From positions 506 to 64,505 of the forward strand of contig JAGAMD010000012.1 in assembly GCA_017624905.1 (NCBI GenBank): a stretch of 64,000 nt of DNA. Direction: 5' to 3'. The position numbers and the translations under genes were made by a program. How positions within the stretch are numbered: position 1 is the first letter of the stretch; each line of letters starts with the position of its first letter. The notes beneath the pieces are model-generated. The model saw nothing but the letters and a program-made list of their open reading frames with translations. It made no database searches and had not been told where the DNA came from. This document shows positions 1 to 64,000 of this stretch, in pieces. The DNA comes from Clostridia bacterium (lineage in GTDB: Bacteria; Bacillota; Clostridia; Oscillospirales; CAG-272).

Positions 1-3000
1 CGTATGTAACTACCGCTATTTGACAAGTTTAGACTGGATTGTGAATCAAGGTATATACCATAACCACCGTTACCACCGTTGCCACCGTTGCCACCTTTAC
101 CACCATCGTGTCCTCTGCGGACAGAGGCGTCTGTTTTATGAGCAGAACCATTTGCACCGTTGCCACCGTCACCGCCATTACCACCGCTGCCACCGTTGCC
201 GCCTTCAGCATGAATTTTGGTTGCTGAGCTAGTTGTAAGTCTACTTGCTACAATAGCATGAGCGCCATTACCACCATTGCCGCCGTTGCCACCACCGCAA
301 TCCGTTTCACCGTTATATCCAGAGGCACCATTGCCACCATCACCACCATATGCATATATCTCTCCTTTAAGATTTATAGTTAGATATGATGCGTTGATTG
401 CACAATTGCCGTTTTCACCACTTGCACCAGGACTTGAGCCGCCTTTTCCGTCATAACCATATACGATTAGCTTTCCCTTTTCGTCATCGTCATAAGAACC
501 TTCAATTGTGAGGTTTGAGAACCAACCAATAGCAGGTCTGCTCGAGTCGGTTGCTGAGATAGTACATGTTCCTTTTATATCTAAAGTAACGTTCAAAATA
601 GAAGGATGCTCCCAAGCTGTAATGAATCCTTTGAAGTTGAAGTTGATGAAATGAATCTTTATGTTAGAATAACTCTTGAAGCATGCTAAATAAATGAAAA
701 GATCATAATATGTAACATCTTCACTGCCGATAAAGTAAACCTCAGTTGTTCCTGCACTGATATCAAGGTTTTTGTTTCCTCCGACATAGTCGCTTAAAAC
801 ATCACTATGATAATTGCAGTTATCACCTGGTTCAATTGATGACCAGTTGTAAACAAAACGAGTTGTACCTGCTACGTTTGGATCTGCATCTGGAGATGTT
901 TTGTAATAATTATACACTTTAACTAAATCCCATTTAGCATATAGGTTTATGTTTGAAGGGGAAGCTTTAAACTCATCGACAGAGAATTTTTGAGTGAAAG
1001 CAGAATCCTTATACCAACCTATGAAGTGATTGTATTCAGAGTAAGAGGAATATGAAATACAATTTTCGTCAATACTTTCTATAGTATGCTCTACAGTTTC
1101 CGACGGAGCAACATTTGGATCGTTATAGTGATATGTGATATTGTATTTTATAAGCTCCCATTGTGCATATAGTGTAGCAACACCATCTTTTTCAGAAGCG
1201 ATATAATTCACGGATTCTTGATCACTATATGAATCGCCAGTGCCATCTGGTTTTGTGTTCCAACCCACAAAGGTTGATCCGGAACGATAAAATCCGTTTA
1301 TTGCAAGAGGCAACTCTGTATTAATGTCACGACTTACTTGCGTATCTATTGTGCTTCCACCAGTAGCACCATTACCATCATAAACAACAACGTACTCTAT
1401 AGCAGCCCATTTTGCATAAACGTAAGTTCCGTTTTCTAAGTGGTCGGTATCGATGCTAGAAATCATATTATCACCGAAAGTAGTTAATTGCCAACCAGCA
1501 AGAACACTACCATTCTTTTGGTAAACAGGCATTTCGAAACTAACATTGGACCAAACTGCATAAAGAGTTAAATTTCCGATGTTTCCATTTTTTAAATCTA
1601 TTGTGTCGCCAACAGAATATGCTATTTCCTTGCTGTCTTTTGAAAGCGACCAGCCGAGAAATTCTTGATTTACAGTTCGATGAGTGTTTTGTGAATCGGA
1701 AACAAGGCTGTAAATATAAATAGTTGTAGATTTTGAAAAGTTGTTTGAAAGTGTAAATAAGCTGTTTCCACCTGCATAAGAAACTTGATTCATTACACCA
1801 CTGGTTGCACCGTTTCCGTCAAACGTGATAGAGTTTGGGGTCCAGTGAGCATAAAGTGTTTGCTTTGGCTGGTTGTAATTGTAAGAAACAAGTGAATCCG
1901 CGGTGATTTTTTCGCCGCCTACAAACGCTGTGTACCAACCATCAAATGTGTATCCGTCGCGAGAAAGAGTAGGGAGTGCACCATATGTTTTGCGATTATT
2001 GTTTTCATCAAAGCATTCAACGGTTGTTGAACCTAATTCAGTTGAATCGTCATTTGGATTTAAAACAATATCATATTGATTGCTTAACAAGTTGGCATCA
2101 TATCCACCTACAAGATTTTGTAAAAGTCTTGTTAAATCGTTAATATTTACAGAACCATTTAGATCTACATCTGCATAATTCAAGTTGAACGAAGAATCGT
2201 TATAATTACTTAAATATCTTGCAATTAAAACAGAGTCTAGTATATCAACAGAACCATCATTGTTAACGTCACCTGGAAGATGAGAAACAACGGTTATTCC
2301 ACCAGGAACGGTGCTAATATAAACAGGATTGTTATTCTTGTCAGAAAACTGAACACCGCTTCTTGAGAAAGAAATAGAAATATCATATTTTTCAAGCAGT
2401 GTTGCGTCGTCGGGAACCTTAAAAACAAGCTTTAACATGTTTCCATCGTTGTAGTCGACTTGCGCTCTGGCCATGGTGAAATAACATGAACTTCTTTCAG
2501 CATGAGGGTTGTAAGAGCTTATTGTGTTTAAAACATCAGAAGCTGCGTGGCTTATTAATTCAAGTCTTTCGTCATAGTTTACGCTAAAGGAAACACCTGT
2601 AATGCCAGGATTATTTATCATTTGCACATAAACAGTAATATATTGGTTGCCATCTAGTAAAGCATATGATTCGCCAACAACTACTCTTGGAGTACTTTCG
2701 GCTAAGCTTTGAGATTCCTTATAAACTGAATCGCATATTATACATGTGTAAATGATAGCGCCCTCTGTTTCGGTTGCGGAAAATTGGTGCTCTTCAATTG
2801 CACCACAATCCTTACATTGGTGTATAGTTATATTATCAACATCCTCGTAATTATGAGGTGTAATAGGCAACTCAGTCCCTTTTGAAACTATAGTTTCACA
2901 CTTTGTACAGAAAATGTCGCCTGAATATCCAGGAATAGTACAAGAAGATGCGAATTCGTTGTGTAAAATTAAATCGTGCTCGAGCTTATCTACAAAGGCA

Positions 3001-6000
3001 TTCTTTTGATAAAAGCCACAATCATTACATATTGTAACAGTATATCCAAAGGACGAGCATGTAGGTGGTACTGTTTTTGACGAGTAATTGTGAACACCGT
3101 TGTGTTCAAGATAATATGCACAAACGACAGTGATTTCAAATTCAACCTTGAAATCGTCATAAGTAGCAGTTATCAATTTTGTTCCAAATTCTGCAGTTGC
3201 ATCAGCTGGAATTTGAACATTACGTGTTACGTTGATTGATGAACCATCACCATACATAAGCAGGATTTCGCCACCCAAGGTAGAAACTGTGTCTCCCTTG
3301 CCATATATTAATTGGTTTGGCAACACATTTAGAACAAGTCCAGTTGGCTTGTTTTCTTTAATCAAAACAGGCAGTTCCAGTGTTCCAGCAGTTGTTTGAC
3401 CATCTATTGTTGTTACAAACAAAATTTTAGCTGTGGTTGTCTTTTTGCTTGTTTTGCTTGAGTTTTTGGAATCAAAAAAGTAAGAAACGATCGAATATTC
3501 AACATCCTTGTGATCACCAATATCTATGGATAAATTTTCAAGCTTGAGAGTGTTTTCTCCACTTTCATAAATTTGATCAACATAATAGCCTAGATCTTTA
3601 TCGTAATCACATGTGAATGAGTAGTTAATATCAAAAGAGGCAACATTGCTTGGAAAGACGATGCTTGCTTCATCTTTAGATATTTCATCTTCGCTAATTG
3701 TGGTGTCAGGAATATAGTTGCTATTTTTAGCAAAAGAGTTTTTAGTATTGCAATAGCACATAAAGGTTCCTACGTTGTCTGCAAGGAACTCACACCTGTC
3801 AATGCTAACAGATGAAAAAACATTTGAAACATTTCCGCTATAGCTTTGAGCTGCAATTCCTCCAGCATAAACATGAACATAAGGGTATACTGTTGCGGTG
3901 TTCTTTTCAGCATAAGATAGACCAGCGGACTTTAGAGAAACTCCACTAACAACTACATTGCTTACAGTTCCGCCATCGATCAAGGCAGCAATTCCTCCAG
4001 CATAAACGCTTGAAGCATTACTCTTGTCATCATTAGCTTTGTAATTACGTCCAGATATTGCTGATACACTGCTGTTCTTGACGCTACAATTTGATATAGT
4101 GCCAGAGCTAATTCCAGCAATACCACCAGAATATGCACTAATAGACTTATTTACTATATAAACCTCTTGCTTTATTTTTATTTCGCAGTTAGCAATGTGG
4201 CAATTCGAGATAGTGCCATGGTTCACAGCGGCAACGACGCCGGCTTGAGCCTTTGGATTGCTTTCGCCTGTGTTATCAATTTCGATTTTTATCGAATCGA
4301 ACTTTAAGTTTTTAACTGTTCCAGACCCTCCGATGCATTCAAAAAGAGCAGCGGTGTCAGAGTCTTTTATTGTGAAGTTTGAAAGTGTGTGTCCACGACC
4401 ATCGATACTTCCTGCGAAAAATTCGTCTTCATCTAGTGCATTTCCAAACGCAGATAACTCAGCGTTATCAAAATCAATGTCATTTAAGATGATGTAGTGA
4501 TTTGACAATCCGTTTTTTAAGCTACCTATCGATTTGAATTGCTCGGCGGTTGAAATGATATAAGGATCATCTTTAGATCCACTACCACCATTGTAGGTTG
4601 ATTCGTTTCCAACATGAAAATCAATGGAATAAACAGTCTTTTGGTTATAAAGAACTGTTCCTGTGAATTCACTATATTGCTCAGGAACAGAAAGCTTTCC
4701 ATCATTTGAAGAAAAAACAAAGTCGCCATAAGACCATTCATATGTGAAAAGGTCTTCGTTTAGGTCAAAAGCTTTGCAGATTCTTTGTGGAAATTTATTT
4801 AAATAAATTGTTTGACCTATGAGAACTTGACCATATGTTTCCATGTCTGCGTTTGTCATTGTTCTGTATGTTTCGTCAGATAATTGAAGAGAAAACGCAG
4901 ATTCAATTCCAATGATATATGCGATATCTTTTACAAGCTGTGCTTCTACAGCCTCAAGAGAAACATTTCTTGTTGCATTTAGCTTAGTTGTGATTTCGCC
5001 ATATGTAATGTATTCATCTTCGTTGTAATAATATCTTGTTTCATCGGTGATGGCTTCTCCATATTGCTGTAGCAAGTATAGCTGTTGATTGAGAAGGCAA
5101 AGATCAACCATATTTTGCGCTTTAATAAGAGTGTTATACAAATCTAATGCGAAATCAACTGCTTCACCTTCTACGTCTTGCTCGGGTATAAACTCTCTGT
5201 TTTCAGAAAGATAATCATAATAGTAACGTTGGATTGATAGCTTGACACCTGTTGAGTCAGTCTGCATATATTCATAGAGCATTTGTATATTGGACAAGCC
5301 AGATATTGGATGCTCGGAGCATAGTGCAGTATATATGGCATCATATTCGTCTTTGAGCTGAGATAAATCGTCTGGATTTTTGGCAGCGGCTTCCTGTAAA
5401 ATAAATCCATATGCTTTGTCATAGTATGGATTTTCATTTATGTCAGAGCTTCCGTGCAAATAGTTTTTGAACATTGTATAGCTGAAGTTACCATCGGAGC
5501 TGGATACAAATTTTATAATTTCCTCTTTCGCTGTTTGAGCAGCAAACGCCCCAGAAAGAGCGGAGAGTATTTCTTGAGTTTGCTTATCAACATGAATGGA
5601 AAGCTCACTGATATCTTCTTGCAATTCATCAATGTTGTTATTTACCTCGTCAAATTTCTCGTCAATGTGATTTTGCAATTTTTGGGTTTCTGTTTCAGCT
5701 TCATTCCCAGATTTCGCTAATGATACAACGCCGTTTAAAATGGAGTCAGAAACATCACCTAAGCCGAAACAGGAGGCAACAATGTTCACTGCGGAGATCG
5801 TTAGATCAATCATTGCACCTGCAACATCGGGATTGTCATCTTGCATTGCTGTGGCAAAAGTGAAAAGTGATGAAATGCCCTTGCTTAAGCCTTTTGCAGT
5901 GTTATCCTTTAATTTTTTAGTTTTTTCTGCCTTTTCTTCGTCTTCAAATCTTTTGTTTATTTTTTGAAGAGTTTCGGTATAAGTAGGCTTTTTGCTTTTT

Positions 6001-6137
6001 TTGGTTTCCTTGCTGGTTGTTTCTGTTTGAGTTTGCTTTGCAACAGAAACAGGTGTTGCAACTATAGGTAGCGCAAAGGAGAACGATAGCAATAAAGCAG
6101 TAACTATTACGATGAATCTTTTTAAAATGCTATTCAT
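1..6137 (-). CDS. Giant secreted cell-surface protein, C-terminus cut by the window edge (>2040 aa). Order of modules: signal peptide, helical N-region, GLUG-like segment, Cys-rich CxxC module, cohesin-like domain, type I dockerin, at least 4 Listeria-Bacteroides (Flg_new) repeats, Gly-Gly-Asn triplet tail
   Basis: My own minus-strand translation from ATG at 6137 (GGAG about 10 nt upstream) gives MNSILKRFIVIVTALLLSFSFALPIVATPVSVAKQ. The frame stays open to position 1. The supplied track has no other ORF >=60 aa between 232 and 4258, which fits one long partial ORF left out of the track. Motifs read directly: GDVNNDGSVDILD...DVDLNGSVNIND (2103-2275), GYTFDGWYT (1925-1960), FLGWSLSKD (1633-1670), FVGWNTKPDG (1240-1285), FIGWYKDSAF (1000-1030), repeated YAGGIAA/YSGGIAG (about 3780-4450). 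Confidence 0.85.
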   Translation of the reverse strand, partial: MNSILKRFIVIVTALLLSFSFALPIVATPVSVAKQTQTETTSKETKKSKKPTYTETLQKINKRFEDEEKAEKTKKLKDNTAKGLSKGISSLFTFATAMQDDNPDVAGAMIDLTISAVNIVASCFGLGDVSDSILNGVVSLAKSGNEAETETQKLQNHIDEKFDEVNNNIDELQEDISELSIHVDKQTQEILSALSGAFAAQTAKEEIIKFVSSSDGNFSYTMFKNYLHGSSDINENPYYDKAYGFILQEAAAKNPDDLSQLKDEYDAIYTALCSEHPISGLSNIQMLYEYMQTDSTGVKLSIQRYYYDYLSENREFIPEQDVEGEAVDFALDLYNTLIKAQNMVDLCLLNQQLYLLQQYGEAITDETRYYYNEDEYITYGEITTKLNATRNVSLEAVEAQLVKDIAYIIGIESAFSLQLSDETYRTMTNADMETYGQVLIGQTIYLNKFPQRICKAFDLNEDLFTYEWSYGDFVFSSNDGKLSVPEQYSEFTGTVLYNQKTVYSIDFHVGNESTYNGGSGSKDDPYIISTAEQFKSIGSLKNGLSNHYIILNDIDFDNAELSAFGNALDEDEFFAGSIDGRGHTLSNFTIKDSDTAALFECIGGSGTVKNLKFDSIKIEIDNTGESNPKAQAGVVAAVNHGTISNCHIANCEIKIKQEVYIVNKSISAYSGGIAGISSGTISNCSVKNSSVSAISGRNYKANDDKSNASSVYAGGIAALIDGGTVSNVVVSGVSLKSAGLSYAEKNTATVYPYVHVYAGGIAAQSYSGNVSNVFSSVSIDRCEFLADNVGTFMCYCNTKNSFAKNSNYIPDTTISEDEISKDEASIVFPSNVASFDINYSFTCDYDKDLGYYVDQIYESGENTLKLENLSIDIGDHKDVEYSIVSYFFDSKNSSKTSKKTTTAKILFVTTIDGQTTAGTLELPVLIKENKPTGLVLNVLPNQLIYGKGDTVSTLGGEILLMYGDGSSINVTRNVQIPADATAEFGTKLITATYDDFKVEFEITVVCAYYLEHNGVHNYSSKTVPPTCSSFGYTVTICNDCGFYQKNAFVDKLEHDLILHNEFASSCTIPGYSGDIFCTKCETIVSKGTELPITPHNYEDVDNITIHQCKDCGAIEEHQFSATETEGAIIYTCIICDSVYKESQSLAESTPRVVVGESYALLDGNQYITVYVQMINNPGITGVSFSVNYDERLELISHAASDVLNTISSYNPHAERSSCYFTMARAQVDYNDGNMLKLVFKVPDDATLLEKYDISISFSRSGVQFSDKNNNPVYISTVPGGITVVSHLPGDVNNDGSVDILDSVLIARYLSNYNDSSFNLNYADVDLNGSVNINDLTRLLQNLVGGYDANLLSNQYDIVLNPNDDSTELGSTTVECFDENNNRKTYGALPTLSRDGYTFDGWYTAFVGGEKITADSLVSYNYNQPKQTLYAHWTPNSITFDGNGATSGVMNQVSYAGGNSLFTLSNNFSKSTTIYIYSLVSDSQNTHRTVNQEFLGWSLSKDSKEIAYSVGDTIDLKNGNIGNLTLYAVWSNVSFEMPVYQKNGSVLAGWQLTTFGDNMISSIDTDHLENGTYVYAKWAAIEYVVVYDGNGATGGSTIDTQVSRDINTELPLAINGFYRSGSTFVGWNTKPDGTGDSYSDQESVNYIASEKDGVATLYAQWELIKYNITYHYNDPNVAPSETVEHTIESIDENCISYSSYSEYNHFIGWYKDSAFTQKFSVDEFKASPSNINLYAKWDLVKVYNYYKTSPDADPNVAGTTRFVYNWSSIEPGDNCNYHSDVLSDYVGGNKNLDISAGTTEVYFIGSEDVTYYDLFIYLACFKSYSNIKIHFINFNFKGFITAWEHPSILNVTLDIKGTCTISATDSSRPAIGWFSNLTIEGSYDDDEKGKLIVYGYDGKGGSSPGASGENGNCAINASYLTINLKGEIYAYGGDGGNGASGYNGETDCGGGNGGNGGNGAHAIVASRLTTSSATKIHAEGGNGGSGGNGGDGGNGANGSAHKTDASVRRGHDGGKGGNGGNGGNGGYGIYLDSQSSLNLSNSGSYI
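20..330 (-). repeat. Coding microsatellite-like array of 9-bp units (GCCACCGTT / ACCACCGTT variants on + strand) encoding GGN/GGS/GGD triplets
   Basis: Direct reading: caccgttaccaccgttgccaccgttgccacc and similar runs at 60-100, 150-215 and 270-300. They translate on the minus strand to GGNGGNGGNGGYG, GGNGGSGGNGGDGGNGANG and GGGNGGNGGNGAH. Confidence 0.8.
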
Positions 6138-6150
6138 ATACTTTATACTC

Positions 6151-7533
6151 CTATTCTAATACGGTAGTTTTGCCAGAAATTATTATTGGCTGTGCTTTTT
6201 CTAGATTTTCATTAATATAGTATGTATCATCAAGTATTTCAATAACGAAATATCCACAAGAAGGAGGCTGTCCTACAGTGAATGTGAATTTGAACATATT
6301 CATTTGTCCATTTGATGAAACAGAACCGCCAGATGACCAACAGAATTCATATGTGTGATTGGTTGAATCGAGTTTTGAGGTCGTAGAGCCACCAAGGTTG
6401 GAGGTTAGGATCTTGATATCATCGTTGCTTATGTTGAGATTTTCGTCATATTCTAGATGAATGTTTAGTCCGTGCATTGTGATTTTTCCACAAAGATACA
6501 TATAAACGGAAAACTCTGTTTCGCTACGGCTTATTTCACTGGAGTCTACAATGATGATTGGCTCAGTTACTTCTTCGTCATATTGAGCAGTAATAACTGC
6601 GTTGGATGAAATACTGTCTAATGCTGTGTCCCAACCGGTAAATTTATAACCTTTCATTTTGTTCCAGTCAAAATAAATTTCATCAATTTCTGGTGGTGTT
6701 ACGGAAAAGCCATGATATACGTCGGTTATGGTTGTAATGGTTTCGCCACTTGGCATGTTGAAAGTAACCATGTATGTGTTGATTTCGTATTTTGCATTAA
6801 TAGTCATGTTGGATGTTACATTTTCAAATGAGGCATCCCAACCTATAAAGGTGTATCCCTCTACAGGCTCAAGAGTAGGTTCAATTGCACTTTTTCCGTT
6901 TGTTACGAGTTGTTCTTCAATCGTATTTCCATTTATATCTAAGAAGCTTACCTTGAATTGCTTTATGTATTGTGCTTGAATGGTTAGGTCTTCGACAACG
7001 TAATTGAAATCGGAGCTCCACCTTTCAAAAATGTAGCCAGATCGCGTAGGCTGTGTTGGCTCTGTGGCTGGATTTGTATGAAAAATTTCTTGTATTTCAA
7101 TTATCGAGCCGTCATAATCTATAAAAGTTACCGTATGTTGCTCAGTAGTTGGAATGAAATATGCATAAACTGACATACTATTACTTATATTGGTTATATC
7201 GGCTTCAATATCAGAATCTGGTTGAACAACCCATTTTTGAAAAATAAATCCTGTGTCAGCTGATGCAGGCTTGAATGGCACGGAATGTGGATATATGGCG
7301 GATTCGCCCTCTTTCACAGTTACCTCTGCCAATAGAATAGCACCGGTTTCGTTGTAAAATGATACGGTGTATTCGGCAGGAGCTTGCTCGCTGTTTGTAT
7401 TTGAATTAGTGTCGGTGTTAGTGTCTGTGTCTGTGGGTTCGTTTTTCCCTTTTTTACAAGCGCTTATTGCTATTGTAAAGGTAATCAAAAGAACTACTGA
7501 TAGAACGAGTAAAAGCCATCTTTTGCCCTTCAT
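6151..7533 (-). CDS. Surface lipoprotein with four Listeria-Bacteroides (Flg_new) repeats and a C-terminal cohesin-like domain
   Basis: ORF track gives 6151..7599. I prefer ATG at 7533 (GGAGGA 6 nt upstream), giving MKGKRWLLLVLSVVLLITFTIAISAC, a signal peptide with lipobox ISAC. Repeats: FIFQKWVV, GYIFERWSSD, GYTFIGWDASF, GYKFTGWDT. The C-terminal ~130 aa (HGLNIHLEYDENLNI...) look cohesin-like. The stop lies 13 nt upstream of the giant gene start, so the two are probably co-transcribed. Confidence 0.8.
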   Translation of the reverse strand: MKGKRWLLLVLSVVLLITFTIAISACKKGKNEPTDTDTNTDTNSNTNSEQAPAEYTVSFYNETGAILLAEVTVKEGESAIYPHSVPFKPASADTGFIFQKWVVQPDSDIEADITNISNSMSVYAYFIPTTEQHTVTFIDYDGSIIEIQEIFHTNPATEPTQPTRSGYIFERWSSDFNYVVEDLTIQAQYIKQFKVSFLDINGNTIEEQLVTNGKSAIEPTLEPVEGYTFIGWDASFENVTSNMTINAKYEINTYMVTFNMPSGETITTITDVYHGFSVTPPEIDEIYFDWNKMKGYKFTGWDTALDSISSNAVITAQYDEEVTEPIIIVDSSEISRSETEFSVYMYLCGKITMHGLNIHLEYDENLNISNDDIKILTSNLGGSTTSKLDSTNHTYEFCWSSGGSVSSNGQMNMFKFTFTVGQPPSCGYFVIEILDDTYYINENLEKAQPIIISGKTTVLE

Positions 7534-7570
7534 ATAAAATCCTCCAAAAATAAAATATAATAATATATAA

Positions 7571-7599
7571 AGTATAATACATATAAAAAAATAAATCAA
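7571..7599 (-). promoter_or_regulatory. Candidate sigma-A promoter for the lipoprotein/giant-protein operon
   Basis: Minus strand reads TTGATT (7599-7594), a 17-nt spacer, then TATACT (7576-7571). Confidence 0.35.
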
Positions 7600-7640
7600 T
7601 ACGTATGGGGAAATATTTACAAAATGTAGGATAAAAATTT

Positions 7641-7669
7641 AAAAAGCAAGTGAAATTCACTTGCTTTTT
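7641..7669 (-). terminator. Rho-independent terminator downstream of mnmA
   Basis: Stem GCAAGTG (7646-7652) / CACTTGC (7658-7664), flanked by an A-run and a T-run. Confidence 0.7.
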
Positions 7670-7683
7670 GTATTGTTTTTTAA

Positions 7684-8742
7684 TTAATCGAGCTCGGTTT
7701 TGGAAATAATTCCGCCGCCGATTACGACATCGCCGTCGTAAATGACAACACTTTGTCCTTTGCAAATTGCTCTTTGAGGTTCGTCAAAGACAACGTGCAA
7801 AAGCCCGTTTCTTAGACACGCCTTGGCACTTTTTTCTTCTTGGTTATATCTTACCTTGGCTTTTACCGTCATAGGCGTATCAATTGAGTCAACTGCAATT
7901 AAGTTTACGTTGTCAGCCCACAGCTCACGCGAGAACAAGTCCTCGTTTTCGCCAATTACAACCTCGTTTGTCTCTAAATTTTTCCCAACAACATACATTG
8001 AGTGAGGTAACGCAAGACCTAAGCCCTTTCTTTGACCTATTGTATATCTTATTATGCCCTTGTGCTTGCCAAGTAGTTTTCCATCAGTAGTAACAAAATT
8101 GCCCTCGGGGTAAGATTTTTTGGTGTAATTTTCAATAAATTTGGCATAATCTCCGTCCGGCACAAAGCAAATATCTTGACTTTCCTTTTTGTCGGCAAAC
8201 TCAAAATCAAGGTCGCTAAGAACCTTGCGCACCTCGTCCTTCGACTCCATTTTGCCAAGTGGAAAAACAGTTTTCGCAACTCTTTCCTTGCTTAGTCTAT
8301 AAAGCACATAGCTTTGATCCTTTTTTGTGTTTTTCGCTTTTTTTAATACCACACGACCATATTTTTCGTCATACTCGGTAATAGCGTAGTGCCCTGTTGC
8401 AACATACTCATAGCCAAGCTCGGTTGCATAGTCAAAAAGCTTATCGAATTTTAAATGAAAATTGCACTCAATACAAGGATTAGGCGTAGCACCGTTTTCG
8501 TATGCTGAGATAAAATTGTCAATTACATATTTTTGGAAATCTTCTGAAAAATCAACCACGTGGTGAGGGATTTTTAGCTTTTGGCATACTGATTCGGCAT
8601 CCTTTATGTCGGTTTCGGTTGTGCAAGATGCCCCATGTAGTCTCATCGTAGCACCGAGGCACTCATATCCTTCGTTTTTTACAATAGTGGCACATGCTGA
8701 GCTGTCAACTCCGCCACTCATAGCAACAAGTATCTTCTTCAA
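7684..8742 (-). CDS. mnmA: tRNA 2-thiouridine(34) synthase MnmA
   Basis: PP-loop SGGVDSS, the CIECN motif and a length typical of MnmA. The likely start is TTG at 8742 (LKKILVAMSGGVDSS), just after the upstream stop at 8744. The track start 8790 would overlap the GH78 gene. Confidence 0.9.
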   Translation of the reverse strand: MKKILVAMSGGVDSSACATIVKNEGYECLGATMRLHGASCTTETDIKDAESVCQKLKIPHHVVDFSEDFQKYVIDNFISAYENGATPNPCIECNFHLKFDKLFDYATELGYEYVATGHYAITEYDEKYGRVVLKKAKNTKKDQSYVLYRLSKERVAKTVFPLGKMESKDEVRKVLSDLDFEFADKKESQDICFVPDGDYAKFIENYTKKSYPEGNFVTTDGKLLGKHKGIIRYTIGQRKGLGLALPHSMYVVGKNLETNEVVIGENEDLFSRELWADNVNLIAVDSIDTPMTVKAKVRYNQEEKSAKACLRNGLLHVVFDEPQRAICKGQSVVIYDGDVVIGGGIISKTELD

Positions 8743-8743
8743 A

Positions 8744-10876
8744 TTAGAATACGTAGCTTCCTTTCTCCACCTTGTATTCCTTGCCGTCAATTATAACTGT
8801 CGCATTGGTTGGGGTGGTAATTTCGTATCTGAACTTATCCCCCTCCTTATACCAAGCAGAGGAAGCAGTTCCTTTTCTTGTTTCAATTTTTGCACTTAAC
8901 CAGCTTAGCTTTTTAGTTGGATTTGGAGCAATTACTACCTCTTCAAAGCCGGGCTTGTCTTCAACTGTGTTAATACCACAGGCAACGCCATAAACCCAGT
9001 CGGCAACGCTACCGTATGCGTAGTGGTTAAATGAGTTCATATCCTTGGACCAAAATTCGCCCTTGTCGTTTACTCCGTCCCAGTGTTCCCAAATAGTAGT
9101 TGCACCTTGCTTAACTGAATATAGCCAAGACGGATAATTCTCTTGCAGGAGCAAGTTATATGCAAGCTCGGTATATCCGTTTGATGAAAGTGCGTGTAAA
9201 AGATATGGTGTACCAAGGAATCCTGTTTGCAAACGAGTTCCGTTTGCCTTTATCATATCGGCAAGCTGCTTACTTACAGCCTTTTTATCGGTTGCAATGC
9301 CAAAATGTAAAGCAATAACGCACTCGGTTTGAGTCTTGTATTCCTTGTATGTCTTTCTGATTTTGTTTAAAATGTTTTCTCTTAGTCTTTCGTACTTTTC
9401 AACGTTTTTGCCGATGATTTTACCTGTCTTGCAAACTATGTCTGTTGAGTAATAATAGTAAGCGGAGGCAAGAAAATCGTCTCTTGATGAGCCCTTATAT
9501 GAGCCGGCTGGTGCATCAAGTCCAAGCCAATCTGCAAAATGCTCACAGCCTGTCCATAAATATTTTGTAGTGGACTTTGAGCCGATGTATTTTAGGTAAC
9601 CACACATTGATTTGAATTGTTTCTTTAATATATCACGGTTGCCATATGTCAAATAGATTTGATATGGGCAAATGGTTGAGGCATCTCCCCAACCGCATCC
9701 GCTCCAATCATCTCCCCACACCTGTGGAATAACTGAAGGCACGTATCCGCTTGGAGCTTGGTCAAGTCGTAAATCTGTTAGCCATTTTTCAAAGAATTTC
9801 TCAACATCATAGTTGTAGGAAGCGGTTTTTACAAATACTTGAGCGTCTCCTGTCCAACCCATTCTTTCATCTCTTTGTGGACAGTCTGTTGGAATATCAA
9901 GGAAGTTGCCCTTTTGTCCCCAAATGATGTTTGAAAACAGCTTGTTTAAAAGAGGTGAAGATGAATTCAAATAGCCCGTACGCTTAATGTCTGAGTGAAC
10001 AACAATAGCTTTGATGTTATCAGCTGCGATTTCGCCCGGGAACTCGTCAACTCTTATGTATCTAAATCCGTAGAAGGTTAATTTTGGCTTGTATGTTTGA
10101 TAGCCGTCCTTGGCTGTGTAGATAAATTCTGCCTTTGCGGTACGATAGTTTTCGGTATAGATGTTGCCGTCCTTATCAAGAACCTCGGCAACAGATAATT
10201 TAACCCTGTCGCCTTTCTTTGCATCGAGCGAGATTTCGAAGTATCCGGTGAGGTTTTGGTTAAAGTCGATTACAGTTTCACCCTTTGGAGTCTTGAAAAT
10301 TCTGTGTGGCTTAATTGTTTCTTGCTCAATAATTTTTTCGCCCTGTTGCTTAACCAAACGATCACGGTCATAATCTTGCACCTTTACAGGAATGAATTTT
10401 TCCTCGTAATTCGCATCATAATGCTCACCGTCGTAAATGTCTGCAAAGGTGATTTTGGACAGAGCCACCTCCCAGTTTTCGTCAGAATAGATATATTCAA
10501 CCCTGCCATCCTTGTACTCAAGCTTGATTTCGCAAATAAGTGCGGGATAAATATTAGGTCTGTCTTGGTTGTTACGCCAGTTGATTCTACCCTTGAACCA
10601 ACCCTCGCTAAGTGTAACACGAAGCTCGTTTTCTTCTTTTATTAAATTAGTAATATCATATTTTTGCACTTGAGTTCTTTTGCTTGAGGTAAAGCCCGGT
10701 GCTAAAATAAAATCACCGATTCGCTCACCGCCTAAGGTGGCAAAGTAGCAGCCGAGAGATGTCATTTCAATAGTGGCTTTTTTTATTTCACCACAAGCTT
10801 GAAAGACCTTTTTTAAAACAGGACAAGTAAATTTTTCGTTAGTGGGATATGAAATCCATTTTGAATTATTAAGCAT
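8744..10876 (-). CDS. Alpha-L-rhamnosidase, glycoside hydrolase family 78
   Basis: GH78 signature DCPQRDERMGWTGDAQVF, 710 aa, six-hairpin C-terminal region. Confidence 0.85.
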   Translation of the reverse strand: MLNNSKWISYPTNEKFTCPVLKKVFQACGEIKKATIEMTSLGCYFATLGGERIGDFILAPGFTSSKRTQVQKYDITNLIKEENELRVTLSEGWFKGRINWRNNQDRPNIYPALICEIKLEYKDGRVEYIYSDENWEVALSKITFADIYDGEHYDANYEEKFIPVKVQDYDRDRLVKQQGEKIIEQETIKPHRIFKTPKGETVIDFNQNLTGYFEISLDAKKGDRVKLSVAEVLDKDGNIYTENYRTAKAEFIYTAKDGYQTYKPKLTFYGFRYIRVDEFPGEIAADNIKAIVVHSDIKRTGYLNSSSPLLNKLFSNIIWGQKGNFLDIPTDCPQRDERMGWTGDAQVFVKTASYNYDVEKFFEKWLTDLRLDQAPSGYVPSVIPQVWGDDWSGCGWGDASTICPYQIYLTYGNRDILKKQFKSMCGYLKYIGSKSTTKYLWTGCEHFADWLGLDAPAGSYKGSSRDDFLASAYYYYSTDIVCKTGKIIGKNVEKYERLRENILNKIRKTYKEYKTQTECVIALHFGIATDKKAVSKQLADMIKANGTRLQTGFLGTPYLLHALSSNGYTELAYNLLLQENYPSWLYSVKQGATTIWEHWDGVNDKGEFWSKDMNSFNHYAYGSVADWVYGVACGINTVEDKPGFEEVVIAPNPTKKLSWLSAKIETRKGTASSAWYKEGDKFRYEITTPTNATVIIDGKEYKVEKGSYVF

Positions 10877-10987
10877 AACAACCTCGTTAAAATATTATAT
10901 ATTTAATATCTATGTTCATTATATCAATTAAGAAATTGAAAATCAACATTATTACTTATAAATAAGTAAAAAAATAGCGAAAAACTC

Positions 10988-11016
10988 TTGACAAATATGC
11001 TTCGATGTACTATAAT
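10988..11016 (+). promoter_or_regulatory. Consensus sigma-A promoter of the arsR-family/P-type ATPase operon
   Basis: TTGACA (10988-10993), exactly 17 nt, TATAAT (11011-11016). Confidence 0.8.
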
Positions 11017-11020
11017 GAAC

Positions 11021-11040
11021 ATATGAACAGTTGCTCATAT
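11021..11040 (+). promoter_or_regulatory. Imperfect inverted repeat, candidate ArsR/SmtB operator
   Basis: ATATGAACAGTTGCTCATAT has half sites ATATGAaCA / TGcTCATAT. It starts 5 nt after the -10 box. The TGAACA-type inverted repeat resembles known SmtB/CzrA/CadC operators. Confidence 0.6.
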
Positions 11041-11071
11041 AACCAAATGAGAGCAACAAAGGGGGATAAAT

Positions 11072-11398
11072 ATGGAAAACGAGAGCGTAGTATCAAAAAT
11101 TCAAGGTGCAATCACACGTAATAGTGAGCTATTTGAGGAGCTTGCAAATCTTTATAAAATTTTCGGTGATGCATCCCGTGTAAAAATTCTTTGTGCACTT
11201 ACACAAAGCGAAATGTGTGTTAGCGAGATTTCTGAGTTCTTATCAATTACTCAATCAGCTGTATCACATCAGCTTCGCATCTTAAAAACAAGCAATTTGG
11301 TAAAAACAAGACGCAACGGCAAATCTATAATATATTCACTAACAGATGACCACGTACGTACAATAATCGACTGTGGCATGGAGCACATAGCAGAATAA
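11072..11398 (+). CDS. ArsR/SmtB-family metal-sensing transcriptional repressor
   Basis: Winged-HTH signature ASRVKILCAL...CVSEISEFLSITQSAVSHQLRILKTSNLV...DDH; 108 aa. Confidence 0.85.
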   Translation: MENESVVSKIQGAITRNSELFEELANLYKIFGDASRVKILCALTQSEMCVSEISEFLSITQSAVSHQLRILKTSNLVKTRRNGKSIIYSLTDDHVRTIIDCGMEHIAE

Positions 11399-11400
11399 AA

Positions 11401-13248
11401 ATGAAAGAATTTTTGCGTGAAAACAAGGCAATGATAATTAGGATTTCTATTTCCATTTGCCTTATCATTGCAGGTTTAATAACAAATGGATTTAATGAGC
11501 TATTCGCCTTGATTCTTTATATGGGTGCTTACATAGTAAATGCATATCAAATAATTTACAAGGCTGTAAAAAAGCTCATAAAAAAAGGCGAAATAGGTGT
11601 TTCAATGCTAATGACGATAGCATCGCTTGGTGCTATTATCATAGGTGAGTATTTTGAGGCTGCATTTGTTGTTGCACTCTTTTTAATAGGAGAGCTAATT
11701 GAGGACATAGCGGGTGATTATACAAGAAACTCACTAAAGGCACTTTATGAAATCCGCCCCGACAAGGCTCGTGTCAAGGGACGAGGGGAGCTTGTACGCG
11801 TTGAAGATGTAAATGTTGGTGATATAATCGAGGTTTATGCGGGAGAAAGAGTGCCACTTGATGGCATAGTTATCGATGGCGTAGCCGATATTGATACCTC
11901 GGTTGTTTCCGGCGAGAGTATACCTGTTTCTGCTCGTGCAGGAACTGAGCTTTATGCAGGATATCTTGACTTGAACGGTGCAATCACTATCGAGGTTACT
12001 CGCAAGAGTGAGCAAAGTATGGTTCAAAGAATTATCGATATTTCACTTAACGCATCAGCTAAAAAATCTAAAAATGAAGCATTTATAAATAAGTTTGCAA
12101 AATATTACACTCCTTCAGTTATAGGACTTGCGCTTTTAGTATCGATAGTTCCTGCAATCTTGGGACTTGATATCTTTGATTGGGCATATAAAGCGTTTGC
12201 ACTACTTGCAATTTCTTGCCCGTGCGCAGTTGTTATTTCTGTGCCTCTTGCATATTCCTGTGCAATAGGCTTTGCATCAAGAAACGGAGTTTTGGTAAAG
12301 GGCTCCGGTGTGTTTGAAAAGCTAAGCTCAATTAACACTATGGCGTTTGACAAAACAGGAACTCTTACAAAATCCGAGCTAAGAGTAAACAAGGTGGAGT
12401 CATATTGTGAGCTTACAAAAATGGAGCTTCTTGAAATAGCCTCCGTGGTTGAGAAAAAGTCTGTCCATCCGGTAGCTCAAGCTATACAAAGGGAGGCAGA
12501 ACGCTTCAAAATTGGATTTGAAGAGGGTACAAACTATCGTGAGGTGGCTGGCAGAGGAGCAGAGTGCGACTCATCATTTGGACATATTAAGGCGGGTAAC
12601 TACGATTTTGCCGGCTGTGGCGATCAAGCCTCAGGCTCAGCAACTGTATATATTTCTCTTGATGGCAAATGCATAGGCTATATAGGTGTTGGTGATAATA
12701 TTAAGGAAAACGGCAAAAAAGCATTTGACAGATTAAGAGAAAATGGCATAAAGAAAATCTACATTTTAAGTGGAGACAAAAAGTCAAAGGTTGATATTGT
12801 GGCAAGTACACTTTATGCCGATGGAGCATATTCACAATTGCTTCCGGAGCATAAGCTGGACGCACTTGAGGATATTATCGAAAATGGCAAGGATGTAAAA
12901 GTAGGCTATTGTGGCGACGGCATAAATGACCTACCATGCTTATCACGTGCAGACATAGGTATTTCGATGGGGGCAGTTAGCTCTGATGCCGCAATGGATA
13001 GAAGCGATATTGTAATTGCCGACGATGATATAGAAAAGGTATCCTTAGCTATGGAAATTGCCAAGGATACTAAAAAGAGAGTAATATCAAATATTGTATT
13101 TTCAATCAGCGTAAAGGTTCTTGTAGCGATACTTAACCTTGTAGTTCCGACCTTCCCAATGTTTGTAGCTGTACTAGCCGATGTTGGTGTAATGCTAATA
13201 GCGGTTTTGAATGCATTAAGAGCCGGAAAAAAAGCAAAAAACAATTAA
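11401..13248 (+). CDS. P1B-type heavy-metal (Cd/Zn/Co-type) translocating ATPase lacking an N-terminal HMA domain
   Basis: SGES, CPC (ISCPCAVV), DKTGTLT and GDGINDLP motifs. The start lies 2 nt after the arsR-family stop. The protein begins directly with transmembrane segments. Confidence 0.9.
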   Translation: MKEFLRENKAMIIRISISICLIIAGLITNGFNELFALILYMGAYIVNAYQIIYKAVKKLIKKGEIGVSMLMTIASLGAIIIGEYFEAAFVVALFLIGELIEDIAGDYTRNSLKALYEIRPDKARVKGRGELVRVEDVNVGDIIEVYAGERVPLDGIVIDGVADIDTSVVSGESIPVSARAGTELYAGYLDLNGAITIEVTRKSEQSMVQRIIDISLNASAKKSKNEAFINKFAKYYTPSVIGLALLVSIVPAILGLDIFDWAYKAFALLAISCPCAVVISVPLAYSCAIGFASRNGVLVKGSGVFEKLSSINTMAFDKTGTLTKSELRVNKVESYCELTKMELLEIASVVEKKSVHPVAQAIQREAERFKIGFEEGTNYREVAGRGAECDSSFGHIKAGNYDFAGCGDQASGSATVYISLDGKCIGYIGVGDNIKENGKKAFDRLRENGIKKIYILSGDKKSKVDIVASTLYADGAYSQLLPEHKLDALEDIIENGKDVKVGYCGDGINDLPCLSRADIGISMGAVSSDAAMDRSDIVIADDDIEKVSLAMEIAKDTKKRVISNIVFSISVKVLVAILNLVVPTFPMFVAVLADVGVMLIAVLNALRAGKKAKNN

Positions 13249-13275
13249 AAAGCTCGACCACGTGTCTAAAATATA

Positions 13276-13303
13276 CAAAAAAGAGCCCATACGGGCTCTT
13301 TTC
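13276..13303. terminator. Bidirectional rho-independent terminator
   Basis: AGAGCCC (13282-13288) / GGGCTCT (13293-13299) between A- and T-runs, between convergent genes. Confidence 0.8.
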
Positions 13304-14177
13304 ATTTTATTACAATTTCGTAACGGTTTTTAAATGTACATCCACTGTCAAGATGCATCATTTCCTTTTTGGTATTAAGGTCGTCAACTATGCCGTCAAC
13401 AGATGGCTGTGAGGTCCAAGGCTCAATGCAAAGATAAGGTGCATCTTTTTTTACTGCGTGCCAAAGACCTATATATTTCATATTGTCAAACTTAATTGTT
13501 ACGCTCTTTTCTCCTTTGTCAGAATAGAGCTTGATTTCCTTTTGAATATTGTATAAGAAAATTGCATCATCATCGAACAGATCGTGGCGTAAATTAATCG
13601 TTTTTGTGCCACCCTGTGTATAAAGCTTGTCATTTTCTGTCAAGAAGCAGGTTGGTGAAAACTCAACACGAAAGGCATCACATTTCTTTCCAAATTCCAC
13701 CTTATAGTCCTCAAAGCAAAGACCTTTTTCAAGCGGAACATTAAATGCAGGATGTCCACCAATACCGAATATAAGTACCTTTTTATCGGTGTTTGTTACC
13801 TTGTGCTCAATCCTCAAGGATGAGCCGACAAGAGAAAAAGAAACATCGAAAATAAAATCAAATGGATATTGCTTTTTTGATTCTTCGTTTGCAACAAGGC
13901 TAAGAGTGAGGGTGTTATCTTCTTGACTTTTTAGAGCAAATTCGCTACCTCTCGCTATACCGTGAGACGGCATAGTGTATTCCTTGCCAAGGTATGTATA
14001 TTTACCTCCAAAAAGTCTACCGCAAATAGGAAACATAATAGGTGCTTGACCGCCCCAATACTTTTCGTCGCCTTGCCACATATATTCACAGCCGTCGTTT
14101 GTTTTGATGCTGTGTATTTCAGCTCCCTTTGAGTTAATTTCGGCAGAAAGATATTCATTTTTAATCTTGTAAATCAT
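13302..14177 (-). CDS. Aldose 1-epimerase family protein (mutarotase-like)
   Basis: 291 aa, all-beta profile, GGHPAFN and HGIARG motifs typical of the LacX/YihR-like aldose epimerase family. GGAGA RBS. Confidence 0.7.
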   Translation of the reverse strand: MIYKIKNEYLSAEINSKGAEIHSIKTNDGCEYMWQGDEKYWGGQAPIMFPICGRLFGGKYTYLGKEYTMPSHGIARGSEFALKSQEDNTLTLSLVANEESKKQYPFDFIFDVSFSLVGSSLRIEHKVTNTDKKVLIFGIGGHPAFNVPLEKGLCFEDYKVEFGKKCDAFRVEFSPTCFLTENDKLYTQGGTKTINLRHDLFDDDAIFLYNIQKEIKLYSDKGEKSVTIKFDNMKYIGLWHAVKKDAPYLCIEPWTSQPSVDGIVDDLNTKKEMMHLDSGCTFKNRYEIVIK

Positions 14178-14247
14178 AAAAGCATCTCCTTGTGTATTAA
14201 TAAATTGATTTTATCATATTTTATGATAAATTTCAAGGACTCTTGCC

Positions 14248-14276
14248 TTGAAAAACACCATTATCTATGCTACAAT
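14248..14276 (+). promoter_or_regulatory. Extended -10 sigma-A promoter upstream of the radical SAM gene
   Basis: TTGAAA (14248-14253), 17 nt, TGcTACAAT (14268-14276). Confidence 0.6.
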
Positions 14277-14297
14277 TAGTAAAAAGGAAGTGATAAA

Positions 14298-15248
14298 ATG
14301 GCAAACATAGCACTAACAAGCAGATGTAATCTGTCTTGTAAATACTGCTTCGCAAATGAATTAGTCGGTAATGGCACGGCTGATATAACTATGGAAAATT
14401 TTATAAAAGCGCTTGAATTTTCGCTTCCGGACGGAGAAGTAGGACTAATTGGTGGTGAGCCGCTTTTACATAAAAGCATAAATGAGATTTTGTCCATTTT
14501 AAATAGCACACCTGAAATTATGCGTGTTACTCTATACACAAACGGCATTTACTTAAACAAAATTAAAAGAGAAAGCATTCACCATAAAATCCACTTCTTA
14601 GTAAATGTAAATTCAAAAGATGATATAGGCGAAAAAGCCTATAAGAGCTTAAAAGCAAACATCAAGGATTTATTATTTTACACAACAAGGGATAGAGTAA
14701 CTCTTGGTGTAAATATTTATAAAGAAAATCAAGATTTTACCGATATATTATCGCTTCTTGATGAGTTTCTCTTTAGGCGTGTACGACTAAGCGTGGTAAT
14801 TCCTATTGATAAAGGCGAGGGAGCCTTTAACTATTTTATGCGTATGAAAAAGACGCTTTTATCATTCTGCAAAGAGCTTGGAAAGAGAAATATAGCTCCT
14901 TGCTATGACTGTAACGCAATACCTGAGTGCGTTTATACAGATGATGAAAAGGAGCTTTTAGCGTCCCTGCCATATGAAAACGAGCACGAAAGACGTGTCT
15001 TTATGGGGGAGGCATCGGTTTGTGCGCCGATAGTTGATATTTATCCTGATATGAAAGCATCACGATGCTTTGGTATGAGTGATTATAAGGTTAATATAGA
15101 CGACTTCAAAAGCATAAGCGACTTGAAAAATCATTTCTTTATGGAAATAGATTCACGCCTTGTGCATAAGACAACAAAAGAAGAGTGTAAAAACTGCTAT
15201 AAGCAAAGGGTGTTTGGTTGCTTTGGCGGTTGCCTCTGCTATAAATAA
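14298..15248 (+). CDS. Radical SAM protein with a Cys-rich (SPASM/twitch-like) C-terminus
   Basis: CNLSCKYC (CxxxCxxC) at residues 10-17. C-terminal cysteines CYDCNAIPEC ... CAP ... CKNCYKQRVFGCFGGCLC. Confidence 0.8.
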   Translation: MANIALTSRCNLSCKYCFANELVGNGTADITMENFIKALEFSLPDGEVGLIGGEPLLHKSINEILSILNSTPEIMRVTLYTNGIYLNKIKRESIHHKIHFLVNVNSKDDIGEKAYKSLKANIKDLLFYTTRDRVTLGVNIYKENQDFTDILSLLDEFLFRRVRLSVVIPIDKGEGAFNYFMRMKKTLLSFCKELGKRNIAPCYDCNAIPECVYTDDEKELLASLPYENEHERRVFMGEASVCAPIVDIYPDMKASRCFGMSDYKVNIDDFKSISDLKNHFFMEIDSRLVHKTTKEECKNCYKQRVFGCFGGCLCYK

Positions 15249-15269
15249 TACTAAGAAAGGGAGAAGAGA

Positions 15270-16766
15270 ATGAAGGAAATATTGAGTGTAGATAATATGC
15301 GAAAAAGCGACGAGCATACTATAAAGACCTTTGTATCTTCAAAGGAGCTTATGTATAGTGCAGCACTTGGTATATATAACAGCATACCGTTTGATAGCTT
15401 TTCCTCTCCCAAAGCACTAATAGTGTGCGGAACAGGAAACAATGCCGGTGATGGCTATGCCCTTGCCTCAATTATGGCAAAAAATGGACACAGGGTGTCG
15501 CTTTTGCTAATAGAAGACCGCTTTTCTGAGGATGGAAAATACTATTTTGATAAGTGTCTTGAGCAAGGCGTAAAATATTCATTCTATGACGGCATCTTAC
15601 CAAAGGCTGATATTATAGTAGACTGTATATTTGGCACAGGCTTTTATGGTGAGCCTAAGGAAATATACAAAGAGGTAATAAATAAAATCAACACATCGTG
15701 TGCGTTTGTTGTAAGTGCAGATATAAACAGCGGACTAAATGGAGATAGCGGTCTTGGTGTGTGCTCAGTAAAAAGTGATTTAACTGTGTCAATCGGTTCG
15801 TATAAAAGTGGTCATTTTCTTGGTATGGCAAAGGACAAGATAGGCTCACTTGTAAATTGCAATATAGGTATTGAGCCACAAGATAAGCCTTACTATTTAT
15901 TCGAAAAGGAGGACGCCAAAAAGCTCCTTCTAAAAAGAGAGAATTATTCACACAAGGGAACATATGGCTACATAACACTAATAGGCGGCAGCTATGAATA
16001 TTCAGGAGCAATAAAGCTGGCAAATATGTCTGCCTCAGCTATGCGTACAGGCACGGGTGTTGTGCGTCTTGCAACTCCGAAAAGCATCGGCTTTTCAGTT
16101 ATGCCGTATCTTGTTGAGCCAACTCTTTACCCTCTTAGCGAGGAAAACGACGCTATAAAATTTGTAAGCGAGGAAATTGATGGTGCACTAAAGGGAGTCA
16201 AGGCTGTTGGCATTGGAATGGGGCTTGGTCAAAATGGTGAAAACGATAAGATTATAAGATACATTTTAGACAATTACTCTCTACCTGTTTTGCTTGATGC
16301 AGATGCCATAAACACAGTTTCAAGGCTAGACAGCTCACTTCTAAAAAGCACAAAATGTAAGCTTGTTTTGACACCTCATCTAAAAGAGTTTGAAAGGCTT
16401 AGCGGTGTTCCCTTAAAGGAGATAGAAAACAATCCCGTTGTCTACGCAAGGGAATATGCAAGGGAAAACGGTGTTGTTTTGCTTTTAAAGGGAAGCTCAA
16501 CCATAATAACCGATGGCGAAAATGTGATAATTTCTAACACAGGGTCAGCCGGAATGGCAACAGCCGGCTCAGGAGATGTGCTTTCGGGCATAATCACCTC
16601 GCTACTCGGTCAGTATCCAAGCAAGGTGCTTGAAATGGCGTGTCTTGGTGCGTATATAAATGGTTACGCCGGCGAGCTTGCCGAAAAAGAAAACGGTGCT
16701 ATTTCGATGATAGCAAGCGATACAGCTAAAAATGTATCTAGCGCAATAAAAAGCTTGATTGATTAA
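15270..16766 (+). CDS. nnr: Bifunctional NAD(P)H-hydrate repair enzyme (epimerase / ADP-dependent dehydratase)
   Basis: YjeF-N region (CGTGNNAGDG) followed by a carbohydrate-kinase-like C-domain (GSGDVLSG); 498 aa. Confidence 0.9.
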   Translation: MKEILSVDNMRKSDEHTIKTFVSSKELMYSAALGIYNSIPFDSFSSPKALIVCGTGNNAGDGYALASIMAKNGHRVSLLLIEDRFSEDGKYYFDKCLEQGVKYSFYDGILPKADIIVDCIFGTGFYGEPKEIYKEVINKINTSCAFVVSADINSGLNGDSGLGVCSVKSDLTVSIGSYKSGHFLGMAKDKIGSLVNCNIGIEPQDKPYYLFEKEDAKKLLLKRENYSHKGTYGYITLIGGSYEYSGAIKLANMSASAMRTGTGVVRLATPKSIGFSVMPYLVEPTLYPLSEENDAIKFVSEEIDGALKGVKAVGIGMGLGQNGENDKIIRYILDNYSLPVLLDADAINTVSRLDSSLLKSTKCKLVLTPHLKEFERLSGVPLKEIENNPVVYAREYARENGVVLLLKGSSTIITDGENVIISNTGSAGMATAGSGDVLSGIITSLLGQYPSKVLEMACLGAYINGYAGELAEKENGAISMIASDTAKNVSSAIKSLID

Positions 16767-16770
16767 AATA

Positions 16771-16799
16771 AAAAGACGAGGAGCGTCCTCGTCTTTTTT
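16771..16799. terminator. Bidirectional rho-independent terminator
   Basis: GACGAGGA / TCCTCGTC stem flanked by A- and T-runs, between convergent nnr and the hydrolase gene. Confidence 0.85.
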
Positions 16800-17751
16800 A
16801 ATCTAAAAATTTAAATATTTTGTCCCAAACCTCTTGATTCTGCTCGGTAATCTTATACCAATCAAAGCTCTTTTTAAAATTCTCACATTCTTCTTTAGTG
16901 TTTAGCTTTCCGTTTTCAAGTGCTTGTTGCATTTTTTCATAAAATTCTTGCTTTGCTATGATAGCCTCTTTTGTGTAGTTTGGATTGTGGTCAGCTCCAT
17001 CTACACTAATAAAGGTTGCATTTTCACTATTCTTAAGAGCCTTTTTAAGTCTTAAAAAGTTCTTTTTGTAGTTTACCATATGGTCGTCGGTCGAGTGGAA
17101 AACAAGTGCCTTTGTATCGCTGTTTTTTAGAGTGTCGATAGCTGAGCATTTCATATATTTAGGACTTGCTTTAACCTCTCCACGATATATAATTCCGGAA
17201 AATATAGAATAAGGCCCGCTAACATGCTGTTTGATTATCACCTTGGGTGAAATAAATCCTGCAAGAGCCACAATCTTTTTTACATCCGGATGAAATTTTG
17301 CAATATTAAGAGTAGAAAAACCGCCCCAGCTATGTCCCATAACATAAAGCTCACGACCCTTGATTTCGTCAAGCTCCTTTAATTTTGTAATAACCTCGTC
17401 TAAATCACGGAGCGAACCGGAAAAGCCACCATTGTCCTCACCACCCGACTCCATACAGCCTGTATGGTCGTAGGCATAAACCAAATAGCCGTGTCGAGCA
17501 AGCTTTTCAATTTCACGCATATAGCTACGTGCACCGCCAAACATGCCGTGCTCAAATATAACAAGCTTGTTTTTAATTGGATTTTCGTAATAGTAAAAGC
17601 CACCGACAAGAGTAATGCCTCTTTCTGTATCAATATTGTAGCTATCTCTTTTTAGTCCGTCAAAATCCGTGTGAGAAAAGAGAAAAACAGATGGCTTTTC
17701 GTCAGCACGTGCATAAACACGAGACCTAAATAATTCTTGAATTTTATTCAT
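16798..17751 (-). CDS. Alpha/beta-fold hydrolase (serine hydrolase)
   Basis: Nucleophile elbow GHSWGG, later D and H residues (DDHMV, ADHNPN); 317 aa. The start lies 3 nt after the Mrr-like stop and its AGGTGA RBS sits inside the Mrr 3' end. Confidence 0.75.
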   Translation of the reverse strand: MNKIQELFRSRVYARADEKPSVFLFSHTDFDGLKRDSYNIDTERGITLVGGFYYYENPIKNKLVIFEHGMFGGARSYMREIEKLARHGYLVYAYDHTGCMESGGEDNGGFSGSLRDLDEVITKLKELDEIKGRELYVMGHSWGGFSTLNIAKFHPDVKKIVALAGFISPKVIIKQHVSGPYSIFSGIIYRGEVKASPKYMKCSAIDTLKNSDTKALVFHSTDDHMVNYKKNFLRLKKALKNSENATFISVDGADHNPNYTKEAIIAKQEFYEKMQQALENGKLNTKEECENFKKSFDWYKITEQNQEVWDKIFKFLD

Positions 17752-17754
17752 AAA

Positions 17755-18759
17755 TCACCTTGTAAAAATTGCAGTATCAAAGGTGTAACCACCATCACAT
17801 TTTTTAATGCCGTATCTTGTTTTTTTGATAAGCTCAAAAAGCTTTTCACCATCAATGCCGACAAGGTCGCCACACGAGTCAAGAAAATCCTCGGCACTAG
17901 GGTGAAAATGTGTTGTTGTAACATAAATGCCACGAGTTGCACCACTTGCGTTCATAGCTCCGTAGAACTCACGCACCTCTTTTTCGGTAACGTGTGCACG
18001 GTCGCGACACTTAGTTTGTGCAACTATCTTTTCATTAAATCCTAAATAATCAACGGTTTCAAGCACAACATCTATACCACCATCGTCGCTACCACCTGTT
18101 ATGTCGCAATATACAACCATCATACCGGATAAGGTATAGTATTTTTCGAGCAGGTTAGCTACAAAGCTCTCGAAAAATTTTCCGCCCATCATCCAAAGCT
18201 GCTTGTAAAACTTAGACTTGAATTCATTTTCAGGTAGGGGAGTGTCGTAAATTGCCTCACATAGATTGCTTTTTAGTGTATATTTTGAGCCAACTATTTC
18301 AACCTCGCCAAGGTCAACCAGCTCAAAAAGAACATTACCTGCGATTGAACGTAAGGTGTAGTCGTCCTTAAATGACAAGGTTGAGCCTGTGCCGAAATAA
18401 ACCTCAAGCCTTGTGAAAATCTCCTCTTTAGAGTATGCACCGGTCTCTAAAATGTTCAAAATTTCATTTTGACACTCATCCTCGCCAATAATTACAAGCT
18501 CCTCTTTAGCAAGATAGTACCTTTCACCCTCACGTCTGATGTCCTTTTTGTTCATAAGGTCATTAAGGGCAGTGCCTATGTAACTTCTGATTATACTGTT
18601 TTTACTCTTTGGAGAAAAGTCCTCCAGCTCACTCCTAGATAGTCCATATGCTTTTAATGCACCATCAATTATCTCATTACGAGTAGCACCACCGCTTTTT
18701 GTCAAGAAATCAACAATAGAGGCAAGAGCTCTTTTTCTCATTTTATTTGTAATACGCAT
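17755..18759 (-). CDS. Mrr-like restriction endonuclease (N-terminal winged-helix region + Mrr_cat PD-(D/E)xK domain)
   Basis: C-terminal domain motifs FESFVANLLEK, GGSDDGGIDVVLE, IVAQTKCR, GIYVTTTHF match the Mrr catalytic-domain pattern. Confidence 0.75.
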   Translation of the reverse strand: MRITNKMRKRALASIVDFLTKSGGATRNEIIDGALKAYGLSRSELEDFSPKSKNSIIRSYIGTALNDLMNKKDIRREGERYYLAKEELVIIGEDECQNEILNILETGAYSKEEIFTRLEVYFGTGSTLSFKDDYTLRSIAGNVLFELVDLGEVEIVGSKYTLKSNLCEAIYDTPLPENEFKSKFYKQLWMMGGKFFESFVANLLEKYYTLSGMMVVYCDITGGSDDGGIDVVLETVDYLGFNEKIVAQTKCRDRAHVTEKEVREFYGAMNASGATRGIYVTTTHFHPSAEDFLDSCGDLVGIDGEKLFELIKKTRYGIKKCDGGYTFDTAIFTR

Positions 18760-18850
18760 AAATTCACCACCTTAAGGAGCTTTCCTACCTATATTTTATC
18801 ACAAAAAATGCACTCGTGCAATAAAATACTGAATTAATTTACATATGATT

Positions 18851-18879
18851 AAAAAAGAGCCTACACAGTAGGCCCTTTT
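18851..18879 (-). terminator. Weak rho-independent terminator after the cytidylate-kinase-like gene
   Basis: GCCTA/TAGGC stem with flanking A/T runs. Confidence 0.45.
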
Positions 18880-18889
18880 CCTGTTTAAT

Positions 18890-19489
18890 TTATTTTTCGG
18901 TTTCCCTTCGATAAATTTCAGCAATAAACTCAGCGGTTTTTTCAATTCCAAGGTCGGTGGAGTTGAGCATTAATGTGTAGTTTTCACGCTCACCCCAGGT
19001 CTTGCCTGTGTAGTATTTGTAGTTTATACTACGCTTTTTGTCAGTTTCCTTGATAAGCTTTTTGGCTTCCTTTTCGCTAACTCCCTTGAAGTTCATTGTA
19101 CGTTTGATTTTTTCTTCCGTTGAAGCATAGATAAACACATTTAGTGTATCGTAAGCTCTTAATATATAGTCAGCACTACGTCCAACAAAAACACAAGGTC
19201 CATTTCCCGCAAGCTCACGGATTACCTTTTTCTGTATAGCGAAAATCCTGTCCTCAATTGATTCTCCCGATGCACTTCTGCCTACAAAGGAATAGGCAAA
19301 TATGCTCTTCGAAGGAGCATATTCAGTTACACGCTTAATGAAGTCATCAACAAAGCCTGACTCCTCGGCAATTTTTTCGATAACGTCCTTGTCGTAGCAA
19401 GGAATACCAAGCTTTTTAGCAACTAGTAAGCCTATATATTTGCCTCCACTACCGAACTCACGGCTGATAGTAATAATTTTGTTACTCAT
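18890..19489 (-). CDS. Cytidylate kinase-like family protein (AAA/P-loop-like)
   Basis: N-terminal ITISREFGSGG signature of the cytidylate-kinase-like family; 199 aa. Confidence 0.7.
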   Translation of the reverse strand: MSNKIITISREFGSGGKYIGLLVAKKLGIPCYDKDVIEKIAEESGFVDDFIKRVTEYAPSKSIFAYSFVGRSASGESIEDRIFAIQKKVIRELAGNGPCVFVGRSADYILRAYDTLNVFIYASTEEKIKRTMNFKGVSEKEAKKLIKETDKKRSINYKYYTGKTWGERENYTLMLNSTDLGIEKTAEFIAEIYRRETEK

Positions 19490-19594
19490 AAAACATCCTT
19501 TCCCAAGACCATTCTTGTGTTAAAATAATTTCTTTGTACTAATATTTTATCATATAGCCAATATAATTGTCAATAAAATTTAGGCTATGTCAAC

Positions 19595-19626
19595 AAAAAA
19601 ACAGCGAAAAATCGCTGTTTTTTGTT
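19595..19626 (-). terminator. Rho-independent terminator
   Basis: ACAGCGA / TCGCTGT stem flanked by A- and T-runs. Confidence 0.8.
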
Positions 19627-19646
19627 TATTTTTAACACAAAAGTGC

Positions 19647-22600
19647 TTATTTTTTCTTTCTGCGTCTGAAAATACGCTTGAATATTCTGTAAATTCCACG
19701 GAAGAAGCCGTAAATAACCTTGCAGAACCAACGGATTAAACGGCGTTTTTCCAGCTTTTTGTTCATCTTTTCCTTAAAGGTCTTTCTGTCGTAGAGAAGA
19801 TAAACAATAGCCTTTTTCCACTTACTGCCCTCTAGTGTGAATGCAAACGAAGTATTGTCAACAACGCTTTGTCCCTTCAGCTGAGCTAAATGCCAGGTCC
19901 AGGTTTCAAATACGGAACGAGCCTCGTAGCCGGAATATACAGTGTCCTCAATCATAGCATTTGAAAATGCGTATCTATCAAACTCAGGTGAGTTGAGCAG
20001 CATATAGTCAAATGCGATAGCATAATCGGAGTTTCTAGCCTTGAAGTCATCAAGCTCACCAAAAATATCAAGGTAATCCTTAACATAGTCAAGAGCGCCC
20101 TTTTGCATTTGGCAAACTGCAAAGGTTGATTCATAGGATAGGGAGTCAGTTGTTTCCTCAATTAGAGGAGTGATAATACCACCATCAAACTTGTATCCAT
20201 AGCAGGATGGAGTTGGATCTGACATAAAATATTCTCTTATAATGCCGGAGATTGTTGGTGTGTGGTCATAGTAGGAATAAATCTTAAAGCGGTCTTGAAC
20301 ATTTATATCTGTGTTGTAGCCGTTTGTGTGAATAAAGAATGTATCAATGCTTCTTTGCGCAAGGTCGCAAATGATAGATTGTAGTCTGCCACTATAACCT
20401 AAATCAAAGGTGGCAGTATTCTCACCGAACACATTCTTAAAAGCTTCACTCGCTACTGCAAAATTATGACGGCAGAGAGACTCATCAAATGAAATATCGA
20501 TAAGAGCCGAAATAAAGCTGTAAAACTCGCCGTAATTTCTAAAGCGTTCCTCAAGCTCAATTCCTCTTTGCTTGTAAAGAGTCTTATCGCTCTCGCTAAG
20601 TGGCTTAAGAACAGAAGAAATCAACTCCATAAGATGCAAAGGAGTATGCTCACGAACATCAATAAACGCCTCAAGCGAATATAAATCCTTAGCTTCCTTT
20701 ATGCTATAAGGCATAAGTGCCTTTCTTGTAGCATAGAAGTAGTCGCTCTTTATGTCCTCATTACGTGCTTGACAGAGCATATCAAATGCTTTTTTAACCA
20801 TCTTTCCATCACGAGCAAGGAAAACAATTTTTTTGTAGCCGTTTTTCTTTGCCTCGTCAAGAATCCACTCGGCAATTCCCAAAACGTGCATACCAAGAGT
20901 AGTGTAGCCCATTAGGTAAGTATCGCCATTGTAGTTTGAGTTGCTTTGGAAAATAGTAAATGGATAGTCAAAAGCATTATTAACAGCAGTTGCAAGAGCA
21001 CATCTGAGCGGCAGCTGCTCCATAGAAGCAAGAGGCTTATCCTTAGTTGCTAATAAAGTAGTAAATGGTGTTGCACCATTACCGGTATAAATATCGGAAA
21101 TCTTGTTTTCAAATGTTTCGGTAGCCTTAGGGAAGAAGATGGTTTCAAATCCATTTTCGCTAGCATTTACAACATCTGAATTCCAGTTGTCGCCAATGTG
21201 GATAGCCTCACCCTTCTTAAAGTCAAGCTCCTTGCTTGCTAGCTTGAATAAATCGCCTGTTGACTTGAGCAATCTTTCTTCACTTGATAGATATAGAGCC
21301 TCATAGCCCTCATATCCATTCTTGTGAAGAATTTCCTCAATAGTATCTCTTTCAAGATACATATCAGAGATAATTACTACACGCTTGCCAAAGAGAAGTG
21401 CTAAATCAAAGATTTCCTTTGCACTCTTTCTTTGCATACAGTATTTTATTTCGGTAGCATTTTCAATATCTCTAATTTCCATTGCATCCTCGTGGGAAAT
21501 ACCTGCCTCCTTTGCAAAGGCGCTATATATCTCAGTCAATGTAACATCCTGATATTTCGGGTTTCTTTCCTTTGAGTAGTTACGAGCCTTTTCCTCGGCA
21601 CTCCTTCTTAATTTTACAAAGGTCTTTTCATTTATATGACTGTGTAGGCGACTAGCCTCCTTGCCGACAAAATAAAGAACATCAGCCGGATCATAGAAAG
21701 GTCTTTTTATAAGAGTATCAAAAATATCAAAGGAAACAATTTTGATTTTTGGATCATAAAGAGCCTTTTTAATGCCCTCCATTCTGCCTGACCAGTCGGT
21801 TGTCAGAGAATAGAAGTAAAACTCATACGGATAAGGATAAACAGCCTCCTCCTTGTCAAATGCCTCACAAAGAAGAGCTTGTGCCTCCTTGTCGCCGCCT
21901 AAGCCTGCAGCACCAACGTTACCGCACCAAATTCTGTGATATCTTGATTTAAAACGCTCAATAAGCGGTAAATACTCGTTATATAGCTCACTATCATATT
22001 CATTTAGGCTTGATTTAACAAACTCAAAGACAGCCTTCATATCTCTTACGTTTCTTAAAACCTTTTCCTTTGGAAGAGTAGTGCTGGTAGATGCAGCTGC
22101 GTGTCTAATATAGAAATAGCAATCTGCGTTAGCAAAGGCAAGACTGTTTGCGTGAGTATAGAATACGGATGAAAAAGCAATGTCCTCACCCATAATTAAA
22201 TTAAAGTCGATTTTTTTGAAATAAGGTAAGCATCTGTCGACAAGCTCCTTTTTGTAAACCTTATTCCAAACAGTATGCCAAGAGAAGCAGCTGCCCTCTT
22301 GCAAATAAAATGATTTTAGCAGCTCGTCCTTTCTTAGTGTTTGCATAGATTGGTTAAGACTAGCGTAAATGCTGTTATAGTAATATCTATCGTTCTCATT
22401 GATTTCATCAATGCTGACAGTATTGCCGATAACCATATCGGCATCTTCCTCGCCAATCTTCTTCATAAGAAGTCTAAACCAGTCGATAGAAACATAGTCG
22501 TCCGCGTCAACAAAAGCAATATATTCGCCCTTAGCTACCTCAAGTCCCGCAACACGCGCACGGAAAAGGCCAAGGTTTGAAGGATTATATATAACCTTAA

Positions 22601-22784
22601 CTCTTTCATCCTTATTTGCATATTCCTCAGCTATTTTAGCGCACTTGTCAGGAGAGCCATCATCTACACAAAGAATCTCAAGATTCTTGTATGATTGATT
22701 AATAATACTTTCAAGACAGGTTGGCAAAAACCTTTCAACGCCGTACATAGGAATTATAACGGAAAGCAGTGGAGATTTTTTCAT
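19647..22784 (-). CDS. Large multidomain protein: N-terminal family 2 glycosyltransferase, central HAD-like hydrolase module, long uncharacterised C-region with a basic tail
   Basis: GT2 motifs LSVIIPMYGVERFL, CVDDGSPD, FVDADD. HAD motif I-like SFDIFDTLIKRPF. Tail RRLIRWFCKVIYGFFRGIYRIFKRIFRRRKKK. I prefer ATG 22784 (GAGG 7 nt upstream) over the TTG at 22802. Confidence 0.75.
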   Translation of the reverse strand: MKKSPLLSVIIPMYGVERFLPTCLESIINQSYKNLEILCVDDGSPDKCAKIAEEYANKDERVKVIYNPSNLGLFRARVAGLEVAKGEYIAFVDADDYVSIDWFRLLMKKIGEEDADMVIGNTVSIDEINENDRYYYNSIYASLNQSMQTLRKDELLKSFYLQEGSCFSWHTVWNKVYKKELVDRCLPYFKKIDFNLIMGEDIAFSSVFYTHANSLAFANADCYFYIRHAAASTSTTLPKEKVLRNVRDMKAVFEFVKSSLNEYDSELYNEYLPLIERFKSRYHRIWCGNVGAAGLGGDKEAQALLCEAFDKEEAVYPYPYEFYFYSLTTDWSGRMEGIKKALYDPKIKIVSFDIFDTLIKRPFYDPADVLYFVGKEASRLHSHINEKTFVKLRRSAEEKARNYSKERNPKYQDVTLTEIYSAFAKEAGISHEDAMEIRDIENATEIKYCMQRKSAKEIFDLALLFGKRVVIISDMYLERDTIEEILHKNGYEGYEALYLSSEERLLKSTGDLFKLASKELDFKKGEAIHIGDNWNSDVVNASENGFETIFFPKATETFENKISDIYTGNGATPFTTLLATKDKPLASMEQLPLRCALATAVNNAFDYPFTIFQSNSNYNGDTYLMGYTTLGMHVLGIAEWILDEAKKNGYKKIVFLARDGKMVKKAFDMLCQARNEDIKSDYFYATRKALMPYSIKEAKDLYSLEAFIDVREHTPLHLMELISSVLKPLSESDKTLYKQRGIELEERFRNYGEFYSFISALIDISFDESLCRHNFAVASEAFKNVFGENTATFDLGYSGRLQSIICDLAQRSIDTFFIHTNGYNTDINVQDRFKIYSYYDHTPTISGIIREYFMSDPTPSCYGYKFDGGIITPLIEETTDSLSYESTFAVCQMQKGALDYVKDYLDIFGELDDFKARNSDYAIAFDYMLLNSPEFDRYAFSNAMIEDTVYSGYEARSVFETWTWHLAQLKGQSVVDNTSFAFTLEGSKWKKAIVYLLYDRKTFKEKMNKKLEKRRLIRWFCKVIYGFFRGIYRIFKRIFRRRKKK

Positions 22785-23020
22785 CACAGTACCTCGTTTC
22801 AAATCAACTTAATTTAGTATTCTCGCATACCATATCATTTTAATTATACCACACCAAAAAAATCAAGTCAACTAATTTTATATATAAATAATTGTCAAAT
22901 TATGCTATAAAAAACGCCTTGCTTTGTGATATTTGTACTATAAATAATATTATAAATAAAATAAACTTGATTTTAATATTGAAATATGGTATCATTAATA
23001 CGATAAAAATTTTCGAGGTA

Positions 23021-24613
23021 AAAATGATTACAGTAAACAACTTATCCTTCAATTTTGGAGGGCAGCTTTTATTTAAAGACGTAAATTTGAAATTTACACC
23101 CGGCAACTGCTATGGTGTTATCGGAGCAAATGGAGCCGGCAAGAGTACATTTTTGCGTATTCTATGTCGTGAGCTTGAGCCAACTAAGGGCGAGGTGTCA
23201 ATCCCTGACACTGTTAGAATGAGTGTACTTAAGCAAAACCACTTTGAGTTTGACGAATATACAGTTCTTGATACAGTTATTATGGGTAATGAGCGACTTT
23301 ACTCCATTATGAAGGAGAAGGACGCTTTATATATGAAGGAGGACTTTTCCGAGGAGGACGGCATCCGTGCGAGCGAGCTAGAGGGCGAGTTTGCCGAGCT
23401 AAACGGATGGGAGGCAGAGAGCGATGTTTCTAAGCTAATCCAAGGACTTGGACTTGACGAGAGCCTTCTTTATGAGCAGATGGTTAATCTAAAGGAAAGT
23501 GAAAAAATCAAGGTTCTTCTTGCACAAGCACTTTTTGGCAACCCTGATATTATTCTTTTGGACGAGCCTACAAACGGTCTGGATATTGACGCTATCACTT
23601 GGTTAGAGGACTTCTTGTCCGACTACTTTGGTACTGTTTTAGTTGTATCGCACGACCGCCACTTTTTAAACGACGTATGTACAAACATTGTCGATATTGA
23701 CTACACAGGCATTAAAATGTACGTTGGTAACTACGAGTTTTGGTATGAGTCTAGTCAACTAATCCAACGTATGATTAAGCAACAAAACAAGAAAAACGAG
23801 GAGAAAATCAAGGAGCTCCAAAGCTTTATTTCTCGTTTCTCAGCTAACAAATCAAAATCAAGACAGGCTACCTCACGTAGAAAGCTACTTGATAAGCTAA
23901 CCGTTGAGGAATTGCCGGCATCAAGCCGTCGCTATCCGTTTATCGGCTTTGATATGGATAGAGAGGCGGGTAAGGACATACTAACGGTTACTGACCTATC
24001 TAAGAGTGAAAACGGCGTGTCTCTTTTCAAAAACGTGTCGTTTACAGCATCAAAGGGCGACAAAATCGCATTGCTCGGTAACGAAATGGCTATAACAGCA
24101 TTTTTCAAGGTTTTAATGGAGGAGACAGAGGCTGACTCAGGCTCATTTAAATGGGGCATTAGTATTTCAAAATCATATTTTCCAAAGGACAATATTGATT
24201 ATTTTTCCGGCTGTACCGATTCCATCCTTGACTGGATGAGAAGATATTCAAAGGACCAAACAGAAACATACTTGCGTGGCTTCCTCGGTAGAATGCTATT
24301 TTCGGGCGATTCTATTTTCAAGCCTGTAAATGTTCTTTCCGGTGGAGAAAAGGCGAGATGTATGTTCTCACGCATGATGCTTTTCGGCTCAAACTTCTTG
24401 CTTCTTGACCAACCAACAAACCACCTAGACCTTGAGTCCATCACAGCCGTTAACAACGGACTATCCGACTTTAAGGGAAATATTCTGTTCTACTCACACG
24501 ACTACGAAACAATAAATACCGTTGCCAACCGTATAATTGAATTTAAAGAGGACGGGATTTATGACTTCAGTGGCACGTATGAAGAATTTTTAGAGTATAA
24601 AAAAACACACTAA
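23021..24613 (+). CDS. ABC-F family ATPase (YbiT-like) with a degenerate second nucleotide-binding site
   Basis: NBD1 is canonical (GANGAGKST, LSGGW-type region, ILLDEPTNGLD). NBD2 has LLGNEMAIT in place of Walker A and LLLDQPTNHLD in place of Walker B D-E. The start at 23021 has GAGG 5 nt upstream; the track start 22892 is an AT-rich in-frame extension. Confidence 0.85.
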   Translation, partial: KMITVNNLSFNFGGQLLFKDVNLKFTPGNCYGVIGANGAGKSTFLRILCRELEPTKGEVSIPDTVRMSVLKQNHFEFDEYTVLDTVIMGNERLYSIMKEKDALYMKEDFSEEDGIRASELEGEFAELNGWEAESDVSKLIQGLGLDESLLYEQMVNLKESEKIKVLLAQALFGNPDIILLDEPTNGLDIDAITWLEDFLSDYFGTVLVVSHDRHFLNDVCTNIVDIDYTGIKMYVGNYEFWYESSQLIQRMIKQQNKKNEEKIKELQSFISRFSANKSKSRQATSRRKLLDKLTVEELPASSRRYPFIGFDMDREAGKDILTVTDLSKSENGVSLFKNVSFTASKGDKIALLGNEMAITAFFKVLMEETEADSGSFKWGISISKSYFPKDNIDYFSGCTDSILDWMRRYSKDQTETYLRGFLGRMLFSGDSIFKPVNVLSGGEKARCMFSRMMLFGSNFLLLDQPTNHLDLESITAVNNGLSDFKGNILFYSHDYETINTVANRIIEFKEDGIYDFSGTYEEFLEYKKTH

Positions 24614-24683
24614 TAAGCCTTCTTTGTAAAGGGAGATGCCTCGCTTTGCGAGACGGAGGAGTTTAAAATTGAAAGGAGAAGCG

Positions 24684-25925
24684 ATGTACGAGCAAAGAAA
24701 AGTAGCGGTAATCGGCGGTGGACCTGCCGGTATGATGAGTGCAATTTATGCATCTATAAATGGTGCATCGGTTACTCTTTTTGAAAAAAATGACCGACTG
24801 GGCAAAAAGCTTGCTATAACAGGCAAGGGCAGATGTAATGTAACAAACGATTGCGAAAATAGTGAGTTTTTAAAGAATGTAATCTCCAATCCAAAGTTCT
24901 TATATGCATCAATAAACGCATTCAATACCGAGGACACAAAGTCATTTTTTGAAAATGCAGGTGTGCCACTGAAAACCGAGCGAGGCAGACGTGTCTTTCC
25001 CGTGTCGGACAAGGCAATAGATATTGTAAACGCACTTAAAAAAACACTTATAGATTATGGTGTAACCATAAAAAACGAAAAGGTAACAAAAATCGAGACA
25101 GAAAACGGCAAGGTAACAGGCTTAAAAACCTCACGAGGGGAATACAGCTTTGATGCCGCTATTGTAGCAACAGGCGGAGCATCCTATACAGGCACAGGCT
25201 CTGACGGAGACGGCTTTCGCTTTGCCCGTGAGCTAGGGCACGAGATAACACCGCTTGTCCCATCACTTGTCCCGCTTGAAACTACCGAGGACGTGTCGGA
25301 AATTATGGGCGTATCACTAAAAAATGTTGTCTTGAAAATCAAAAATAATGAAACAGGCAAGACAGTTTTTGAGGAAATGGGCGAGATGTTGTTTACTCAC
25401 TTTGGAATAAGTGGACCACTCACGCTTTCAGCCTCGTGCCATATGCAAAAAATGCAAAAGGGCAAGTATTCAGCCATAATTGACTTTAAACCTGCACTCG
25501 ATAGGCAAACACTTGATAACAGAGTTTTATCAGATTTTTCAAAGCAATTAAACAAGGATTTTCAAAATTCACTTGGTGGGCTTTTACCGTCAAAGATAAT
25601 TCCTTTTATGATAAAAAAGAGTGGTATTGAGCCAAGTGCAAAGGTCAACTCTATAACTAAGGAGCAAAGAGCATCCTTGGTTGATACACTAAAGGGACTA
25701 ACACTTGAAATTTACGGCTTCCGTTCATTAAACGAGGCAATAGTTACACAGGGCGGAGTTAAAACAAACGAGATTAATCCATCTACAATGGAGTCCAAAA
25801 AGGTAAAGGGACTTTATTTTGCGGGTGAGGTTATAGATGTAGATGCCTATACAGGTGGCTACAATTTGCAAATAGCATTTTCAACAGGCGCACTCTCCGG
25901 CACACACAGTGCGTGGGGAGATTAA
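24684..25925 (+). CDS. HI0933/BaiN-family NAD(P)/FAD-dependent oxidoreductase
   Basis: VAVIGGGPAGMM dinucleotide-binding motif, ITGKGRCNVTN, and C-terminal GGYNLQ typical of the YhiN/HI0933 family. AAAGGAGAAG RBS before ATG 24684. Confidence 0.8.
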   Translation: MYEQRKVAVIGGGPAGMMSAIYASINGASVTLFEKNDRLGKKLAITGKGRCNVTNDCENSEFLKNVISNPKFLYASINAFNTEDTKSFFENAGVPLKTERGRRVFPVSDKAIDIVNALKKTLIDYGVTIKNEKVTKIETENGKVTGLKTSRGEYSFDAAIVATGGASYTGTGSDGDGFRFARELGHEITPLVPSLVPLETTEDVSEIMGVSLKNVVLKIKNNETGKTVFEEMGEMLFTHFGISGPLTLSASCHMQKMQKGKYSAIIDFKPALDRQTLDNRVLSDFSKQLNKDFQNSLGGLLPSKIIPFMIKKSGIEPSAKVNSITKEQRASLVDTLKGLTLEIYGFRSLNEAIVTQGGVKTNEINPSTMESKKVKGLYFAGEVIDVDAYTGGYNLQIAFSTGALSGTHSAWGD

Positions 25926-25942
25926 ATATACGGAGGTATTAT

Positions 25943-26608
25943 ATGAAAATTGCACTTGACGGACCAAGCGGAGCAGGAAAAAGCACAGTTGCTAAGGCTT
26001 TGGCAAAAAAATTGGGAATAATTTATGTAGATACAGGAGCACTTTATCGTACGGTTGGTCTTTATGTAAAGAACCAAGGAGTAGCTAAGGACGACGAAGA
26101 AAAGGTTATAGCTCTTTTGCCACAAATCAATCTCGGAATGGAATTTATAAACGGAGAGCAAATTGTAACATTAAACGGAGTTAATGTTGGCGATACAATA
26201 AGAACAGGTGAAATCGCTATGTATGCCTCTCGAGTAAGTGCAATTCCGGAGGTACGTACATTCCTTCTTGAAACTCAAAGAAAGATAGCAAGAGAGAATA
26301 GCGTTGTTATGGACGGCCGTGATATAGGTACAGTTATTTTGCCGGATGCAGAGGTTAAAATCTTTATGTTTGCATCAGCCGAGGCAAGAGCAGAAAGACG
26401 CTACAAGGAGCTTATTGCCAAGGGCGAAAATTGTACTCTTGAAAGCGTTCTTGAGGACATTAAAACTCGCGACCACAACGACTCAACAAGAAAGACAGCT
26501 CCGGCTGTTCCTGCTGAGGACGCAGTTATGCTTGATAACTCAAGCCTCGATATAGACGGCACAGTAAATGCAGTAATAGAAATAATTAAGTCGAAGGTTG
26601 AGCTATGA
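25943..26608 (+). CDS. cmk: Cytidylate kinase
   Basis: IALDGPSGAGKST P-loop, YVDTGALYR and DGRDIGT motifs. Confidence 0.9.
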   Translation: MKIALDGPSGAGKSTVAKALAKKLGIIYVDTGALYRTVGLYVKNQGVAKDDEEKVIALLPQINLGMEFINGEQIVTLNGVNVGDTIRTGEIAMYASRVSAIPEVRTFLLETQRKIARENSVVMDGRDIGTVILPDAEVKIFMFASAEARAERRYKELIAKGENCTLESVLEDIKTRDHNDSTRKTAPAVPAEDAVMLDNSSLDIDGTVNAVIEIIKSKVEL

Positions 26609-27336
26609 ACAAATTTTATAGATTTATAAAAAAATGCGGAGGATGGATTTTTAAATTATTCTACCGCTTCAAGATTGTAAATCCCCAAAATGAGCCAAAG
26701 GATGGACCGTTTATCGTTTGTGCCAACCACACACATCTGTTTGATGTTGTGCCAACGGTTGTTTGTTTAAATAATCAAGTGCATTTTATGGCTAAGAAGG
26801 AGGTTTTTAAAACACCTCTTTTAGGACCATTCGCAAAGGCTATGGGAGCTTATGGCGTTGACCGTGGTGCCGGTGATATAGGTGCTATAAAAAAGACAAT
26901 TGAAATTCTAAAGAATGGCGAATGTATATGTATGTTCCCACAGGGCACACGTATTCCTTATCTTGATCCAAGAGAGGTTGAGCCTAAGGACGGCGTTGGT
27001 ATGATTTCAGCCCGAGCAGGTGTTGGAGTTTTGCCTGTATGTATAAGAACAAAGAAAAACAAGCTATCCTTGTTTAGAAGGACTGAGTTTGTAATCGGTG
27101 AATATTTAACACCTGAGATGCTTTCATTCCCGGAGCTTAACGGCAAGGAAAAGCACAAGGCGATAACGGATTTAGTCTACGAAAGAATTTGTGAGCTAAA
27201 CGACCAAATCTCAAGAAAACCGCTTAGCGAGAAAAAGAAGGCTAAGGCTTTAGCTAAGCTTGAGAAAAAGGAAAGAAAGCAAAGAGAAAAGCTTGAAAAG
27301 AAAAAATCAAATGCTGAAAGAAGCAAGAAATTATGA
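26605..27336 (+). CDS. plsC: 1-acyl-sn-glycerol-3-phosphate acyltransferase-like protein with a Lys-rich tail
   Basis: HxxxxD box (CANHTHLFD) and FPQGTR motif. ATGA overlap with the cmk stop. Confidence 0.8.
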   Translation: MNKFYRFIKKCGGWIFKLFYRFKIVNPQNEPKDGPFIVCANHTHLFDVVPTVVCLNNQVHFMAKKEVFKTPLLGPFAKAMGAYGVDRGAGDIGAIKKTIEILKNGECICMFPQGTRIPYLDPREVEPKDGVGMISARAGVGVLPVCIRTKKNKLSLFRRTEFVIGEYLTPEMLSFPELNGKEKHKAITDLVYERICELNDQISRKPLSEKKKAKALAKLEKKERKQREKLEKKKSNAERSKKL

Positions 27337-29378
27337 TTGAAATAGCAAAAAACGCAGGTTTTTGCTTTGGAGTACGCAGAGCAACCGATAAGATTGAGGA
27401 GCTTATAAAAAACAAATCATCAAGCGATGTTATTTGTACTCTTGGCAAGCTGATTCACAACGAGCAATATATAGCTTATCTTGAAAAAAACGGTGTGGTA
27501 GAGCTTTCACAAGAAAACATAGACGAGATTATTGAAAAAGCAAGACAAGGTGCTCGTGTTACTATAGTAATTAGAACGCACGGTGCAGAAAGGGACATTC
27601 AAGCAAAGCTTGAGGAGTGTGCAAAAAGGATTGAAAATTTAACAATTGTTGACTCCACATGTCCGTATGTAAAAAAGATTCATAAAATAGCAGAGGAAAA
27701 CTCCTCGCATAATGAGATTTTCATAGTAATAGGTCAGAGGGAGCATCCCGAGGTAAAATCTATTATTAGCTATGCAAACAATGAATGCTTAGTTTTTTTA
27801 AATGAAATTGAGTTAGAAAAGTATTTAAAAGAAAAAAATAGTATGGTTAAAACTGTAAATATGGTTGCCCAAACTACTTTAAAATTAAGTATGTGGGAAA
27901 AATGTCAAAAAATTCTTAAAAAATACTGTACAAATGCAAAAATTTTTGATACAATATGTAGTGTTACCGAAACAAGACAAACAGAAGCACAGGCACTAGC
28001 AAAAAAATCGGACGTAATGTTTGTAATAGGTGGTAAGGATAGCTCCAACACCTCCAAGCTGGTTCAGGTATGTCAAAAATACTGTGAAAAAACATTTTGG
28101 ATACAAACAAGCCGTGATATTGAGTTTGACAAGGTTGAGGGAGCACAATACATAGGTATAACTGCAGGAGCATCAACCCCTGACAGTTTAATTAGGGAGG
28201 TAAAAGAAACAATGAGCGAAATTAGAGAAGAAAGCTTTGCAGAGCTTTTTGCTGAACAATGCGAAAGCGGTGCAAGAGTTAAAATATATACAGGAGCAAC
28301 AGTTAGTGGTACAGTTATGTCAATTTCCGAAAACGAAATTAGACTTGACCTCGGTACAAAGGTAACAGGTGTTATCACAAGAGACCAAATCACAGATTCA
28401 AACGATGTTAAGCTTAATGAGCTTTTCAAAATTGGAGACGTGGTTGACGCATCAGTTATCAGCGTAAGCGACAGAGATGGCATAGCTATCCTTTCAAAGA
28501 AAAAGGTTGACATAATTAAGAATTGGGACAAAATCGTTGCATACCAAGCAAGTGGTGAAACAGTTAATGCAAAAATCACATCAGCTACAAAGGGTGGATT
28601 AGTTGCAACTGTTGACGGTGTAAGAGTATTTATTCCTGCTTCAATGACCGGTGTTGCAAAGGACGGAGATATGTCCACATTAGTAGGCACAACTCAAGAG
28701 GCTAGAATTGTTGAAATTAAGGAAGGCAAGAAGGAAGCTATCGCTTCAATCAAGGCAATCCTAAGAGAAAAGCAAAAGGCAGAAAGAGCACAACAAAGAG
28801 AAGAATTTTGGGCATCAGTTGAGGAAGGCAAGGTATTCGAGGGAACAGTAAAATCAATCGTTTCCTACGGTGCATTTGTTGACCTTGGAGTTGTTGACGG
28901 ATTAGTACATATCACAGAGCTATCTTGGAAGAGACTTAAGAACCCAAGCGAGGTTGTTAGCGTTGGCGACAAGATTAAGGTATTTGTAAAGTCAGTTGAT
29001 AAGGAAAACAAAAAGATTTCTCTCGGTCACAAGACAGAGGAAGAAAATCCTTGGAATATCTTCAAGTCAAAATATAGCGAGGGTGATGTAGCAACTGTTA
29101 AGGTTGTTGGCGTAACAACATTCGGTGCATTTGCACAGGTTGTTCCGGGCGTTGATGGTCTTATCCACATCAGCCAAATCGCAGACCAAAAGATTGACTC
29201 CGTTGCAAACATGCTAAAGGTTGGCGAGGAGCTTGAGGTTAAAATCGTTGGTATCGACGAGGAAAACAAGAAGGTATCACTCTCTGCAAGAGCACTTTTA
29301 CCGGTAGCTGAGGAAGCAGTGGCTGAAGAGGTAGCAGAGGCTGTAGCTGAAGAAACTGCAGAGGCAGTAGCTGAATAA
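27333..29378 (+). CDS. ispH: Fusion of 4-hydroxy-3-methylbut-2-enyl diphosphate reductase (IspH) and ribosomal protein S1 repeats
   Basis: N-terminal IspH (GFCFGVRRA, CPYV, TICSVT cysteines) followed by four S1 motifs (GTVxxIxxxGAFVDLG-type). This fusion is known in Clostridia. C-terminal AEEAVAEEVAEAVAEETAEAVAE acidic repeat. Confidence 0.9.
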   Translation: MIEIAKNAGFCFGVRRATDKIEELIKNKSSSDVICTLGKLIHNEQYIAYLEKNGVVELSQENIDEIIEKARQGARVTIVIRTHGAERDIQAKLEECAKRIENLTIVDSTCPYVKKIHKIAEENSSHNEIFIVIGQREHPEVKSIISYANNECLVFLNEIELEKYLKEKNSMVKTVNMVAQTTLKLSMWEKCQKILKKYCTNAKIFDTICSVTETRQTEAQALAKKSDVMFVIGGKDSSNTSKLVQVCQKYCEKTFWIQTSRDIEFDKVEGAQYIGITAGASTPDSLIREVKETMSEIREESFAELFAEQCESGARVKIYTGATVSGTVMSISENEIRLDLGTKVTGVITRDQITDSNDVKLNELFKIGDVVDASVISVSDRDGIAILSKKKVDIIKNWDKIVAYQASGETVNAKITSATKGGLVATVDGVRVFIPASMTGVAKDGDMSTLVGTTQEARIVEIKEGKKEAIASIKAILREKQKAERAQQREEFWASVEEGKVFEGTVKSIVSYGAFVDLGVVDGLVHITELSWKRLKNPSEVVSVGDKIKVFVKSVDKENKKISLGHKTEEENPWNIFKSKYSEGDVATVKVVGVTTFGAFAQVVPGVDGLIHISQIADQKIDSVANMLKVGEELEVKIVGIDEENKKVSLSARALLPVAEEAVAEEVAEAVAEETAEAVAE

Positions 29379-29479
29379 TAAAAATAAAGGGAATGTTGCA
29401 ATAAGCACAGACCAAAAACAGACACTAAAGGCTAAATTCAACGTATAATATTGTTAAATTTTGCTTTAATATTAATGTT

Positions 29480-29515
29480 GAGAGCTTGCAAAGTGTTGCA
29501 AGCTCTCTTCAATTT
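29480..29515 (+). terminator. Rho-independent terminator after the ispH/rpsA fusion
   Basis: GAGAGCTTGCAA / TTGCAAGCTCTC 12-bp stem (29480-29509). Confidence 0.7.
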
Positions 29516-29609
29516 ATGTCTGTTTTTTAGGTGCGACCGCTACTCTACCGTACACCAGTACGCCGACGCGTACGCGTTCACACCTTCTGCACTCATTTCA
29601 CTATCCCCT

Positions 29610-29646
29610 AAAAAAAGGGGCGTCGCAATGCGACAGCCCTTTTTAA
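29610..29646. terminator. Bidirectional terminator hairpin
   Basis: AAAAAAAGGGGCGTCGC aat GCGAC(A)GCCCTTTTT; it serves the small minus-strand peptide gene. Confidence 0.65.
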
Positions 29647-29665
29647 AAATTAAACTATTACTGTC

Positions 29666-29776
29666 TTAGTGGCAGCAACAGCAAAGAACAATAGCTGCAA
29701 GAACTATTATCCATATAATGTCGTTATCAAAAAGATTGCAAAGACAGTTGTTCATATTATTACCGCAACACTCCAT
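29666..29776 (-). CDS. Small (36 aa) cysteine-rich membrane peptide, below the ORF-track threshold
   Basis: My own translation: MECCGNNMNNCLCNLFDNDIIWIIVLAAIVLCCCCH. AGGAAGA RBS about 6 nt upstream of ATG 29776. The gene is bracketed by terminators at 29866-29900 and 29610-29646. Confidence 0.5.
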   Translation of the reverse strand: MECCGNNMNNCLCNLFDNDIIWIIVLAAIVLCCCCH

Positions 29777-29865
29777 ATGAAGTCTTCCTTTGTATAGATT
29801 TGAGTGGCTTTGTGCCCCTCTGTTATAATACTATGAAATATGTGTAAAAAGGTTACGAATTTTGT

Positions 29866-29900
29866 CAAAAAAGAAATCCTAACCACTAAGGATTAGGATT
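29866..29900 (-). terminator. Rho-independent terminator after the 206-aa Cys-rich gene
   Basis: AATCCTAA (29875-29882) / TTAGGATT (29893-29900), followed by a T-run on the minus strand. Confidence 0.65.
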
Positions 29901-29931
29901 TATAATTAGTCTTTATTAGTTTGCTATTCTT

Positions 29932-30561
29932 TCAGTCTAGCTTTAATTCACTAGCCTTTAAGAATTCCTCGGCATCATATGTTCCACGGGCAGGGATTGC
30001 TTTAGATGCACCGCAATTTTTGCATCTAACAAGCACAGTATCCTTTAAAATGTCAGCGACATAGTCACCATGACCGTCCTCGCAACGACAATAAACCTTG
30101 CCCTCCTCACATAAATCGCTTATAACATAAGTAATCATATCGAAAATGGCGTGGTCAACATAGTCGTCCTCGTTACATTTTAAGCTATCTGCGGGTGCAT
30201 CACCTAACGCACGCATTATTTCCTCGTTAGAGTGCTCAATAGCCTTTGTAACCTCGTTTTCCTTACCGATAAAGCAAATATCAATGCCTGATAAGTTGCA
30301 AGGGATAACGAAAACATCACTGCCGAAAAATACGTTTTGCGAAACAACATAAGTATGTGGAGTAGGACAAGCAAGACAAGGCACGGTTAAGCGTATCTTA
30401 CCATCACTTGTCTTTTCTACATTTAGATGACTACCACCACAGGAGCACTTTAATTTAAAAAGATCACCGCTGAGTGAAAAAGCACCGACCATACTTGTTG
30501 GCACACCCAAACAGCTAGGGCATCTATAAGCAAGGGTTGTTTTCTTTTGGTCAAGAATCAT
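29932..30561 (-). CDS. Cysteine-rich hypothetical protein (multiple zinc-ribbon-like CxxC pairs)
   Basis: MILDQKKTTLAYRCPSCLG...KCSCGG...PCLACP...CRCEDGHG...RCKNCG. GAGGTG RBS before ATG 30561. Confidence 0.6.
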   Translation of the reverse strand: MILDQKKTTLAYRCPSCLGVPTSMVGAFSLSGDLFKLKCSCGGSHLNVEKTSDGKIRLTVPCLACPTPHTYVVSQNVFFGSDVFVIPCNLSGIDICFIGKENEVTKAIEHSNEEIMRALGDAPADSLKCNEDDYVDHAIFDMITYVISDLCEEGKVYCRCEDGHGDYVADILKDTVLVRCKNCGASKAIPARGTYDAEEFLKASELKLD

Positions 30562-30637
30562 AAAACACCTCAAAATCAAAATTATTAAAAATATTATACA
30601 ACACTAAATAAGAAATGTCAAGGAAAGGAGTGATAAA

Positions 30638-33016
30638 ATGAGATGCGTATACGATAAGGAAACAAATAATGTATACATAAACGCACACGAGCTTTGTGCC
30701 TTCGTTTATCGTGGTGGAGATATAGAGCCTCGCTATGTTAACGGAAACAAAAACGGCAGTAGCATAGTTTCCCATAAAATCCACAACACAAAGCCCAATT
30801 TGACCGATGCATACTCATTTACCACTATTTCCGACGGAATAAATATAACAGTCTATACCTACTGTGAAAATGTAAGACACGACGAAAAGGGATACACCAT
30901 TGAAAATGTGTATTCCGTGCCATACCGCTTAGACTATATTGAAAATGGTGAGCTTGAAATAGCACTGAAAAGTGCAATTATCTCAGCTTATGTCGTGCTT
31001 GAAAGACAAAAACAGCTAAGCATAAAGGCAAATGTTACCTTTTATCGTGATAGTAGCGACGAGGAAAGAGCATTTACTAAGGTGCTAACACGAGAGGAAT
31101 TAATCCCTGAGTTTGAAAAGGTAATAGAGCTTTTTACTCCATACGCAAGATTAATCAAGGAGCGTACAACTAAAACAATTCCATCCTTGGCAAATTTGCG
31201 TTTCCCGTTCAAGGATGGTGCAAGAGAAGGACAAAGAGAATTTATAGTTGAAGCATTTAGAACAATACATCAAGGAAAAAGACTAGTGGCTGAAGCTCCA
31301 ACCGGCACAGGTAAAACAATGGCATCTCTTTATCCGGCATTAAAATCAATAGGCAACGGAGAGGGAGATAAAATATTTTATTTTACAGGCAAAACAACAA
31401 CAGCACTCTCAGCACTTAATGCAATTGATATTATGCGCGACCAAATTCCTGATTTAAGGTCTATTCATATCTCCTCAAAGGACAAGTGCTGTGTCTCATT
31501 CCCTCCGAATCAAAGGCGAAAATGTGACCCACGTCATTGTCATGTAACCCGTGCATATTTTGATAAAATTAACGATGCATTACTTGAACTGCTTACAAAT
31601 TATCGCACCTACACAAAGGATATAATTGACGAGGTGAGTGCAAAATATGCAGTCTGCTCATATGAATTATCACTTGAGCTGTCAGAGTGGTGTGAGCTTG
31701 TCGTTTGCGACTATAACTACCTGTTTGATTTAAACGCATATTTAAGACGATATTTTGAGTGCCCAAGCGATGCCGGATTTATATTCCTAATTGACGAGGC
31801 ACACAACCTACCGGACAGAGCAAGAGAAATGTATTCAGCAACGCTTACTCGTTCAGCTTTTGTAAGTATAAGCAATCGCTTTTCCGGTGAAAAGGAATTA
31901 AGTGAGCCACTTGCAGATATACTTACCGACTTTGATATGTATTACGATATGGCAATGGCAGAAAAGCGAGAAATGGACGGGGAAGTGTGCGGATTTTACA
32001 TTAATTCGCATATTGATATCGACTCATTTAAGGTCTACCACAATCTAGTCCGTGGTATTAAAAAGCTATTTAATAAGGATGTAGATGATGACGAGCTGTA
32101 TCAGCTGTTTATGGATGTAAAGAAGTTTTTATCAGTTTGTGAAATCTTTGATAAACGCTTTACTATGTACATTGAAGCCTATGGCGAGGAGGTAACACTC
32201 CGACTTATGTGCCTTGACCCATCATATATGCTAAACGAAAATATGAGCAAGGGCATAAGCACCATTCTTTTCTCAGCAACCTTAACTCCACTTGAGTATT
32301 TTGCCGATGTGCTTGGATGCTCAAAGTCAACCACTCTTACGCTAAAATCACCATTTGATAAGGATAAGCTATGCTTAGTTGGTGTAAACAATGTCAGCAC
32401 AAGATACGAGGACAGAAAAAAGAGTGCGGGAACAGTTGCTAATGTAATAAGAGCGGTAATTGAGGGCAAGGCAGGAAACTATATTGTCTATTTTCCATCC
32501 TATCAATATCTTACAGATGTCAAGGAGATATTTGAGAAGAAATATCCTAAAATAAATGTAACATACCAAAAAAAGAGTATGTCAGAAAAGGCAAAAAAGG
32601 AATTTCTTGACTCATTTGATGCTAAAAAGGAAGGCACAATGGTCGGCTTTTGCGTTCTCGGTGGTAGCTTTTCCGAGGGTATTGACCTTCGTGGAGAAAG
32701 ACTAATCGGTGCAATTATTGTCGGCGTTGGACTCCCTACAATTTCAAGTGAATTAAACATAATCAAGGAGTATTACGATAACACTCGTGAAAATGGATAC
32801 TCATATACATACACCTATCCCGGAATGATAAAGGTTTTACAGGCAGGGGGAAGAGTAATTAGAAGCGAGGACGAGAAGGGCGTTGTCTTTTTGGTCGACG
32901 ACCGCTTTGCAACTCCTGAGTATCACGTGCTACTTCCTGAGCATTGGAAGCATATAAAATATATAAACAATGCAAAGGATTTAGTCAAGGAAGTTATCGA
33001 ATTTTGGAAAAAATAA
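30638..33016 (+). CDS. DinG/XPD (Rad3)-family Fe-S ATP-dependent DNA helicase with an uncharacterised ~190-aa N-terminal extension
   Basis: Walker A APTGTGKT, DEAH box (LIDEAHNL), four-Cys Fe-S cluster region (CCVSF..KCDPRHC...VCSYELS), C-terminal helicase motifs (GGSFSEGID, QAGGRVIR). Confidence 0.85.
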   Translation: MRCVYDKETNNVYINAHELCAFVYRGGDIEPRYVNGNKNGSSIVSHKIHNTKPNLTDAYSFTTISDGINITVYTYCENVRHDEKGYTIENVYSVPYRLDYIENGELEIALKSAIISAYVVLERQKQLSIKANVTFYRDSSDEERAFTKVLTREELIPEFEKVIELFTPYARLIKERTTKTIPSLANLRFPFKDGAREGQREFIVEAFRTIHQGKRLVAEAPTGTGKTMASLYPALKSIGNGEGDKIFYFTGKTTTALSALNAIDIMRDQIPDLRSIHISSKDKCCVSFPPNQRRKCDPRHCHVTRAYFDKINDALLELLTNYRTYTKDIIDEVSAKYAVCSYELSLELSEWCELVVCDYNYLFDLNAYLRRYFECPSDAGFIFLIDEAHNLPDRAREMYSATLTRSAFVSISNRFSGEKELSEPLADILTDFDMYYDMAMAEKREMDGEVCGFYINSHIDIDSFKVYHNLVRGIKKLFNKDVDDDELYQLFMDVKKFLSVCEIFDKRFTMYIEAYGEEVTLRLMCLDPSYMLNENMSKGISTILFSATLTPLEYFADVLGCSKSTTLTLKSPFDKDKLCLVGVNNVSTRYEDRKKSAGTVANVIRAVIEGKAGNYIVYFPSYQYLTDVKEIFEKKYPKINVTYQKKSMSEKAKKEFLDSFDAKKEGTMVGFCVLGGSFSEGIDLRGERLIGAIIVGVGLPTISSELNIIKEYYDNTRENGYSYTYTYPGMIKVLQAGGRVIRSEDEKGVVFLVDDRFATPEYHVLLPEHWKHIKYINNAKDLVKEVIEFWKK

Positions 33017-33025
33017 TAAAAAGTA

Positions 33026-33054
33026 TTGTAAAACTGTATTTATAGTGCTATAAT
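33026..33054 (+). promoter_or_regulatory. Sigma-A promoter of asnS
   Basis: TTGTAA, 17 nt, TGcTATAAT. Confidence 0.6.
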
Positions 33055-33096
33055 ATTAAATATTTTATATCTATTTAACAAAAAGAGGGCATAAAA

Positions 33097-34491
33097 ATGA
33101 TAAGAACAACTGTAAAAGAAATATTTCTAAACCCTGATAAATTTGCAAATCAAGAAATTACCGTTGCAGGTTGGGCAAGAACTATTCGTTCAAGTAACGC
33201 TTTTGGCTTTATTGAGCTTAACGACGGTAGCTATTTCACAAATCTGCAAGTAGTTTTCGAGGCTGAATTCCTTGATAACTATAACGAGATTGCAAAGCAA
33301 AACGTGGGTGCCTCTCTTATCGTAAATGGTACACTTGTACTAACCCCTGAGGCTAAACAGCCATTTGAAATCAAAGCAAAGAAGATAGAGGTGGAGGGTG
33401 CGTCAACTCCTGACTACCCACTGCAAAAGAAGAGACATACTCTTGAGTACCTTCGTACAATTGCACACCTTCGTCCACGCTCAAATCTATTTAGCGCAGT
33501 GTTCAGAGTACGCTCAGTTGCAGCCTTTGCAATTCATAAGTTCTTTAATGAAAGAAACTTTGTATATGTACACACACCAATCATTACAGGAAGCGACTGT
33601 GAGGGTGCCGGTGAAATGTTCCGTCTAACAACTCTTGACCTTGATAATCTACCAAGAACAGAGGACGGCAAAATCGACTTTACAAAGGACTTCTTTGGCA
33701 AGAGCGTAAACCTAACAGTTTCAGGTCAATTAAGTGCAGAAACATATGCTATGGCTTTTGCAAATGTATATACCTTTGGCCCAACCTTCCGTGCTGAACG
33801 CTCAAATACAGCTCGTCACGCAGCAGAGTTTTGGATGATGGAGCCGGAAATTGCATTTGCCGACCTAAAGGACGATATGCGTCTTGCTGAGGATATGATT
33901 AAGTATGTTGTTAAGTATGTAATGCAAGAGTGCAAGGCAGAGCTTGAATTCTTTAATAAATTTGTTGATACAACCTTGCTCGACCGTCTTAACAACCTCG
34001 TATCAAACGACTTTGGCCATGTAACATATACAGAGGCTATCGAAATTCTTGAAAAGAGCGGTAAGAATTTTGAATATCCGGTTAAATGGGGCATCGACCT
34101 TCAAACCGAGCACGAAAGATATATTACAGAAGAGGTATTTGGTAAGCCTGTATTCGTTACCGACTACCCGGCTGATATTAAGGCATTCTATATGCGTCTA
34201 AACGACGATGGCAAGACTGTTGCCGCAATGGATATGCTCGTTCCGGGTGTTGGAGAGCTTATCGGTGGCTCACAAAGAGAAGAGCGTCTTGACCACTTGC
34301 TCAAGGCAATGGAAAAATTCAACCTCAACGAGGAAGACTATTGGTGGTACCTCGAGCTTCGTAAGTACGGTGGCACAAAGCACGCAGGCTTTGGTCTCGG
34401 CTTTGAAAGACTTATTATGTATATCACAGGCGTAGCAAACATTAGAGATGTTGAGTCTTATCCACGTACAACTGGCTCTGCCGAGTTTTAG
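33097..34491 (+). CDS. asnS: Asparagine--tRNA ligase
   Basis: 464 aa. N-terminal OB fold ([11 protein letters not shown]...FIELNDGS), class II motifs ([17 protein letters not shown]). Confidence 0.9.
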
Positions 34492-34594
34492 TTGGTTCTG
34501 AATCCCCAAAATGAAGAACAGTGTGGCACGCCTTGTTAACTTGTTCCTTCAGTCCCAAAATGCTAACACAGCTTGGTTCTAAAATTCCAAGGTG
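34492..34594 (+). repeat. Three degenerate ~22-nt direct repeats in the asnS/aminotransferase intergenic region
   Basis: TTGGTTCTGAATCCCCAAAATG (34492-), TTGTTCCTTCAGTCCCAAAATG (34541-), TTGGTTCTAAAATTCCAAGGTG (34573-). Confidence 0.5.
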
Positions 34595-34638
34595 TAGTCA
34601 TACTAAATTGAACAATCCCTTTATCGAAAGGAATAAAT

Positions 34639-35928
34639 ATGAAAAAATATAGCGAACTCACAAAAGAAGAGCTACTAGCACTCAAAAAGGAGCTAGAGGC
34701 TAAATATAAGGAATATCAAGCAAAGGATTTAAAGCTCAATATGGCAAGAGGAAAGCCTTGCGTTGAGCAACTAAACCTATCAATGGGCATGATGGATGTC
34801 CTAAATGGCGACAGCGACTTAACCTGTGATGATGGTACAGACTGCCGTAACTATGGTGTGCTTGATGGTATCAAGGAGGCTCAAGAGCTTCTTGCTGATA
34901 TGATGGAGGTTCCATCTGACCAAATTATCATTTATGGTAACTCAAGCCTAAATGTAATGTACGATACAATTGCTCGTTCAATGACACACGGCGTTATGGG
35001 CTCCACCCCTTGGGCAAAGCTTGATAAGGTTAAATTCCTATGTCCTGTTCCGGGCTACGATAGACACTTTAGAATTACTGAGTACTTCGGTATTGAAATG
35101 ATTAATGTTCCAATGACAAAGGACGGACCGGATATGGATATGGTTGAACAGCTTGTTGCAAGTGATGACTCAATCAAGGGCATTTGGTGTGTTCCAAAGT
35201 ATTCAAATCCACAAGGATATTCATATTCCGACCTTACAGTTCGTCGCTTTGCAAGATTAAAGCCGGCTGCTAAGGACTTTAGAATTTATTGGGACAACGC
35301 ATATACAATCCATCATCTATATGATGACAAGCAAGACAACCTAGTCGAGATTTTGGCAGAATGTAAAAGAGCAGGTAACCCTGACCTCGTTTACAAGTTT
35401 GCATCAACTTCAAAGATTAGCTTCCCGGGCTCAGGTATTGCAGCTCTTGCATCATCCCACAACAACCTTGACGATATAAAGGCTCAATTGACAGTTCAAA
35501 CAATCGGCCACGATAAGGTAAATCAGCTTCGCCATGTAAGATTCTTTAAGGATATCCACGGTATGGTAGAGCATATGAGACTACATGCTGACATTCTTCG
35601 TCCTAAGTTTGAGGCAGTTATTGAAATCTTAAAGAGAGAGCTTGATGGTCTTGGCATCGGCACATGGACAGAGCCAAAGGGCGGTTACTTTATCTCCTTT
35701 GATTCACTTGACGGATGTGCAAAGGATATCGTAGCTAAGTGCAAAAAAGCAGGTGTTGAAATGACAGGCGCAGGTGCAACCTACCCATATGGCAAGGACC
35801 CACACGATTCAAATATCAGAATCGCACCATCCTATCCACCACTTGCCGACCTTATCTTAGCAACAGAGCTATTTACTCTTTGTGTAAAGCTTTCAAGCGT
35901 TAATAAATACCTTAACGAAATGAAATAA
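34639..35928 (+). CDS. PLP-dependent aminotransferase (class I/II fold)
   Basis: 429 aa. Probable PLP-lysine context STSKISFPGSG. The overall pattern matches aspartate-aminotransferase-superfamily proteins. Confidence 0.7.
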   Translation: MKKYSELTKEELLALKKELEAKYKEYQAKDLKLNMARGKPCVEQLNLSMGMMDVLNGDSDLTCDDGTDCRNYGVLDGIKEAQELLADMMEVPSDQIIIYGNSSLNVMYDTIARSMTHGVMGSTPWAKLDKVKFLCPVPGYDRHFRITEYFGIEMINVPMTKDGPDMDMVEQLVASDDSIKGIWCVPKYSNPQGYSYSDLTVRRFARLKPAAKDFRIYWDNAYTIHHLYDDKQDNLVEILAECKRAGNPDLVYKFASTSKISFPGSGIAALASSHNNLDDIKAQLTVQTIGHDKVNQLRHVRFFKDIHGMVEHMRLHADILRPKFEAVIEILKRELDGLGIGTWTEPKGGYFISFDSLDGCAKDIVAKCKKAGVEMTGAGATYPYGKDPHDSNIRIAPSYPPLADLILATELFTLCVKLSSVNKYLNEMK

Positions 35929-35929
35929 T

Positions 35930-35961
35930 TAAAAAGCCATCGCAAAAGCGATGGCTTTTTA
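35930..35961. terminator. Bidirectional rho-independent terminator
   Basis: GCCATCGC aaaa GCGATGGC between an A-run and a T-run. Confidence 0.85.
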
Positions 35962-35965
35962 TAGT

Positions 35966-36838
35966 TTATACTAAAGCAGTCTTGTTTAAAACAGTATTTG
36001 AAATTGCACCAATACCAAGACTTGCAAGGATTGATGCACCAAGACAGAGCACAGGATTAATAAATGTGCCGTCAAGTGGTGTAATCATTGGTATCATCAT
36101 AAATAGTAGCATACTAATTCCGCAAGAGATTAGAATTGATAGCCATACTCTTTGCTTTGCAATTACACTGGCAAGGACATAAATTGGCACAAACACACCA
36201 ACTAATAATACCTTTGCAAGTAAGCAGAACACAATAGAGCCAACAGAAATAGTGCTTGAGCCAACAACCGAAAGGTCAAAAGGAATACTCATAATGGTTG
36301 CGCCAATTACTGAGCCTATAAAGAAGCAAACAATCATTAAAGCGCCACCTACAACACCAACTAGAGTTTTAGAAATTACATAATCGACCTTACTTGCTCG
36401 TACTGTAAATAGATTTTTAGAATAACCACTTCTAAAGTCAGCACCAACAAAGAGGCAAACAATTATAGCCACAGCAAAGTAGAGCATATTTATATTAACC
36501 ATAGAGGTTATATCCATGCCACCGCCCATAGGATTTTCTCCCTCGGTGCTTTCTTTCTCGCCTTCGTCGCTTGGCTCTTCTTTAGGATTGCTTATAGAGC
36601 CGATAATTTGCCAAGCGTGGTCAAACTTTGATTCTGTTATTGTTTCTTCACCTGTTTGTGGATCAGTTGTAACCGAGCCGTCCATCATTGTTGTCATAAC
36701 AAAGATAAGAATAGGAGAAACCAAGCAAATACCAAGCACTATATAGATAAGTGGCATAGTAAACATTCTTCTAAAATCCACATGTAGCATGGTTTTAAGT
36801 CTTTTTCCAAATGTGTTCTTTTCAAAAGTCTTTTCCAT
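35966..36838 (-). CDS. ABC-2-type transporter permease (pair 1)
   Basis: 290 aa, about 6 predicted TM stretches, large acidic extracytoplasmic loop. ATGA-type junction with the upstream ATPase. Confidence 0.7.
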   Translation of the reverse strand: MEKTFEKNTFGKRLKTMLHVDFRRMFTMPLIYIVLGICLVSPILIFVMTTMMDGSVTTDPQTGEETITESKFDHAWQIIGSISNPKEEPSDEGEKESTEGENPMGGGMDITSMVNINMLYFAVAIIVCLFVGADFRSGYSKNLFTVRASKVDYVISKTLVGVVGGALMIVCFFIGSVIGATIMSIPFDLSVVGSSTISVGSIVFCLLAKVLLVGVFVPIYVLASVIAKQRVWLSILISCGISMLLFMMIPMITPLDGTFINPVLCLGASILASLGIGAISNTVLNKTALV

Positions 36839-37740
36839 TATCTTGTTCCCTCCTTCATAAGATCTATATAGAATTCCTCAAGGCCGATTTTGTCGGTCTT
36901 TATTTCGTTTATAATAATTCCGTTTTCGTATAGATATGTTACAACATCCTCACATTCTATATTGTCGTAAACACGCAAATAGCCAGCCTCGTCGCTCTCT
37001 ACACGAGCATATTTTTTGTTTAGATAGCTTTTAGTAATAGCCATATCGTTTGATTTTAGTGCAATATAGGTACGACAAGAGTCGTCAAGCTCCTTTGCAG
37101 TCATTTCACAAATCATTTTGCCACCACGGATAATTCCATAGTGAGTAGCCACCTTTTCAAGCTCGGAAAGAACATGAGAGGAAACAACAACCGTTGTGCC
37201 GTAGTTTTTAGTAATATCAACAAGCACCTCACGCATAATTCTCATACCGTCAGCATCAAGACCATTGATTGGCTCGTCAAGAACGAGCAATTTAGGATTG
37301 CCAATAAGCGCCATAGCAATACCAACTCTTTGCTTCATACCGAGAGAGCAGTTTTTATACTTGTTAGAGGCAGCGCCCTCCATTCTAACAGTTTTAAGAG
37401 CCTTTACAGCCTCCCTTTCTGCATCCTTTATTCCAAGGTTTGCAGCTTGAAGGAGCATATTGTTCCAAACAGTGTAATTAGGAAAACAGCCGGGAGCTTC
37501 AATAAGAACGCCCATACAAGCACGGACATCAATGTCTGTGTGATCTCTGCCATATAGCTTAACCGAGCCACCGCTTGGATTTATTAGACCACAAATGATT
37601 TTTTCAGTTGTTGATTTACCGGAGCCATTTTCACCAATAAAGCCATAAATTGCGCCCTCTGGTACAGTCATATTAAGACCTGCAAGTGCTTGCTTGGGTC
37701 CAAAGCTTTTAGTTAAATTCTTTATTTCAATTGCGTTCAT
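36838..37740 (-). CDS. ABC transporter ATP-binding protein (pair 1)
   Basis: GENGSGKST Walker A, SLGMKQR signature, LVLDEP Walker B. Start ATG 37740 with AAGGAGGA RBS. Confidence 0.9.
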   Translation of the reverse strand: MNAIEIKNLTKSFGPKQALAGLNMTVPEGAIYGFIGENGSGKSTTEKIICGLINPSGGSVKLYGRDHTDIDVRACMGVLIEAPGCFPNYTVWNNMLLQAANLGIKDAEREAVKALKTVRMEGAASNKYKNCSLGMKQRVGIAMALIGNPKLLVLDEPINGLDADGMRIMREVLVDITKNYGTTVVVSSHVLSELEKVATHYGIIRGGKMICEMTAKELDDSCRTYIALKSNDMAITKSYLNKKYARVESDEAGYLRVYDNIECEDVVTYLYENGIIINEIKTDKIGLEEFYIDLMKEGTR

Positions 37741-37750
37741 ATAGTCCTCC

Positions 37751-38590
37751 TTAATATACATCACTCTTTGAAAGAATGGTTGTGCCAAGGACAATATAAA
37801 TCATCGCCCAAGCGACTGAAACAGCTAGACAAATAAGCACGGAAAGTAGAGGGAAAATACCACAGTCAAGACAAGCAAAAACGCTTGAGCCATATAAAAA
37901 CGCATTTAACAAAACCGATGGAATACCAATAGCCTCGAAGATTCCCGCAACACCAATAATTAAAATTCCGGTACCAAAGAAGAAGGAAAGTGCTATTGAA
38001 ATACCAAAGAATTTTCTTAAAATTACATTTATAAATGTATATAGAGCTGCCCAACCAATGCTCATTATCATTTTACCAATAATTGCACAAGCAAGCGAGA
38101 ATACATCTACCTCAAATGAAAGATTACCGGCAAAAAGCGCACCGGCAATACCACCGAGAAGATAGGTAATGCACATACAAGCCATAGAAAAGGCACAGGT
38201 AATAGTTTTAGAAATCATATAGTCCTGCTTTTTTGCGTGTGTTGTAAAGAGCTGCTTTACATAGCCACTACGGTAGTCGCTACCGATAAAGATAGAAACC
38301 ATTATTCCGCCAAATATAAATACCATATTCATATTTGCATAGTCGCCAATTGACTCAATTACATATAAAGGCTTATTTGCAGCAATTATGTTCCATGCGT
38401 TTGTGTAAAGTGCCTCGCCACCCTCAGCACCCATTGTGCCAAGTATCATAGCCGGGATTATAGCAGCAATACAAAGGAAAATATAAAAAAGTGGAGTGTG
38501 AAAAATACGATAAAAGTCAACGCTTAGCATACCCTTGATTCTTTTAAGGAACGAAGGTGCTTCAAAATTAAGCTCATAGGATTTTTCCAT
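37751..38590 (-). CDS. ABC-2-type transporter permease (pair 2)
   Basis: 279 aa polytopic membrane protein. It shares N-terminal (VDFYRIF / VDFRRMF) and GSDYRSGY / GADFRSGY motifs with the pair-1 permease. Confidence 0.7.
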   Translation of the reverse strand: MEKSYELNFEAPSFLKRIKGMLSVDFYRIFHTPLFYIFLCIAAIIPAMILGTMGAEGGEALYTNAWNIIAANKPLYVIESIGDYANMNMVFIFGGIMVSIFIGSDYRSGYVKQLFTTHAKKQDYMISKTITCAFSMACMCITYLLGGIAGALFAGNLSFEVDVFSLACAIIGKMIMSIGWAALYTFINVILRKFFGISIALSFFFGTGILIIGVAGIFEAIGIPSVLLNAFLYGSSVFACLDCGIFPLLSVLICLAVSVAWAMIYIVLGTTILSKSDVY

Positions 38591-39493
38591 TTATTTTTCC
38601 TCCTTTTTTGACATAAGCTCAATGTAGTATTCCTCAAGACCAACCTTGTTTTTCTCAATTTGGCTCACTACGTGTCCGTTTTCTAAGAGGTGCTTTACAA
38701 TATCCTCTGAGCTTTCAACATCATAAACACGGATAAATTCGCCCTCAATACGCACATTTCCAAATTTTTGCTTTAATACCTCACAAGCACCATTTAGGTT
38801 CTTTGTTTTCAAGGATACGAAAACTCTTGCACGCTTTTCCATATCCTTAGCGCTTATTTCTGCAATCATTTTGCCCCCACGAATGATTCCATAGTGAGTA
38901 GCAATCTTTTCAAGCTCACCAAGTAGGTGTGAGGAAATAAGAACAGTGCAACCGTATTTCAAGGTTATATCTATTAATATTTCACGCATAATTCTCATAC
39001 CATCAGTATCAAGACCGTTTATAGGCTCGTCAAGAATGAGAAGCAAGGGATCGCCAAGTAGTGCCATAGCAATGCCGATTCTTTGCTTCATACCAAGAGA
39101 GCAGCTTTTAAACTTTATGTTTGCTGAGTCCGTCATACGAACAATATCAAGCACACGATTAATTTCCTTGTCAGGATCAGCCAAATTCAAGTTCAATGCT
39201 TGCATTCTTAAATTTTGATACACGCTAGAGTTAGGAAAGCAACCGGCACTTTCAATAAGAGCACCAACACGAGCTCTAACCCCGGGATCAGTGTAATCCT
39301 TGCCAAACAGCTTGATTTCTCCCTCGTCCTTTACTAGGTGTCCGCAAATAAGCTTTTGAGTAGTGGATTTTCCAGAACCATTTTCACCAATGAAGCCATA
39401 GATTGAGCCAAGAGGCACAGTCATATTTAAATGGTCAACTGCATACATTCCACGAAAGCTTTTTGATAAGTTTCTAATTTCAATTGCGTTCAT
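38591..39493 (-). CDS. ABC transporter ATP-binding protein (pair 2)
   Basis: About 60 percent identical by eye to the pair-1 ATPase (MNAIEIRNLSKSF, GENGSGKST, LILDEPINGLD). Confidence 0.9.
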   Translation of the reverse strand: MNAIEIRNLSKSFRGMYAVDHLNMTVPLGSIYGFIGENGSGKSTTQKLICGHLVKDEGEIKLFGKDYTDPGVRARVGALIESAGCFPNSSVYQNLRMQALNLNLADPDKEINRVLDIVRMTDSANIKFKSCSLGMKQRIGIAMALLGDPLLLILDEPINGLDTDGMRIMREILIDITLKYGCTVLISSHLLGELEKIATHYGIIRGGKMIAEISAKDMEKRARVFVSLKTKNLNGACEVLKQKFGNVRIEGEFIRVYDVESSEDIVKHLLENGHVVSQIEKNKVGLEEYYIELMSKKEEK

Positions 39494-39602
39494 TTTTATC
39501 TCCTTCAAATATTTGGAATTTAGCCCTAAAATTCCATTTTATAAATTAATTTTAGATACCTGCTATTTTTGTTTTGTCAAAAAAATGTTTCTGTTTTGTA
39601 AA

Positions 39603-39638
39603 AATAAAAAAGACCTTACAAAAAGTAAGGCCTTTTTT
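39603..39638 (-). terminator. Rho-independent terminator after gltS-like gene
   Basis: CCTTAC aaaaa GTAAGG stem with flanking A/T runs. Confidence 0.75.
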
Positions 39639-39639
39639 G

Positions 39640-41172
39640 TTATTCTGCACTTTCTTTAGTGTCTACTTTCTTTTTCCTTCTTTTAAATATAAAGGAACGG
39701 AACAAAATTATATTCATTACGATGAAGAATAGGATTAAAGCACCAAATACAAGCATAGAATGTGCTGCAATTACCTTAGGTGCTGCAATAAGCATAATAG
39801 GTAAGCCAAAGACAATAGCAGGGAAGTTTTGGTAAACCAGGTTATCAGCAGCCGGAGTCTTGAACTTAGGGTCCCACTCACGAAGCAAGATAATACCTGT
39901 ACTTGCTGTGCCTGTTAGCATACCATATGTTGCCAAGAATTGCTCGTCTGCATATTCCTTGAATAGCTTCTTTGAGATAAATCTAAGGTAGAAGTATGTT
40001 GAAACCGCACCAATAACTCCCATAATAAGAAGCACGTGCCAGTATTTACCAAGTGTGTCAGGCTTAATAGCTGCCATACCTGCAATAATCATAATATCAA
40101 AGAAAAATCCGCCAATACGCTTCATCAAGAATGGATTGATGTATTCGTGCTTAACTATATTTTTCTTTTTAAGGAAGCGTAGTACATAGCAAACAACAGT
40201 AGCAACTAAAACGCCGATAAGGAAGTTAAAGCCGTAAATTGTAGACTTCATACCGGGTAAAAGCTTACCAAGTCCAAACAAAATACCGTAAGCGATAAAG
40301 TAAGAGCCGAGAATAAATGCAAGCTGCATTGTTAGCTTGTCAACACCTGAGGACTCCATAGGTAATTCGTCAGAGCCTTGTACCTTGTCAAGCATCATAG
40401 TCTCACTAAGGTCGGCATCCTGAGCCTTCTTTTTAGCACGGCGTCTTAAGATGTTTAGGAAAATAACGCCACCAATAGCTGCTGAAATAAAGCCAAGAGA
40501 AGCAATAGATAGACCAAAATCAACTCCGTGTGCCAAAATATCAGCACCCTCTACAAAGTTATCAGCGCTTGGATTTGAATTATTAATTGTTTCATATTGC
40601 TGACCGAAGTTCATAGCTTGACCTGTGCCTTGACCAAAGCCAAATGCAAGAATTACACCTGCGTAATTTGTAAGACCAAGCTTGTCAGCACCAATGAGCA
40701 CGGCAATAGTTGTAATAGCTATACCGATTACAGCCTGTAACAGATAGGTTGAAACGGTTGTAACACCTGCATTAAATACCTCAACGCTACGCTTTTTAGA
40801 TAGCTTTTGTTGTACAGGCTTAAAGGATGTTGCGATAAAGCCAAGAGCAAGAGCATGATAGGTAATAATCTCAAGCAGCTCAAGACCGGTAAGCGATACA
40901 TCCTCTGCTTTAATAAGTCCTAGCTCTACCATTTCAAGAGCTTCCTCAGATGGAGAACCAAAGATGGCTAGCTCAAATAGGTATTCACCTGTTATTAAGG
41001 TGTATATACCGGAAACTATAAGTATAATGCTTCCTGCCAAAACAGAGGTAGGAATTAATGATTTTTTTAAGAATGGAACACGTCTTTTTAGCATGTTTGC
41101 AATTATCAAGCTAATTAGCAAAACCGCTATAATACTGACAAAGCCCCAAGCATCAAAGCCCGAGAGTTGCAT
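39640..41172 (-). CDS. gltS: Sodium/glutamate symporter family (GltS-like) transporter
   Basis: 510 aa polytopic. The N-terminal FLKKSLIPTSVLAGS resembles E. coli GltS FLKKYTIPEPVAGG. GGAG RBS. Confidence 0.6.
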   Translation of the reverse strand: MQLSGFDAWGFVSIIAVLLISLIIANMLKRRVPFLKKSLIPTSVLAGSIILIVSGIYTLITGEYLFELAIFGSPSEEALEMVELGLIKAEDVSLTGLELLEIITYHALALGFIATSFKPVQQKLSKKRSVEVFNAGVTTVSTYLLQAVIGIAITTIAVLIGADKLGLTNYAGVILAFGFGQGTGQAMNFGQQYETINNSNPSADNFVEGADILAHGVDFGLSIASLGFISAAIGGVIFLNILRRRAKKKAQDADLSETMMLDKVQGSDELPMESSGVDKLTMQLAFILGSYFIAYGILFGLGKLLPGMKSTIYGFNFLIGVLVATVVCYVLRFLKKKNIVKHEYINPFLMKRIGGFFFDIMIIAGMAAIKPDTLGKYWHVLLIMGVIGAVSTYFYLRFISKKLFKEYADEQFLATYGMLTGTASTGIILLREWDPKFKTPAADNLVYQNFPAIVFGLPIMLIAAPKVIAAHSMLVFGALILFFIVMNIILFRSFIFKRRKKKVDTKESAE

Positions 41173-42364
41173 TTGTATCTCCTTTCCTTGTGTTAAATGC
41201 GTGATAATAAATATTTACATATTTAAGAGCACAAAATCTTTCATCACTCTTAATTTGAAATACCTTTTTGTCAAAGTAGTAGTTGAACTTGTTTTTGCCA
41301 AGCACACCTGCCGAGGTTATATCCTCAAAGCTCACAACCTCACACCTGTCGCCAAAATCAAGCTCGTATCTGTCGCCATAGGCACTAAGCTTAATATCAT
41401 TGCCAAGAGGGATTTTCTTTTTACAAGGGATTACCTCCCATAAATTTACTGTATCAGTAAACAAAGGTGTGTCAATATACTTAGTTAAATCAAGTGAACG
41501 TACAAAGCTGTATTGTGCATCCCACCACTCATCAGTATGCTTAAACTCAAAATCGCCATTTAACGATACAATTTCCTTGCTAGGCAAGTATTTTGCTGAT
41601 GTGCCACATTTTTTACAGGTAAAGGTGTCGCGATTGCTATACCATTCACCAAAGCCACACTTAGGGCAGTAGTAGAAGGCTCTTTCAATATATTCGGCAC
41701 TCTTTTTTGAGTAGAACTCGCCACCTGTATGACATTCATTTATATATAGCTTATCACAAATCAAGCTATATAGCTCGTCGTTTGGCATATCCTTAAAATT
41801 CTCATACTCAAGAATCTCATACACCTCGGACACCATCTTGCCACGACGTTGCTTACCTGCCCAACGAGGCTCAACACCAAAGCCACCCTTGATGTGATAG
41901 AAGCAAATAGGGAGCTTAAGTGCCTTAGCTAATTGAGCAATTGAGTCCTTGATTTCACCGGTTTTGCCGGAGTAAGTTCGGTTGCCCTCAGGGAAAACAA
42001 CAATAGAGCCACCCTCCTTGGCAACACGCATACAGTCCATAACAGCCTTAACATCAGTTGCACCCTTCTTAATAGGAATAGGCTTAACTAAAAAGTTAAT
42101 AAGCCAAGAGGTAAAGCCGTTAGAGAACAGGTCATCATTTGTAATATAATAAACATGCTTTTTAAAGGACAGACCAACAAAGAATTGGTCAAATGCAGTT
42201 TGATGATTTGATAAAATCAAAAACTGTCTTTTATCCTTATAGTATCTTTTTATAGTACAATGATATATTATTTTAGAAAGTAACCTTAGAATTGGACCAA
42301 GCACAATCCTTGTTACTGTGTGAATAGGTCTTATCCACTTTTTCTTTTTTCTTTTTTTAGGCAT
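41153..42364 (-). CDS. Lysophospholipid acyltransferase-family protein with a C-terminal zinc-ribbon-containing domain
   Basis: HxxxxD (SNHQTAFD) and FPEGNRT motifs. CPKCGFGEWYSNRDTFTCKKCG lies in the C-terminal half. The 3' end overlaps the gltS-like start by 20 nt. Confidence 0.75.
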   Translation of the reverse strand: MPKKRKKKKWIRPIHTVTRIVLGPILRLLSKIIYHCTIKRYYKDKRQFLILSNHQTAFDQFFVGLSFKKHVYYITNDDLFSNGFTSWLINFLVKPIPIKKGATDVKAVMDCMRVAKEGGSIVVFPEGNRTYSGKTGEIKDSIAQLAKALKLPICFYHIKGGFGVEPRWAGKQRRGKMVSEVYEILEYENFKDMPNDELYSLICDKLYINECHTGGEFYSKKSAEYIERAFYYCPKCGFGEWYSNRDTFTCKKCGTSAKYLPSKEIVSLNGDFEFKHTDEWWDAQYSFVRSLDLTKYIDTPLFTDTVNLWEVIPCKKKIPLGNDIKLSAYGDRYELDFGDRCEVVSFEDITSAGVLGKNKFNYYFDKKVFQIKSDERFCALKYVNIYYHAFNTRKGDTNATLGL

Positions 42365-42527
42365 AATTTTATCTCTTTTCAAAGCAAAAAATACATATTA
42401 ATTGTATCATAATTTATCTCGTTTTTCAAGGAAAACGCTTATCGAGGTGCCCAAAACCGCCCAAAACCACACATTTTTTACTTGGATTTAATATCGAGTT
42501 CACATTTTGTACATATTTTCACAAATA

Positions 42528-42566
42528 AAAACAGACACAAAAGACATAGCCCTGTGTCTGTTTTTG
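42528..42566 (-). terminator. Rho-independent terminator
   Basis: ACAGACAC / GTGTCTGT stem with flanking A/T runs. Confidence 0.7.
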
Positions 42567-42568
42567 AC

Positions 42569-44665
42569 TTAATCAACAATTGTAATTTCGCTTGGAGCAG
42601 TGATTTTTGCACCATTTTTATTAATATCAACAAGTATTATGCCGTATGGAGTGGGTATCTCAATTTTGGCAAAATCAAGGTCTAGCAGCTGAGGCTTTAG
42701 TTTGATTTTTTTATAGCCCGGCTCTAAAATTTCAAGACCGCATAAAGCCATCGGTAGTGAATAGAGCGGAGTGCCGCCCCACGCGTGGGAATGGTCAAAT
42801 TTATATGTTGGCTCAGGTAGATAAAAGCCTTCTACAAGCCCCTTAGGACATTCCTTTATTGACTTTTTCCATAGCTCAAGTAAAGGCAAGGTGTATTTCT
42901 TAGACAAGCCGTTTCTATAAATTGCATCTAACCAAAAATGCATAAAGTAAGGCTGTACCTCACCAAGAGAGCTATCGTTATATATCGTTTCAAGCAATTC
43001 TTGACATTTACTTTTATCAAAAATTCCAAAGTAACAGCCGAGAATATTTGTATGACGGCGATAGTATCTTTTTTCCACATTTTGAGGAAGATATTGCCAA
43101 AGCATATTGTCGGGAGTTTTTGTATTAAGCCCCTCAAAGAAAAGTCCCTTTTCTTTATCATAAAGATAGGTTAAAATACTCTTTTTAAGAGCATTAGCCT
43201 TTATTCCTTGCACTTTTGCCATCTCGCTAAAGCCAAGAATGGTATAAATTTTTTCAGCTGAATTTAAAGCTCCAAAATAGAACATATTAAGACAGCCTTG
43301 ACCAAGTGCCTTTGGTGGATGGTGAGTTGAAATGTTGTCGGGGAAAAGCCAGTCCACAAACATATAGTCAGGTGGGGTTTCAATCAAGCCGTTTTCTCCT
43401 ATATAGCCATCAAACCTTTTTAGGAGCAAATCAAGTGCTGCCTTGCAGGCTTCAAGCAAGGACTTGTCCCCCGTTATCATATAATACTCATATATCATAT
43501 TAACCCAAATTAGGCTATATGTGGTGTGGAAAAGTCTGCCGTCGGCATCGACCATTGTACGAGCAATACGCTCCAAATCGAAGCGACAAAGACGAAAATC
43601 CCCATAAGAAAACTGAGTCATAAGCATCTCAATATAGTAGTCTCCCACACAAGCAAGAGGCTCTGAGTGCTTAGGGCTGTCAAGATGGTGTAGCTGACGG
43701 CAATACTTTAAGGTGTGTCGGCATACAGCCATTAAGTCGTTTAATTCTCCATCGCTAACCGTTGATTTAGCACACGTATCAATAGGGAAGAAGGAGCTAT
43801 CAAAAATAACCTCTATTTCAGCATTTCCCTCACCCTCATTTGCAATTTCAATATCATAGCCACCGAGGGAATTAAGCTCAAGACCATAATATGTGTCTTG
43901 TCCCTCTATAATGCCTCCAAAGGCATAAGTGCGTTCATCAGCTTCAAATGAGTATATGCTGATTTTTGCCTTGCCGTACACCTTAGCTCTAAGTGTAAGA
44001 TAACAAGCGTGAATTTTGTCATATTCAATAGTCTTTTTTAGTGATTTGCCACCTTCAACTAAAAATGTGTGCGAGGACAAGCGTTCAAGCGTACAGGGAG
44101 GAATAGGAGCACACTGAGGCTTCCAAATGTCCTCTTTAATTTCTGCCCTTAAACGTGGCTCTTTTTTCACTGTATTGTCAAAAAAGCGTGGAGATGTGTA
44201 TGATTTTAATAGCTCAATATCCCAGCTATCATCACTTTTTATCTCGGTAATCTTACCATTTTCAAGATAAGCCCTGCCCGAAAGGTAAAAGCCACCTTGC
44301 CCACGAGAATAGTCTGATAGATGATAAGGCATCATTCTTACAATGCTCTCAATCTCCACCTCGCTTGTATTAGGCACATATTTAAGGGAAAGGGAATAGT
44401 AGTCGCTCCTTGGCTTATCGTTGTTTAAAAAGTCGCCGCCTGAGTATGCAGGACCACGAGCAATAATTTCACCATTTATTTTAATTAGACAAGCTGTGTC
44501 AGCGCTAAAGGTGATTTCAAGACAAGATACCATACTATCAAAGCTATATTTTTTGCTAACTCTACAAACGGTATAATTGCCATTTGGCTTGTTTTCACCT
44601 AAGGGATTATAAAAAGTCCCTTGATTTTTTGGATATAGCTCATTTGGTAGCCAAATAAAGCTCAT
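42569..44665 (-). CDS. Divergent GH78-related (alpha-L-rhamnosidase-like) six-hairpin glycosidase
   Basis: 698 aa with the same overall architecture as the GH78 enzyme at 8744-10876. The catalytic-region signature is altered: HHLDSPKHSEPLACVGDYY instead of DCPQRDERMGWTGD. Confidence 0.5.
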   Translation of the reverse strand: MSFIWLPNELYPKNQGTFYNPLGENKPNGNYTVCRVSKKYSFDSMVSCLEITFSADTACLIKINGEIIARGPAYSGGDFLNNDKPRSDYYSLSLKYVPNTSEVEIESIVRMMPYHLSDYSRGQGGFYLSGRAYLENGKITEIKSDDSWDIELLKSYTSPRFFDNTVKKEPRLRAEIKEDIWKPQCAPIPPCTLERLSSHTFLVEGGKSLKKTIEYDKIHACYLTLRAKVYGKAKISIYSFEADERTYAFGGIIEGQDTYYGLELNSLGGYDIEIANEGEGNAEIEVIFDSSFFPIDTCAKSTVSDGELNDLMAVCRHTLKYCRQLHHLDSPKHSEPLACVGDYYIEMLMTQFSYGDFRLCRFDLERIARTMVDADGRLFHTTYSLIWVNMIYEYYMITGDKSLLEACKAALDLLLKRFDGYIGENGLIETPPDYMFVDWLFPDNISTHHPPKALGQGCLNMFYFGALNSAEKIYTILGFSEMAKVQGIKANALKKSILTYLYDKEKGLFFEGLNTKTPDNMLWQYLPQNVEKRYYRRHTNILGCYFGIFDKSKCQELLETIYNDSSLGEVQPYFMHFWLDAIYRNGLSKKYTLPLLELWKKSIKECPKGLVEGFYLPEPTYKFDHSHAWGGTPLYSLPMALCGLEILEPGYKKIKLKPQLLDLDFAKIEIPTPYGIILVDINKNGAKITAPSEITIVD

Positions 44666-45801
44666 TATTCTGTCTCCTTTTCAGTGTTATATCGCTCATT
44701 TGCAATGCTTATTAGCTCTTTTTCGGATTCTATATCGCTTGGGTTAGGATATGTTTTTGAAACCTTTTCAAAGGTAGATAAAAGCTTTTCTGCTTTTTCC
44801 TTGTCGTTTTCATAAAATAGAGCATATGCATATTGCATACGAATAACAGAAATATAGCTTTTCATCGAGGAAATAAAGCCCTCTTGCTCCCTTGTTAACA
44901 AGCTGTCAACAAATTCTTTTCTGTTTTCACCTATAAGCTCACAATAAATACGGTCGCAGATTAAAAGACCTCTATGTAAATTAACAATTCCGCTATCAAT
45001 AGATGTTAGATGTGCCATTAGCCTTTCAGCCTCGTCCAGCTTTATTTCATCTAACAATCGGTTGGCTCTCAATACACCCAAAACAGCTATCATACTGTTT
45101 TTCATTGCTTCATCGCTTGGCAACTCAAACCACTCATCTGGCATATCCTTTAGACGTACACCACAAGCCCCTTGCTCCCCTACCTTTAGCTGAATCCAAA
45201 AGGCACGACGAGCCTCATCGTTTTTAGATAAGGAAAACGCATTGTAGCCATCGTTGTCAACTATTTTTGTACGCATAGGAATGCCGTTTGTAAGAGCAGT
45301 AGAAATGCCTATTATTACAAATAATAATAGACCAAGAGATAAATAAGGAACATTTATAAATACAAATATTAAAGCAACAGCAATAGCCGATGTAATAAGG
45401 TTAAAGATTACGCCACCCATATTGTACCAAAAGGTAGGACATTTTCCATCCTTCATTTCCGGTGGAGCTAAAAGGCATTGACCAAGAGTCCCGGCTAAAG
45501 AAAATCTTTTAAGCTTAATCTTTCCATCTTGCTTTATAAGCATAAAGCTAAGAATACGGAAGGAACGGAATTTATATCCACTTAGTAAGCCAAAAACTAA
45601 ATGTCCACCCTCGTGAATTATAATATGTAAAACATATGACACAACACAAGAGACAATAAGAGTAACCATCGATAAAGCAAGAGAGGAGTCTCTTTCAAAG
45701 GTAAATATAGAGTGCACAAGGCATAGTACAAATGTAATAGCAAGAGATAAAATCTTTACAAGAAGAGAAATAAATCTCCATTTAAATGAAAGCTTTTTCA
45801 T
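44665..45801 (-). CDS. Membrane zinc-metalloprotease-like protein (HExxH, M50/site-2-protease-like) with a helical-repeat C-terminus
   Basis: HEGGHLVFG sits inside a TM segment, with several TM helices. The C-terminal ~180 aa are helical (TPR-like). 1-nt overlap with the downstream gene. Confidence 0.6.
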   Translation of the reverse strand: MKKLSFKWRFISLLVKILSLAITFVLCLVHSIFTFERDSSLALSMVTLIVSCVVSYVLHIIIHEGGHLVFGLLSGYKFRSFRILSFMLIKQDGKIKLKRFSLAGTLGQCLLAPPEMKDGKCPTFWYNMGGVIFNLITSAIAVALIFVFINVPYLSLGLLLFVIIGISTALTNGIPMRTKIVDNDGYNAFSLSKNDEARRAFWIQLKVGEQGACGVRLKDMPDEWFELPSDEAMKNSMIAVLGVLRANRLLDEIKLDEAERLMAHLTSIDSGIVNLHRGLLICDRIYCELIGENRKEFVDSLLTREQEGFISSMKSYISVIRMQYAYALFYENDKEKAEKLLSTFEKVSKTYPNPSDIESEKELISIANERYNTEKETE

Positions 45802-45844
45802 AGTAATCCTCCAAGCAGTCTTTTTATAAGTATATCATAAAAAA

Positions 45845-45876
45845 TAAAAAGCCACAAGATAGTTGTGGCTTTATTT
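45845..45876. terminator. Rho-independent terminator
   Basis: GCCACAA gatag TTGTGGC between A- and T-runs. Confidence 0.8.
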
Positions 45877-46458
45877 TTACTTATTTTGCTTTTTTAATTT
45901 GCTTTGATAAATTCTATATAGAGTGTAGCTTGTGTATCTTAAAATAAATACAGGTAGCATACTGAGTATAAAATTAAATATGAAAACAGGCAACCAAATA
46001 CCGGGGCTTTGACAAACAGGAATTAGTAGAACTAAAAAGCCTGTTAGTGCATTAACCAAATGGATAACCGTGCCATAGTTGATTTCAATTAAAAACTGCT
46101 TTAAATATTCTATATCGTTTGTGTCTCCAAGCTTGCTTTTGGACAGACCAGTAAACATACCAAGCTCAGGCACCTTGTCCTTCCACGATTTGATTTTTAT
46201 AAATTTGTAAAATTTAACCTCTTTTTTAGATACAATAAATAGCTTTTTTCCCGGCATATACCAGCTCTCGGGATTGAGTCTGCGTATAACAAGAGCTTCA
46301 ATTCCGTCAATAGCGATAATAGCGACTGTGCCAATGACTAAATATAAAAGTGTCCAAAGCATCTCTTGTGGCTCTGAAAAAATAGGCGACATAAAAAAGC
46401 CGTGAAATAAAGTAACAGATACTATTGCTACAACGATTGTAATTAGATAAAATAGCAT
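45877..46458 (-). CDS. Small polytopic membrane protein, possibly of the CrtO-like (glycosyl-4,4'-diaponeurosporenoate acyltransferase) family
   Basis: 193 aa. SWKDKVPELG ... IEINYGTVIH ... RYTSY resembles my recollection of S. aureus CrtO (KWKHKILDG ... ETKRAELIHW ... QRYNRPR). Weak. Confidence 0.35.
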   Translation of the reverse strand: MLFYLITIVVAIVSVTLFHGFFMSPIFSEPQEMLWTLLYLVIGTVAIIAIDGIEALVIRRLNPESWYMPGKKLFIVSKKEVKFYKFIKIKSWKDKVPELGMFTGLSKSKLGDTNDIEYLKQFLIEINYGTVIHLVNALTGFLVLLIPVCQSPGIWLPVFIFNFILSMLPVFILRYTSYTLYRIYQSKLKKQNK

Positions 46459-46589
46459 AAAATCATCTCCTTAACGAGTGTATTCTATCACAAATTTAAT
46501 CTTTTTGCAAGGTGCTAATCATAAGTATTGAAAAATATACAAGGATATGGTATATTAAATATATACTATATATTTAACGAGGTATAAAT

Positions 46590-48329
46590 ATGGATTTTAA
46601 AATTGCAGGTAGCGACTTTATAGTAAACGGCGAAAAGACAAAGATTATTTCAGGCGCTGTTCACTATTTTAGAAATATGCGTGGCACATGGCGTGATATT
46701 TTCAAGAAAATGAAGGCAATGGGACTAAACTGTGTAGAAACCTATTGTGCTTGGAATATGCACGAAAAAAAGATTGGCGAGTTTGATTTTACAGGCAATC
46801 TTGATATAAGAGAATTTATTAAAACAGCCGAGCAAGAGGGACTAATGGTTATTGTCCGTCCGGGCCCATATATTTGCGCCGAGTGGGAGTTTGGTGGCTT
46901 ACCTTGGTGGCTACAAACTATGGATGATATGGAAATAAGATGCTCAAATACTGTATATATGGAGCATTTTGAGAGCTACTTAAAGGCTATGTTTGACCAA
47001 ATCAGAGATTTGCTGTTTACAAACGGTGGACCAATAATTATGCTACAATGTGAAAACGAGTATGGCTACTATGGAGACGATAAGGAATACCTAAAGAGCC
47101 TATATAACATTTACAGAAAGCACGGTATAGACGTTCCGCTATTCACCTCAGACGGTACAAGCGAGGCAAACCTACTTGATGGCACAATTGACGGTTGTCT
47201 TGCAACACTAAACTTTGGTTCAAGAGTTAGCGAAAACTTTAAAGCACACGATAAGCTATTCCCAGACTCACCAAAAATGTGTATGGAAATGTGGAATGGT
47301 TGGTTTGATGCGTGGGGAGATTCCTTCCACCATAAAACAAGCGCCGAGGACTACGCCCGTGTAGTTGACGATATGTTAACAAAGGGCAGTCTTAATATGT
47401 ATATGTTCATAGGTGGCACAAACTTCGGCTTTACAAGTGGAGCTAACCACTATGAAAAGTTTACACCGGATGTAACCAGCTACGACTATGATGCTATGCT
47501 TACCGAGTGTGGAGATGTAACAGAAAAATACCTAAAGGTAAGAGATGTAATTAAAAAGCATGTAAATTACGAATTACCGGAAATACCACAAAACAGAGAA
47601 AAGAGAGCATACGGCAAGGTAGAGCTTACACAAAAGGGAGGCTTCTTTAACAACCTTGAAAATCTATCAAGCCCTGTTTTCTCAAATGTTCCAAAATGTA
47701 TGGAGTATTATGGTCAAGGCTATGGCTATATAGCATACAAAACCAAGCTAAACCGTGATTACATAAACACACCAATCGTATTTACTGACCTTGGCGACCG
47801 TGCGCATATCTATATAAACGATAAATTAAACGGTATAGTTTATGTAAATGATGATGAATTAAAAGCAACCATCAACGCAAAGTCCGGCGACACTCTAACC
47901 ATACTTGTTGAAAATATGGGAAGAGCAAACTTTGGACCAAAAATGATGCGCAAAAAGGGCATAGCGGGAAGAGTGCTCCTTGGCGATAGAATAATTCACT
48001 TCAATTGGGATGTATATAAGCTACCAATGGACAATCTTGACAAGGTAGAGTATGAGGGAGGCTTTGAGGAGCCAAGCTGCTTCCTAAAGGGCACATTTAA
48101 TGTTGACAAGGTAGCAGATACCTTTATTTATCTTGATAATTTCAAAAAAGGCTTTGTAGTAATAAACGGCTTTAATATCGGTAGATATTGGGAGATAGGC
48201 CCACAAAAGAGCCTATATGTTCCTGCCTCAATTTTAAAAGAGGGCGAGAACGAAATTGTAGTCTTTGAGTCCGACGGACTAAAGGGCGAGAGCGTAGTTG
48301 AATTTAAAAACTACCCAACACTAGAATAA
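46590..48329 (+). CDS. Beta-galactosidase, glycoside hydrolase family 35
   Basis: GLNCVETYCAWNMHE, CENEYG (acid/base Glu), MEMWNGWFD; 579 aa. Confidence 0.85.
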   Translation: MDFKIAGSDFIVNGEKTKIISGAVHYFRNMRGTWRDIFKKMKAMGLNCVETYCAWNMHEKKIGEFDFTGNLDIREFIKTAEQEGLMVIVRPGPYICAEWEFGGLPWWLQTMDDMEIRCSNTVYMEHFESYLKAMFDQIRDLLFTNGGPIIMLQCENEYGYYGDDKEYLKSLYNIYRKHGIDVPLFTSDGTSEANLLDGTIDGCLATLNFGSRVSENFKAHDKLFPDSPKMCMEMWNGWFDAWGDSFHHKTSAEDYARVVDDMLTKGSLNMYMFIGGTNFGFTSGANHYEKFTPDVTSYDYDAMLTECGDVTEKYLKVRDVIKKHVNYELPEIPQNREKRAYGKVELTQKGGFFNNLENLSSPVFSNVPKCMEYYGQGYGYIAYKTKLNRDYINTPIVFTDLGDRAHIYINDKLNGIVYVNDDELKATINAKSGDTLTILVENMGRANFGPKMMRKKGIAGRVLLGDRIIHFNWDVYKLPMDNLDKVEYEGGFEEPSCFLKGTFNVDKVADTFIYLDNFKKGFVVINGFNIGRYWEIGPQKSLYVPASILKEGENEIVVFESDGLKGESVVEFKNYPTLE

Positions 48330-48330
48330 A

Positions 48331-48360
48331 AAAAGACCTGACAACCGTCAGGTCTTTTTG
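48331..48360. terminator. Bidirectional rho-independent terminator
   Basis: GACCTGAC aacc GTCAGGTC with flanking A/T runs. Confidence 0.85.
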
Positions 48361-48362
48361 TT

Positions 48363-49655
48363 TTATTCAGCTAAAGAAGAAAGCTTTTTTAAATCATTAA
48401 TCAAGTCGGCTTTTTCTTCATCGTGATTATATTCATTCCACTTTTCAATAACATCACGCATATCAGCTAGAAAAACATATATTTTTTCATAAGGCTTGTT
48501 GCTTTTTACATCTCGCCATTCTCCAGTTGCAAATAGCTCTGAATATAGTAGCTTTTTGTTTCCAGCAGGCTTTTTATCGTATTGCTTTTCTTTGTTGTAT
48601 GGAATGATAAAGCAGTTATAAATTGTGTTTTTGCCGTTTGTTTTCTTAAACAGATGGTCGCCATATGTGAGTTGCTTTTGAATGGAATCGGTAGTAGGCA
48701 ATCCAGCTATATCATCATTTTTATACCCCTCGTCTGCGTAACGATAGCATTTTGCATCTATGATAACATAAATGTCGCTTTCATCATCGCTCTTTTGACG
48801 AAGAATAGAGTCAGGGAAAAGAGGAGATGCATTCTTTCCACAGCTCCATTTTCCAGTAGGCATATATGGATCTAAATCATTTTCTGTTCCATAAATTTGG
48901 TCTATCATTCGTTCAAAAACATAGTGATAGCTATCAACACCATATACAAGCTCACCATTTATCGAGTTGTTTAATCCGCTAACTACATCAAGCATATTCT
49001 TCAATCTTAATTGCTTTTCATCATCGAATGTTTTGTCAATTTCTAAATTAAGAGCATAAATATATTGCTTTTTCTTTGCATTTGAAAGCTCAATGTCCTT
49101 TAAATTCTTAACACCGATAGATGCAGATCGAACACCAAAAAGCCAGCCTATTAAAAATATACTTTTCTTAACGCAATGCTGATGAATTTCCACAAGTAAA
49201 TTGTCAACTGAGCTTTTGGAAGAAACAACGAAGTCCTTGTAAACAAATGAGCCATTTGAATAAAGCGCTTGCTTGCTAAGTGTTCTTTTCCAGTTTATTT
49301 TCCCGTTTTGATTTTGCTTATATACGGTTTCTCGATTTTTATAATAACCATTTTTCAAGAAATCTCTAATAATCCAAATATAGGATTTAATAGCAAAAAA
49401 GTCATCACCATCACAAGAATCGTTAAGCTTTGTTTTCTCTTTAGATTTTGTTTTTGCAAATTCTATGCTTGATAAAACAGCTCTAATGCTATTAGAAATA
49501 TTTTCATCTATATCAGAAACGGCAATATCGTTGATATCTTTATTCCAACGAAAGGTTTCTGGATAATAAAAATCAACTGCGTTTTCAGAAAATTTGATGC
49601 CTACGAAGGATTTTCCTCCTTGAGATGCATGAAATTTTAAAATTCTATCAGTCAT
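48363..49655 (-). CDS. McrC / LlaJI-R2-like PD-(D/E)xK restriction endonuclease subunit
   Basis: 430 aa. Nuclease core FPDS...IYVIIDAKCYRY...SIQKQLTYGDH (PD...D-x-K...QxxxY). Located 9 nt downstream of the McrB-like gene. Confidence 0.75.
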   Translation of the reverse strand: MTDRILKFHASQGGKSFVGIKFSENAVDFYYPETFRWNKDINDIAVSDIDENISNSIRAVLSSIEFAKTKSKEKTKLNDSCDGDDFFAIKSYIWIIRDFLKNGYYKNRETVYKQNQNGKINWKRTLSKQALYSNGSFVYKDFVVSSKSSVDNLLVEIHQHCVKKSIFLIGWLFGVRSASIGVKNLKDIELSNAKKKQYIYALNLEIDKTFDDEKQLRLKNMLDVVSGLNNSINGELVYGVDSYHYVFERMIDQIYGTENDLDPYMPTGKWSCGKNASPLFPDSILRQKSDDESDIYVIIDAKCYRYADEGYKNDDIAGLPTTDSIQKQLTYGDHLFKKTNGKNTIYNCFIIPYNKEKQYDKKPAGNKKLLYSELFATGEWRDVKSNKPYEKIYVFLADMRDVIEKWNEYNHDEEKADLINDLKKLSSLAE

Positions 49656-49664
49656 ATTCTAATC

Positions 49665-51734
49665 TCACTCATCAAAAGAAATTTTAGAATTAAAAATTTC
49701 AGCGCCCTTGTCAGCCTTCCAACCTTCAATTAGCTTGTCAAGAGTATTATAATCCTTTGTGTTGAACCATTTTTCACGGTCAAACTTTGCAACATCATTC
49801 CAAAGATATTCAAGAATTTTATATGCAAACTCTTCAATTTTGGCTTCACTTGCGGTTTCACCAGCATCAAGGAGCATATCGCTATCTATAAAGTATTTGC
49901 CAATTTGCTTATCCTCAGAGTCGAAGGTGCCATCCTTAATCATATAGCTGTTGATTTTTTCAACAAAGGTTTTCCAAGTAACATTTGTAAGACCAGGGAT
50001 ATATTTATCGCCGATAGTATCGTCCTTTGTAAATGTATTAGAAAGCTTTTTGAATTTCCAACGACGCTTGAACGCTGTATCTAGAGTATATACATTTTGG
50101 TCGCTTGTGTTCATTGTAGCATAGATGAATAGGTTTGAAGGAATTTTAATATATGAATAGTTATATGTGTAGTTAATTCCATATCTGTGGATTTTTTTAT
50201 TGAGCTTTTTGCTTGATGAATCTCTTAAGTAATCTAAAATTTGCAAATTAGTAAGCTCATATTCACTAATTCCATCCTTGCGATCTAAGAGCTGGAACAA
50301 ATCTCCAAAAATACTTGCTGCGTTTCCTCTGTTTAGCTCCTCAATAACTAGAGCAACCTTTTTATCGCTATTAATAATTGCACATTCAAGGGCTAGTGTA
50401 AAAGGACCTGGAACAAATTGATATGTAACCTTGTCTTCGTCGCCAACTACAGGAATAATTTGTCCAACAAAGTCTGTATTTGTGTAGTCTTGATGAAAGG
50501 TTATTCTAATAACATGTTCATCTTCAACATCATTTAACAAATTGGTCTTGATGTGATGAGATTTTCCACATCCAGGCGTTCCATAAATAACACGGTTTTC
50601 GCCACCCTTATAAGATACATCGTCGTAGCTATATGGTTTAGCGCTTTCTTCGGAGTCTTTATCAAAAGATTCATCCAAATCTGTATCAATTCTCTCAAGC
50701 TCGCTACTCTCATAATCATCATCTAGGTCTGAATCCTTGCTTCCACTCATAGATGCACCTACATGTCCAATAAAAGTTGCTGGCTTACCACTTTTGTAAT
50801 CGATAAACAAATCAATATATTTGTTTGATTTTCCTACCTTTGCTTTTGCATCGCTTAAGGTTTTATCATTGTCATATTGTTGGTCGATGTCATTTGGATA
50901 TTTGTAGCCACAAATTTCTTCAATCCTTCTAATTCTGTATTCAACATTACTTGCCTTATTGTCAGACATGCCAGCTTTTTTACAGTAATTTCTAAAGTCT
51001 GGTCGTCTCATAGGAGTACAGAATAAATCATAAAAGCCAAAAAGAGAATATTTACCACTATTTGATTTTAAATAAGAGTGCATTTTTCCCTTTTCGGAGG
51101 ATTTGCACTGTCCCTTATATCTATCAAATAAAATGTAGTTTTCTTTTCTAAAACTGTCGATTATGTCAGCCTTGCTCATGAATTTAGTGTTTTCATAAAG
51201 GTGGTAGTAGCCATTTGCATCCTTGTAAATTTGTATATTTATTGAGGATGGATCAGCACTAGCAAGACTAGATATAACTTCAACCTTACGGAAGTTAGAT
51301 GGATTTTTAATGTAACTGTTAAAGCTAGCTATATCCTTTGTAGCATTATCAAAGCTGTTTTGGTCTAGTATATTTAATTCAAAAAAGCTTTGTGAAGCTG
51401 GATTATTAATTAAATTTAATGTTGTTTTGTCTAACATAAAAAGGTCGGCAGAGCAAAACTGTGAAATATATAGTGCGTTACAAAACAGTTCTTTTCCTGT
51501 TGCATCAGTCCATTTAGGTGAGCATTTTGCTACAACATCAGTTCCTCGCATCTCGAATTTGTCAAAAACCCAAAGCCTTTTTAACGCTGCAGGACTAAAT
51601 TCGTTTTCGTATCTTACAAATAATAAATCTCCCTTAGATAGATTTCCAGGATAATAGTCTTTTTCTAGCGCTATAAATTCAAGGCTATCAACCTGTGCCT
51701 TCACATTCATTTTTACATAAAAAACATTGCTCAT
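49665..51734 (-). CDS. McrB / LlaJI-R1-like AAA+ GTPase subunit with an uncharacterised ~330-aa N-terminal domain and an acidic linker
   Basis: Walker A GTPGCGKSH, McrB-type motifs VIEELNRGNAASIFGDLFQLLDR and IYATMNTSDQNVYTLDTAFKRRW. Linker DSDLDDDYESSELERIDTDLDESFDKDSEE. Confidence 0.8.
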   Translation of the reverse strand: MSNVFYVKMNVKAQVDSLEFIALEKDYYPGNLSKGDLLFVRYENEFSPAALKRLWVFDKFEMRGTDVVAKCSPKWTDATGKELFCNALYISQFCSADLFMLDKTTLNLINNPASQSFFELNILDQNSFDNATKDIASFNSYIKNPSNFRKVEVISSLASADPSSINIQIYKDANGYYHLYENTKFMSKADIIDSFRKENYILFDRYKGQCKSSEKGKMHSYLKSNSGKYSLFGFYDLFCTPMRRPDFRNYCKKAGMSDNKASNVEYRIRRIEEICGYKYPNDIDQQYDNDKTLSDAKAKVGKSNKYIDLFIDYKSGKPATFIGHVGASMSGSKDSDLDDDYESSELERIDTDLDESFDKDSEESAKPYSYDDVSYKGGENRVIYGTPGCGKSHHIKTNLLNDVEDEHVIRITFHQDYTNTDFVGQIIPVVGDEDKVTYQFVPGPFTLALECAIINSDKKVALVIEELNRGNAASIFGDLFQLLDRKDGISEYELTNLQILDYLRDSSSKKLNKKIHRYGINYTYNYSYIKIPSNLFIYATMNTSDQNVYTLDTAFKRRWKFKKLSNTFTKDDTIGDKYIPGLTNVTWKTFVEKINSYMIKDGTFDSEDKQIGKYFIDSDMLLDAGETASEAKIEEFAYKILEYLWNDVAKFDREKWFNTKDYNTLDKLIEGWKADKGAEIFNSKISFDE

Positions 51735-51777
51735 TTCCGTTCTCCTTTATAAATGTCTTTGACGATATGATAAAATA

Positions 51778-51806
51778 ATTATATCATAAAGTAATATTTA
51801 AGTCAA
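51778..51806 (-). promoter_or_regulatory. Consensus sigma-A promoter of the McrBC-like operon
   Basis: Minus strand: TTGACT (51806-51801), 17 nt, TATAAT (51783-51778). Confidence 0.7.
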
Positions 51807-51830
51807 CTAAAACACTTTTTAGTCGACTAA
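51798..51830. promoter_or_regulatory. Two related palindromic sites (operator-like) over and upstream of the -35 box
   Basis: Perfect 12-bp palindrome TTAGTCGACTAA (51819-51830) and related TTAGTTGACTTAA (minus strand of 51798-51810). Centres are about 20 bp apart. Confidence 0.4.
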
Positions 51831-51856
51831 GCCTATTATATCGCATCTTGTGTACT

Positions 51857-51885
51857 AAAAAAGACACCCAAAAGGGTGCCTTTTT
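51857..51885 (-). terminator. Rho-independent terminator after the esterase gene
   Basis: CACCC aaaa GGGTG stem with flanking A/T runs. Confidence 0.65.
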
Positions 51886-52837
51886 ATTTTCTTTCTCTAT
51901 ATGAAAGAATAATGTGCTCACCAAATAGATGACCTAGCTTTAATTCACTCATTGAATCGTAGTGGGCAATGTCAGGCTCACCCTCCGGCTCAGCCTCGGT
52001 TGTTAATCCTGCATCAACAGTTGAGAAGTATAGGTTGAGAGGGGAGCTGTTTGCAAATCGCTCCTTGGCTGAGTTTATAACCTCATATCTTTTCCAGAGG
52101 GGAATGTCCTCAATACCGGCATCTATAAAGTATATACCGCCATTTTCCTCATATGCTTTTAAGTCCTCTCTTATACAAGAAACAAAGAAGGATTGATTAT
52201 CATAATACTCGTCAGCTACCTTGCCACTTGCATCACTCTCTCCCTGCATCCAACAAACGGCACCGATTTTTGCATCATAGTTGTGCGATATAAGTGCATC
52301 CATATATGTCTTTGTAAAGAGCATAAACGCTTCATAAATTGAGCCACGCTCATCTCCGTAAAGCCACTGAGTTTTTAAACAGCTACCGGAATATGTGTAT
52401 TTTAAAATAACAATTTTTTCATCAGGATATTCCTTTGATAGCTTTTCAGCAATTCCAAGCTCCGGACCAAAGTATTCATCAGTTACACCACAGCCAAGCT
52501 TAGTAGTAACGAACTCGCCCCCCGAGGTGTTTCTTTTGTTGTCCTCAAGATGGTTTATTAAAACATTAGAAAAGCCGTCTTTGTATATTTTATATTGCTC
52601 ACTGTCTATATTCTTTTCCAAATAACTGTTTAACGCACAGCCGGTTGCATTGCTTTGCCCAAGCACCAAAACAACCTTAACCCTCTGTCCGCCACCGTCT
52701 TCAAGGGTAGTTGGCTGATTAAAGGTATTGTCAAGCTCAAGCCAAGTACGCCCCTTGTTTTTATCACCACAACTAGCAAGTAAAACAACAGAGAACAGAA
52801 AACAAACGGCTAAAATTAAAGATATAAATTTACGCAT
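51884..52837 (-). CDS. SASA-family (sialate O-acetylesterase-like, DUF303) carbohydrate esterase lipoprotein
   Basis: Signal peptide with lipobox LLASC. LGQSNATG and WMQGESD motifs characteristic of the SASA/SGNH-like esterase family. Confidence 0.7.
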   Translation of the reverse strand: MRKFISLILAVCFLFSVVLLASCGDKNKGRTWLELDNTFNQPTTLEDGGGQRVKVVLVLGQSNATGCALNSYLEKNIDSEQYKIYKDGFSNVLINHLEDNKRNTSGGEFVTTKLGCGVTDEYFGPELGIAEKLSKEYPDEKIVILKYTYSGSCLKTQWLYGDERGSIYEAFMLFTKTYMDALISHNYDAKIGAVCWMQGESDASGKVADEYYDNQSFFVSCIREDLKAYEENGGIYFIDAGIEDIPLWKRYEVINSAKERFANSSPLNLYFSTVDAGLTTEAEPEGEPDIAHYDSMSELKLGHLFGEHIILSYRERK

Positions 52838-52846
52838 TTTTCTCTC

Positions 52847-55432
52847 CTATTTTGAATATTTGCAAAGCGAAATATCACCTACAATTCCGGAAGGTGGGAT
52901 TTGCATAAAGAATGATAAATCATCACGTCGCTTATGTGCAAGATTGCTCTTAACTACAATCTCAAGCTCGTTTTCCCCATCTCTTAACGCATGCTTTAAG
53001 CTAAACTTGTACGGGGCATTGATTCTTGCACCAAGATATTTGCCATTTAGCCAAGCTTCACATATCTCTCCAACCTGACCTAAATCTATTACATCAAAGC
53101 CGTCATTTATATTTAGACTTGCTTTGTAGCGGATGCTGCCGGAAAAGTGAGGCATACACTTTGGTGCTGAAATATCAAAAATCTTTGAGTCCCTTGCAAT
53201 CAAGCGATAGTCCTTTTCGCCCTCCTCCATAACCTCAATGTCAAAGTGCAGGTCAAGAGGGATTCTTTCTATCTCGCTCGTAAAATATGGTATGTCATTT
53301 GGAATTTCATCACCGAAAATAACAAAAATCATATTTCCACGCTCAAGGTGTAATTTAAGCTCACCATTTTTACACTCGTAGCGATATAGCTTGTTTTCCC
53401 AAGGCTCGTAAATTAGACACTCACCGTCTTCTTCAAGGAAAACGGAAGAATCAACATTGTTTATAGTGTCCTCGTTAGAGAATAGATAAATATTACGCTT
53501 GTCTCTTTGTATATGGTAAAAACGCAAGGTGTCAGAGTTTCCTTGTACATGGCAAAGCTTTCTTTGTCGTAGCTCGTTTACAAGCTCGTTACCCTTAATA
53601 GCTTCAAATGTATCGGGAATAGTATAACACCTCTCAAGCTCTACTGCAGAAGAAGGAAGCGAGTCAATAAAGATAACAGGCAAACCGCTTTTTGATAGTC
53701 TTTCAAAGCACAAAAGCACATCAAGAGGCAAAGCGTCGCTTTCGGAGATAATCAAAGCACCATAGCTTTCACCATTTATATGTAGTCTATTGTCCTTGAT
53801 ATCGGCACTCTTTAAATAGTCAAGTGGCACAATATCAAAATCAACAAGACCGCGTGTTAGCTTTTTGCATATATCAAAGAACAAGTGTCCGTTTTTAGAG
53901 GTCCATTCGCCCTCTGCATTGTAAAACACAGCTACATCAGCCTTATGTGTGCCATCACTTATCATATGAGAGCATCGTCCCATATACTCCATTAGATTTT
54001 TAAATAGTGGATATTGAATATTCTTGCCACCGTTATAAAAATGTGGTGGGCAATCTGTGTCCTCTTCCTTTGGCGAAAATGCGTGTGGCACAAAATAATT
54101 AACGCCACTAGACAGCATAACGTCGGCAAGTCCCTTCATAAAGGGTAGCCCCTCAGCCCAACCAAATGCACCAAAAAGCTCACACATAGCTCGTCCTTTT
54201 TTAAGAGGCTGAATGTGTGCGTGAGATGAGGCAAGCTTAGGCAGAGTATAACGGAAAAACGCAGGGTCAGCAATACCGCCATCAGCTAAAGGCGAACGAT
54301 GAATGACATCAGCCATACCGGGAATGTCCTGCATAAGCACAATATCAATTCCCGCCATATCCTGTCCGTCAAGTGCACGGAAATAATGACCTGAGCCATA
54401 GCCAAGTCGCATATGAGCACCCATATCCTCGATAACGTGTCCTATATACATAACTCCGTGATCACGGCACCAGTTGCCAAGCAAATAGCTAAAGTTTTCA
54501 CTATATAGCTTAGTTACTATGTTCATATAGTGAGTTCTTATTAGAGTTGACATATCTCCAAGGTCTTCAAAGAGGGCAGGAATATAAAGCTCAATTTTGT
54601 TTTTATCAATTCCTGACTCCTTAGCTATTAAATCGGTTAAATCGTCTCGCCAAGGAAACGGAGAATGCATATCGCCAAGACGATTAAAATATGTATAGCA
54701 AACATTTAAAAAGCCCGGCTCGTCAGAGAAAAATCCCTTAAAGGTGTTTCCAAAATACTCCTTAAAATGCTCATAATGTGGCTCGTAAATTGCATCAATC
54801 ATTGCGTGGCACGAGTCTTTATTCAGCATATCGATATAGTAAAACAGACGGTCGTTTTCATAGTCAAATGGCTTGGTTTTAATAGTTATACATACTCGCC
54901 AAACACCCGTCGGCACATCCCAATAAACCATACCATCATCAAGAGAAGAGGTTAGGTCAACAGCACTTTTGTAGTCAAGCTCCTCGCCGTTTCCTATATG
55001 CTTATATGCAATAACCTTGAGTATTTCTTCCTCACTGTTAATTCTGCCACTGACATAGAGCTTTGTCCCCTTCATAGGACCGAGCACCTCTATTTGTAGC
55101 TCTCTTATAAGAGACTTTCTTAAATGAGCTCTTTCAGGCGCTTCAAGATAGCCGTTTGCATAACCGGTAGGAAATTTTTTATCATCAAGAAGCCAAACAG
55201 ACATATTTAGCTCCTTAGCTGTTTTCAGTATAAAGCCGAAATCGTCCCACCACTCATCACGGCAAAAGCCCTCATATGGTCTGCTCTCAGCACAAAATTC
55301 GCTAATGCCACTGTTTTTTATTGCAATTATCTCCTCACGCACTCTTTCCTTTGGCTCACCGTGTAGCCACAAAAAGGGGAGAATATAGCTCCCTTGCTTA
55401 CCTAGTAAGCAATCCTTGATTCTTTCGTCCAT
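52847..55432 (-). CDS. Large glycoside hydrolase, GH106-like (glycosylhydrolase-like jelly-roll family; candidate alpha-L-rhamnosidase)
   Basis: 861 aa. N-terminal PFLWLHGE...WLLDDKKFPTGYANG and C-terminal sugar-binding jelly-roll pattern AWLNGKYLGARINAPYKFSL..DGENELEIVV. The family assignment is from memory of Pfam PF17132-type proteins. Confidence 0.5.
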   Translation of the reverse strand: MDERIKDCLLGKQGSYILPFLWLHGEPKERVREEIIAIKNSGISEFCAESRPYEGFCRDEWWDDFGFILKTAKELNMSVWLLDDKKFPTGYANGYLEAPERAHLRKSLIRELQIEVLGPMKGTKLYVSGRINSEEEILKVIAYKHIGNGEELDYKSAVDLTSSLDDGMVYWDVPTGVWRVCITIKTKPFDYENDRLFYYIDMLNKDSCHAMIDAIYEPHYEHFKEYFGNTFKGFFSDEPGFLNVCYTYFNRLGDMHSPFPWRDDLTDLIAKESGIDKNKIELYIPALFEDLGDMSTLIRTHYMNIVTKLYSENFSYLLGNWCRDHGVMYIGHVIEDMGAHMRLGYGSGHYFRALDGQDMAGIDIVLMQDIPGMADVIHRSPLADGGIADPAFFRYTLPKLASSHAHIQPLKKGRAMCELFGAFGWAEGLPFMKGLADVMLSSGVNYFVPHAFSPKEEDTDCPPHFYNGGKNIQYPLFKNLMEYMGRCSHMISDGTHKADVAVFYNAEGEWTSKNGHLFFDICKKLTRGLVDFDIVPLDYLKSADIKDNRLHINGESYGALIISESDALPLDVLLCFERLSKSGLPVIFIDSLPSSAVELERCYTIPDTFEAIKGNELVNELRQRKLCHVQGNSDTLRFYHIQRDKRNIYLFSNEDTINNVDSSVFLEEDGECLIYEPWENKLYRYECKNGELKLHLERGNMIFVIFGDEIPNDIPYFTSEIERIPLDLHFDIEVMEEGEKDYRLIARDSKIFDISAPKCMPHFSGSIRYKASLNINDGFDVIDLGQVGEICEAWLNGKYLGARINAPYKFSLKHALRDGENELEIVVKSNLAHKRRDDLSFFMQIPPSGIVGDISLCKYSK

Positions 55433-55583
55433 TGCTTAAGCCTCCATACTCGGTATAATATTACTATATCATATTTAACTAAAATTCACAATAAGTAAAG
55501 TAGAAAAACTCAGCCTTTTACCAAGGAAAAATAAAAATTTTCATTTATGTGTACCAAAAAAGTCACACTACCTAAAAACCTAG

Positions 55584-55612
55584 TTGACTTTTCGCTTTTA
55601 GTTCGCTATAAT
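55584..55612 (+). promoter_or_regulatory. Consensus sigma-A promoter driving the retron ncRNA/RT transcript
   Basis: TTGACT (55584-55589), exactly 17 nt, TATAAT (55607-55612). Confidence 0.75.
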
Positions 55613-55619
55613 GAGCTCA

Positions 55620-55822
55620 CAAAGCTTATGAAAGGAATAATCATAGGGCAATAGTGTATTCCATTTAGGAGTCGATAGCGAGTCGCTATTGATACAATTC
55701 AATTTTACATATTTCGCAAATGCTCAAGCAAAAACACTCCATGTAGTAAATCCGCCCACCATATGGGCTGTCCTACATATCGCATTCTTGCCATACAAAT
55801 GTATTGTCCTATGATTGTTATT
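55620..55822 (+). ncRNA. Retron msr/msd non-coding RNA (a1 55636-55653, candidate branching G 55654, msr hairpin 55672-55692, msd imperfect hairpin 55716-55791, a2 55802-55819)
   Basis: AATAATCATAGGGCAATA pairs antiparallel with TATTGTCCTATGATTGTT (18 bp including two G:U). The msr stem is TCGATAGC/GCTATTGA. The msd stems are ATGTAG/CTACAT, GCCCA/TGGGC and GCAAATGC/GCAT(tc)TTGC. It sits between the promoter and the RT start, as in Ec86-type retrons. Confidence 0.65.
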
Positions 55823-55825
55823 TAT

Positions 55826-56749
55826 ATGATAGTTTATACTGAGCTTAAGTCAATAGAAAAGGATTTAGGTATTCCACTAAAAACATTGTTTTCGGTTAGC
55901 AATAATCTGTCGAGCCACTACAAAAAGGTAAAAATTGCTAAAAAGAATGGTGGAACAAGAGAGCTACGCGTACCGGACTATATTTTAAAGAAAATTCAAA
56001 GAGCGATTTGTGATACCTTTCTTGTATATGAGCCTATTTCTAAATACGCACAAGCATATCGCTTTGGCTCAAGCGTTCAAAAAAATGCTTCGTATCATAT
56101 AAACATGAAAAAGATACTCAAGCTCGATATAAAGCACTTTTTTGATAGTATTCTTTATACCACAGTAAAGGACAAGTGCTTCCCAAGTGATAGATTTTCA
56201 GAGCCTATAAGAATACTTTTAAGTGTGCTTTGCTATTATGGTGATGCGTTGCCACAGGGTGCACCATCCTCGCCAGTAATAACCAATATTATTATGAAGG
56301 ATTTTGATATAGAGGTTGGTAGCTTTTGCGAAAAGAGAAATATATCATACACAAGATACTGCGACGATATGACCTTTTCAGGAGATTTTGACGAAAAAGA
56401 GATAATTTCATTTGTCAAGGAAAAGCTGTTTAGCTGTGGTTATTTAATCAACAACAAAAAGACAACTGTTGTGAAAGAGGGCAAATGTCAATTAGTTACA
56501 GGAATAGTAGTAAATAAAAGACTATCAACCCCATCTGAGTATAAGGCAAAAATAAGGCAAGAAATCTATTTTGGCACAAAATACGGCTTTGAAAACCACT
56601 TAAATCATACAGGCAACCAAACTGAGCTAAAAAGCTACATAGAATCGCTGCTTGGCAGAGTATCATTTGCATTACAAACCGAGCCCGACAATAATGAGTT
56701 TAAAAAATACAAGGCTCAGCTTATAAAGTATAAAAAGAGCATATCATAA
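55826..56749 (+). CDS. Retron-type reverse transcriptase
   Basis: NASYH (NAxxH), LKLDIKHFFDSI, LPQGAPSSPVITN, YTRYCDDMTFS (YxDD), QLVTGIVVN (VTG), C-terminal LLGRVSFAL. It is colinear with my recollection of Ec86 RT. I prefer ATG 55826 (alternative 55811), because the track start 55763 lies inside the msd hairpin. Confidence 0.85.
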   Translation: MIVYTELKSIEKDLGIPLKTLFSVSNNLSSHYKKVKIAKKNGGTRELRVPDYILKKIQRAICDTFLVYEPISKYAQAYRFGSSVQKNASYHINMKKILKLDIKHFFDSILYTTVKDKCFPSDRFSEPIRILLSVLCYYGDALPQGAPSSPVITNIIMKDFDIEVGSFCEKRNISYTRYCDDMTFSGDFDEKEIISFVKEKLFSCGYLINNKKTTVVKEGKCQLVTGIVVNKRLSTPSEYKAKIRQEIYFGTKYGFENHLNHTGNQTELKSYIESLLGRVSFALQTEPDNNEFKKYKAQLIKYKKSIS

Positions 56750-56750
56750 A

Positions 56751-56776
56751 AGCACACTGATAGTGTGCTTTTTTTA
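56751..56776 (+). terminator. Rho-independent terminator immediately after the RT gene
   Basis: AGCACACT gat AGTGTGCT followed by TTTTTTT. Confidence 0.85.
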
Positions 56777-56892
56777 TTGTTGCAATATTATATAATTTAT
56801 GTTAAAATAGAAAAAGAGTTAGACTAAAGCAAGGTGAAGGTATAAGCTATCACTCGCTTTTTATTATATCATCAAGCTTTTTGGGGGAGTAT

Positions 56893-58407
56893 ATGAAGAA
56901 AAAATACATTCTGGCACTTGACGAGGGGACAACTAGTGCTCGTGCCATTTTGTTTGACAAGCAAGCCAACATAGTTTCTCAGGCACAACACGAAATTCCT
57001 ATGATTTATCCAAAATCTGGTTGGGTTGAGCAAAATCCAATGGACATTTATGCAAGCCAATACGCAGCATTAACAGAGTGTATTGCCAAAAGTGGTATAT
57101 CTCCTGAGCAAATTGTCGGCGTTGGTATTACCAACCAAAGAGAAACAGTTGTCGTTTGGGATAAAACCACAGGTATGCCTATTTGCAACGCAATTGTGTG
57201 GCAGTGTCGACGCACCGCCGATATTTGCAAGGAGCTAATAGATGGCGGATATTCCGACTATATACGCAATATTACAGGACTTAGAATAGATCCATATTTT
57301 AGCGGTACTAAAATAAAATGGATACTTGATAATGTTGAGGGAGCAAGAGAAAAGGCAAAAGCAGGTGAGCTTATGGCAGGCACAGTTGATACTTGGCTTG
57401 TTTGGAAGCTTACCGATGGGCGAGTTTTTGTTACCGACAGAACAAACGCATCAAGAACAATGCTTTGCAATATACACAAGTGTGAATGGGATCAAAAATT
57501 GCTCGATATACTTGATATTCCAAGAGAGATGCTACCTGAAATTAAGAGTAGCAGTGAGCTTTTTGGTACATTTGAATGTATGGGTGCTGACCTCGATATT
57601 ACAGGTATTGCGGGAGACCAGCAATCAGCACTGTTTGGTCAAGCCTGCTTTAGCGAGGGCGAGGCAAAGAACACATATGGTACAGGATGCTTCCTACTTG
57701 CCCATACAGGTAAAAACGCAATTGAAAGTAAGCACGGCTTACTTACAACAATAGTAGCCGATGAAAAGGATAGACCTATTGAGTATGCACTAGAGGGAAG
57801 CGTATTTGTGGGTGGTGCTGTCATTCGTTGGCTAAGAGATGAATTAAAGCTAATTCACGAGTCCTTAGATAGTGAGTATTTTGCTTGTAAAATAAAGGAC
57901 AGTGGCGGTGTATATTTTGTTCCGGCATTTAGTGGGCTTGGTGCGCCTGTTTGGGATATGCACGCAAGAGGCACAATTTTTGGACTTACCGCAGGTACGG
58001 GCAAGGACCATATTATTCGTGCCGCACTTGAGTCAATAGCTTATCAAACCGAGGATGTAATAGAGGCTATGGATGCCGATATTGAGCTGTTTTATGGCAA
58101 TAATAAACACGCAATATCGCTATTGAGAGTTGACGGTGGTGCATCAGCAAACGATTTGCTTATGCAAATGCAAAGCGACTATTCAAGAATTTCCGTACAA
58201 AGGTCAACAACTGCCGAGGCAACAGCCTTAGGTGCTGCCTTTCTTGCCGGACTCGCTGTTGGATTTTTCAAAAATAGAGAAGAAATCAAGTCGCTTGTAT
58301 CAGCAGGTAAAGCCTTTGCACCAAAAATGAGCGAAGAGGAATCACAAAAGAGCATAAATGGATGGCACAGAGCCTTAGAGGCTTGCAGAAAATTCAGCGA
58401 GGAATAA
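56893..58407 (+). CDS. glpK: Glycerol kinase
   Basis: [30 protein letters not shown], FGTxGxxL-type FGGY kinase motifs. GGGGGAG RBS before ATG 56893. Confidence 0.92.
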
Positions 58408-59334
58408 ATGGTAGAAAAAAAGAAATTTAGCGTTTTATCATCGGATGGTATTCATACATTATCCGGTTATGTATATTTGCCAAAGGGAGAGGCTAAGGGG
58501 CTATTTCACGCCGTACACGGAATGACAGAGCATATATCAAGATATGATAAGCTTTTTACCGCTATGGCAGAGGATGGTTGGATTAGCTTTGGCTACGACC
58601 ACCTAGGCCACGGAGAAACCGTAAACGACGATAGTGAGCTAGGCTATATAGCAAAGAAAAACGGTTGGGATTATTTAGCTAAGGATGTCTATGTGTTTTC
58701 CCAAGCTGTAAGAGAAGAATTTGGCACACAAGATATGAAATATTGTCTTTTAGGTCATAGTATGGGCTCGTTTATCGTGCGAATATCAGCAGAAAGATAT
58801 GTAAAACCGAGCTCACTTATCATAATGGGCACAGCCGGTAAAAATTCGGCAGCCGATATGGCAATTATGCTAATTAATATGATAAAGCTGTTCAAGGGAG
58901 AAAGGCATATTTCCAAGCTTATGAACAATATTGCCTTTGGTAGCTACAACAAACGCTTTGGCAAGGACACAGAAGAGGACCCCAAGCTATGGCTTTCAAC
59001 ACTTAAAGAGTCAAGAGATTTGTACTATAACGACAAATATTGTATGTTTGATTTTACTCTTAGCGCAATGAAGGATTTGATGAAGCTCATCAAATATTCA
59101 AACAGTAGTGCTTGGTATAAAAATTTGCCAAATGATTTTCCGGTTCTGCTTCTATCCGGTAAGGATGACCCGGTCGGTAGCTTTGGCAAGGGAGTCTTGG
59201 AGGTAGAAGCCAAGCTCAAAAAACAGGGCAAAAATGCTACCTGTAAGCTATATGAGGGTGCAAGACACGAAATACTAAACGATTTTTGCTACGACGAGGT
59301 ACTTGCCGATATTAAAGAGTTTTGCGCTAAATAA
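58408..59334 (+). CDS. Alpha/beta hydrolase (lysophospholipase / monoacylglycerol lipase-like)
   Basis: HGMTEH and GHSMGS nucleophile elbow, C-terminal ARHEIL. The ATG directly abuts the glpK stop. Confidence 0.75.
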   Translation: MVEKKKFSVLSSDGIHTLSGYVYLPKGEAKGLFHAVHGMTEHISRYDKLFTAMAEDGWISFGYDHLGHGETVNDDSELGYIAKKNGWDYLAKDVYVFSQAVREEFGTQDMKYCLLGHSMGSFIVRISAERYVKPSSLIIMGTAGKNSAADMAIMLINMIKLFKGERHISKLMNNIAFGSYNKRFGKDTEEDPKLWLSTLKESRDLYYNDKYCMFDFTLSAMKDLMKLIKYSNSSAWYKNLPNDFPVLLLSGKDDPVGSFGKGVLEVEAKLKKQGKNATCKLYEGARHEILNDFCYDEVLADIKEFCAK

Positions 59335-59337
59335 GTA

Positions 59338-59364
59338 AAAGCACACCGAAAAGGTGTGCTTTTG
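59338..59364. terminator. Bidirectional rho-independent terminator
   Basis: GCACACC gaaaa GGTGTGC with flanking A/T runs. Confidence 0.85.
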
Positions 59365-60333
59365 TTATTCAGCTATGCTTATTTTAATATCACCTGTGTC
59401 GGTGGTTACCTTGCACTTTCCACCGCTTGTTGTTCCCGGCAATTTTATATTGCCCGTGTCTGAGCTAGGTATAAATATCTTTTCTGTAAGTAGTGTGCCT
59501 GTTACATCACCGGTGTCTGTTTTAATTGTAATTTCACTCGCATCTGACAAGTCGAGCGTAACATCTCCGGTGCTCCTTTCGATAGAGAAGCTTCCTTGTG
59601 CAATAACATTTTTAAGTGTGATATCGCCGGTGCTTCCTTTTGAAAAAAGGTTTTTGCACTGTACATTTTCAAGATTAGATTTGCCTGTGGATACCTTGAT
59701 AGATACATCGCCCTCGCATTTAACATTTGATGCCTTTATCTTTCCTGTGGTAACGGTAATATCAAGCGATGATGTTGATATACCGTCAATATTAACACCA
59801 CCTGTGCTTGTTTTTATTTTAGTAGCACCAAGTGAGGATGCACAAGCTGTTACATCTCCGGTACTTATTGAAATATCAATACTACTAAAGCTGAAATCCT
59901 TGGGGATATTAATATCTCCTGTGTTTGAAGTAATATTAAGTGCGTCGTATGATTTTTTAGGTAAATAAACAGTTATTTTGGGAGAGCCAAATGAGAAAAG
60001 AGTAATATGCTCGTACCATTTTCTTGTGTCGTTTAGCTCAATTTTTAGTGCACCACCGTCAGCACTTACATTGTGGTTTAAATTTTTTTGCTCAAAAAGA
60101 ACAACCTTAACCTTTTCGTTATCACCGGGCAAGAAAACAATGTCGGAAGTGTCAGTTTTTATAAGAATATTATTAAAGTCGTCGGTTATTTCATATTCAT
60201 TTGTCTCATATTCCGTACTTGATAGCTTTGTAAAGTCCCATTTTAAAATTGACATACCCGCAACAAAAATGATCGAAGCAAGTACAATTAAGCCACCGGC
60301 AACTATTAAGCTAATTTTTGTCTTCAACTTCAT
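59365..60333 (-). CDS. DUF4097-like beta-strand-repeat protein with an N-terminal membrane anchor
   Basis: N-terminal TM helix, then reiterated (S/T)TGD(V/I) motifs about every 17-25 aa (STGDVTA, STGGVNI, TTGKIKA, STGKSNL, STGDITL, STGDVTL, DTGDVTG, DTGNIKL, DTGDIKI). Confidence 0.75.
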   Translation of the reverse strand: MKLKTKISLIVAGGLIVLASIIFVAGMSILKWDFTKLSSTEYETNEYEITDDFNNILIKTDTSDIVFLPGDNEKVKVVLFEQKNLNHNVSADGGALKIELNDTRKWYEHITLFSFGSPKITVYLPKKSYDALNITSNTGDINIPKDFSFSSIDISISTGDVTACASSLGATKIKTSTGGVNIDGISTSSLDITVTTGKIKASNVKCEGDVSIKVSTGKSNLENVQCKNLFSKGSTGDITLKNVIAQGSFSIERSTGDVTLDLSDASEITIKTDTGDVTGTLLTEKIFIPSSDTGNIKLPGTTSGGKCKVTTDTGDIKISIAE

Positions 60334-60935
60334 TGTGTTACATCCTTTCTTTTAACTAAGCATTTTTTAATTGACAAGATGAGCATTTTTGTAAGCTTTA
60401 GTATGCCCTTTATTGTTTCAAGGCAACCAAAGAATAGTAAAATAGCGAGTCCACCTGCTAAAAGAGCAGTTGCAAAAGCAATAGTGCCACTAGCATATTG
60501 TCCTGTAAACAAGGCTACAAACCCTACAACCAAAACAGCGGGTGCTGAAACAGCAAGTGAAGTAAACACAGCCCAGAGGGAAATAGCCACTGACCATATA
60601 ACCACATAAAGAGACAAAACAACAGCTAAGACAGCAACTAAAATAGAGAGCCAAATTGGCGAGCCAAGCACTAAAAGTACAATTTCCCACGCTTTAATTT
60701 GTCTTTTTGGCTTGATTTTTTCCTTTACAATTTTAGAAAGAGGAGTAGAAGCAACAATTTGTGATGCAACCTCATCCGGTGTGCCGATTTCATTTATAGC
60801 CTCATCCTCGCTTTTTCCGTCCTCAATTCTGTCATCTATCATTTCACCATAGAAGCTAAGACGCTCATCAATATCGTCCTTAGGCAAGCCTGAAATTCTC
60901 GCCCTTAAGGCTTCAAGAAATTCTAACTTATTCAT
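60330..60935 (-). CDS. DUF1700-like membrane protein
   Basis: MNKLEFLEALRARISGLPKDDIDERLSFYGEMIDD is typical of DUF1700, followed by TM helices. GGAGGA 5 nt before ATG 60935. Confidence 0.7.
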   Translation of the reverse strand: MNKLEFLEALRARISGLPKDDIDERLSFYGEMIDDRIEDGKSEDEAINEIGTPDEVASQIVASTPLSKIVKEKIKPKRQIKAWEIVLLVLGSPIWLSILVAVLAVVLSLYVVIWSVAISLWAVFTSLAVSAPAVLVVGFVALFTGQYASGTIAFATALLAGGLAILLFFGCLETIKGILKLTKMLILSIKKCLVKRKDVTQ

Positions 60936-61245
60936 TTGCATCCTCCTTCGTTATGAATTTATAAATAGACATAACCTCACGCCATTCCTCCTTAAAGGTC
61001 TCAATGCGAGAAAGTCCTGCCTTCGTTATTCGATAATATTTACGTAGCCTACCATCGTGCTCACAAGAGTAAACAGTCAGTAGCTTTGCAGATTCTAAAC
61101 GCTTTAAAATAGTGTAAAGAGTCGATTCCGACAGCTCAATATAAGGCTTTACATCCTTTATGATTTTATAACCATAAGAGTCCTCATCCTTAATCGCAGC
61201 TAAAACACATACATCAAGTATTCCACGCTTTAATTGAATGTCCAT
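60928..61245 (-). CDS. PadR-family transcriptional regulator
   Basis: LDVCVLAAIKDEDSYGYKIIKDV...STLYTILKRLESAKLL...GRLRKYYRITKAG. Start ATG 61245 with GGAGAAGG RBS. Confidence 0.85.
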   Translation of the reverse strand: MDIQLKRGILDVCVLAAIKDEDSYGYKIIKDVKPYIELSESTLYTILKRLESAKLLTVYSCEHDGRLRKYYRITKAGLSRIETFKEEWREVMSIYKFITKEDANE

Positions 61246-61363
61246 ATCCTTCTCCTTTCTCAAAAAATACCTCACCTTACACAATACATCATATCACGAG
61301 GTATATGAAATGTCAATAATTTTCTGAAATTTTTTGCAAGAAAAGAGAAGTGGGATGGAAGAA

Positions 61364-61383
61364 AAAACAAAAAGGACACCGAA
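61364..61383 (+). repeat. 20-bp direct repeat, copy 1 (AAAACAAAAAGGACACCGAA)
   Basis: Identical 20-mer at 62710-62729. Copy 1 forms the left arm of the terminator hairpin. Confidence 0.8.
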
Positions 61384-61398
61384 TTGGTGTCCTTTTGA
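61369..61398 (-). terminator. Rho-independent terminator after the GT11-like gene
   Basis: AAAAAGGACACC gaat TGGTGTCCTTTT. Confidence 0.8.
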
Positions 61399-61407
61399 TA
61401 ATGATAA

Positions 61408-62313
61408 TTAACAAAGCTTTCTTCTGATTTCTTCGACGTATTCGTCTGGAATTTTGTCGAGTGCAGATATTTCCTTAGCATCATCGTATTCTTGTAGAAT
61501 CTTTTGTTTTTCTTGGTTAGGGAACATAACAGTTGTCATTCTTCCAAGATATCTTGCCCACATTGAAAATGATGATCCTGAAGCAACAAAGACACCGGCC
61601 TTGGAGAGTGCAAGAACATCTGCAATTGATGTTTTAAATGTTTTTCTTTCTACATTTTCTAAATCTAGTAAAGGTTTTAGCTCTTTATTTTTTCCATCTG
61701 AGAAAACATATATTTTTACATCTTTTCCTGCTATTCTGCGTAGCTCTTTAGCCATTGTTACATACCATTCTATTGGAATGGAGCTGCAATGGCGTCCGGC
61801 AAGAACCTCATCCCAAGTAACTCGGGTGAAATCTCCCAGTCTAACGTGCATACAAATAGCTTTAGAAGCATCAAAATCTAGAGCCGTTCTGTTTCTTTTC
61901 GCCAGATTTTTTACTATGTCGTCATAAACGATTTTGCTGTCATGCATAATAGGCTCAAAGCAATCTTCGAATCCGGTTAACTCAATAATTTTGTCATCAA
62001 AGTCCATATTTTCAAGTGCTTGGCTTTCAGAAATTTTTTTCTTGCTAAGTAGTAATCTTGTTTTTTTGAAGCCCTTTATATAACCTGATCTGTTTCTAAA
62101 AAGATTATGGTAAAAACGCTTGTCCTTTTCAAAACGTAAGATAGGTCCTAGCTTAATGCTAAACCAAGTAGGCCAAATCAATTTTACATTCTCAAACTTT
62201 TTTGCATAAACAACACCACGAGCATATGTAAACAAAATATTTCCTAATCCAGCTCCGCCAATTCTACAAAAATGCAAGTCTGCATTAGAAAGCTTTGGAT
62301 AAATATAATTCAT
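61408..62313 (-). CDS. GT11-like glycosyltransferase (alpha-1,2-fucosyltransferase-like)
   Basis: IGGAGLGNILFTYA (compare GT11 GGLGNQMFQYA), HVRLGDF (compare HVRRGDY), VFSDG (compare FSDD). Start ATG 62313 with GGAGAA RBS. Confidence 0.55.
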   Translation of the reverse strand: MNYIYPKLSNADLHFCRIGGAGLGNILFTYARGVVYAKKFENVKLIWPTWFSIKLGPILRFEKDKRFYHNLFRNRSGYIKGFKKTRLLLSKKKISESQALENMDFDDKIIELTGFEDCFEPIMHDSKIVYDDIVKNLAKRNRTALDFDASKAICMHVRLGDFTRVTWDEVLAGRHCSSIPIEWYVTMAKELRRIAGKDVKIYVFSDGKNKELKPLLDLENVERKTFKTSIADVLALSKAGVFVASGSSFSMWARYLGRMTTVMFPNQEKQKILQEYDDAKEISALDKIPDEYVEEIRRKLC

Positions 62314-62709
62314 ATTGTTCTCCAATCATAACAAGGATAAAAATTGCTAAATAAAACTATACGATAACATTATATCATATATGCATCAATTAATCAATAA
62401 AAACTTTGTGTTTGTTTTTTAGAAAAATTCAACTGTTTAATAAAAGCTTGTAATGTTAATTTGCAGAGAAGAGAATGATGAAATGTGTGCAAAGCATTGT
62501 CATCAAAGTCTGTTTCTATCTCAGTTATCGCTATGTACCACACGTCAAATCGTAGGGCGAGTATTACTCGTTCGCAAATAATATGTAGGGAAGGGGCTTG
62601 CTCCTCCCGCTTTTTGAAAATATGTAATATCTTTGCGTGTATTGATATTGCGAATGGTATTTATTCGAGTCGGTCGTGGTGCAATTCAAAATCCGACCAC
62701 CGAACAAGC

Positions 62710-62729
62710 AAAACAAAAAGGACACCGAA
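62710..62729 (+). repeat. 20-bp direct repeat, copy 2
   Basis: AAAACAAAAAGGACACCGAA, followed by a different hairpin GGGACACCTAC..GTAGGTGTCCC. Confidence 0.8.
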
Positions 62730-62832
62730 GGGACACCTACCATAAAGCAGGTAGGTGTCCCTTGGCATTTTTGTTGATTGGGTTGGATGCGAGAATGAAT
62801 TGTAGTAAAATCTAATTTTGGAGGATACTACA

Positions 62833-63201
62833 ATGAAAAAGAACTTTGAATCCCTTTATGAAATTCTTGGAGGAACCTACCGTGAGGAAAACGGACACCT
62901 TATTCCTAACGTAAGCCTTTCCGAACAGACCAACTATCAAATCGGCAAGTACGGACGGATGCACCTTGATTACATCAAGCAACACCGTCGCGGAAGGTAC
63001 ACAACGCTTCTAACCGAAAGCAAGTTAAACGCTCAGTTGCACGAAATAGACCTTGAAGCAAATGAAATGCTTGAAGTCATCATCTCCCACCTCGCTACCG
63101 AAAGAGGTATTGACGAGAACTTAAAAGCTCGCGATATGCTCCGTTGGGTTGCCGAGATGAACAACATCAAGTCGAGCGCGGAAGAAATCGTTTTGGTATG
63201 A
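62833..63201 (+). CDS. TnpV-like transposon-associated protein
   Basis: MKKNFESLYEILGGTY...YQIGKYGRMHLDYIKQHRRGRYTTLL..L..HL.EID..A.E.L...M..E.GI.E.LKA...L.WV..MN.I...AEEIVL matches my recollection of Clostridial TnpV proteins. GGAGGA RBS. Confidence 0.65.
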   Translation: MKKNFESLYEILGGTYREENGHLIPNVSLSEQTNYQIGKYGRMHLDYIKQHRRGRYTTLLTESKLNAQLHEIDLEANEMLEVIISHLATERGIDENLKARDMLRWVAEMNNIKSSAEEIVLV

Positions 63202-63470
63202 AATCAATCATCAACGAACTTTGGCACGGAAATATTATCCCGCAAGAAGATAGCCGAACCAACTCCAAGGAAATGAAAGAACTGCTCAGCTATATGTCAA
63301 GGCATCACGAGGACTTGGAAAAGAGCTTCACGGACGAGCAAAAAGAAGTCTTCGAAAAGTTCCACGATTGTTGGAGCGAGTATATGAGCCTTGCAGAAGC
63401 AGCTATATTTGAGTACGCTTTCAAGCTCGGTATGCAGATTGCTATCGAAACATTAACTAATTCAAATTAA
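63198..63470 (+). CDS. Small helical protein commonly found next to TnpV in Clostridial mobile elements (DUF6809-like)
   Basis: MKSIINELWHGNIIPQEDS...FEKFHDCWSEY...FEYAFKLGMQIAIE. ATGA overlap with the tnpV-like stop. Confidence 0.55.
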   Translation: MKSIINELWHGNIIPQEDSRTNSKEMKELLSYMSRHHEDLEKSFTDEQKEVFEKFHDCWSEYMSLAEAAIFEYAFKLGMQIAIETLTNSN

Positions 63471-63482
63471 ATACCTACAAGG

Positions 63483-63515
63483 GGCGCAGGCAGTTTTGTC
63501 TGCGCTCTATCTGTT
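63483..63515 (+). terminator. Hairpin terminator
   Basis: GCGCAGGCA gttt TGTCTGCGC (one G:U), followed by a T-rich tract. Confidence 0.55.
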
Positions 63516-63612
63516 CGTTATGTATAAAGCTTATTACCACTGTTAATTGTCCATATAAGTCCAATAAAGTCTGCCAAAGTATGCATAAATAACAAAAAAT
63601 CCTCAAAATGGC

Positions 63613-63641
63613 TTTACATTCCAAAATAATTGTGATATAAT
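63613..63641 (+). promoter_or_regulatory. Sigma-A promoter of the HTH gene
   Basis: TTTACA, 17 nt, TGaTATAAT. Confidence 0.6.
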
Positions 63642-63673
63642 TATTTTATATATCATTGTTTTAGGAGGATTTT

Positions 63674-63871
63674 ATGACAGAGGAGCTATTTACGGTCTTA
63701 CAAGCTGCTGAATATTTGCAAGTTTGTGAAAAAACTGTTCGTAGACTTATTAATTCTAAAACACTTGCCGCATCAAAGGTGGGTAAAAGTTGGAGAATAA
63801 AGAAATCTGATATAGATAATTATTTATCCGCGACATCAAATTTATCGAAAGGAGCAATCGTCAATGAGTGA
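63674..63871 (+). CDS. Excisionase/MerR-type helix-turn-helix DNA-binding protein
   Basis: LFTVLQAAEYLQVCEKTVRRLINSKTLAASKVGKSWRIKKSDIDNYL, the classic excisionase-family HTH; GGAGGA RBS. Confidence 0.75.
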   Translation: MTEELFTVLQAAEYLQVCEKTVRRLINSKTLAASKVGKSWRIKKSDIDNYLSATSNLSKGAIVNE

Positions 63872-64000
63872 GGAATTGATTCAACGCAATTTGGTAGAAG
63901 CTCCCGAGAAAATGGGAGATTGGAACTTTTACAATATAGGTGCTACCACCCTTAAAGCTTTAAAGGGAGCCAAAATTATTCCTGATCGTGATTACGAAGA
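63864..64000 (+). CDS. Hypothetical protein, N-terminal fragment (continues past the window)
   Basis: ATG 63864 with GGAG 9 nt upstream, overlapping the HTH stop. MSEELIQRNLVEAPEKMGDWNFYNIGATTLKALKGAKIIPDRDYE stays open to the window end. No recognisable motif. Confidence 0.5.
   Translation, partial: MSEELIQRNLVEAPEKMGDWNFYNIGATTLKALKGAKIIPDRDYE

Follow-up and report, generated by a model that had tools for sequence, protein, structure and literature searches.

The window, by which we mean the whole 64,000-nucleotide stretch of DNA analyzed here, comes from a gut Clostridia genome and carries a two-gene McrBC/LlaJI-type restriction system without a methyltransferase. Its GTPase subunit opens with an N-terminal unit that belongs to a sequence family of its own and is predicted to begin with a highly divergent base-reading barrel of the YTH/EVE-like (PUA) type. 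In our judgment the pair is probably a modification-dependent restriction system built from a PUA-like reader, an McrB motor, and a PD-(D/E)xK nuclease, and the N-domain adds a new family to a design that is already known, without making the system one of a new kind.

Organization of the locus

Both open reading frames run exactly as a first-pass annotation of this DNA had placed them, with the nuclease gene downstream of the GTPase gene and 9 nt between the two. The locus has the following features:

49665 to 51734, reverse strand: McrB/LlaJI-R1-type AAA+ GTPase subunit, 689 aa (open reading frame; Pfam, NCBIfam, PADLOC, and PDB matches)
48363 to 49655, reverse strand: LlaJI-R2-type (McrC-like) PD-(D/E)xK nuclease subunit, 430 aa (PF09563, PADLOC, and PHROG matches)
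51778 to 51806, reverse strand: sigma-70-type promoter, TTGACT, 17-nt spacer, and TG-extended TATAAT (11 of 12 positions match, more than at any other site of the region)
51798 to 51830, unstranded: palindrome TTAGTCGACTAA and near-copy TTAGTTGACTTAA (sequence reading)
48330 to 48359, unstranded: bidirectional intrinsic terminator with a 13-bp stem that ends both the operon and the convergent GH35 gene (sequence scan)

The two genes thus form a compact unit with a strong promoter of its own upstream and a terminator of its own downstream, and a ribosome-binding site (AAGGAGA) precedes the ATG of the GTPase gene at 51734. The near-copy overlaps the −35 box of the operon promoter, and, judged from the letters, palindrome and near-copy together are a possible candidate operator.

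Pfam scans identified the neighbors of the pair as a GH35 beta-galactosidase, an SASA esterase, a GH106 enzyme, and the reverse transcriptase of a retron; also nearby is a fused N6-methyltransferase gene (a putative restriction-modification enzyme). The locus is surrounded by carbohydrate-utilization genes, with no dense defense island. The gene is missing in all 24 other species of the genus and is therefore accessory, and further gut metagenomes contain variants of 96% identity in the same gene context. A search of 30 congeners for the joined GH35/SASA flanks yielded no clean empty insertion site, because the GH35 and SASA genes are adjacent in no relative, lying 20 to 30 kb apart or on different contigs.

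Motor and nuclease subunits

The catalytic parts of the two proteins were assigned as follows:

49665 to 50600, reverse strand: McrB-type AAA+ GTPase motor, residues 379 to 689 (residue-by-residue alignment to TgMcrB, 6ut3, and EcMcrB, 6hz4)
50601 to 50744, reverse strand: acidic linker, residues 331 to 378 (37.5% D+E, net charge −13; pLDDT <50 for residues 324 to 340)
48750 to 48815, reverse strand: catalytic motif of the nuclease, P281-D282 ... I-I-D300-A-K302 (invariant in an alignment of five partner nucleases)

Matches of the 689-aa protein to McrB are confined to its C-terminal half, comprising Pfam AAA_5 (residues 382 to 558), a partial match to NCBIfam McrB (380 to 486), the LlaJI-type PADLOC model REase_II PDLC03547 (370 to 679 only), and a PDB sequence match to TgMcrB/EcMcrB (379 to 564). 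Within this half, the three hallmarks of an McrB-type GTPase are all intact, namely Walker A (GTPGCGKSH, 385 to 393), Walker B (IEELNRGN, 464 to 471), and NxxD (NTSD at 542 to 545, within MNTSD at 541 to 545), as is a KRRW motif at 556 to 559. With matches starting at about residue 370 and motifs spanning residues 385 to 559, the annotation was right to restrict the canonical McrB motifs to the C-terminal half, and the acidic linker that it had described between N-terminal region and motor is likewise present and probably disordered.

The 430-aa protein matches PF09563 RE_LlaJI (E 7e-31), PADLOC PDLC03549 (4e-37), and the restriction endonuclease family phrog_16589, while a sequence search of the PDB returned no match, McrC included. 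The RE_LlaJI gene thus provides the adjoining, co-transcribed PD-(D/E)xK partner (McrC-like) of an McrBC-type pair. NTPase and nuclease motifs are all intact and invariant across the family of proteins that share the N-domain described below.

Modules and predicted fold of the N-terminal region

In residues 1 to 330 of the GTPase subunit, K, S, D, N, F, and Y are abundant, and this region contains the two strings quoted in the first-pass annotation, DLLFVRYENEF at residues 36 to 46 and LKRLWVFDKFEM at 51 to 62. The annotation could place no motif here, and indeed no protein family matches these residues at E<0.09; nothing was matched by sequence in Pfam, NCBIfam, PHROGs, PADLOC, or the PDB, a Pfam search at E≤10 gave no lead to a fold, and a PDB search with the profile of the N-domain family returned nothing for residues 1 to 378, neither B3 nor DUF3578. 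The region is not the single 330-aa domain that the annotation had proposed; it divides into three modules:

51291 to 51734, reverse strand: predicted PUA-like (YTH/EVE/ASCH-like) beta-barrel, residues 1 to 148 (AF2 pLDDT 94, pTM 0.88; Foldseek)
51000 to 51290, reverse strand: conserved alpha/beta subdomain, residues 149 to 245 (family alignment; AF2 pLDDT mostly >90)
50745 to 50999, reverse strand: optional helical module, residues 246 to 330, DFxxYCxxxG...Y..GiR.iE (family alignment; pLDDT 39 to 85)

The model of residues 1 to 148 shows the five/six-stranded beta-barrel with flanking helices that marks PUA-like folds. Its best Foldseek match in the PDB is 2P5D (E 1.4e-3, TM 0.54/0.55), followed by 2ar1, 1zce, 6zot, 5zuu, 2gbs, ZmASCH, and 5j3e, and its 11 best PDB neighbors are YTH, EVE, and ASCH structures only, with TM values of 0.42 to 0.55 for full-length domains. 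Neighbors of the model include THYN1 with 5mC DNA, YTHDF3, and YTH domains with m6A RNA; the AF2 model of the whole region falls into the same YTH/EVE/ASCH superfamily, and in the viral library BFVD the barrel matches ASCH/DUF3850 phage proteins. The check for EVE, ASCH, PUA, and YTH folds that the annotation had suggested was thus positive at the level of fold. Conversely, the B3 domain of HpLlaJI.R1 and the DUF3578 domain of EcoKMcrB, a match to either of which it had named as evidence against its reading, were found neither by sequence nor by fold; no B3-domain structure is among the 50 best Foldseek matches of either N-terminal model, and we rejected B3 and DUF3578 as reader types. The fold match of the barrel is moderate (best E 1.4e-3, TM of about 0.5), and sequence profiles lend it no support.

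In the family alignment, the barrel contains the conserved aromatic residues W55, F71, F85, F93, F99, and F117, which are candidates, on conservation, for cage or pocket residues. The second module carries the motifs NYRK, D[VI]QxYK, and WDLFC; R149 never varies in the alignment, F185, F195, and F238 are at least 90% conserved, and neither the PDB profile search nor Foldseek of the whole-region model gave a fold or sequence match attributable to it. The helical module is found only in a subset of the family (it is shared with four members of the alignment), and when residues 1 to 340 and 244 to 330 were used to query a word index of 5.8 billion proteins, the 96%-identical variant was the sole result.

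PUA-like domains (ASCH, YTH, PUA) also bind RNA, as they often do, and free nucleotides. Given this versatility, the pair might be an McrBC-type defense that responds to a cue different from a modified base in DNA, be it RNA, a phage protein, the structure of the DNA, or a free (modified) nucleotide serving as an alarm, with an activation that differs from that of classical type IV enzymes. A PUA-Cal-HAD system is reported to bind free m6-dAMP (bioRxiv 10.64898/2026.01.15.699771), McrBC relatives with a predicted RNA target exist (CoCoNuTs, PMC11090510), and two extra modules, 149 to 245 and 246 to 330, have no assigned function. Moreover, the best structural neighbor of the barrel, MJECL36, has a YTH-like cage yet no detectable m6A binding (PMC6112328), so that the fold alone is no proof of modified-base reading. 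Against such a sensor speak the ordinary PD-(D/E)xK DNA nuclease family of the partner and the GTPase motif itself, since NTSD conforms to the NxxD signature of DNA-targeting McrB proteins, whereas the RNA-targeting CoCoNuT branch of McrBC systems is characterized by an NxD motif and extensive coiled coils (10.1101/2023.07.31.551357). We rejected membership in the CoCoNuTs on account of the NxxD motif; the longest helix in the AF2 model of residues 1 to 340 has at most 17 residues. We regard a target other than a modified DNA base as rather unlikely, and a modified base in DNA as the probable one.

A rare N-domain family shared by two motor clades

The search with the N-domain gave 31 matches among 1.84 billion representatives, and about 30 clusters have residues 1 to 245. 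In all 20 matches with a locatable Walker A motif, the N-domain is N-terminal, and it is always on an McrB motor; the other matches are mostly short fragments, and one 1112-aa repeat protein, aligned to query residues 258 to 336 only, looks spurious. The Pfam profiles for EVE (PF01878), YTH, and ASCH matched none of 23 family members at E≤1, the Pfam EVE HMM found nothing in the whole genome, and hhalign of the N-domain with four clostridial EVE(-McrB) domains reached only 14% probability, with an equivalent register of the GD strand. Lacking an EVE profile match and with so low an hhalign probability, the N-domain must count as a sequence family in its own right, previously undescribed, rare at about 30 clusters, and invisible to current profile libraries.

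The N-domain is found on two motor clades, the LlaJI-R1 type with an RE_LlaJI nuclease (six loci) and the classical type with McrC (PF10117; one locus). Being swapped between two motor clades and two nuclease families is the behavior expected of a specificity module, and together with the YTH/EVE/ASCH-like barrel it supports the role that the annotation had assigned to the N-terminal region. The shuffling between two motor/nuclease chassis marks the N-domain as an autonomous module of this kind.

The genomic contexts of the homologues are of a defense or mobile character, with genes for serine recombinases, an integrase, AAA_13, TIR, and Macro/ADP-ribosylglycohydrolase proteins. These contexts bear on the idea that the pair has lost its activity, or that it is McrB-like but domesticated for a role outside defense. 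A precedent for the latter is S. aureus PcdA, an McrB-family protein co-opted for cell division (PMC10602043), and the carbohydrate-utilization surroundings would fit. Yet the motifs of NTPase and nuclease are preserved throughout the family, near-identical variants recur in other metagenomes, the pair occurs only sporadically (0 of 24 congeners), and a retron and a fused N6-methyltransferase gene are close by. Of all the readings weighed here, loss or change of function is the least probable, and we consider it very improbable indeed.

Methyltransferases at the locus, at related loci, and in the host

In line with the first-pass annotation, which had seen no methyltransferase with the pair, Pfam scans of the neighbors revealed none in the operon or within ~12 kb, and tblastn detected no C5 methyltransferase at positions 40001 to 60000 of the window. 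Named genomes were scanned with a full-length alignment for relatives of the motor, and among the best 80 LlaJI-type motor loci tblastn located a C5 methyltransferase near 38, usually directly upstream and often in two copies. At the loci with the N-domain, by comparison, there was none (eight homologous loci, flanks of up to 8 kb on each side), a contrast that is suggestive, not strong, with only five N-domain loci having at least 3 kb upstream.

The host MAG (74.7% complete) encodes one C5 methyltransferase and two N6 methyltransferase-type genes. The sole C5 gene lies on another contig (contig 37) in an operon of its own with a HATPase_c_3 gene, and we rejected it on these grounds as the cognate modifier; a methyltransferase of matching specificity elsewhere, the other finding that the annotation had held to count against its reading, was thus not encountered in the recovered part of the genome. 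With C5 and N6 methyltransferases in the host, a broad reader of 5mC or 6mA would be self-toxic unless limited by sequence context.

These data also bear on whether the pair might be a LlaJI-like, type II-style enzyme with unmodified DNA as its substrate and a specific sequence as its site, the genes for its protecting methyltransferases lying elsewhere in the genome or in the unrecovered 25% of the MAG. Motor and nuclease do belong to the LlaJI R1 and R2 families, unmethylated DNA is what LlaJI itself restricts (PMC1459862), a methyltransferase is linked to about half of the related motors, and an incomplete MAG with a C5 gene on contig 37 leaves room for it. However, the N-domain loci have no linked C5 methyltransferase, and the LlaJI-type methyltransferases sit directly upstream in the operon, where here promoter and terminator bound a unit of two genes; the contig-37 gene has its own operon partner, the N-domain is PUA-like, unlike the B3-like site-specific domain of HpLlaJI.R1, and such an enzyme, unprotected, would be lethal. 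We therefore hold cleavage of unmodified DNA to be quite improbable and retain modification-dependent restriction as the best explanation.

Proposed mechanism and comparison with known systems

In the mechanism we propose, the PUA-like (YTH/EVE-like) barrel of the 689-aa subunit would recognize a modified base in incoming DNA, probably assisted by subdomain 149 to 245 and, in this protein, by the helical module. The acidic, flexible linker would tether this reader to the McrB-type AAA+ GTPase, which presumably hexamerizes and then recruits the LlaJI-R2/McrC-like PD-(D/E)xK subunit, and GTP hydrolysis would presumably drive DNA translocation and license cleavage.

The closest relatives in design are known systems. 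LlaJI of Lactococcus lactis pNP40 (R1.LlaJI, R2.LlaJI, and M1/M2.LlaJI) shares an McrB-like GTPase whose N-terminal half is unique and confers specificity, and has its PD-(D/E)xK RE_LlaJI subunit likewise encoded by a gene of its own, adjacent and co-oriented (PMC1459862). The locus has the R1 and R2 (PF09563) components of this type, but whereas the LlaJI operon includes two 5mC methyltransferases and restricts unmethylated GACGC/GCGTC, no methyltransferase is present here, and the N-terminal domain is unrelated and not B3-like, the PADLOC LlaJI-type model stopping short of it. Helicobacter pylori LlaJI.R1 represents the same motor clade, H. pylori being among the 80 closest motors with 40 to 41% identity over residues 371 to 682; it differs in binding DNA site-specifically by a B3 domain, as reported in PMC7680126 (citing Hosford & Chappie 2018), while no B3-like match was obtained here.

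McrBC of Thermococcus gammatolerans likewise has a YTH/EVE-superfamily barrel N-terminal on an McrB GTPase and two genes without a methyltransferase (PMC7680126), and the motor motifs of TgMcrB align with those of the 689-aa subunit; according to work cited in that paper, TgMcrB reads 6mA with its YTH domain. In contrast to TgMcrB, the reader described here has no detectable sequence similarity to it, about 180 aa of extra modules follow the barrel, the linker is a 48-aa acidic one instead of 7 aa, the motor is of the LlaJI-R1 clade, and RE_LlaJI takes the place of canonical McrC as the partner. EVE-McrB fusions, an established class common in Firmicutes (Bell et al. 2020, PMC7641849), also join a PUA-like modified-base reader to an McrB GTPase, yet the Pfam EVE model misses the N-domain and hhalign sees little resemblance. 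McrBC of E. coli K-12, a two-gene type IV system, has the same combination of a GTP-dependent AAA+ motor (Walker A, Walker B, and NxxD conserved) and a PD-(D/E)xK nuclease, but EcMcrB reads 5mC via DUF3578, which has no sequence or fold match here. The conceptual gain is accordingly modest, because the design of PUA-like reader, McrB GTPase, and PD-(D/E)xK nuclease is already well known.

Type IV restriction enzymes have been shaped by an arms race over phage DNA modifications and are of practical use as reagents with which epigenetic bases can be mapped. Any further reader family on an McrB motor is a candidate for a new specificity. It is tempting to speculate, though we advance this only tentatively, that the unit of about 245 aa (the barrel plus the NYRK/DVQxYK/WDLFC subdomain) is an undescribed reader family that may read a DNA modification, alone or in sequence context, outside those of DUF3578 (5mC/5hmC), YTH (6mA), and EVE. 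If so, a hypermodified phage base of the gut virome would be a candidate, and reading a novel modification would fit a host with 5mC and 6mA methyltransferases of its own. Another observation concerns the LlaJI-type motors at large: about half of their loci have no detectable C5 methyltransferase nearby, suggesting that the "type II" label (PADLOC/REBASE-style) may be wrong for those.

The gene pair, its motor and its nuclease

Both ORFs lie exactly where the first-pass annotation had placed them, encoding proteins of 689 and 430 aa, and the peptide strings that it quoted are found in the GTPase. The two genes, 9 nt apart, are compactly arranged; an AAGGAGA ribosome-binding site lies 5' of the pair, and the GC content here is 0.34, against about 0.38 in the surroundings.

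51806-51778, minus strand: near-consensus extended -10 promoter upstream of the pair (TTGACT, 17 nt, TGnTATAAT)
49665-51734, minus strand: McrB-type GTPase ORF, 689 aa
48363-49655, minus strand: RE_LlaJI nuclease ORF, 430 aa
48330-48359, both strands: bidirectional terminator with a 13-bp stem, downstream of the pair

Window 51798-51830 holds a perfect palindrome, TTAGTCGACTAA, and its near-copy TTAGTTGACTTAA, the latter sharing bases with the promoter's -35 box; the two look like a putative operator pair. The two-gene cassette holds no regulator gene.

The 689-aa protein resembles McrB-type motors solely from residue 370 on, in line with the earlier observation that McrB motifs are confined to the C-terminal half. 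AAA_5 matches residues 382-558 and the NCBIfam McrB model residues 380-486, the PADLOC/REBASE-derived "REase_II" model aligns over its positions 255-558 of 585, and the TgMcrB and EcMcrB structures also match this motor part. The GTPase keeps Walker A (GTPGCGKSH), Walker B (IEELNRGN), the McrB signature NxxD (NTSD) and the KRRW arginines, and the acidic linker previously described ahead of the motor is present at residues 331-378 (net charge -13). The 430-aa protein is assigned to PF09563 RE_LlaJI (7e-31), with P281-D282...D300-A-K302 invariant across five orthologous partners.

A family of N-terminal domains

The N-terminal region (residues 1-330) has zero matches in Pfam, NCBIfam, PHROGs and PADLOC, and none in the PDB with either a single sequence or a profile; at this level of comparison it is a sequence orphan. 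HMMER, run exhaustively against 1.84 billion cluster representatives, returned 31 proteins (18 with E<=1e-10), whose alignment defines a conserved unit of ~245 residues with the motifs GDYAFIRL, RLWK, NYRK (containing the invariant R149), D[VI]QxYK and WDLFC. The helical module equivalent to residues 246-330 is found in some members only. One hit, the 1112-aa repeat protein P0032, appears spurious, aligning to no more than query residues 258-336. The unit is N-terminal in 20/20 hits with a locatable Walker A motif, the others being mostly short fragments.

The family is fused to two distinct motor clades: the LlaJI-R1 type (GTPGCGKSH / EEINRGNA), partnered by RE_LlaJI, and the classical McrB type (GPPGTGKTY / IDEINRGNISKIFGEL, McrB_lid), partnered by a PF10117 McrC at the sole such locus whose downstream gene had a Pfam entry. 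LlaJI-type motors number at least 589 in 185,579 species genomes, and only two of the best 80 carry the N-domain, each in a two-gene module (a Saccharofermentans MAG and a Clostridia MAG). The 765-aa homologue P0017 has an insertion of ~150 aa within its classical McrB AAA+ domain (NVWKVSL...IRIGYD...GDIVL...AIGVIEGD), which by eye resembles a second PUA/EVE-like module, so that this protein may carry two readers.

Predicted fold of the N-terminal region

From the family alignment, AlphaFold2 modelled residues 1-340 with confidence (pLDDT 83.6, pTM 0.74); the model has three parts.

Residues 1 to ~148: beta-barrel with helices
Residues 149-245: alpha/beta subdomain
Residues 246-315: helical module, less confident

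With this model, Foldseek weakly placed EVE, ASCH and YTH structures on top, and the viral library returned ASCH/DUF3850 proteins. Re-modelled alone, residues 1-148 reached pLDDT 94 and pTM 0.88, and 11/11 best PDB neighbours belong to the PUA-like YTH/EVE/ASCH superfamily: first 2P5D MJECL36 (E 1.4e-3, TM 0.54/0.55), then 2AR1, 1ZCE, 2GBS and ZmASCH, together with 3IUW (an ASCH-type activating signal cointegrator), the YTH domains of YTHDF3 and CPSF30 with m6A RNA, and THYN1 with 5mC DNA. MJECL36 itself has a YTH-like fold and an aromatic cage, with m6A binding not detectable (PMC6112328). Among the folds that the first-pass annotation had put forward, YTH/EVE/ASCH neighbours rank highest; the DUF3578 domain of EcMcrB and the B3 domain of HpLlaJI.R1 are absent from the fold matches. 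An hhalign profile comparison with four clostridial EVE domains was not significant (14%), and this alignment puts the GD-strand and subsequent strands in equivalent register. Given neighbours from this superfamily only but a non-significant profile alignment, the predicted PUA-like (YTH/EVE/ASCH) fold is moderately well supported; membership in an EVE/YTH/ASCH family is unsupported by sequence.

The predicted fold leaves room for a ligand other than a DNA base, for example RNA, a DNA structure or a nucleotide that serves as an alarm signal; we consider it unlikely that the N-domain senses one, and the NxxD motif of the GTPase and its DNA-nuclease partner both speak against an RNA-targeting system of the CoCoNuT kind.

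A candidate modification-dependent system

McrB N-termini are specificity modules: DUF3578 reads 5mC in E. coli McrB, YTH reads 6mA in T. gammatolerans McrB, and H. pylori LlaJI uses a B3 domain to recognise a DNA site (PMC7680126). Among EVE fusions in defence systems, the one with McrB is the most frequent (PMC7641849), and McrBC censuses report a broad variety of fused specificity domains (10.1101/2023.07.31.551357). The proposed reader-McrB architecture agrees with all of these. The locus is most simply read as a modification-dependent (type IV) restriction system of the McrBC type on a LlaJI R1/R2 chassis, in which a new family of PUA-like (YTH/EVE-like) readers, orphan by sequence, would confer specificity. 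The N-terminal reader would bind, GTP would drive hexamer action of the motor, and the nuclease subunit would then be recruited for cleavage. With a PUA-like model and no linked methyltransferase, the original proposal of an N-terminal specificity module on a methyltransferase-less type IV pair is supported in substance. The overall design is conceptually unsurprising; new are a further reader family on the McrB motor and two extra, unassigned modules.

As had been claimed for the pair, neither the two-gene operon nor its neighbourhood holds a DNA methyltransferase gene. The MAG that contains the window (1.5 Mb, 74.7% complete, gut Clostridia lineage) has three methyltransferase-type genes.

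Contig 37, minus strand: C5 methyltransferase, 380 aa, the sole C5 enzyme of the MAG, first gene of a separate operon (G000:C37:1-4439) that includes a HATPase_c_3 gene
Contig 20: HsdM-type gene
From window 63864 (G000:C5:64369-67524), plus strand: fused N6 methyltransferase, type IIG-like, 1051 aa (PF02384, 4.9e-38)

With 5mC and 6mA apparently produced by the host itself, the reader presumably either depends on sequence context or targets a different modification. Besides the C5 gene at its head, the operon on contig 37 encodes a 343-aa protein that belongs to no known family, a HATPase_c_3 protein of 484 aa and a P-loop protein (GDVQSGKT) truncated at the contig end; it resembles a multi-gene defence cluster of its own, linked to a methyltransferase.

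Methyltransferase linkage was surveyed by tblastn of the MAG's own C5 enzyme against homologous loci, a single query that sets a lower bound. A C5 gene was found within 8 kb in 38/80 closest LlaJI-type motor loci, typically immediately 5' in the same orientation and often as two genes, as in LlaJI proper. The remaining 42 gave no C5 hit with this query, and many annotated LlaJI-like "type II" systems may thus be type IV. None was detected at the N-domain loci (window, L001, L006, L010-L013, L032, L041); with a single query and only about five of these loci having informative upstream sequence, the contrast is suggestive only. It is very unlikely that the pair is a LlaJI-like enzyme cutting unmodified DNA with its methyltransferases encoded elsewhere, given the operon boundaries of the two-gene unit, the predicted PUA-like domain and the lack of methyltransferases across the family's N-domain loci.

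Distribution and genomic neighbourhoods

The pair was found in 0/24 sampled other species of the genus, near-identical DNA occurs in just a handful of gut metagenome runs, and a 96%-identical variant keeps the same neighbour genes; the pair is thus an accessory, sporadically distributed cassette. The empty-site search could not demonstrate a clean empty site, because relatives do not keep the flanking genes in synteny. Several homologues lie in mobile or defence settings (serine recombinases, integrase, AAA_13, TIR, Band_7, Macro and ADP-ribosylglycohydrolase genes). This mobile, sporadic distribution and the intact, invariant motifs make a decayed or domesticated gene pair extremely improbable.

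The flanking genes encode carbohydrate-active enzymes (GH35 beta-galactosidase, SASA esterase, GH106 enzyme and rhamnosidase-like proteins). A retron reverse transcriptase of 328 aa (ORF 55763-56749, plus strand, within window 55584-56776; RVT_1 2.8e-18, phrog_2825 2e-58) is encoded about 4 kb from the pair, and next to the fused N6-methyltransferase gene, in convergent orientation, comes the gene of a 558-aa HD-domain protein (C5:67647-69323, minus strand). The retron, these two genes and the McrBC pair give a loose scatter of defence genes amid glycan-utilisation genes.

The closest distinct homologue, P0004 (43% identity in the N-domain), is flanked on metagenome contigs L006-L009 by a serine recombinase/SHOCT on one side and by an AAA_13 ATPase, Band_7, TPR/DUF6273 and TIR_2 on the other, followed in L006 by a tyrosine integrase; this context indicates a mobile defence island. 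Directly 3' of the McrB/LlaJI-R2 pair of another homologue, P0005, are Macro-domain and ADP-ribosylglycohydrolase genes (L010:11244-13855), and both families also lie near P0004 in L006, making them recurrent neighbours.

Follow-up and report, generated by a model that had tools for sequence, protein, structure and literature searches.

An Ec107-like retron without a neighbouring effector gene in a Clostridia bacterium

The 64,000-nucleotide stretch of Clostridia DNA analysed here (hereafter, the window) carries on its forward strand a compact retron cassette, with a divergent GH106-like hydrolase gene on one side and glpK on the other. The cassette opens with a sigma-70-type promoter, TTGACT-17-TATAAT (55584 to 55612), which has 11 of 12 matches and is the best in the region. 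Its -10 box ends 23 nt upstream of a1, the first arm of the noncoding RNA (ncRNA), and several relatives have a TATAAT box 6 to 8 nt 5' of a1. The msr-msd region is followed by a reverse transcriptase (RT) gene (55826 to 56749), whose start codon lies 7 nt from the 3' end of a2 and has no Shine-Dalgarno sequence. An intrinsic terminator with an 11-bp stem and a T tract (56748 to 56772) overlaps the RT stop codon and closes the cassette. From this layout, a single transcription unit would run from the strong promoter through msr-msd and the RT to its own terminator. An initial annotation, made from the sequence alone, had described the promoter, a terminator directly after the RT, and the surroundings (glpK, a divergent glycoside hydrolase and a McrBC-like gene pair), all of which we find as described. 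The left flank at 55556 to 55570 is complementary to the right arm of the terminator; insertion into a palindrome, which this complementarity suggested, was rejected, as the flanks of the window cassette are no more alike than background.

The RT open reading frame starts at an ATG at 55826 and encodes 307 amino acids, rather than starting at 55827 and encoding about 308 as initially annotated. A 328-amino-acid reading frame that opens at 55763 results from the gene caller extending the RT across the msd, since the N terminus MIVY of the shorter protein is kept in homologues. The motifs listed in the annotation, NASYH, LPQGAPSSP, YTRYCDDMTFS, and QLVTGIVVN, are all present, and with them both retron region X (NAxxH) and region Y (VTG). 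Across 42 RTs of relatives, NAxxH, LPQGAPxSP, YCDD, and VTG are invariant. RVT_1 is the only domain found, in line with the earlier view that no domain is fused to the RT.

The top PADLOC matches of the window RT are retron RT models without exception. RT_Ec107-like scores 404 bits over the full length and RT_III-A follows at 321 bits, whereas the RT_II-A models reach 182 to 206 bits and the group II intron and DRT models at most 60. For calibration, the Escherichia coli Ec107 RT scores 437 bits with RT_Ec107-like versus 313 with RT_III-A, and a PRTase-linked RT scores 334 versus 430. The window RT and the Ec107 RT of E. coli share 38% identity (BLASTP, E = 5e-79), with YTRYCDDMTFSG and VTGIVVN identical in both, while the Ec86 RT matches it with only 86 bits in a PDB search. 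The RT, previously called Ec86-like, is instead Ec107-like. Its catalytic box, YCDD, has been reported as a peculiarity of RT-Ec107 (PMC6868368). Placement in RT clade 2 rests on the profile scores, the identity, the YCDD box and the RNA covariance model described below. Intact database homologues of about 300 amino acids number in the thousands; the nearest are 99% identical and from the same species, the next at most 73% identical, and the relatives come from metagenome-assembled genomes of Clostridia and Oscillospiraceae.

Upstream of the RT, arms a1 (55636 to 55653, AAUAAUCAUAGGGCAAUA) and a2 (55802 to 55819, UAUUGUCCUAUGAUUGUU) form an 18-nt inverted repeat of 16 Watson-Crick and 2 G-U pairs, with G55654 directly after a1. 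Other 20-nt repeats with 77 to 85% complementarity occur in the same AT-rich stretch. As the inverted repeat alone is not beyond chance, the reality of a1/a2 rests on covariation in homologues, which confirms the duplex and adjacent G of the initial annotation. In three relatives (L013, L017, and L021) the a1 arms are wholly different in sequence, yet complementary to a2. The final bases of a1, GGCAAUA, are common to the window and Ec107, and G55654 aligns with the G after GGCAAUA in the Ec107 msr. This alignment, the position after a1 and the UAG[UC]G motif kept among relatives mark G55654, in the context AAUA-G-UG, as the predicted branching (priming) G.

The msr contains two hairpins. The small one (55660 to 55670, helix 3 of the covariance model) has 3 bp and the loop AUUUA, with 92.8% of cells paired and all three pairs compensatory. 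The main one (55671 to 55693, helix 4; earlier placed at 55672 to 55692) is found in the fold and in relatives. It has 10 bp and the apex GCG-AGU-CGC with an AGU loop, with 93.7% of cells paired and seven compensatory pairs. Most relatives, E. coli Ec107 among them, have its apex, GCGAGUCG, upstream of the RT, and the hairpin is the probable RT-binding element. The msd template region (55694 to 55801) contains conserved blocks, namely UUCGC, GCUCAAGC, and AUACAAAU (55793 to 55800, directly 5' of a2), and a covarying stem-loop core at 55741 to 55778. In this core, 55741 to 55746 pair with 55773 to 55778 and 55754 to 55758 with 55764 to 55768 (helices 5 and 6), with 96.8% and 100% of cells paired and 11 of 11 pairs compensatory. 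The core is the part of a previously drawn msd hairpin (55716 to 55791) that covaries; covariation does not support the span as a whole.

Covariation among homologues, one of the checks proposed with the annotation, bears out the RNA as a whole. All six helices covary in a 39-sequence alignment, with 92.7% of cells paired, compared with 33 to 45% when partners are slid; fitting the sequences to the model favours structure, a bias mitigated by the slid-partner control and by the independent arm sequences. Compensatory changes occur at 37 of 41 pairs, and none of 500 shuffles reaches the observed values. The minimum-free-energy fold of 55620 to 55830 retains the a1/a2 duplex and the msr hairpin (z = -4.5). 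A search with R1, a covariance model built from the window and three relatives, recovered the msr/msd of E. coli Ec107 at 28.6 bits (E = 1.4e-6); its GGCAAUA-G, GCGAGUCGC, and UAUUGCC elements are those of the window. The ncRNA model also matches some loci with YADD or YSDD RTs. Rfam, searched with the window ncRNA, gave no family at gathering thresholds or at E values up to 10, only terminator look-alikes.

Two other pairing analyses were set aside. An RNAduplex wide-window test of a1 versus a2, within and between loci, was uninformative, because one core (GUGGAACA/UGUUCCAC) recurs even in distant loci and U-rich flanks pair with ribosome-binding sites rich in purines; pairs were instead counted on the covariance-model alignment. 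RNAalifold, run on a first MAFFT alignment, paired part of a1 with GCAUUCUUGCC; this mis-pairing arose because a2 was misaligned in L017, and the helix is not conserved. The idea that the msd acts as an antisense regulator was likewise considered: the complementarity of the msd to the rest of the window is at most 12 nt, as expected of chance matches.

RT motifs, retron RT models and helix covariation together uphold the identification of the locus as a retron with msr/msd. We are nearly certain, judging from sequence, that it is a complete two-component retron of the Ec107-like lineage (Retron-Eco5 type; clade2_Ec107like, as the group is named in the SPIRE survey of 2026, 10.64898/2026.05.14.725207) with an msDNA-producing architecture. 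It is one more species-level member of a recognised, abundant class and no new kind of system.

Established retron biochemistry and the Ec107 alignment suggest how this RNA would be used. Pairing of a1 with a2, which is backed by covariation, would place G55654 at the foot of the duplex. The YCDD RT would bind the conserved GCGAGUCGC hairpin and prime from the 2'-OH of G55654, copying the msd leftwards from 55801. With start point and length modelled on the geometry of Ec107, this would yield a branched msDNA of about 95 to 100 nt, linked to roughly 70 nt of RNA. We thus infer msDNA production, the branch G and the transcript ends at this locus from its sequence and from its likeness to characterised retrons. 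In an experimental census performed in E. coli, which took in Clostridium and Ruminococcus retrons of clade 2 that lack effectors, RT clade 2 ranked among the best producers of RT-DNA.

The RT is under strong purifying selection, and the retron is selectively maintained. Compared with a strain at a dS of 0.09, the window RT has a dN/dS of 0.03, and the ncRNA differs from that of the same strain at 3 positions in 390 nt. Values for pairs of relatives are 0.12 (L007 and L011, which are syntenic) and 0.11 (L003 and L004), and the overall range of 0.03 to 0.15 indicates that the element is not decaying. The same arrangement is found on eight contigs, which come from several samples. A selfish element that depends on its RT for spreading would likewise be expected to show such selection.

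No effector gene accompanies the cassette. The annotation had reported none next to the RT, and none of the retron effector models, the NDT gene included, matches any of the 43 window ORFs in PADLOC; nor did HMMs built from 14 PRTase and 9 winged-helix neighbours of relatives find a match in the 64-kb window. The relatives of the window retron are flanked by different housekeeping genes in each genome. All-against-all BLASTP of neighbouring genes (18 and then 98 loci, of which over 70 are YCDD relatives) revealed no common neighbour among the YCDD loci whose RT is at least 47% identical to that of the window. Among the remaining YCDD loci, common neighbours occur only within groups of near-identical or syntenic contigs, in which linkage is therefore inseparable from synteny. 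One such candidate, a conserved 169-amino-acid upstream ORF in one Ec107-like subgroup, was rejected as a new accessory gene, because the RTs of all seven loci are 85 to 99% identical and synteny explains it equally well. The annotation had also raised the prospect of close homologues uniformly carrying an adjacent effector that is deleted here; no close homologue has one. In contrast, the PRTase-linked relatives (14 of 14) have YADD RTs, 34 to 41% identical to that of the window, and no YCDD RT among the 98 loci has a PRTase neighbour. YCDD thus marks the effector-less lineage cleanly, versus YADD in the effector-linked sister lineage. Published surveys agree, as the orphan retrons of the Ec107 branch in RT clade 2 were described as effector-less (Mestre et al. 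2020, PMC7736814) and in the SPIRE survey no accessory module recurred within 10 kb on either side of the RT (10.64898/2026.05.14.725207). The missing effector gene is, very probably, the normal state of the whole Ec107-like lineage and not a local deletion.

The genomic context points to movement of the cassette. In the window it lies at the right edge of an 8.5-kb variable block (48330 to 56877) with LlaJI-like R2 and R1 genes, a SASA esterase and GH106. Two related species lack this block between the stop codon of GH35 and the ribosome-binding site of glpK, and a third has GH106 at the syntenic locus and no retron, so that the retron is missing there in all three. The third case suggests that the retron and the LlaJI-like pair may be separate insertions, as it has GH106 without either. 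Orthologue contexts mark the locus as a variable hotspot, the difference amounting to 8.5 kb, and yielded no clean empty site for the retron alone; exact glpK look-ups returned only retron-bearing contigs of the same species. As the retron sits at the edge of the block, it may have been acquired together with other block genes. Elsewhere, Ec107 occupies one intergenic site in 382 of 5425 E. coli genomes (about 7% of complete genomes). Across the YCDD lineage, a bare cassette of about 1.2 kb appears to have entered many intergenic sites that are unrelated to one another. In phage and plasmid collections no close relative was found (best identity, 41.5% and 39.9%, respectively), which lends no support to carriage on known mobile elements.

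Taken together, we consider it likely that this is an intact, selectively maintained Ec107-like retron that is effector-less as the norm of its lineage. Purifying selection, RNA covariation, the YCDD marker and bare-cassette movement argue for an RT-msDNA function that needs no co-transferred toxin. A cassette acquired alone and still under purifying selection in many species implies that any partner it needs pre-exists in every recipient. The RT-msDNA complex would then most plausibly act by itself or via conserved host machinery such as RNase H, recombination or mismatch-repair proteins, or SSB, rather than through a dedicated toxin. That it acts without a dedicated effector, a reading already offered by the initial annotation, is the leading reading of its function, which we put at somewhat below an even chance, the argument from a cassette that travels alone being indirect. 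The leading candidate roles are phage sensing or decoy activity and a link to stress or starvation, of the kind that has been reported for the expression of Ec107. Less probable, and doubtful in our view, is that RT and ncRNA form a self-sufficient unit (a decoy or sensor on conserved host or phage nucleic-acid enzymes, or a stress-linked regulator) or a mobile cassette targeting terminator hairpins. If true, a self-sufficient or mobile retron would represent a mode unlike the tripartite toxin-antitoxin model. Effector-less Ec107-like retrons are among the most abundant retron groups in gut Bacillota.

The strongest competing explanation places a dedicated effector elsewhere in the genome, in which case the RT-msDNA would serve a tripartite abortive-infection system as its antitoxin or sensor. 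To our knowledge, the defence retrons characterised so far are all tripartite, and the effectors of the sister lineage are PRTase and winged-helix proteins. Mestre et al. 2020 (PMC7736814) list a dedicated effector in trans as a possibility for orphan retrons, although in the same study most orphan-retron genomes lack homologues of known retron-associated proteins. The effector searches here covered 64 kb of the genome and found no known retron effector family; this result, the lack of a recurrent module in the SPIRE survey, and the presence of the cassette at unrelated sites, apparently gained alone, make an effector in trans improbable.

We regard as still less likely a selfish, self-propagating cassette whose RT and ncRNA are conserved for their own spread or retention, for example by insertion at terminator hairpins. 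Units of about 1.2 to 1.5 kb at many unrelated intergenic sites would suit such an element, as would the exact replacement of a palindromic terminator by Ec107 in E. coli. Long direct repeats (duplicated terminators) flank 3 of 27 loci, namely L011 (66 nt), L020 (30 nt, perfect), and L003 (43 nt), against a between-locus background score of 8.9 +/- 1.5. However, the other 24 loci, the window included, lack a significant flanking repeat, and the L020 terminator is present a third time beside tRNA genes and may belong to a local repeat family. The cassette encodes no integrase or nuclease, and L007 and L011 point to vertical retention at a syntenic site (dN/dS, 0.12). We know of no demonstration of retron retrotransposition.

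The initial annotation named the McrBC-like pair 4 kb away (48363 to 51734) as a possible effector in trans, a reading we consider very unlikely. Pair and retron are both defence-type genes and share the 8.5-kb block missing in two related species. Yet the pair matches RE_LlaJI and AAA_5 McrB-type, which are self-contained restriction modules, and two carbohydrate-active enzyme genes on the opposite strand lie between it and the retron. An AAA_5/LlaJI gene recurs near no other Ec107-like retron among the 98 loci, which weakly refutes the link, and the relative with GH106 but neither retron nor pair also argues against it. Finally, the proposal of a degraded retron, here a decaying, functionless type III-A retron whose PRTase effector was lost, can draw on the node shared with PRTase-linked RTs, which makes effector loss at the origin of the lineage plausible, but it is highly improbable given the low dN/dS, the invariant motifs in 42 relatives, six covarying helices, a near-consensus promoter and intact terminator, thousands of intact homologues, and the abundant RT-DNA of clade 2 retrons.

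Among known systems, the closest counterpart is Retron-Eco5 (Ec107), the prototype, which since 1992 has been known to be a minimal retron lacking extra ORFs. Like the window retron, it lies between unrelated housekeeping genes and consists of a promoter, msr-msd, RT and its own palindromic terminator, with no further ORF. The two share the YCDD box, YTRYCDDMTFSG and VTGIVVN, with RT_Ec107-like as the best PADLOC model, and their ncRNAs share GGCAAUA-G at the a1/branch junction, the GCGAGUCGC apex and UAUUGCC opening a2. They differ in host phylum (Enterobacteriaceae versus Clostridia), with only 38% RT identity, and in a1-to-a2 span, which at 166 nt in the window versus 177 nt in Retron-Eco5 predicts an msDNA about 10 nt shorter than that of Ec107. 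In the window 7 nt, without a Shine-Dalgarno sequence, separate a2 from the ATG, compared with 32 nt in Retron-Eco5. Whereas the window promoter is near-consensus, Ec107 expression is reported to be starvation-induced (PMC6868368).

Type III-A retrons (e.g., Retron-Eco11, III-A3) form the sister RT lineage and have the ncRNA plan in common with the window, but they encode YADD RTs and have PRTase_III-A and WH_III-A genes upstream of the ncRNA, whereas the window has neither gene and a YCDD RT. Retron-Eco1 (Ec86, type II-A3) likewise has NAxxH, VTG, and the a1/a2 and branching-G logic, but it has YADD and an adjacent NDT-type effector, in contrast to YCDD and no NDT gene here. From the clade2_Ec107like or orphan clade 2 retrons there is no essential difference: they have the same RT class, no recurrent accessory gene, an Ec107_like-type ncRNA, Bacillota hosts and a host-associated (gut) habitat.

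On the evidence of its reverse transcriptase (RT) sequence, the retron in the window is of the Ec107-like lineage, Ec107 being Retron-Eco5 of E. coli. The RT matches the PADLOC model RT_Ec107-like over its full length (404 bits, E = 1e-121), with 321 bits for the next model, RT_III-A, and at most 206 bits for RT_II-A, the Ec86 type; a PDB search gives only 86 to 95 bits to the Ec83, Ec86, and Ec78 RTs. The label "Ec86-like" in the initial annotation is therefore wrong. In calibration of the models, the Ec107 RT scored 437 bits on Ec107-like versus 313 on III-A, and a PRTase-linked relative scored 334 versus 430. The E. coli Ec107 RT is 38% identical to the window RT (E = 5e-79), and YTRYCDDMTFSG and VTGIVVN are identical in the two. 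YCDD in place of YADD has been reported as the peculiarity of RT-Ec107 (PMC6868368).

As read from the DNA, the cassette forms one transcription unit on the forward strand, from promoter through terminator. The promoter, TTGACT-17-TATAAT (55584-55612, 11 of 12 matches), is the best promoter-like site in the region. An 18-nt inverted repeat, a1 (55636-55653) with a2 (55802-55819), has 16 Watson-Crick and two G-U pairs, with the predicted branch G (55654) directly 3' of a1, and a 10-bp msr hairpin lies at 55671-55693. The RT open reading frame (307 aa, N terminus MIVY conserved) starts at ATG 55826, and an 11-bp intrinsic terminator (56748-56772) overlaps its stop codon. The initial annotation had identified the promoter, duplex, and branch G at the same positions, the msr hairpin (as 55672-55692), the RT motifs, all of which are present, the terminator, and the neighbors, which are resolved here as a divergent GH106-like hydrolase, glpK, and a LlaJI/McrB-like pair 4 kb away. 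It also rightly gave the RT no extra domain, at a length of about 308 aa that is corrected here. There are 3407 RT homologues at E ≤ 1e-20, and the best 120 of them measure 296 to 409 aa, mostly about 300 to 330 aa, so there is no fused domain.

Folding of the 211-nt RNA gives z = -4.5 and retains the long-range a1/a2 duplex. Because this AT-rich DNA holds other repeats of similar quality, the inverted repeat by itself is within chance, and its reality rests on comparative evidence. Comparison was made with the closest relatives having enough flanking DNA (loci L013, L017, and L021; RT 59 to 70% identical). The arms are wholly different in sequence among the four loci yet perfectly complementary; a1 finishes with CAAUA and then G in each (AATAATCATAGGGCAATA in the window, AAGGAACGACCGCAAGGCAATA in L013, GGAAAAGAAGATCAATA in L017, and GGAAACAAACGCGGGCAATA in L021), and a2 ends 7 to 9 nt before the ATG. 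A covariance model (187 positions, 41 pairs) built on the RNAs of these four loci has one match in the window, the retron itself; about 55 other loci also match it, on the strand of the RT and upstream of that gene. Among 39 of these sequences, 92.7% of cells are paired, versus 33 to 45% with partners slid by 1 to 3 columns, and 37 of the 41 pairs show compensatory changes, values equaled in none of 500 shuffles; the fitting of this alignment to the model favors the structure, and the arm sequences of the four loci are independent of it. Covariation thus argues for the predicted a1/a2 duplex, upholding the initial proposal, and for two msr hairpins and an msd stem-loop. Of the msd hairpin first drawn at 55716-55791, the core (55741-55778) covaries and the remainder does not. 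Three conserved blocks, UUCGC, GCUCAAGC, and AUACAAAU, the last abutting a2 on its 5' side, probably serve RT recognition and initiation. At one locus, L019, a gap of about 245 nt separates the ncRNA (5571-5757) from the start of the RT downstream (6001), compared with the usual 7 to 30 nt.

The same covariance model detects the Ec107 msr/msd in E. coli, whose extent was defined by experiment (28.6 bits, E = 1.4e-6), aligning a1 CGCCAGCAGUGGCAAUA, then G, hairpin GGUCGGCGAGUCGCUGACU, and a2 UAUUGCCGCUGUUGGCG. By this match, G55654 corresponds to the G that follows GGCAAUA in Ec107, reportedly the 18th residue and the branch point in an RNA of 75 nt that carries a 107-nt DNA. With these lengths, 75 + 107 - 5 = 177, which is the distance from a1 start to a2 in the E. 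coli locus. In the window the corresponding distance is 166 nt, predicting an msDNA of about 95 to 100 nt. By analogy with the biochemistry of retrons and from the alignment to Ec107, the RT would bind the GCGAGUCGC hairpin, prime from the 2'-OH of G55654, and copy from 55801 leftwards. No Shine-Dalgarno sequence precedes the RT start codon in the window's subgroup (window 55819-55828 and its equivalents in L013, L017, and L021); a clear GGAGG is present in more distant Ec107-like loci. Given this lack and the closeness of the a2 end to the ATG, the duplex may control RT translation. RNAalifold also draws an alternative helix, GGCAAUAGUGU with GCAUUCUUGCC (55648-55658 with 55783-55792), whose pairing competes with that at the top of the a1/a2 duplex. 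L013 and L021 retain this helix and L017 does not; it could reflect chance or a conformational switch.

The cassette is under purifying selection. RT dN/dS is 0.12 for a syntenic species pair (L007-L011, 82% amino acid identity), and 0.11 for L003-L004; for the window compared with a strain at dS 0.09 it is 0.03, and the ncRNA and promoter region of the two differs at 3 of 390 positions. All 42 relatives compared keep NAxxH, LPQGAPxSP, YCDD, and VTG unchanged, and the arrangement recurs in eight contigs from several samples.

Differing housekeeping genes flank the retron in five relatives analyzed with Pfam (SecG/DUF362; MutS2/SLH protein; alanine racemase; uridine-kinase-like/Lit; UvrA/aminotransferase). 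When the ORFs within 5 kb at 18 loci were compared all against all by BLASTP, no neighbor family was shared, bar spurious ncRNA-spanning ORFs and one syntenic species pair, and a 98-locus extension agreed for RTs at least 47% identical; the neighborhood comparison suggested initially thus finds no uniform effector beside close homologues. In 14 more distant relatives (RT 34 to 41% identical), the ncRNA is preceded by a gene for a protein of about 290 aa matching PRTase_III-A (2e-78), accompanied in most of them by one for a protein of about 100 aa matching WH_III-A (1e-25). The catalytic box divides accordingly across the 98 loci, the 14 PRTase-linked RTs (PRTase/WH type III-A) all having YADD and the YCDD RTs all lacking PRTase, in a scan partly seeded with a YCDD peptide pattern that over-sampled the YCDD side. 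In the 64-kb window, HMMs built from relatives' effectors found no PRTase/WH effector, and PADLOC found no retron effector family among 43 ORFs, only LlaJI-type restriction pair, generic ATPase, helicase, and radical-SAM matches; with GH106-like and glpK genes as flanks, the claim of no neighboring effector holds. The seven loci of one Ec107-like YCDD subgroup (L053, L056, L058, L064, L065, L066, and L070) share a conserved, predicted helical 169-aa ORF that precedes the RT by about 670 nt (e.g., L056 2819-3328), without Pfam or PADLOC matches, and a WYL/WCX regulator further upstream (L056 1304-2257). As their RTs are 85 to 99% identical, synteny is inseparable from functional linkage for both genes.

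Since the cassette stands alone at unrelated sites in many species under purifying selection, its partner should be a conserved host component, or none. Action without a dedicated effector is the reading we judge most likely, held tentatively at somewhat short of an even chance. For the orphan retrons of this branch, Mestre et al. 2020 (PMC7736814) consider that they may use unknown trans effectors or a different mechanism and leave the choice undecided; an unlinked dedicated effector we consider unlikely.

That the retron is a selfish mobile cassette is quite improbable. In E. coli, 382 of 5425 complete genomes (~7%) split a 401-nt probe that spans the slmA-pyrE junction, with exactly 34 nt replaced, and in one of them the gap encodes a 319-aa protein annotated "reverse transcriptase family protein." The palindrome that Ec107 replaces is 34 bp long, and starvation raises Ec107 expression (PMC6868368); in the sole genome inspected, the replacing segment is the Ec107 retron, comprising the RT, the ncRNA, and its own palindromic terminator (slmA-pyrE loci L117, 1592-1627, and L118, 1200-2500). 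Long direct repeats flank the cassette at 3 of 27 Ec107-like loci (scores 25 to 35 versus a between-locus background of 8.9 ± 1.5): 66 nt in L011 (5632-5697 and 6923-6989) and a perfect 30 nt in L020 (5498-5527 and 6990-7019, with a third copy at 5311-5345), both whole intrinsic terminators, and 43 nt in L003 (5659-5701 and 6966-7008). In L020 (4975-5720), the retron adjoins tRNA genes and inverted tRNA fragments, with the repeated terminator. Together, the repeats and the Ec107 replacement hint at terminator-associated insertion. No significant flanking repeat was found at the window's retron, and no close RT relatives in phage and plasmid collections.

In two related species (glpK 85% and 82% identical), glpK lies 12 to 16 nt after GH35; from the stop codon of GH35 to the ribosome-binding site of glpK, the window has an extra 8,548 bp (48330-56877) containing a terminator, LlaJI-like R2, McrB-like R1, a SASA esterase, GH106, the retron, and a spacer. 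In a third relative, GH106 stands at this position with neither retron nor glpK, so the locus is a variable hotspot, one that mixes defense genes with carbohydrate-active enzyme genes. Among relatives found, the retron is specific to the window's species; no clean retron-only empty site was recovered among related loci compared. The terminator at 48333-48358 resembles one after hydrolase_4 in a relative (L112; 29 nt, 93%). Elsewhere in the window, one frame on the reverse strand (3-6155) stays free of stops for more than 2051 codons and runs off the left end; with its signal-peptide-like start (MNSILKRFIVIVTALLLSFSFALPIVA) and GNGGNGG repeats, it probably encodes a giant secreted or surface protein. 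Although it shares the hotspot, the LlaJI-like pair, initially offered as a trans effector, adjoins no other family member (18, then 98 loci) and is very improbable as the retron's effector. A functionless relic is practically negligible: low dN/dS, invariant motifs, the near-identical ncRNA and promoter, and the intact arrangement in eight contigs rule out degradation. The initial observation is thus confirmed and its interpretation supported in part: a retron without neighboring effector stands, an effector-independent function is the likeliest of the three readings offered, the Ec86-like type and degradation are rejected, and the McrBC-like pair as effector is unsupported.

Among known systems, the match is with the branch of RT clade 2 that holds Retron-Eco5 (Ec107), 59 RTs with no associated protein cluster, termed orphan retrons (Mestre et al. 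2020, PMC7736814). Our literature search found no paper assigning a function to the lineage. Millman et al. left Ec107 out of their defense tests, and a 2026 SPIRE survey gives clade2_Ec107like low novelty priority (10.64898/2026.05.14.725207). In the experimental census of Khan et al., which took in clade 2 retrons that lack an effector, from Clostridium sp. and from Ruminococcus flavefaciens, RT clade 2 is among the best RT-DNA producers. The window's element belongs to this already known, abundant, functionally unexplained retron class; the question of effector-less function is real and already recognized, and E. coli Ec107 offers a better place to address it.
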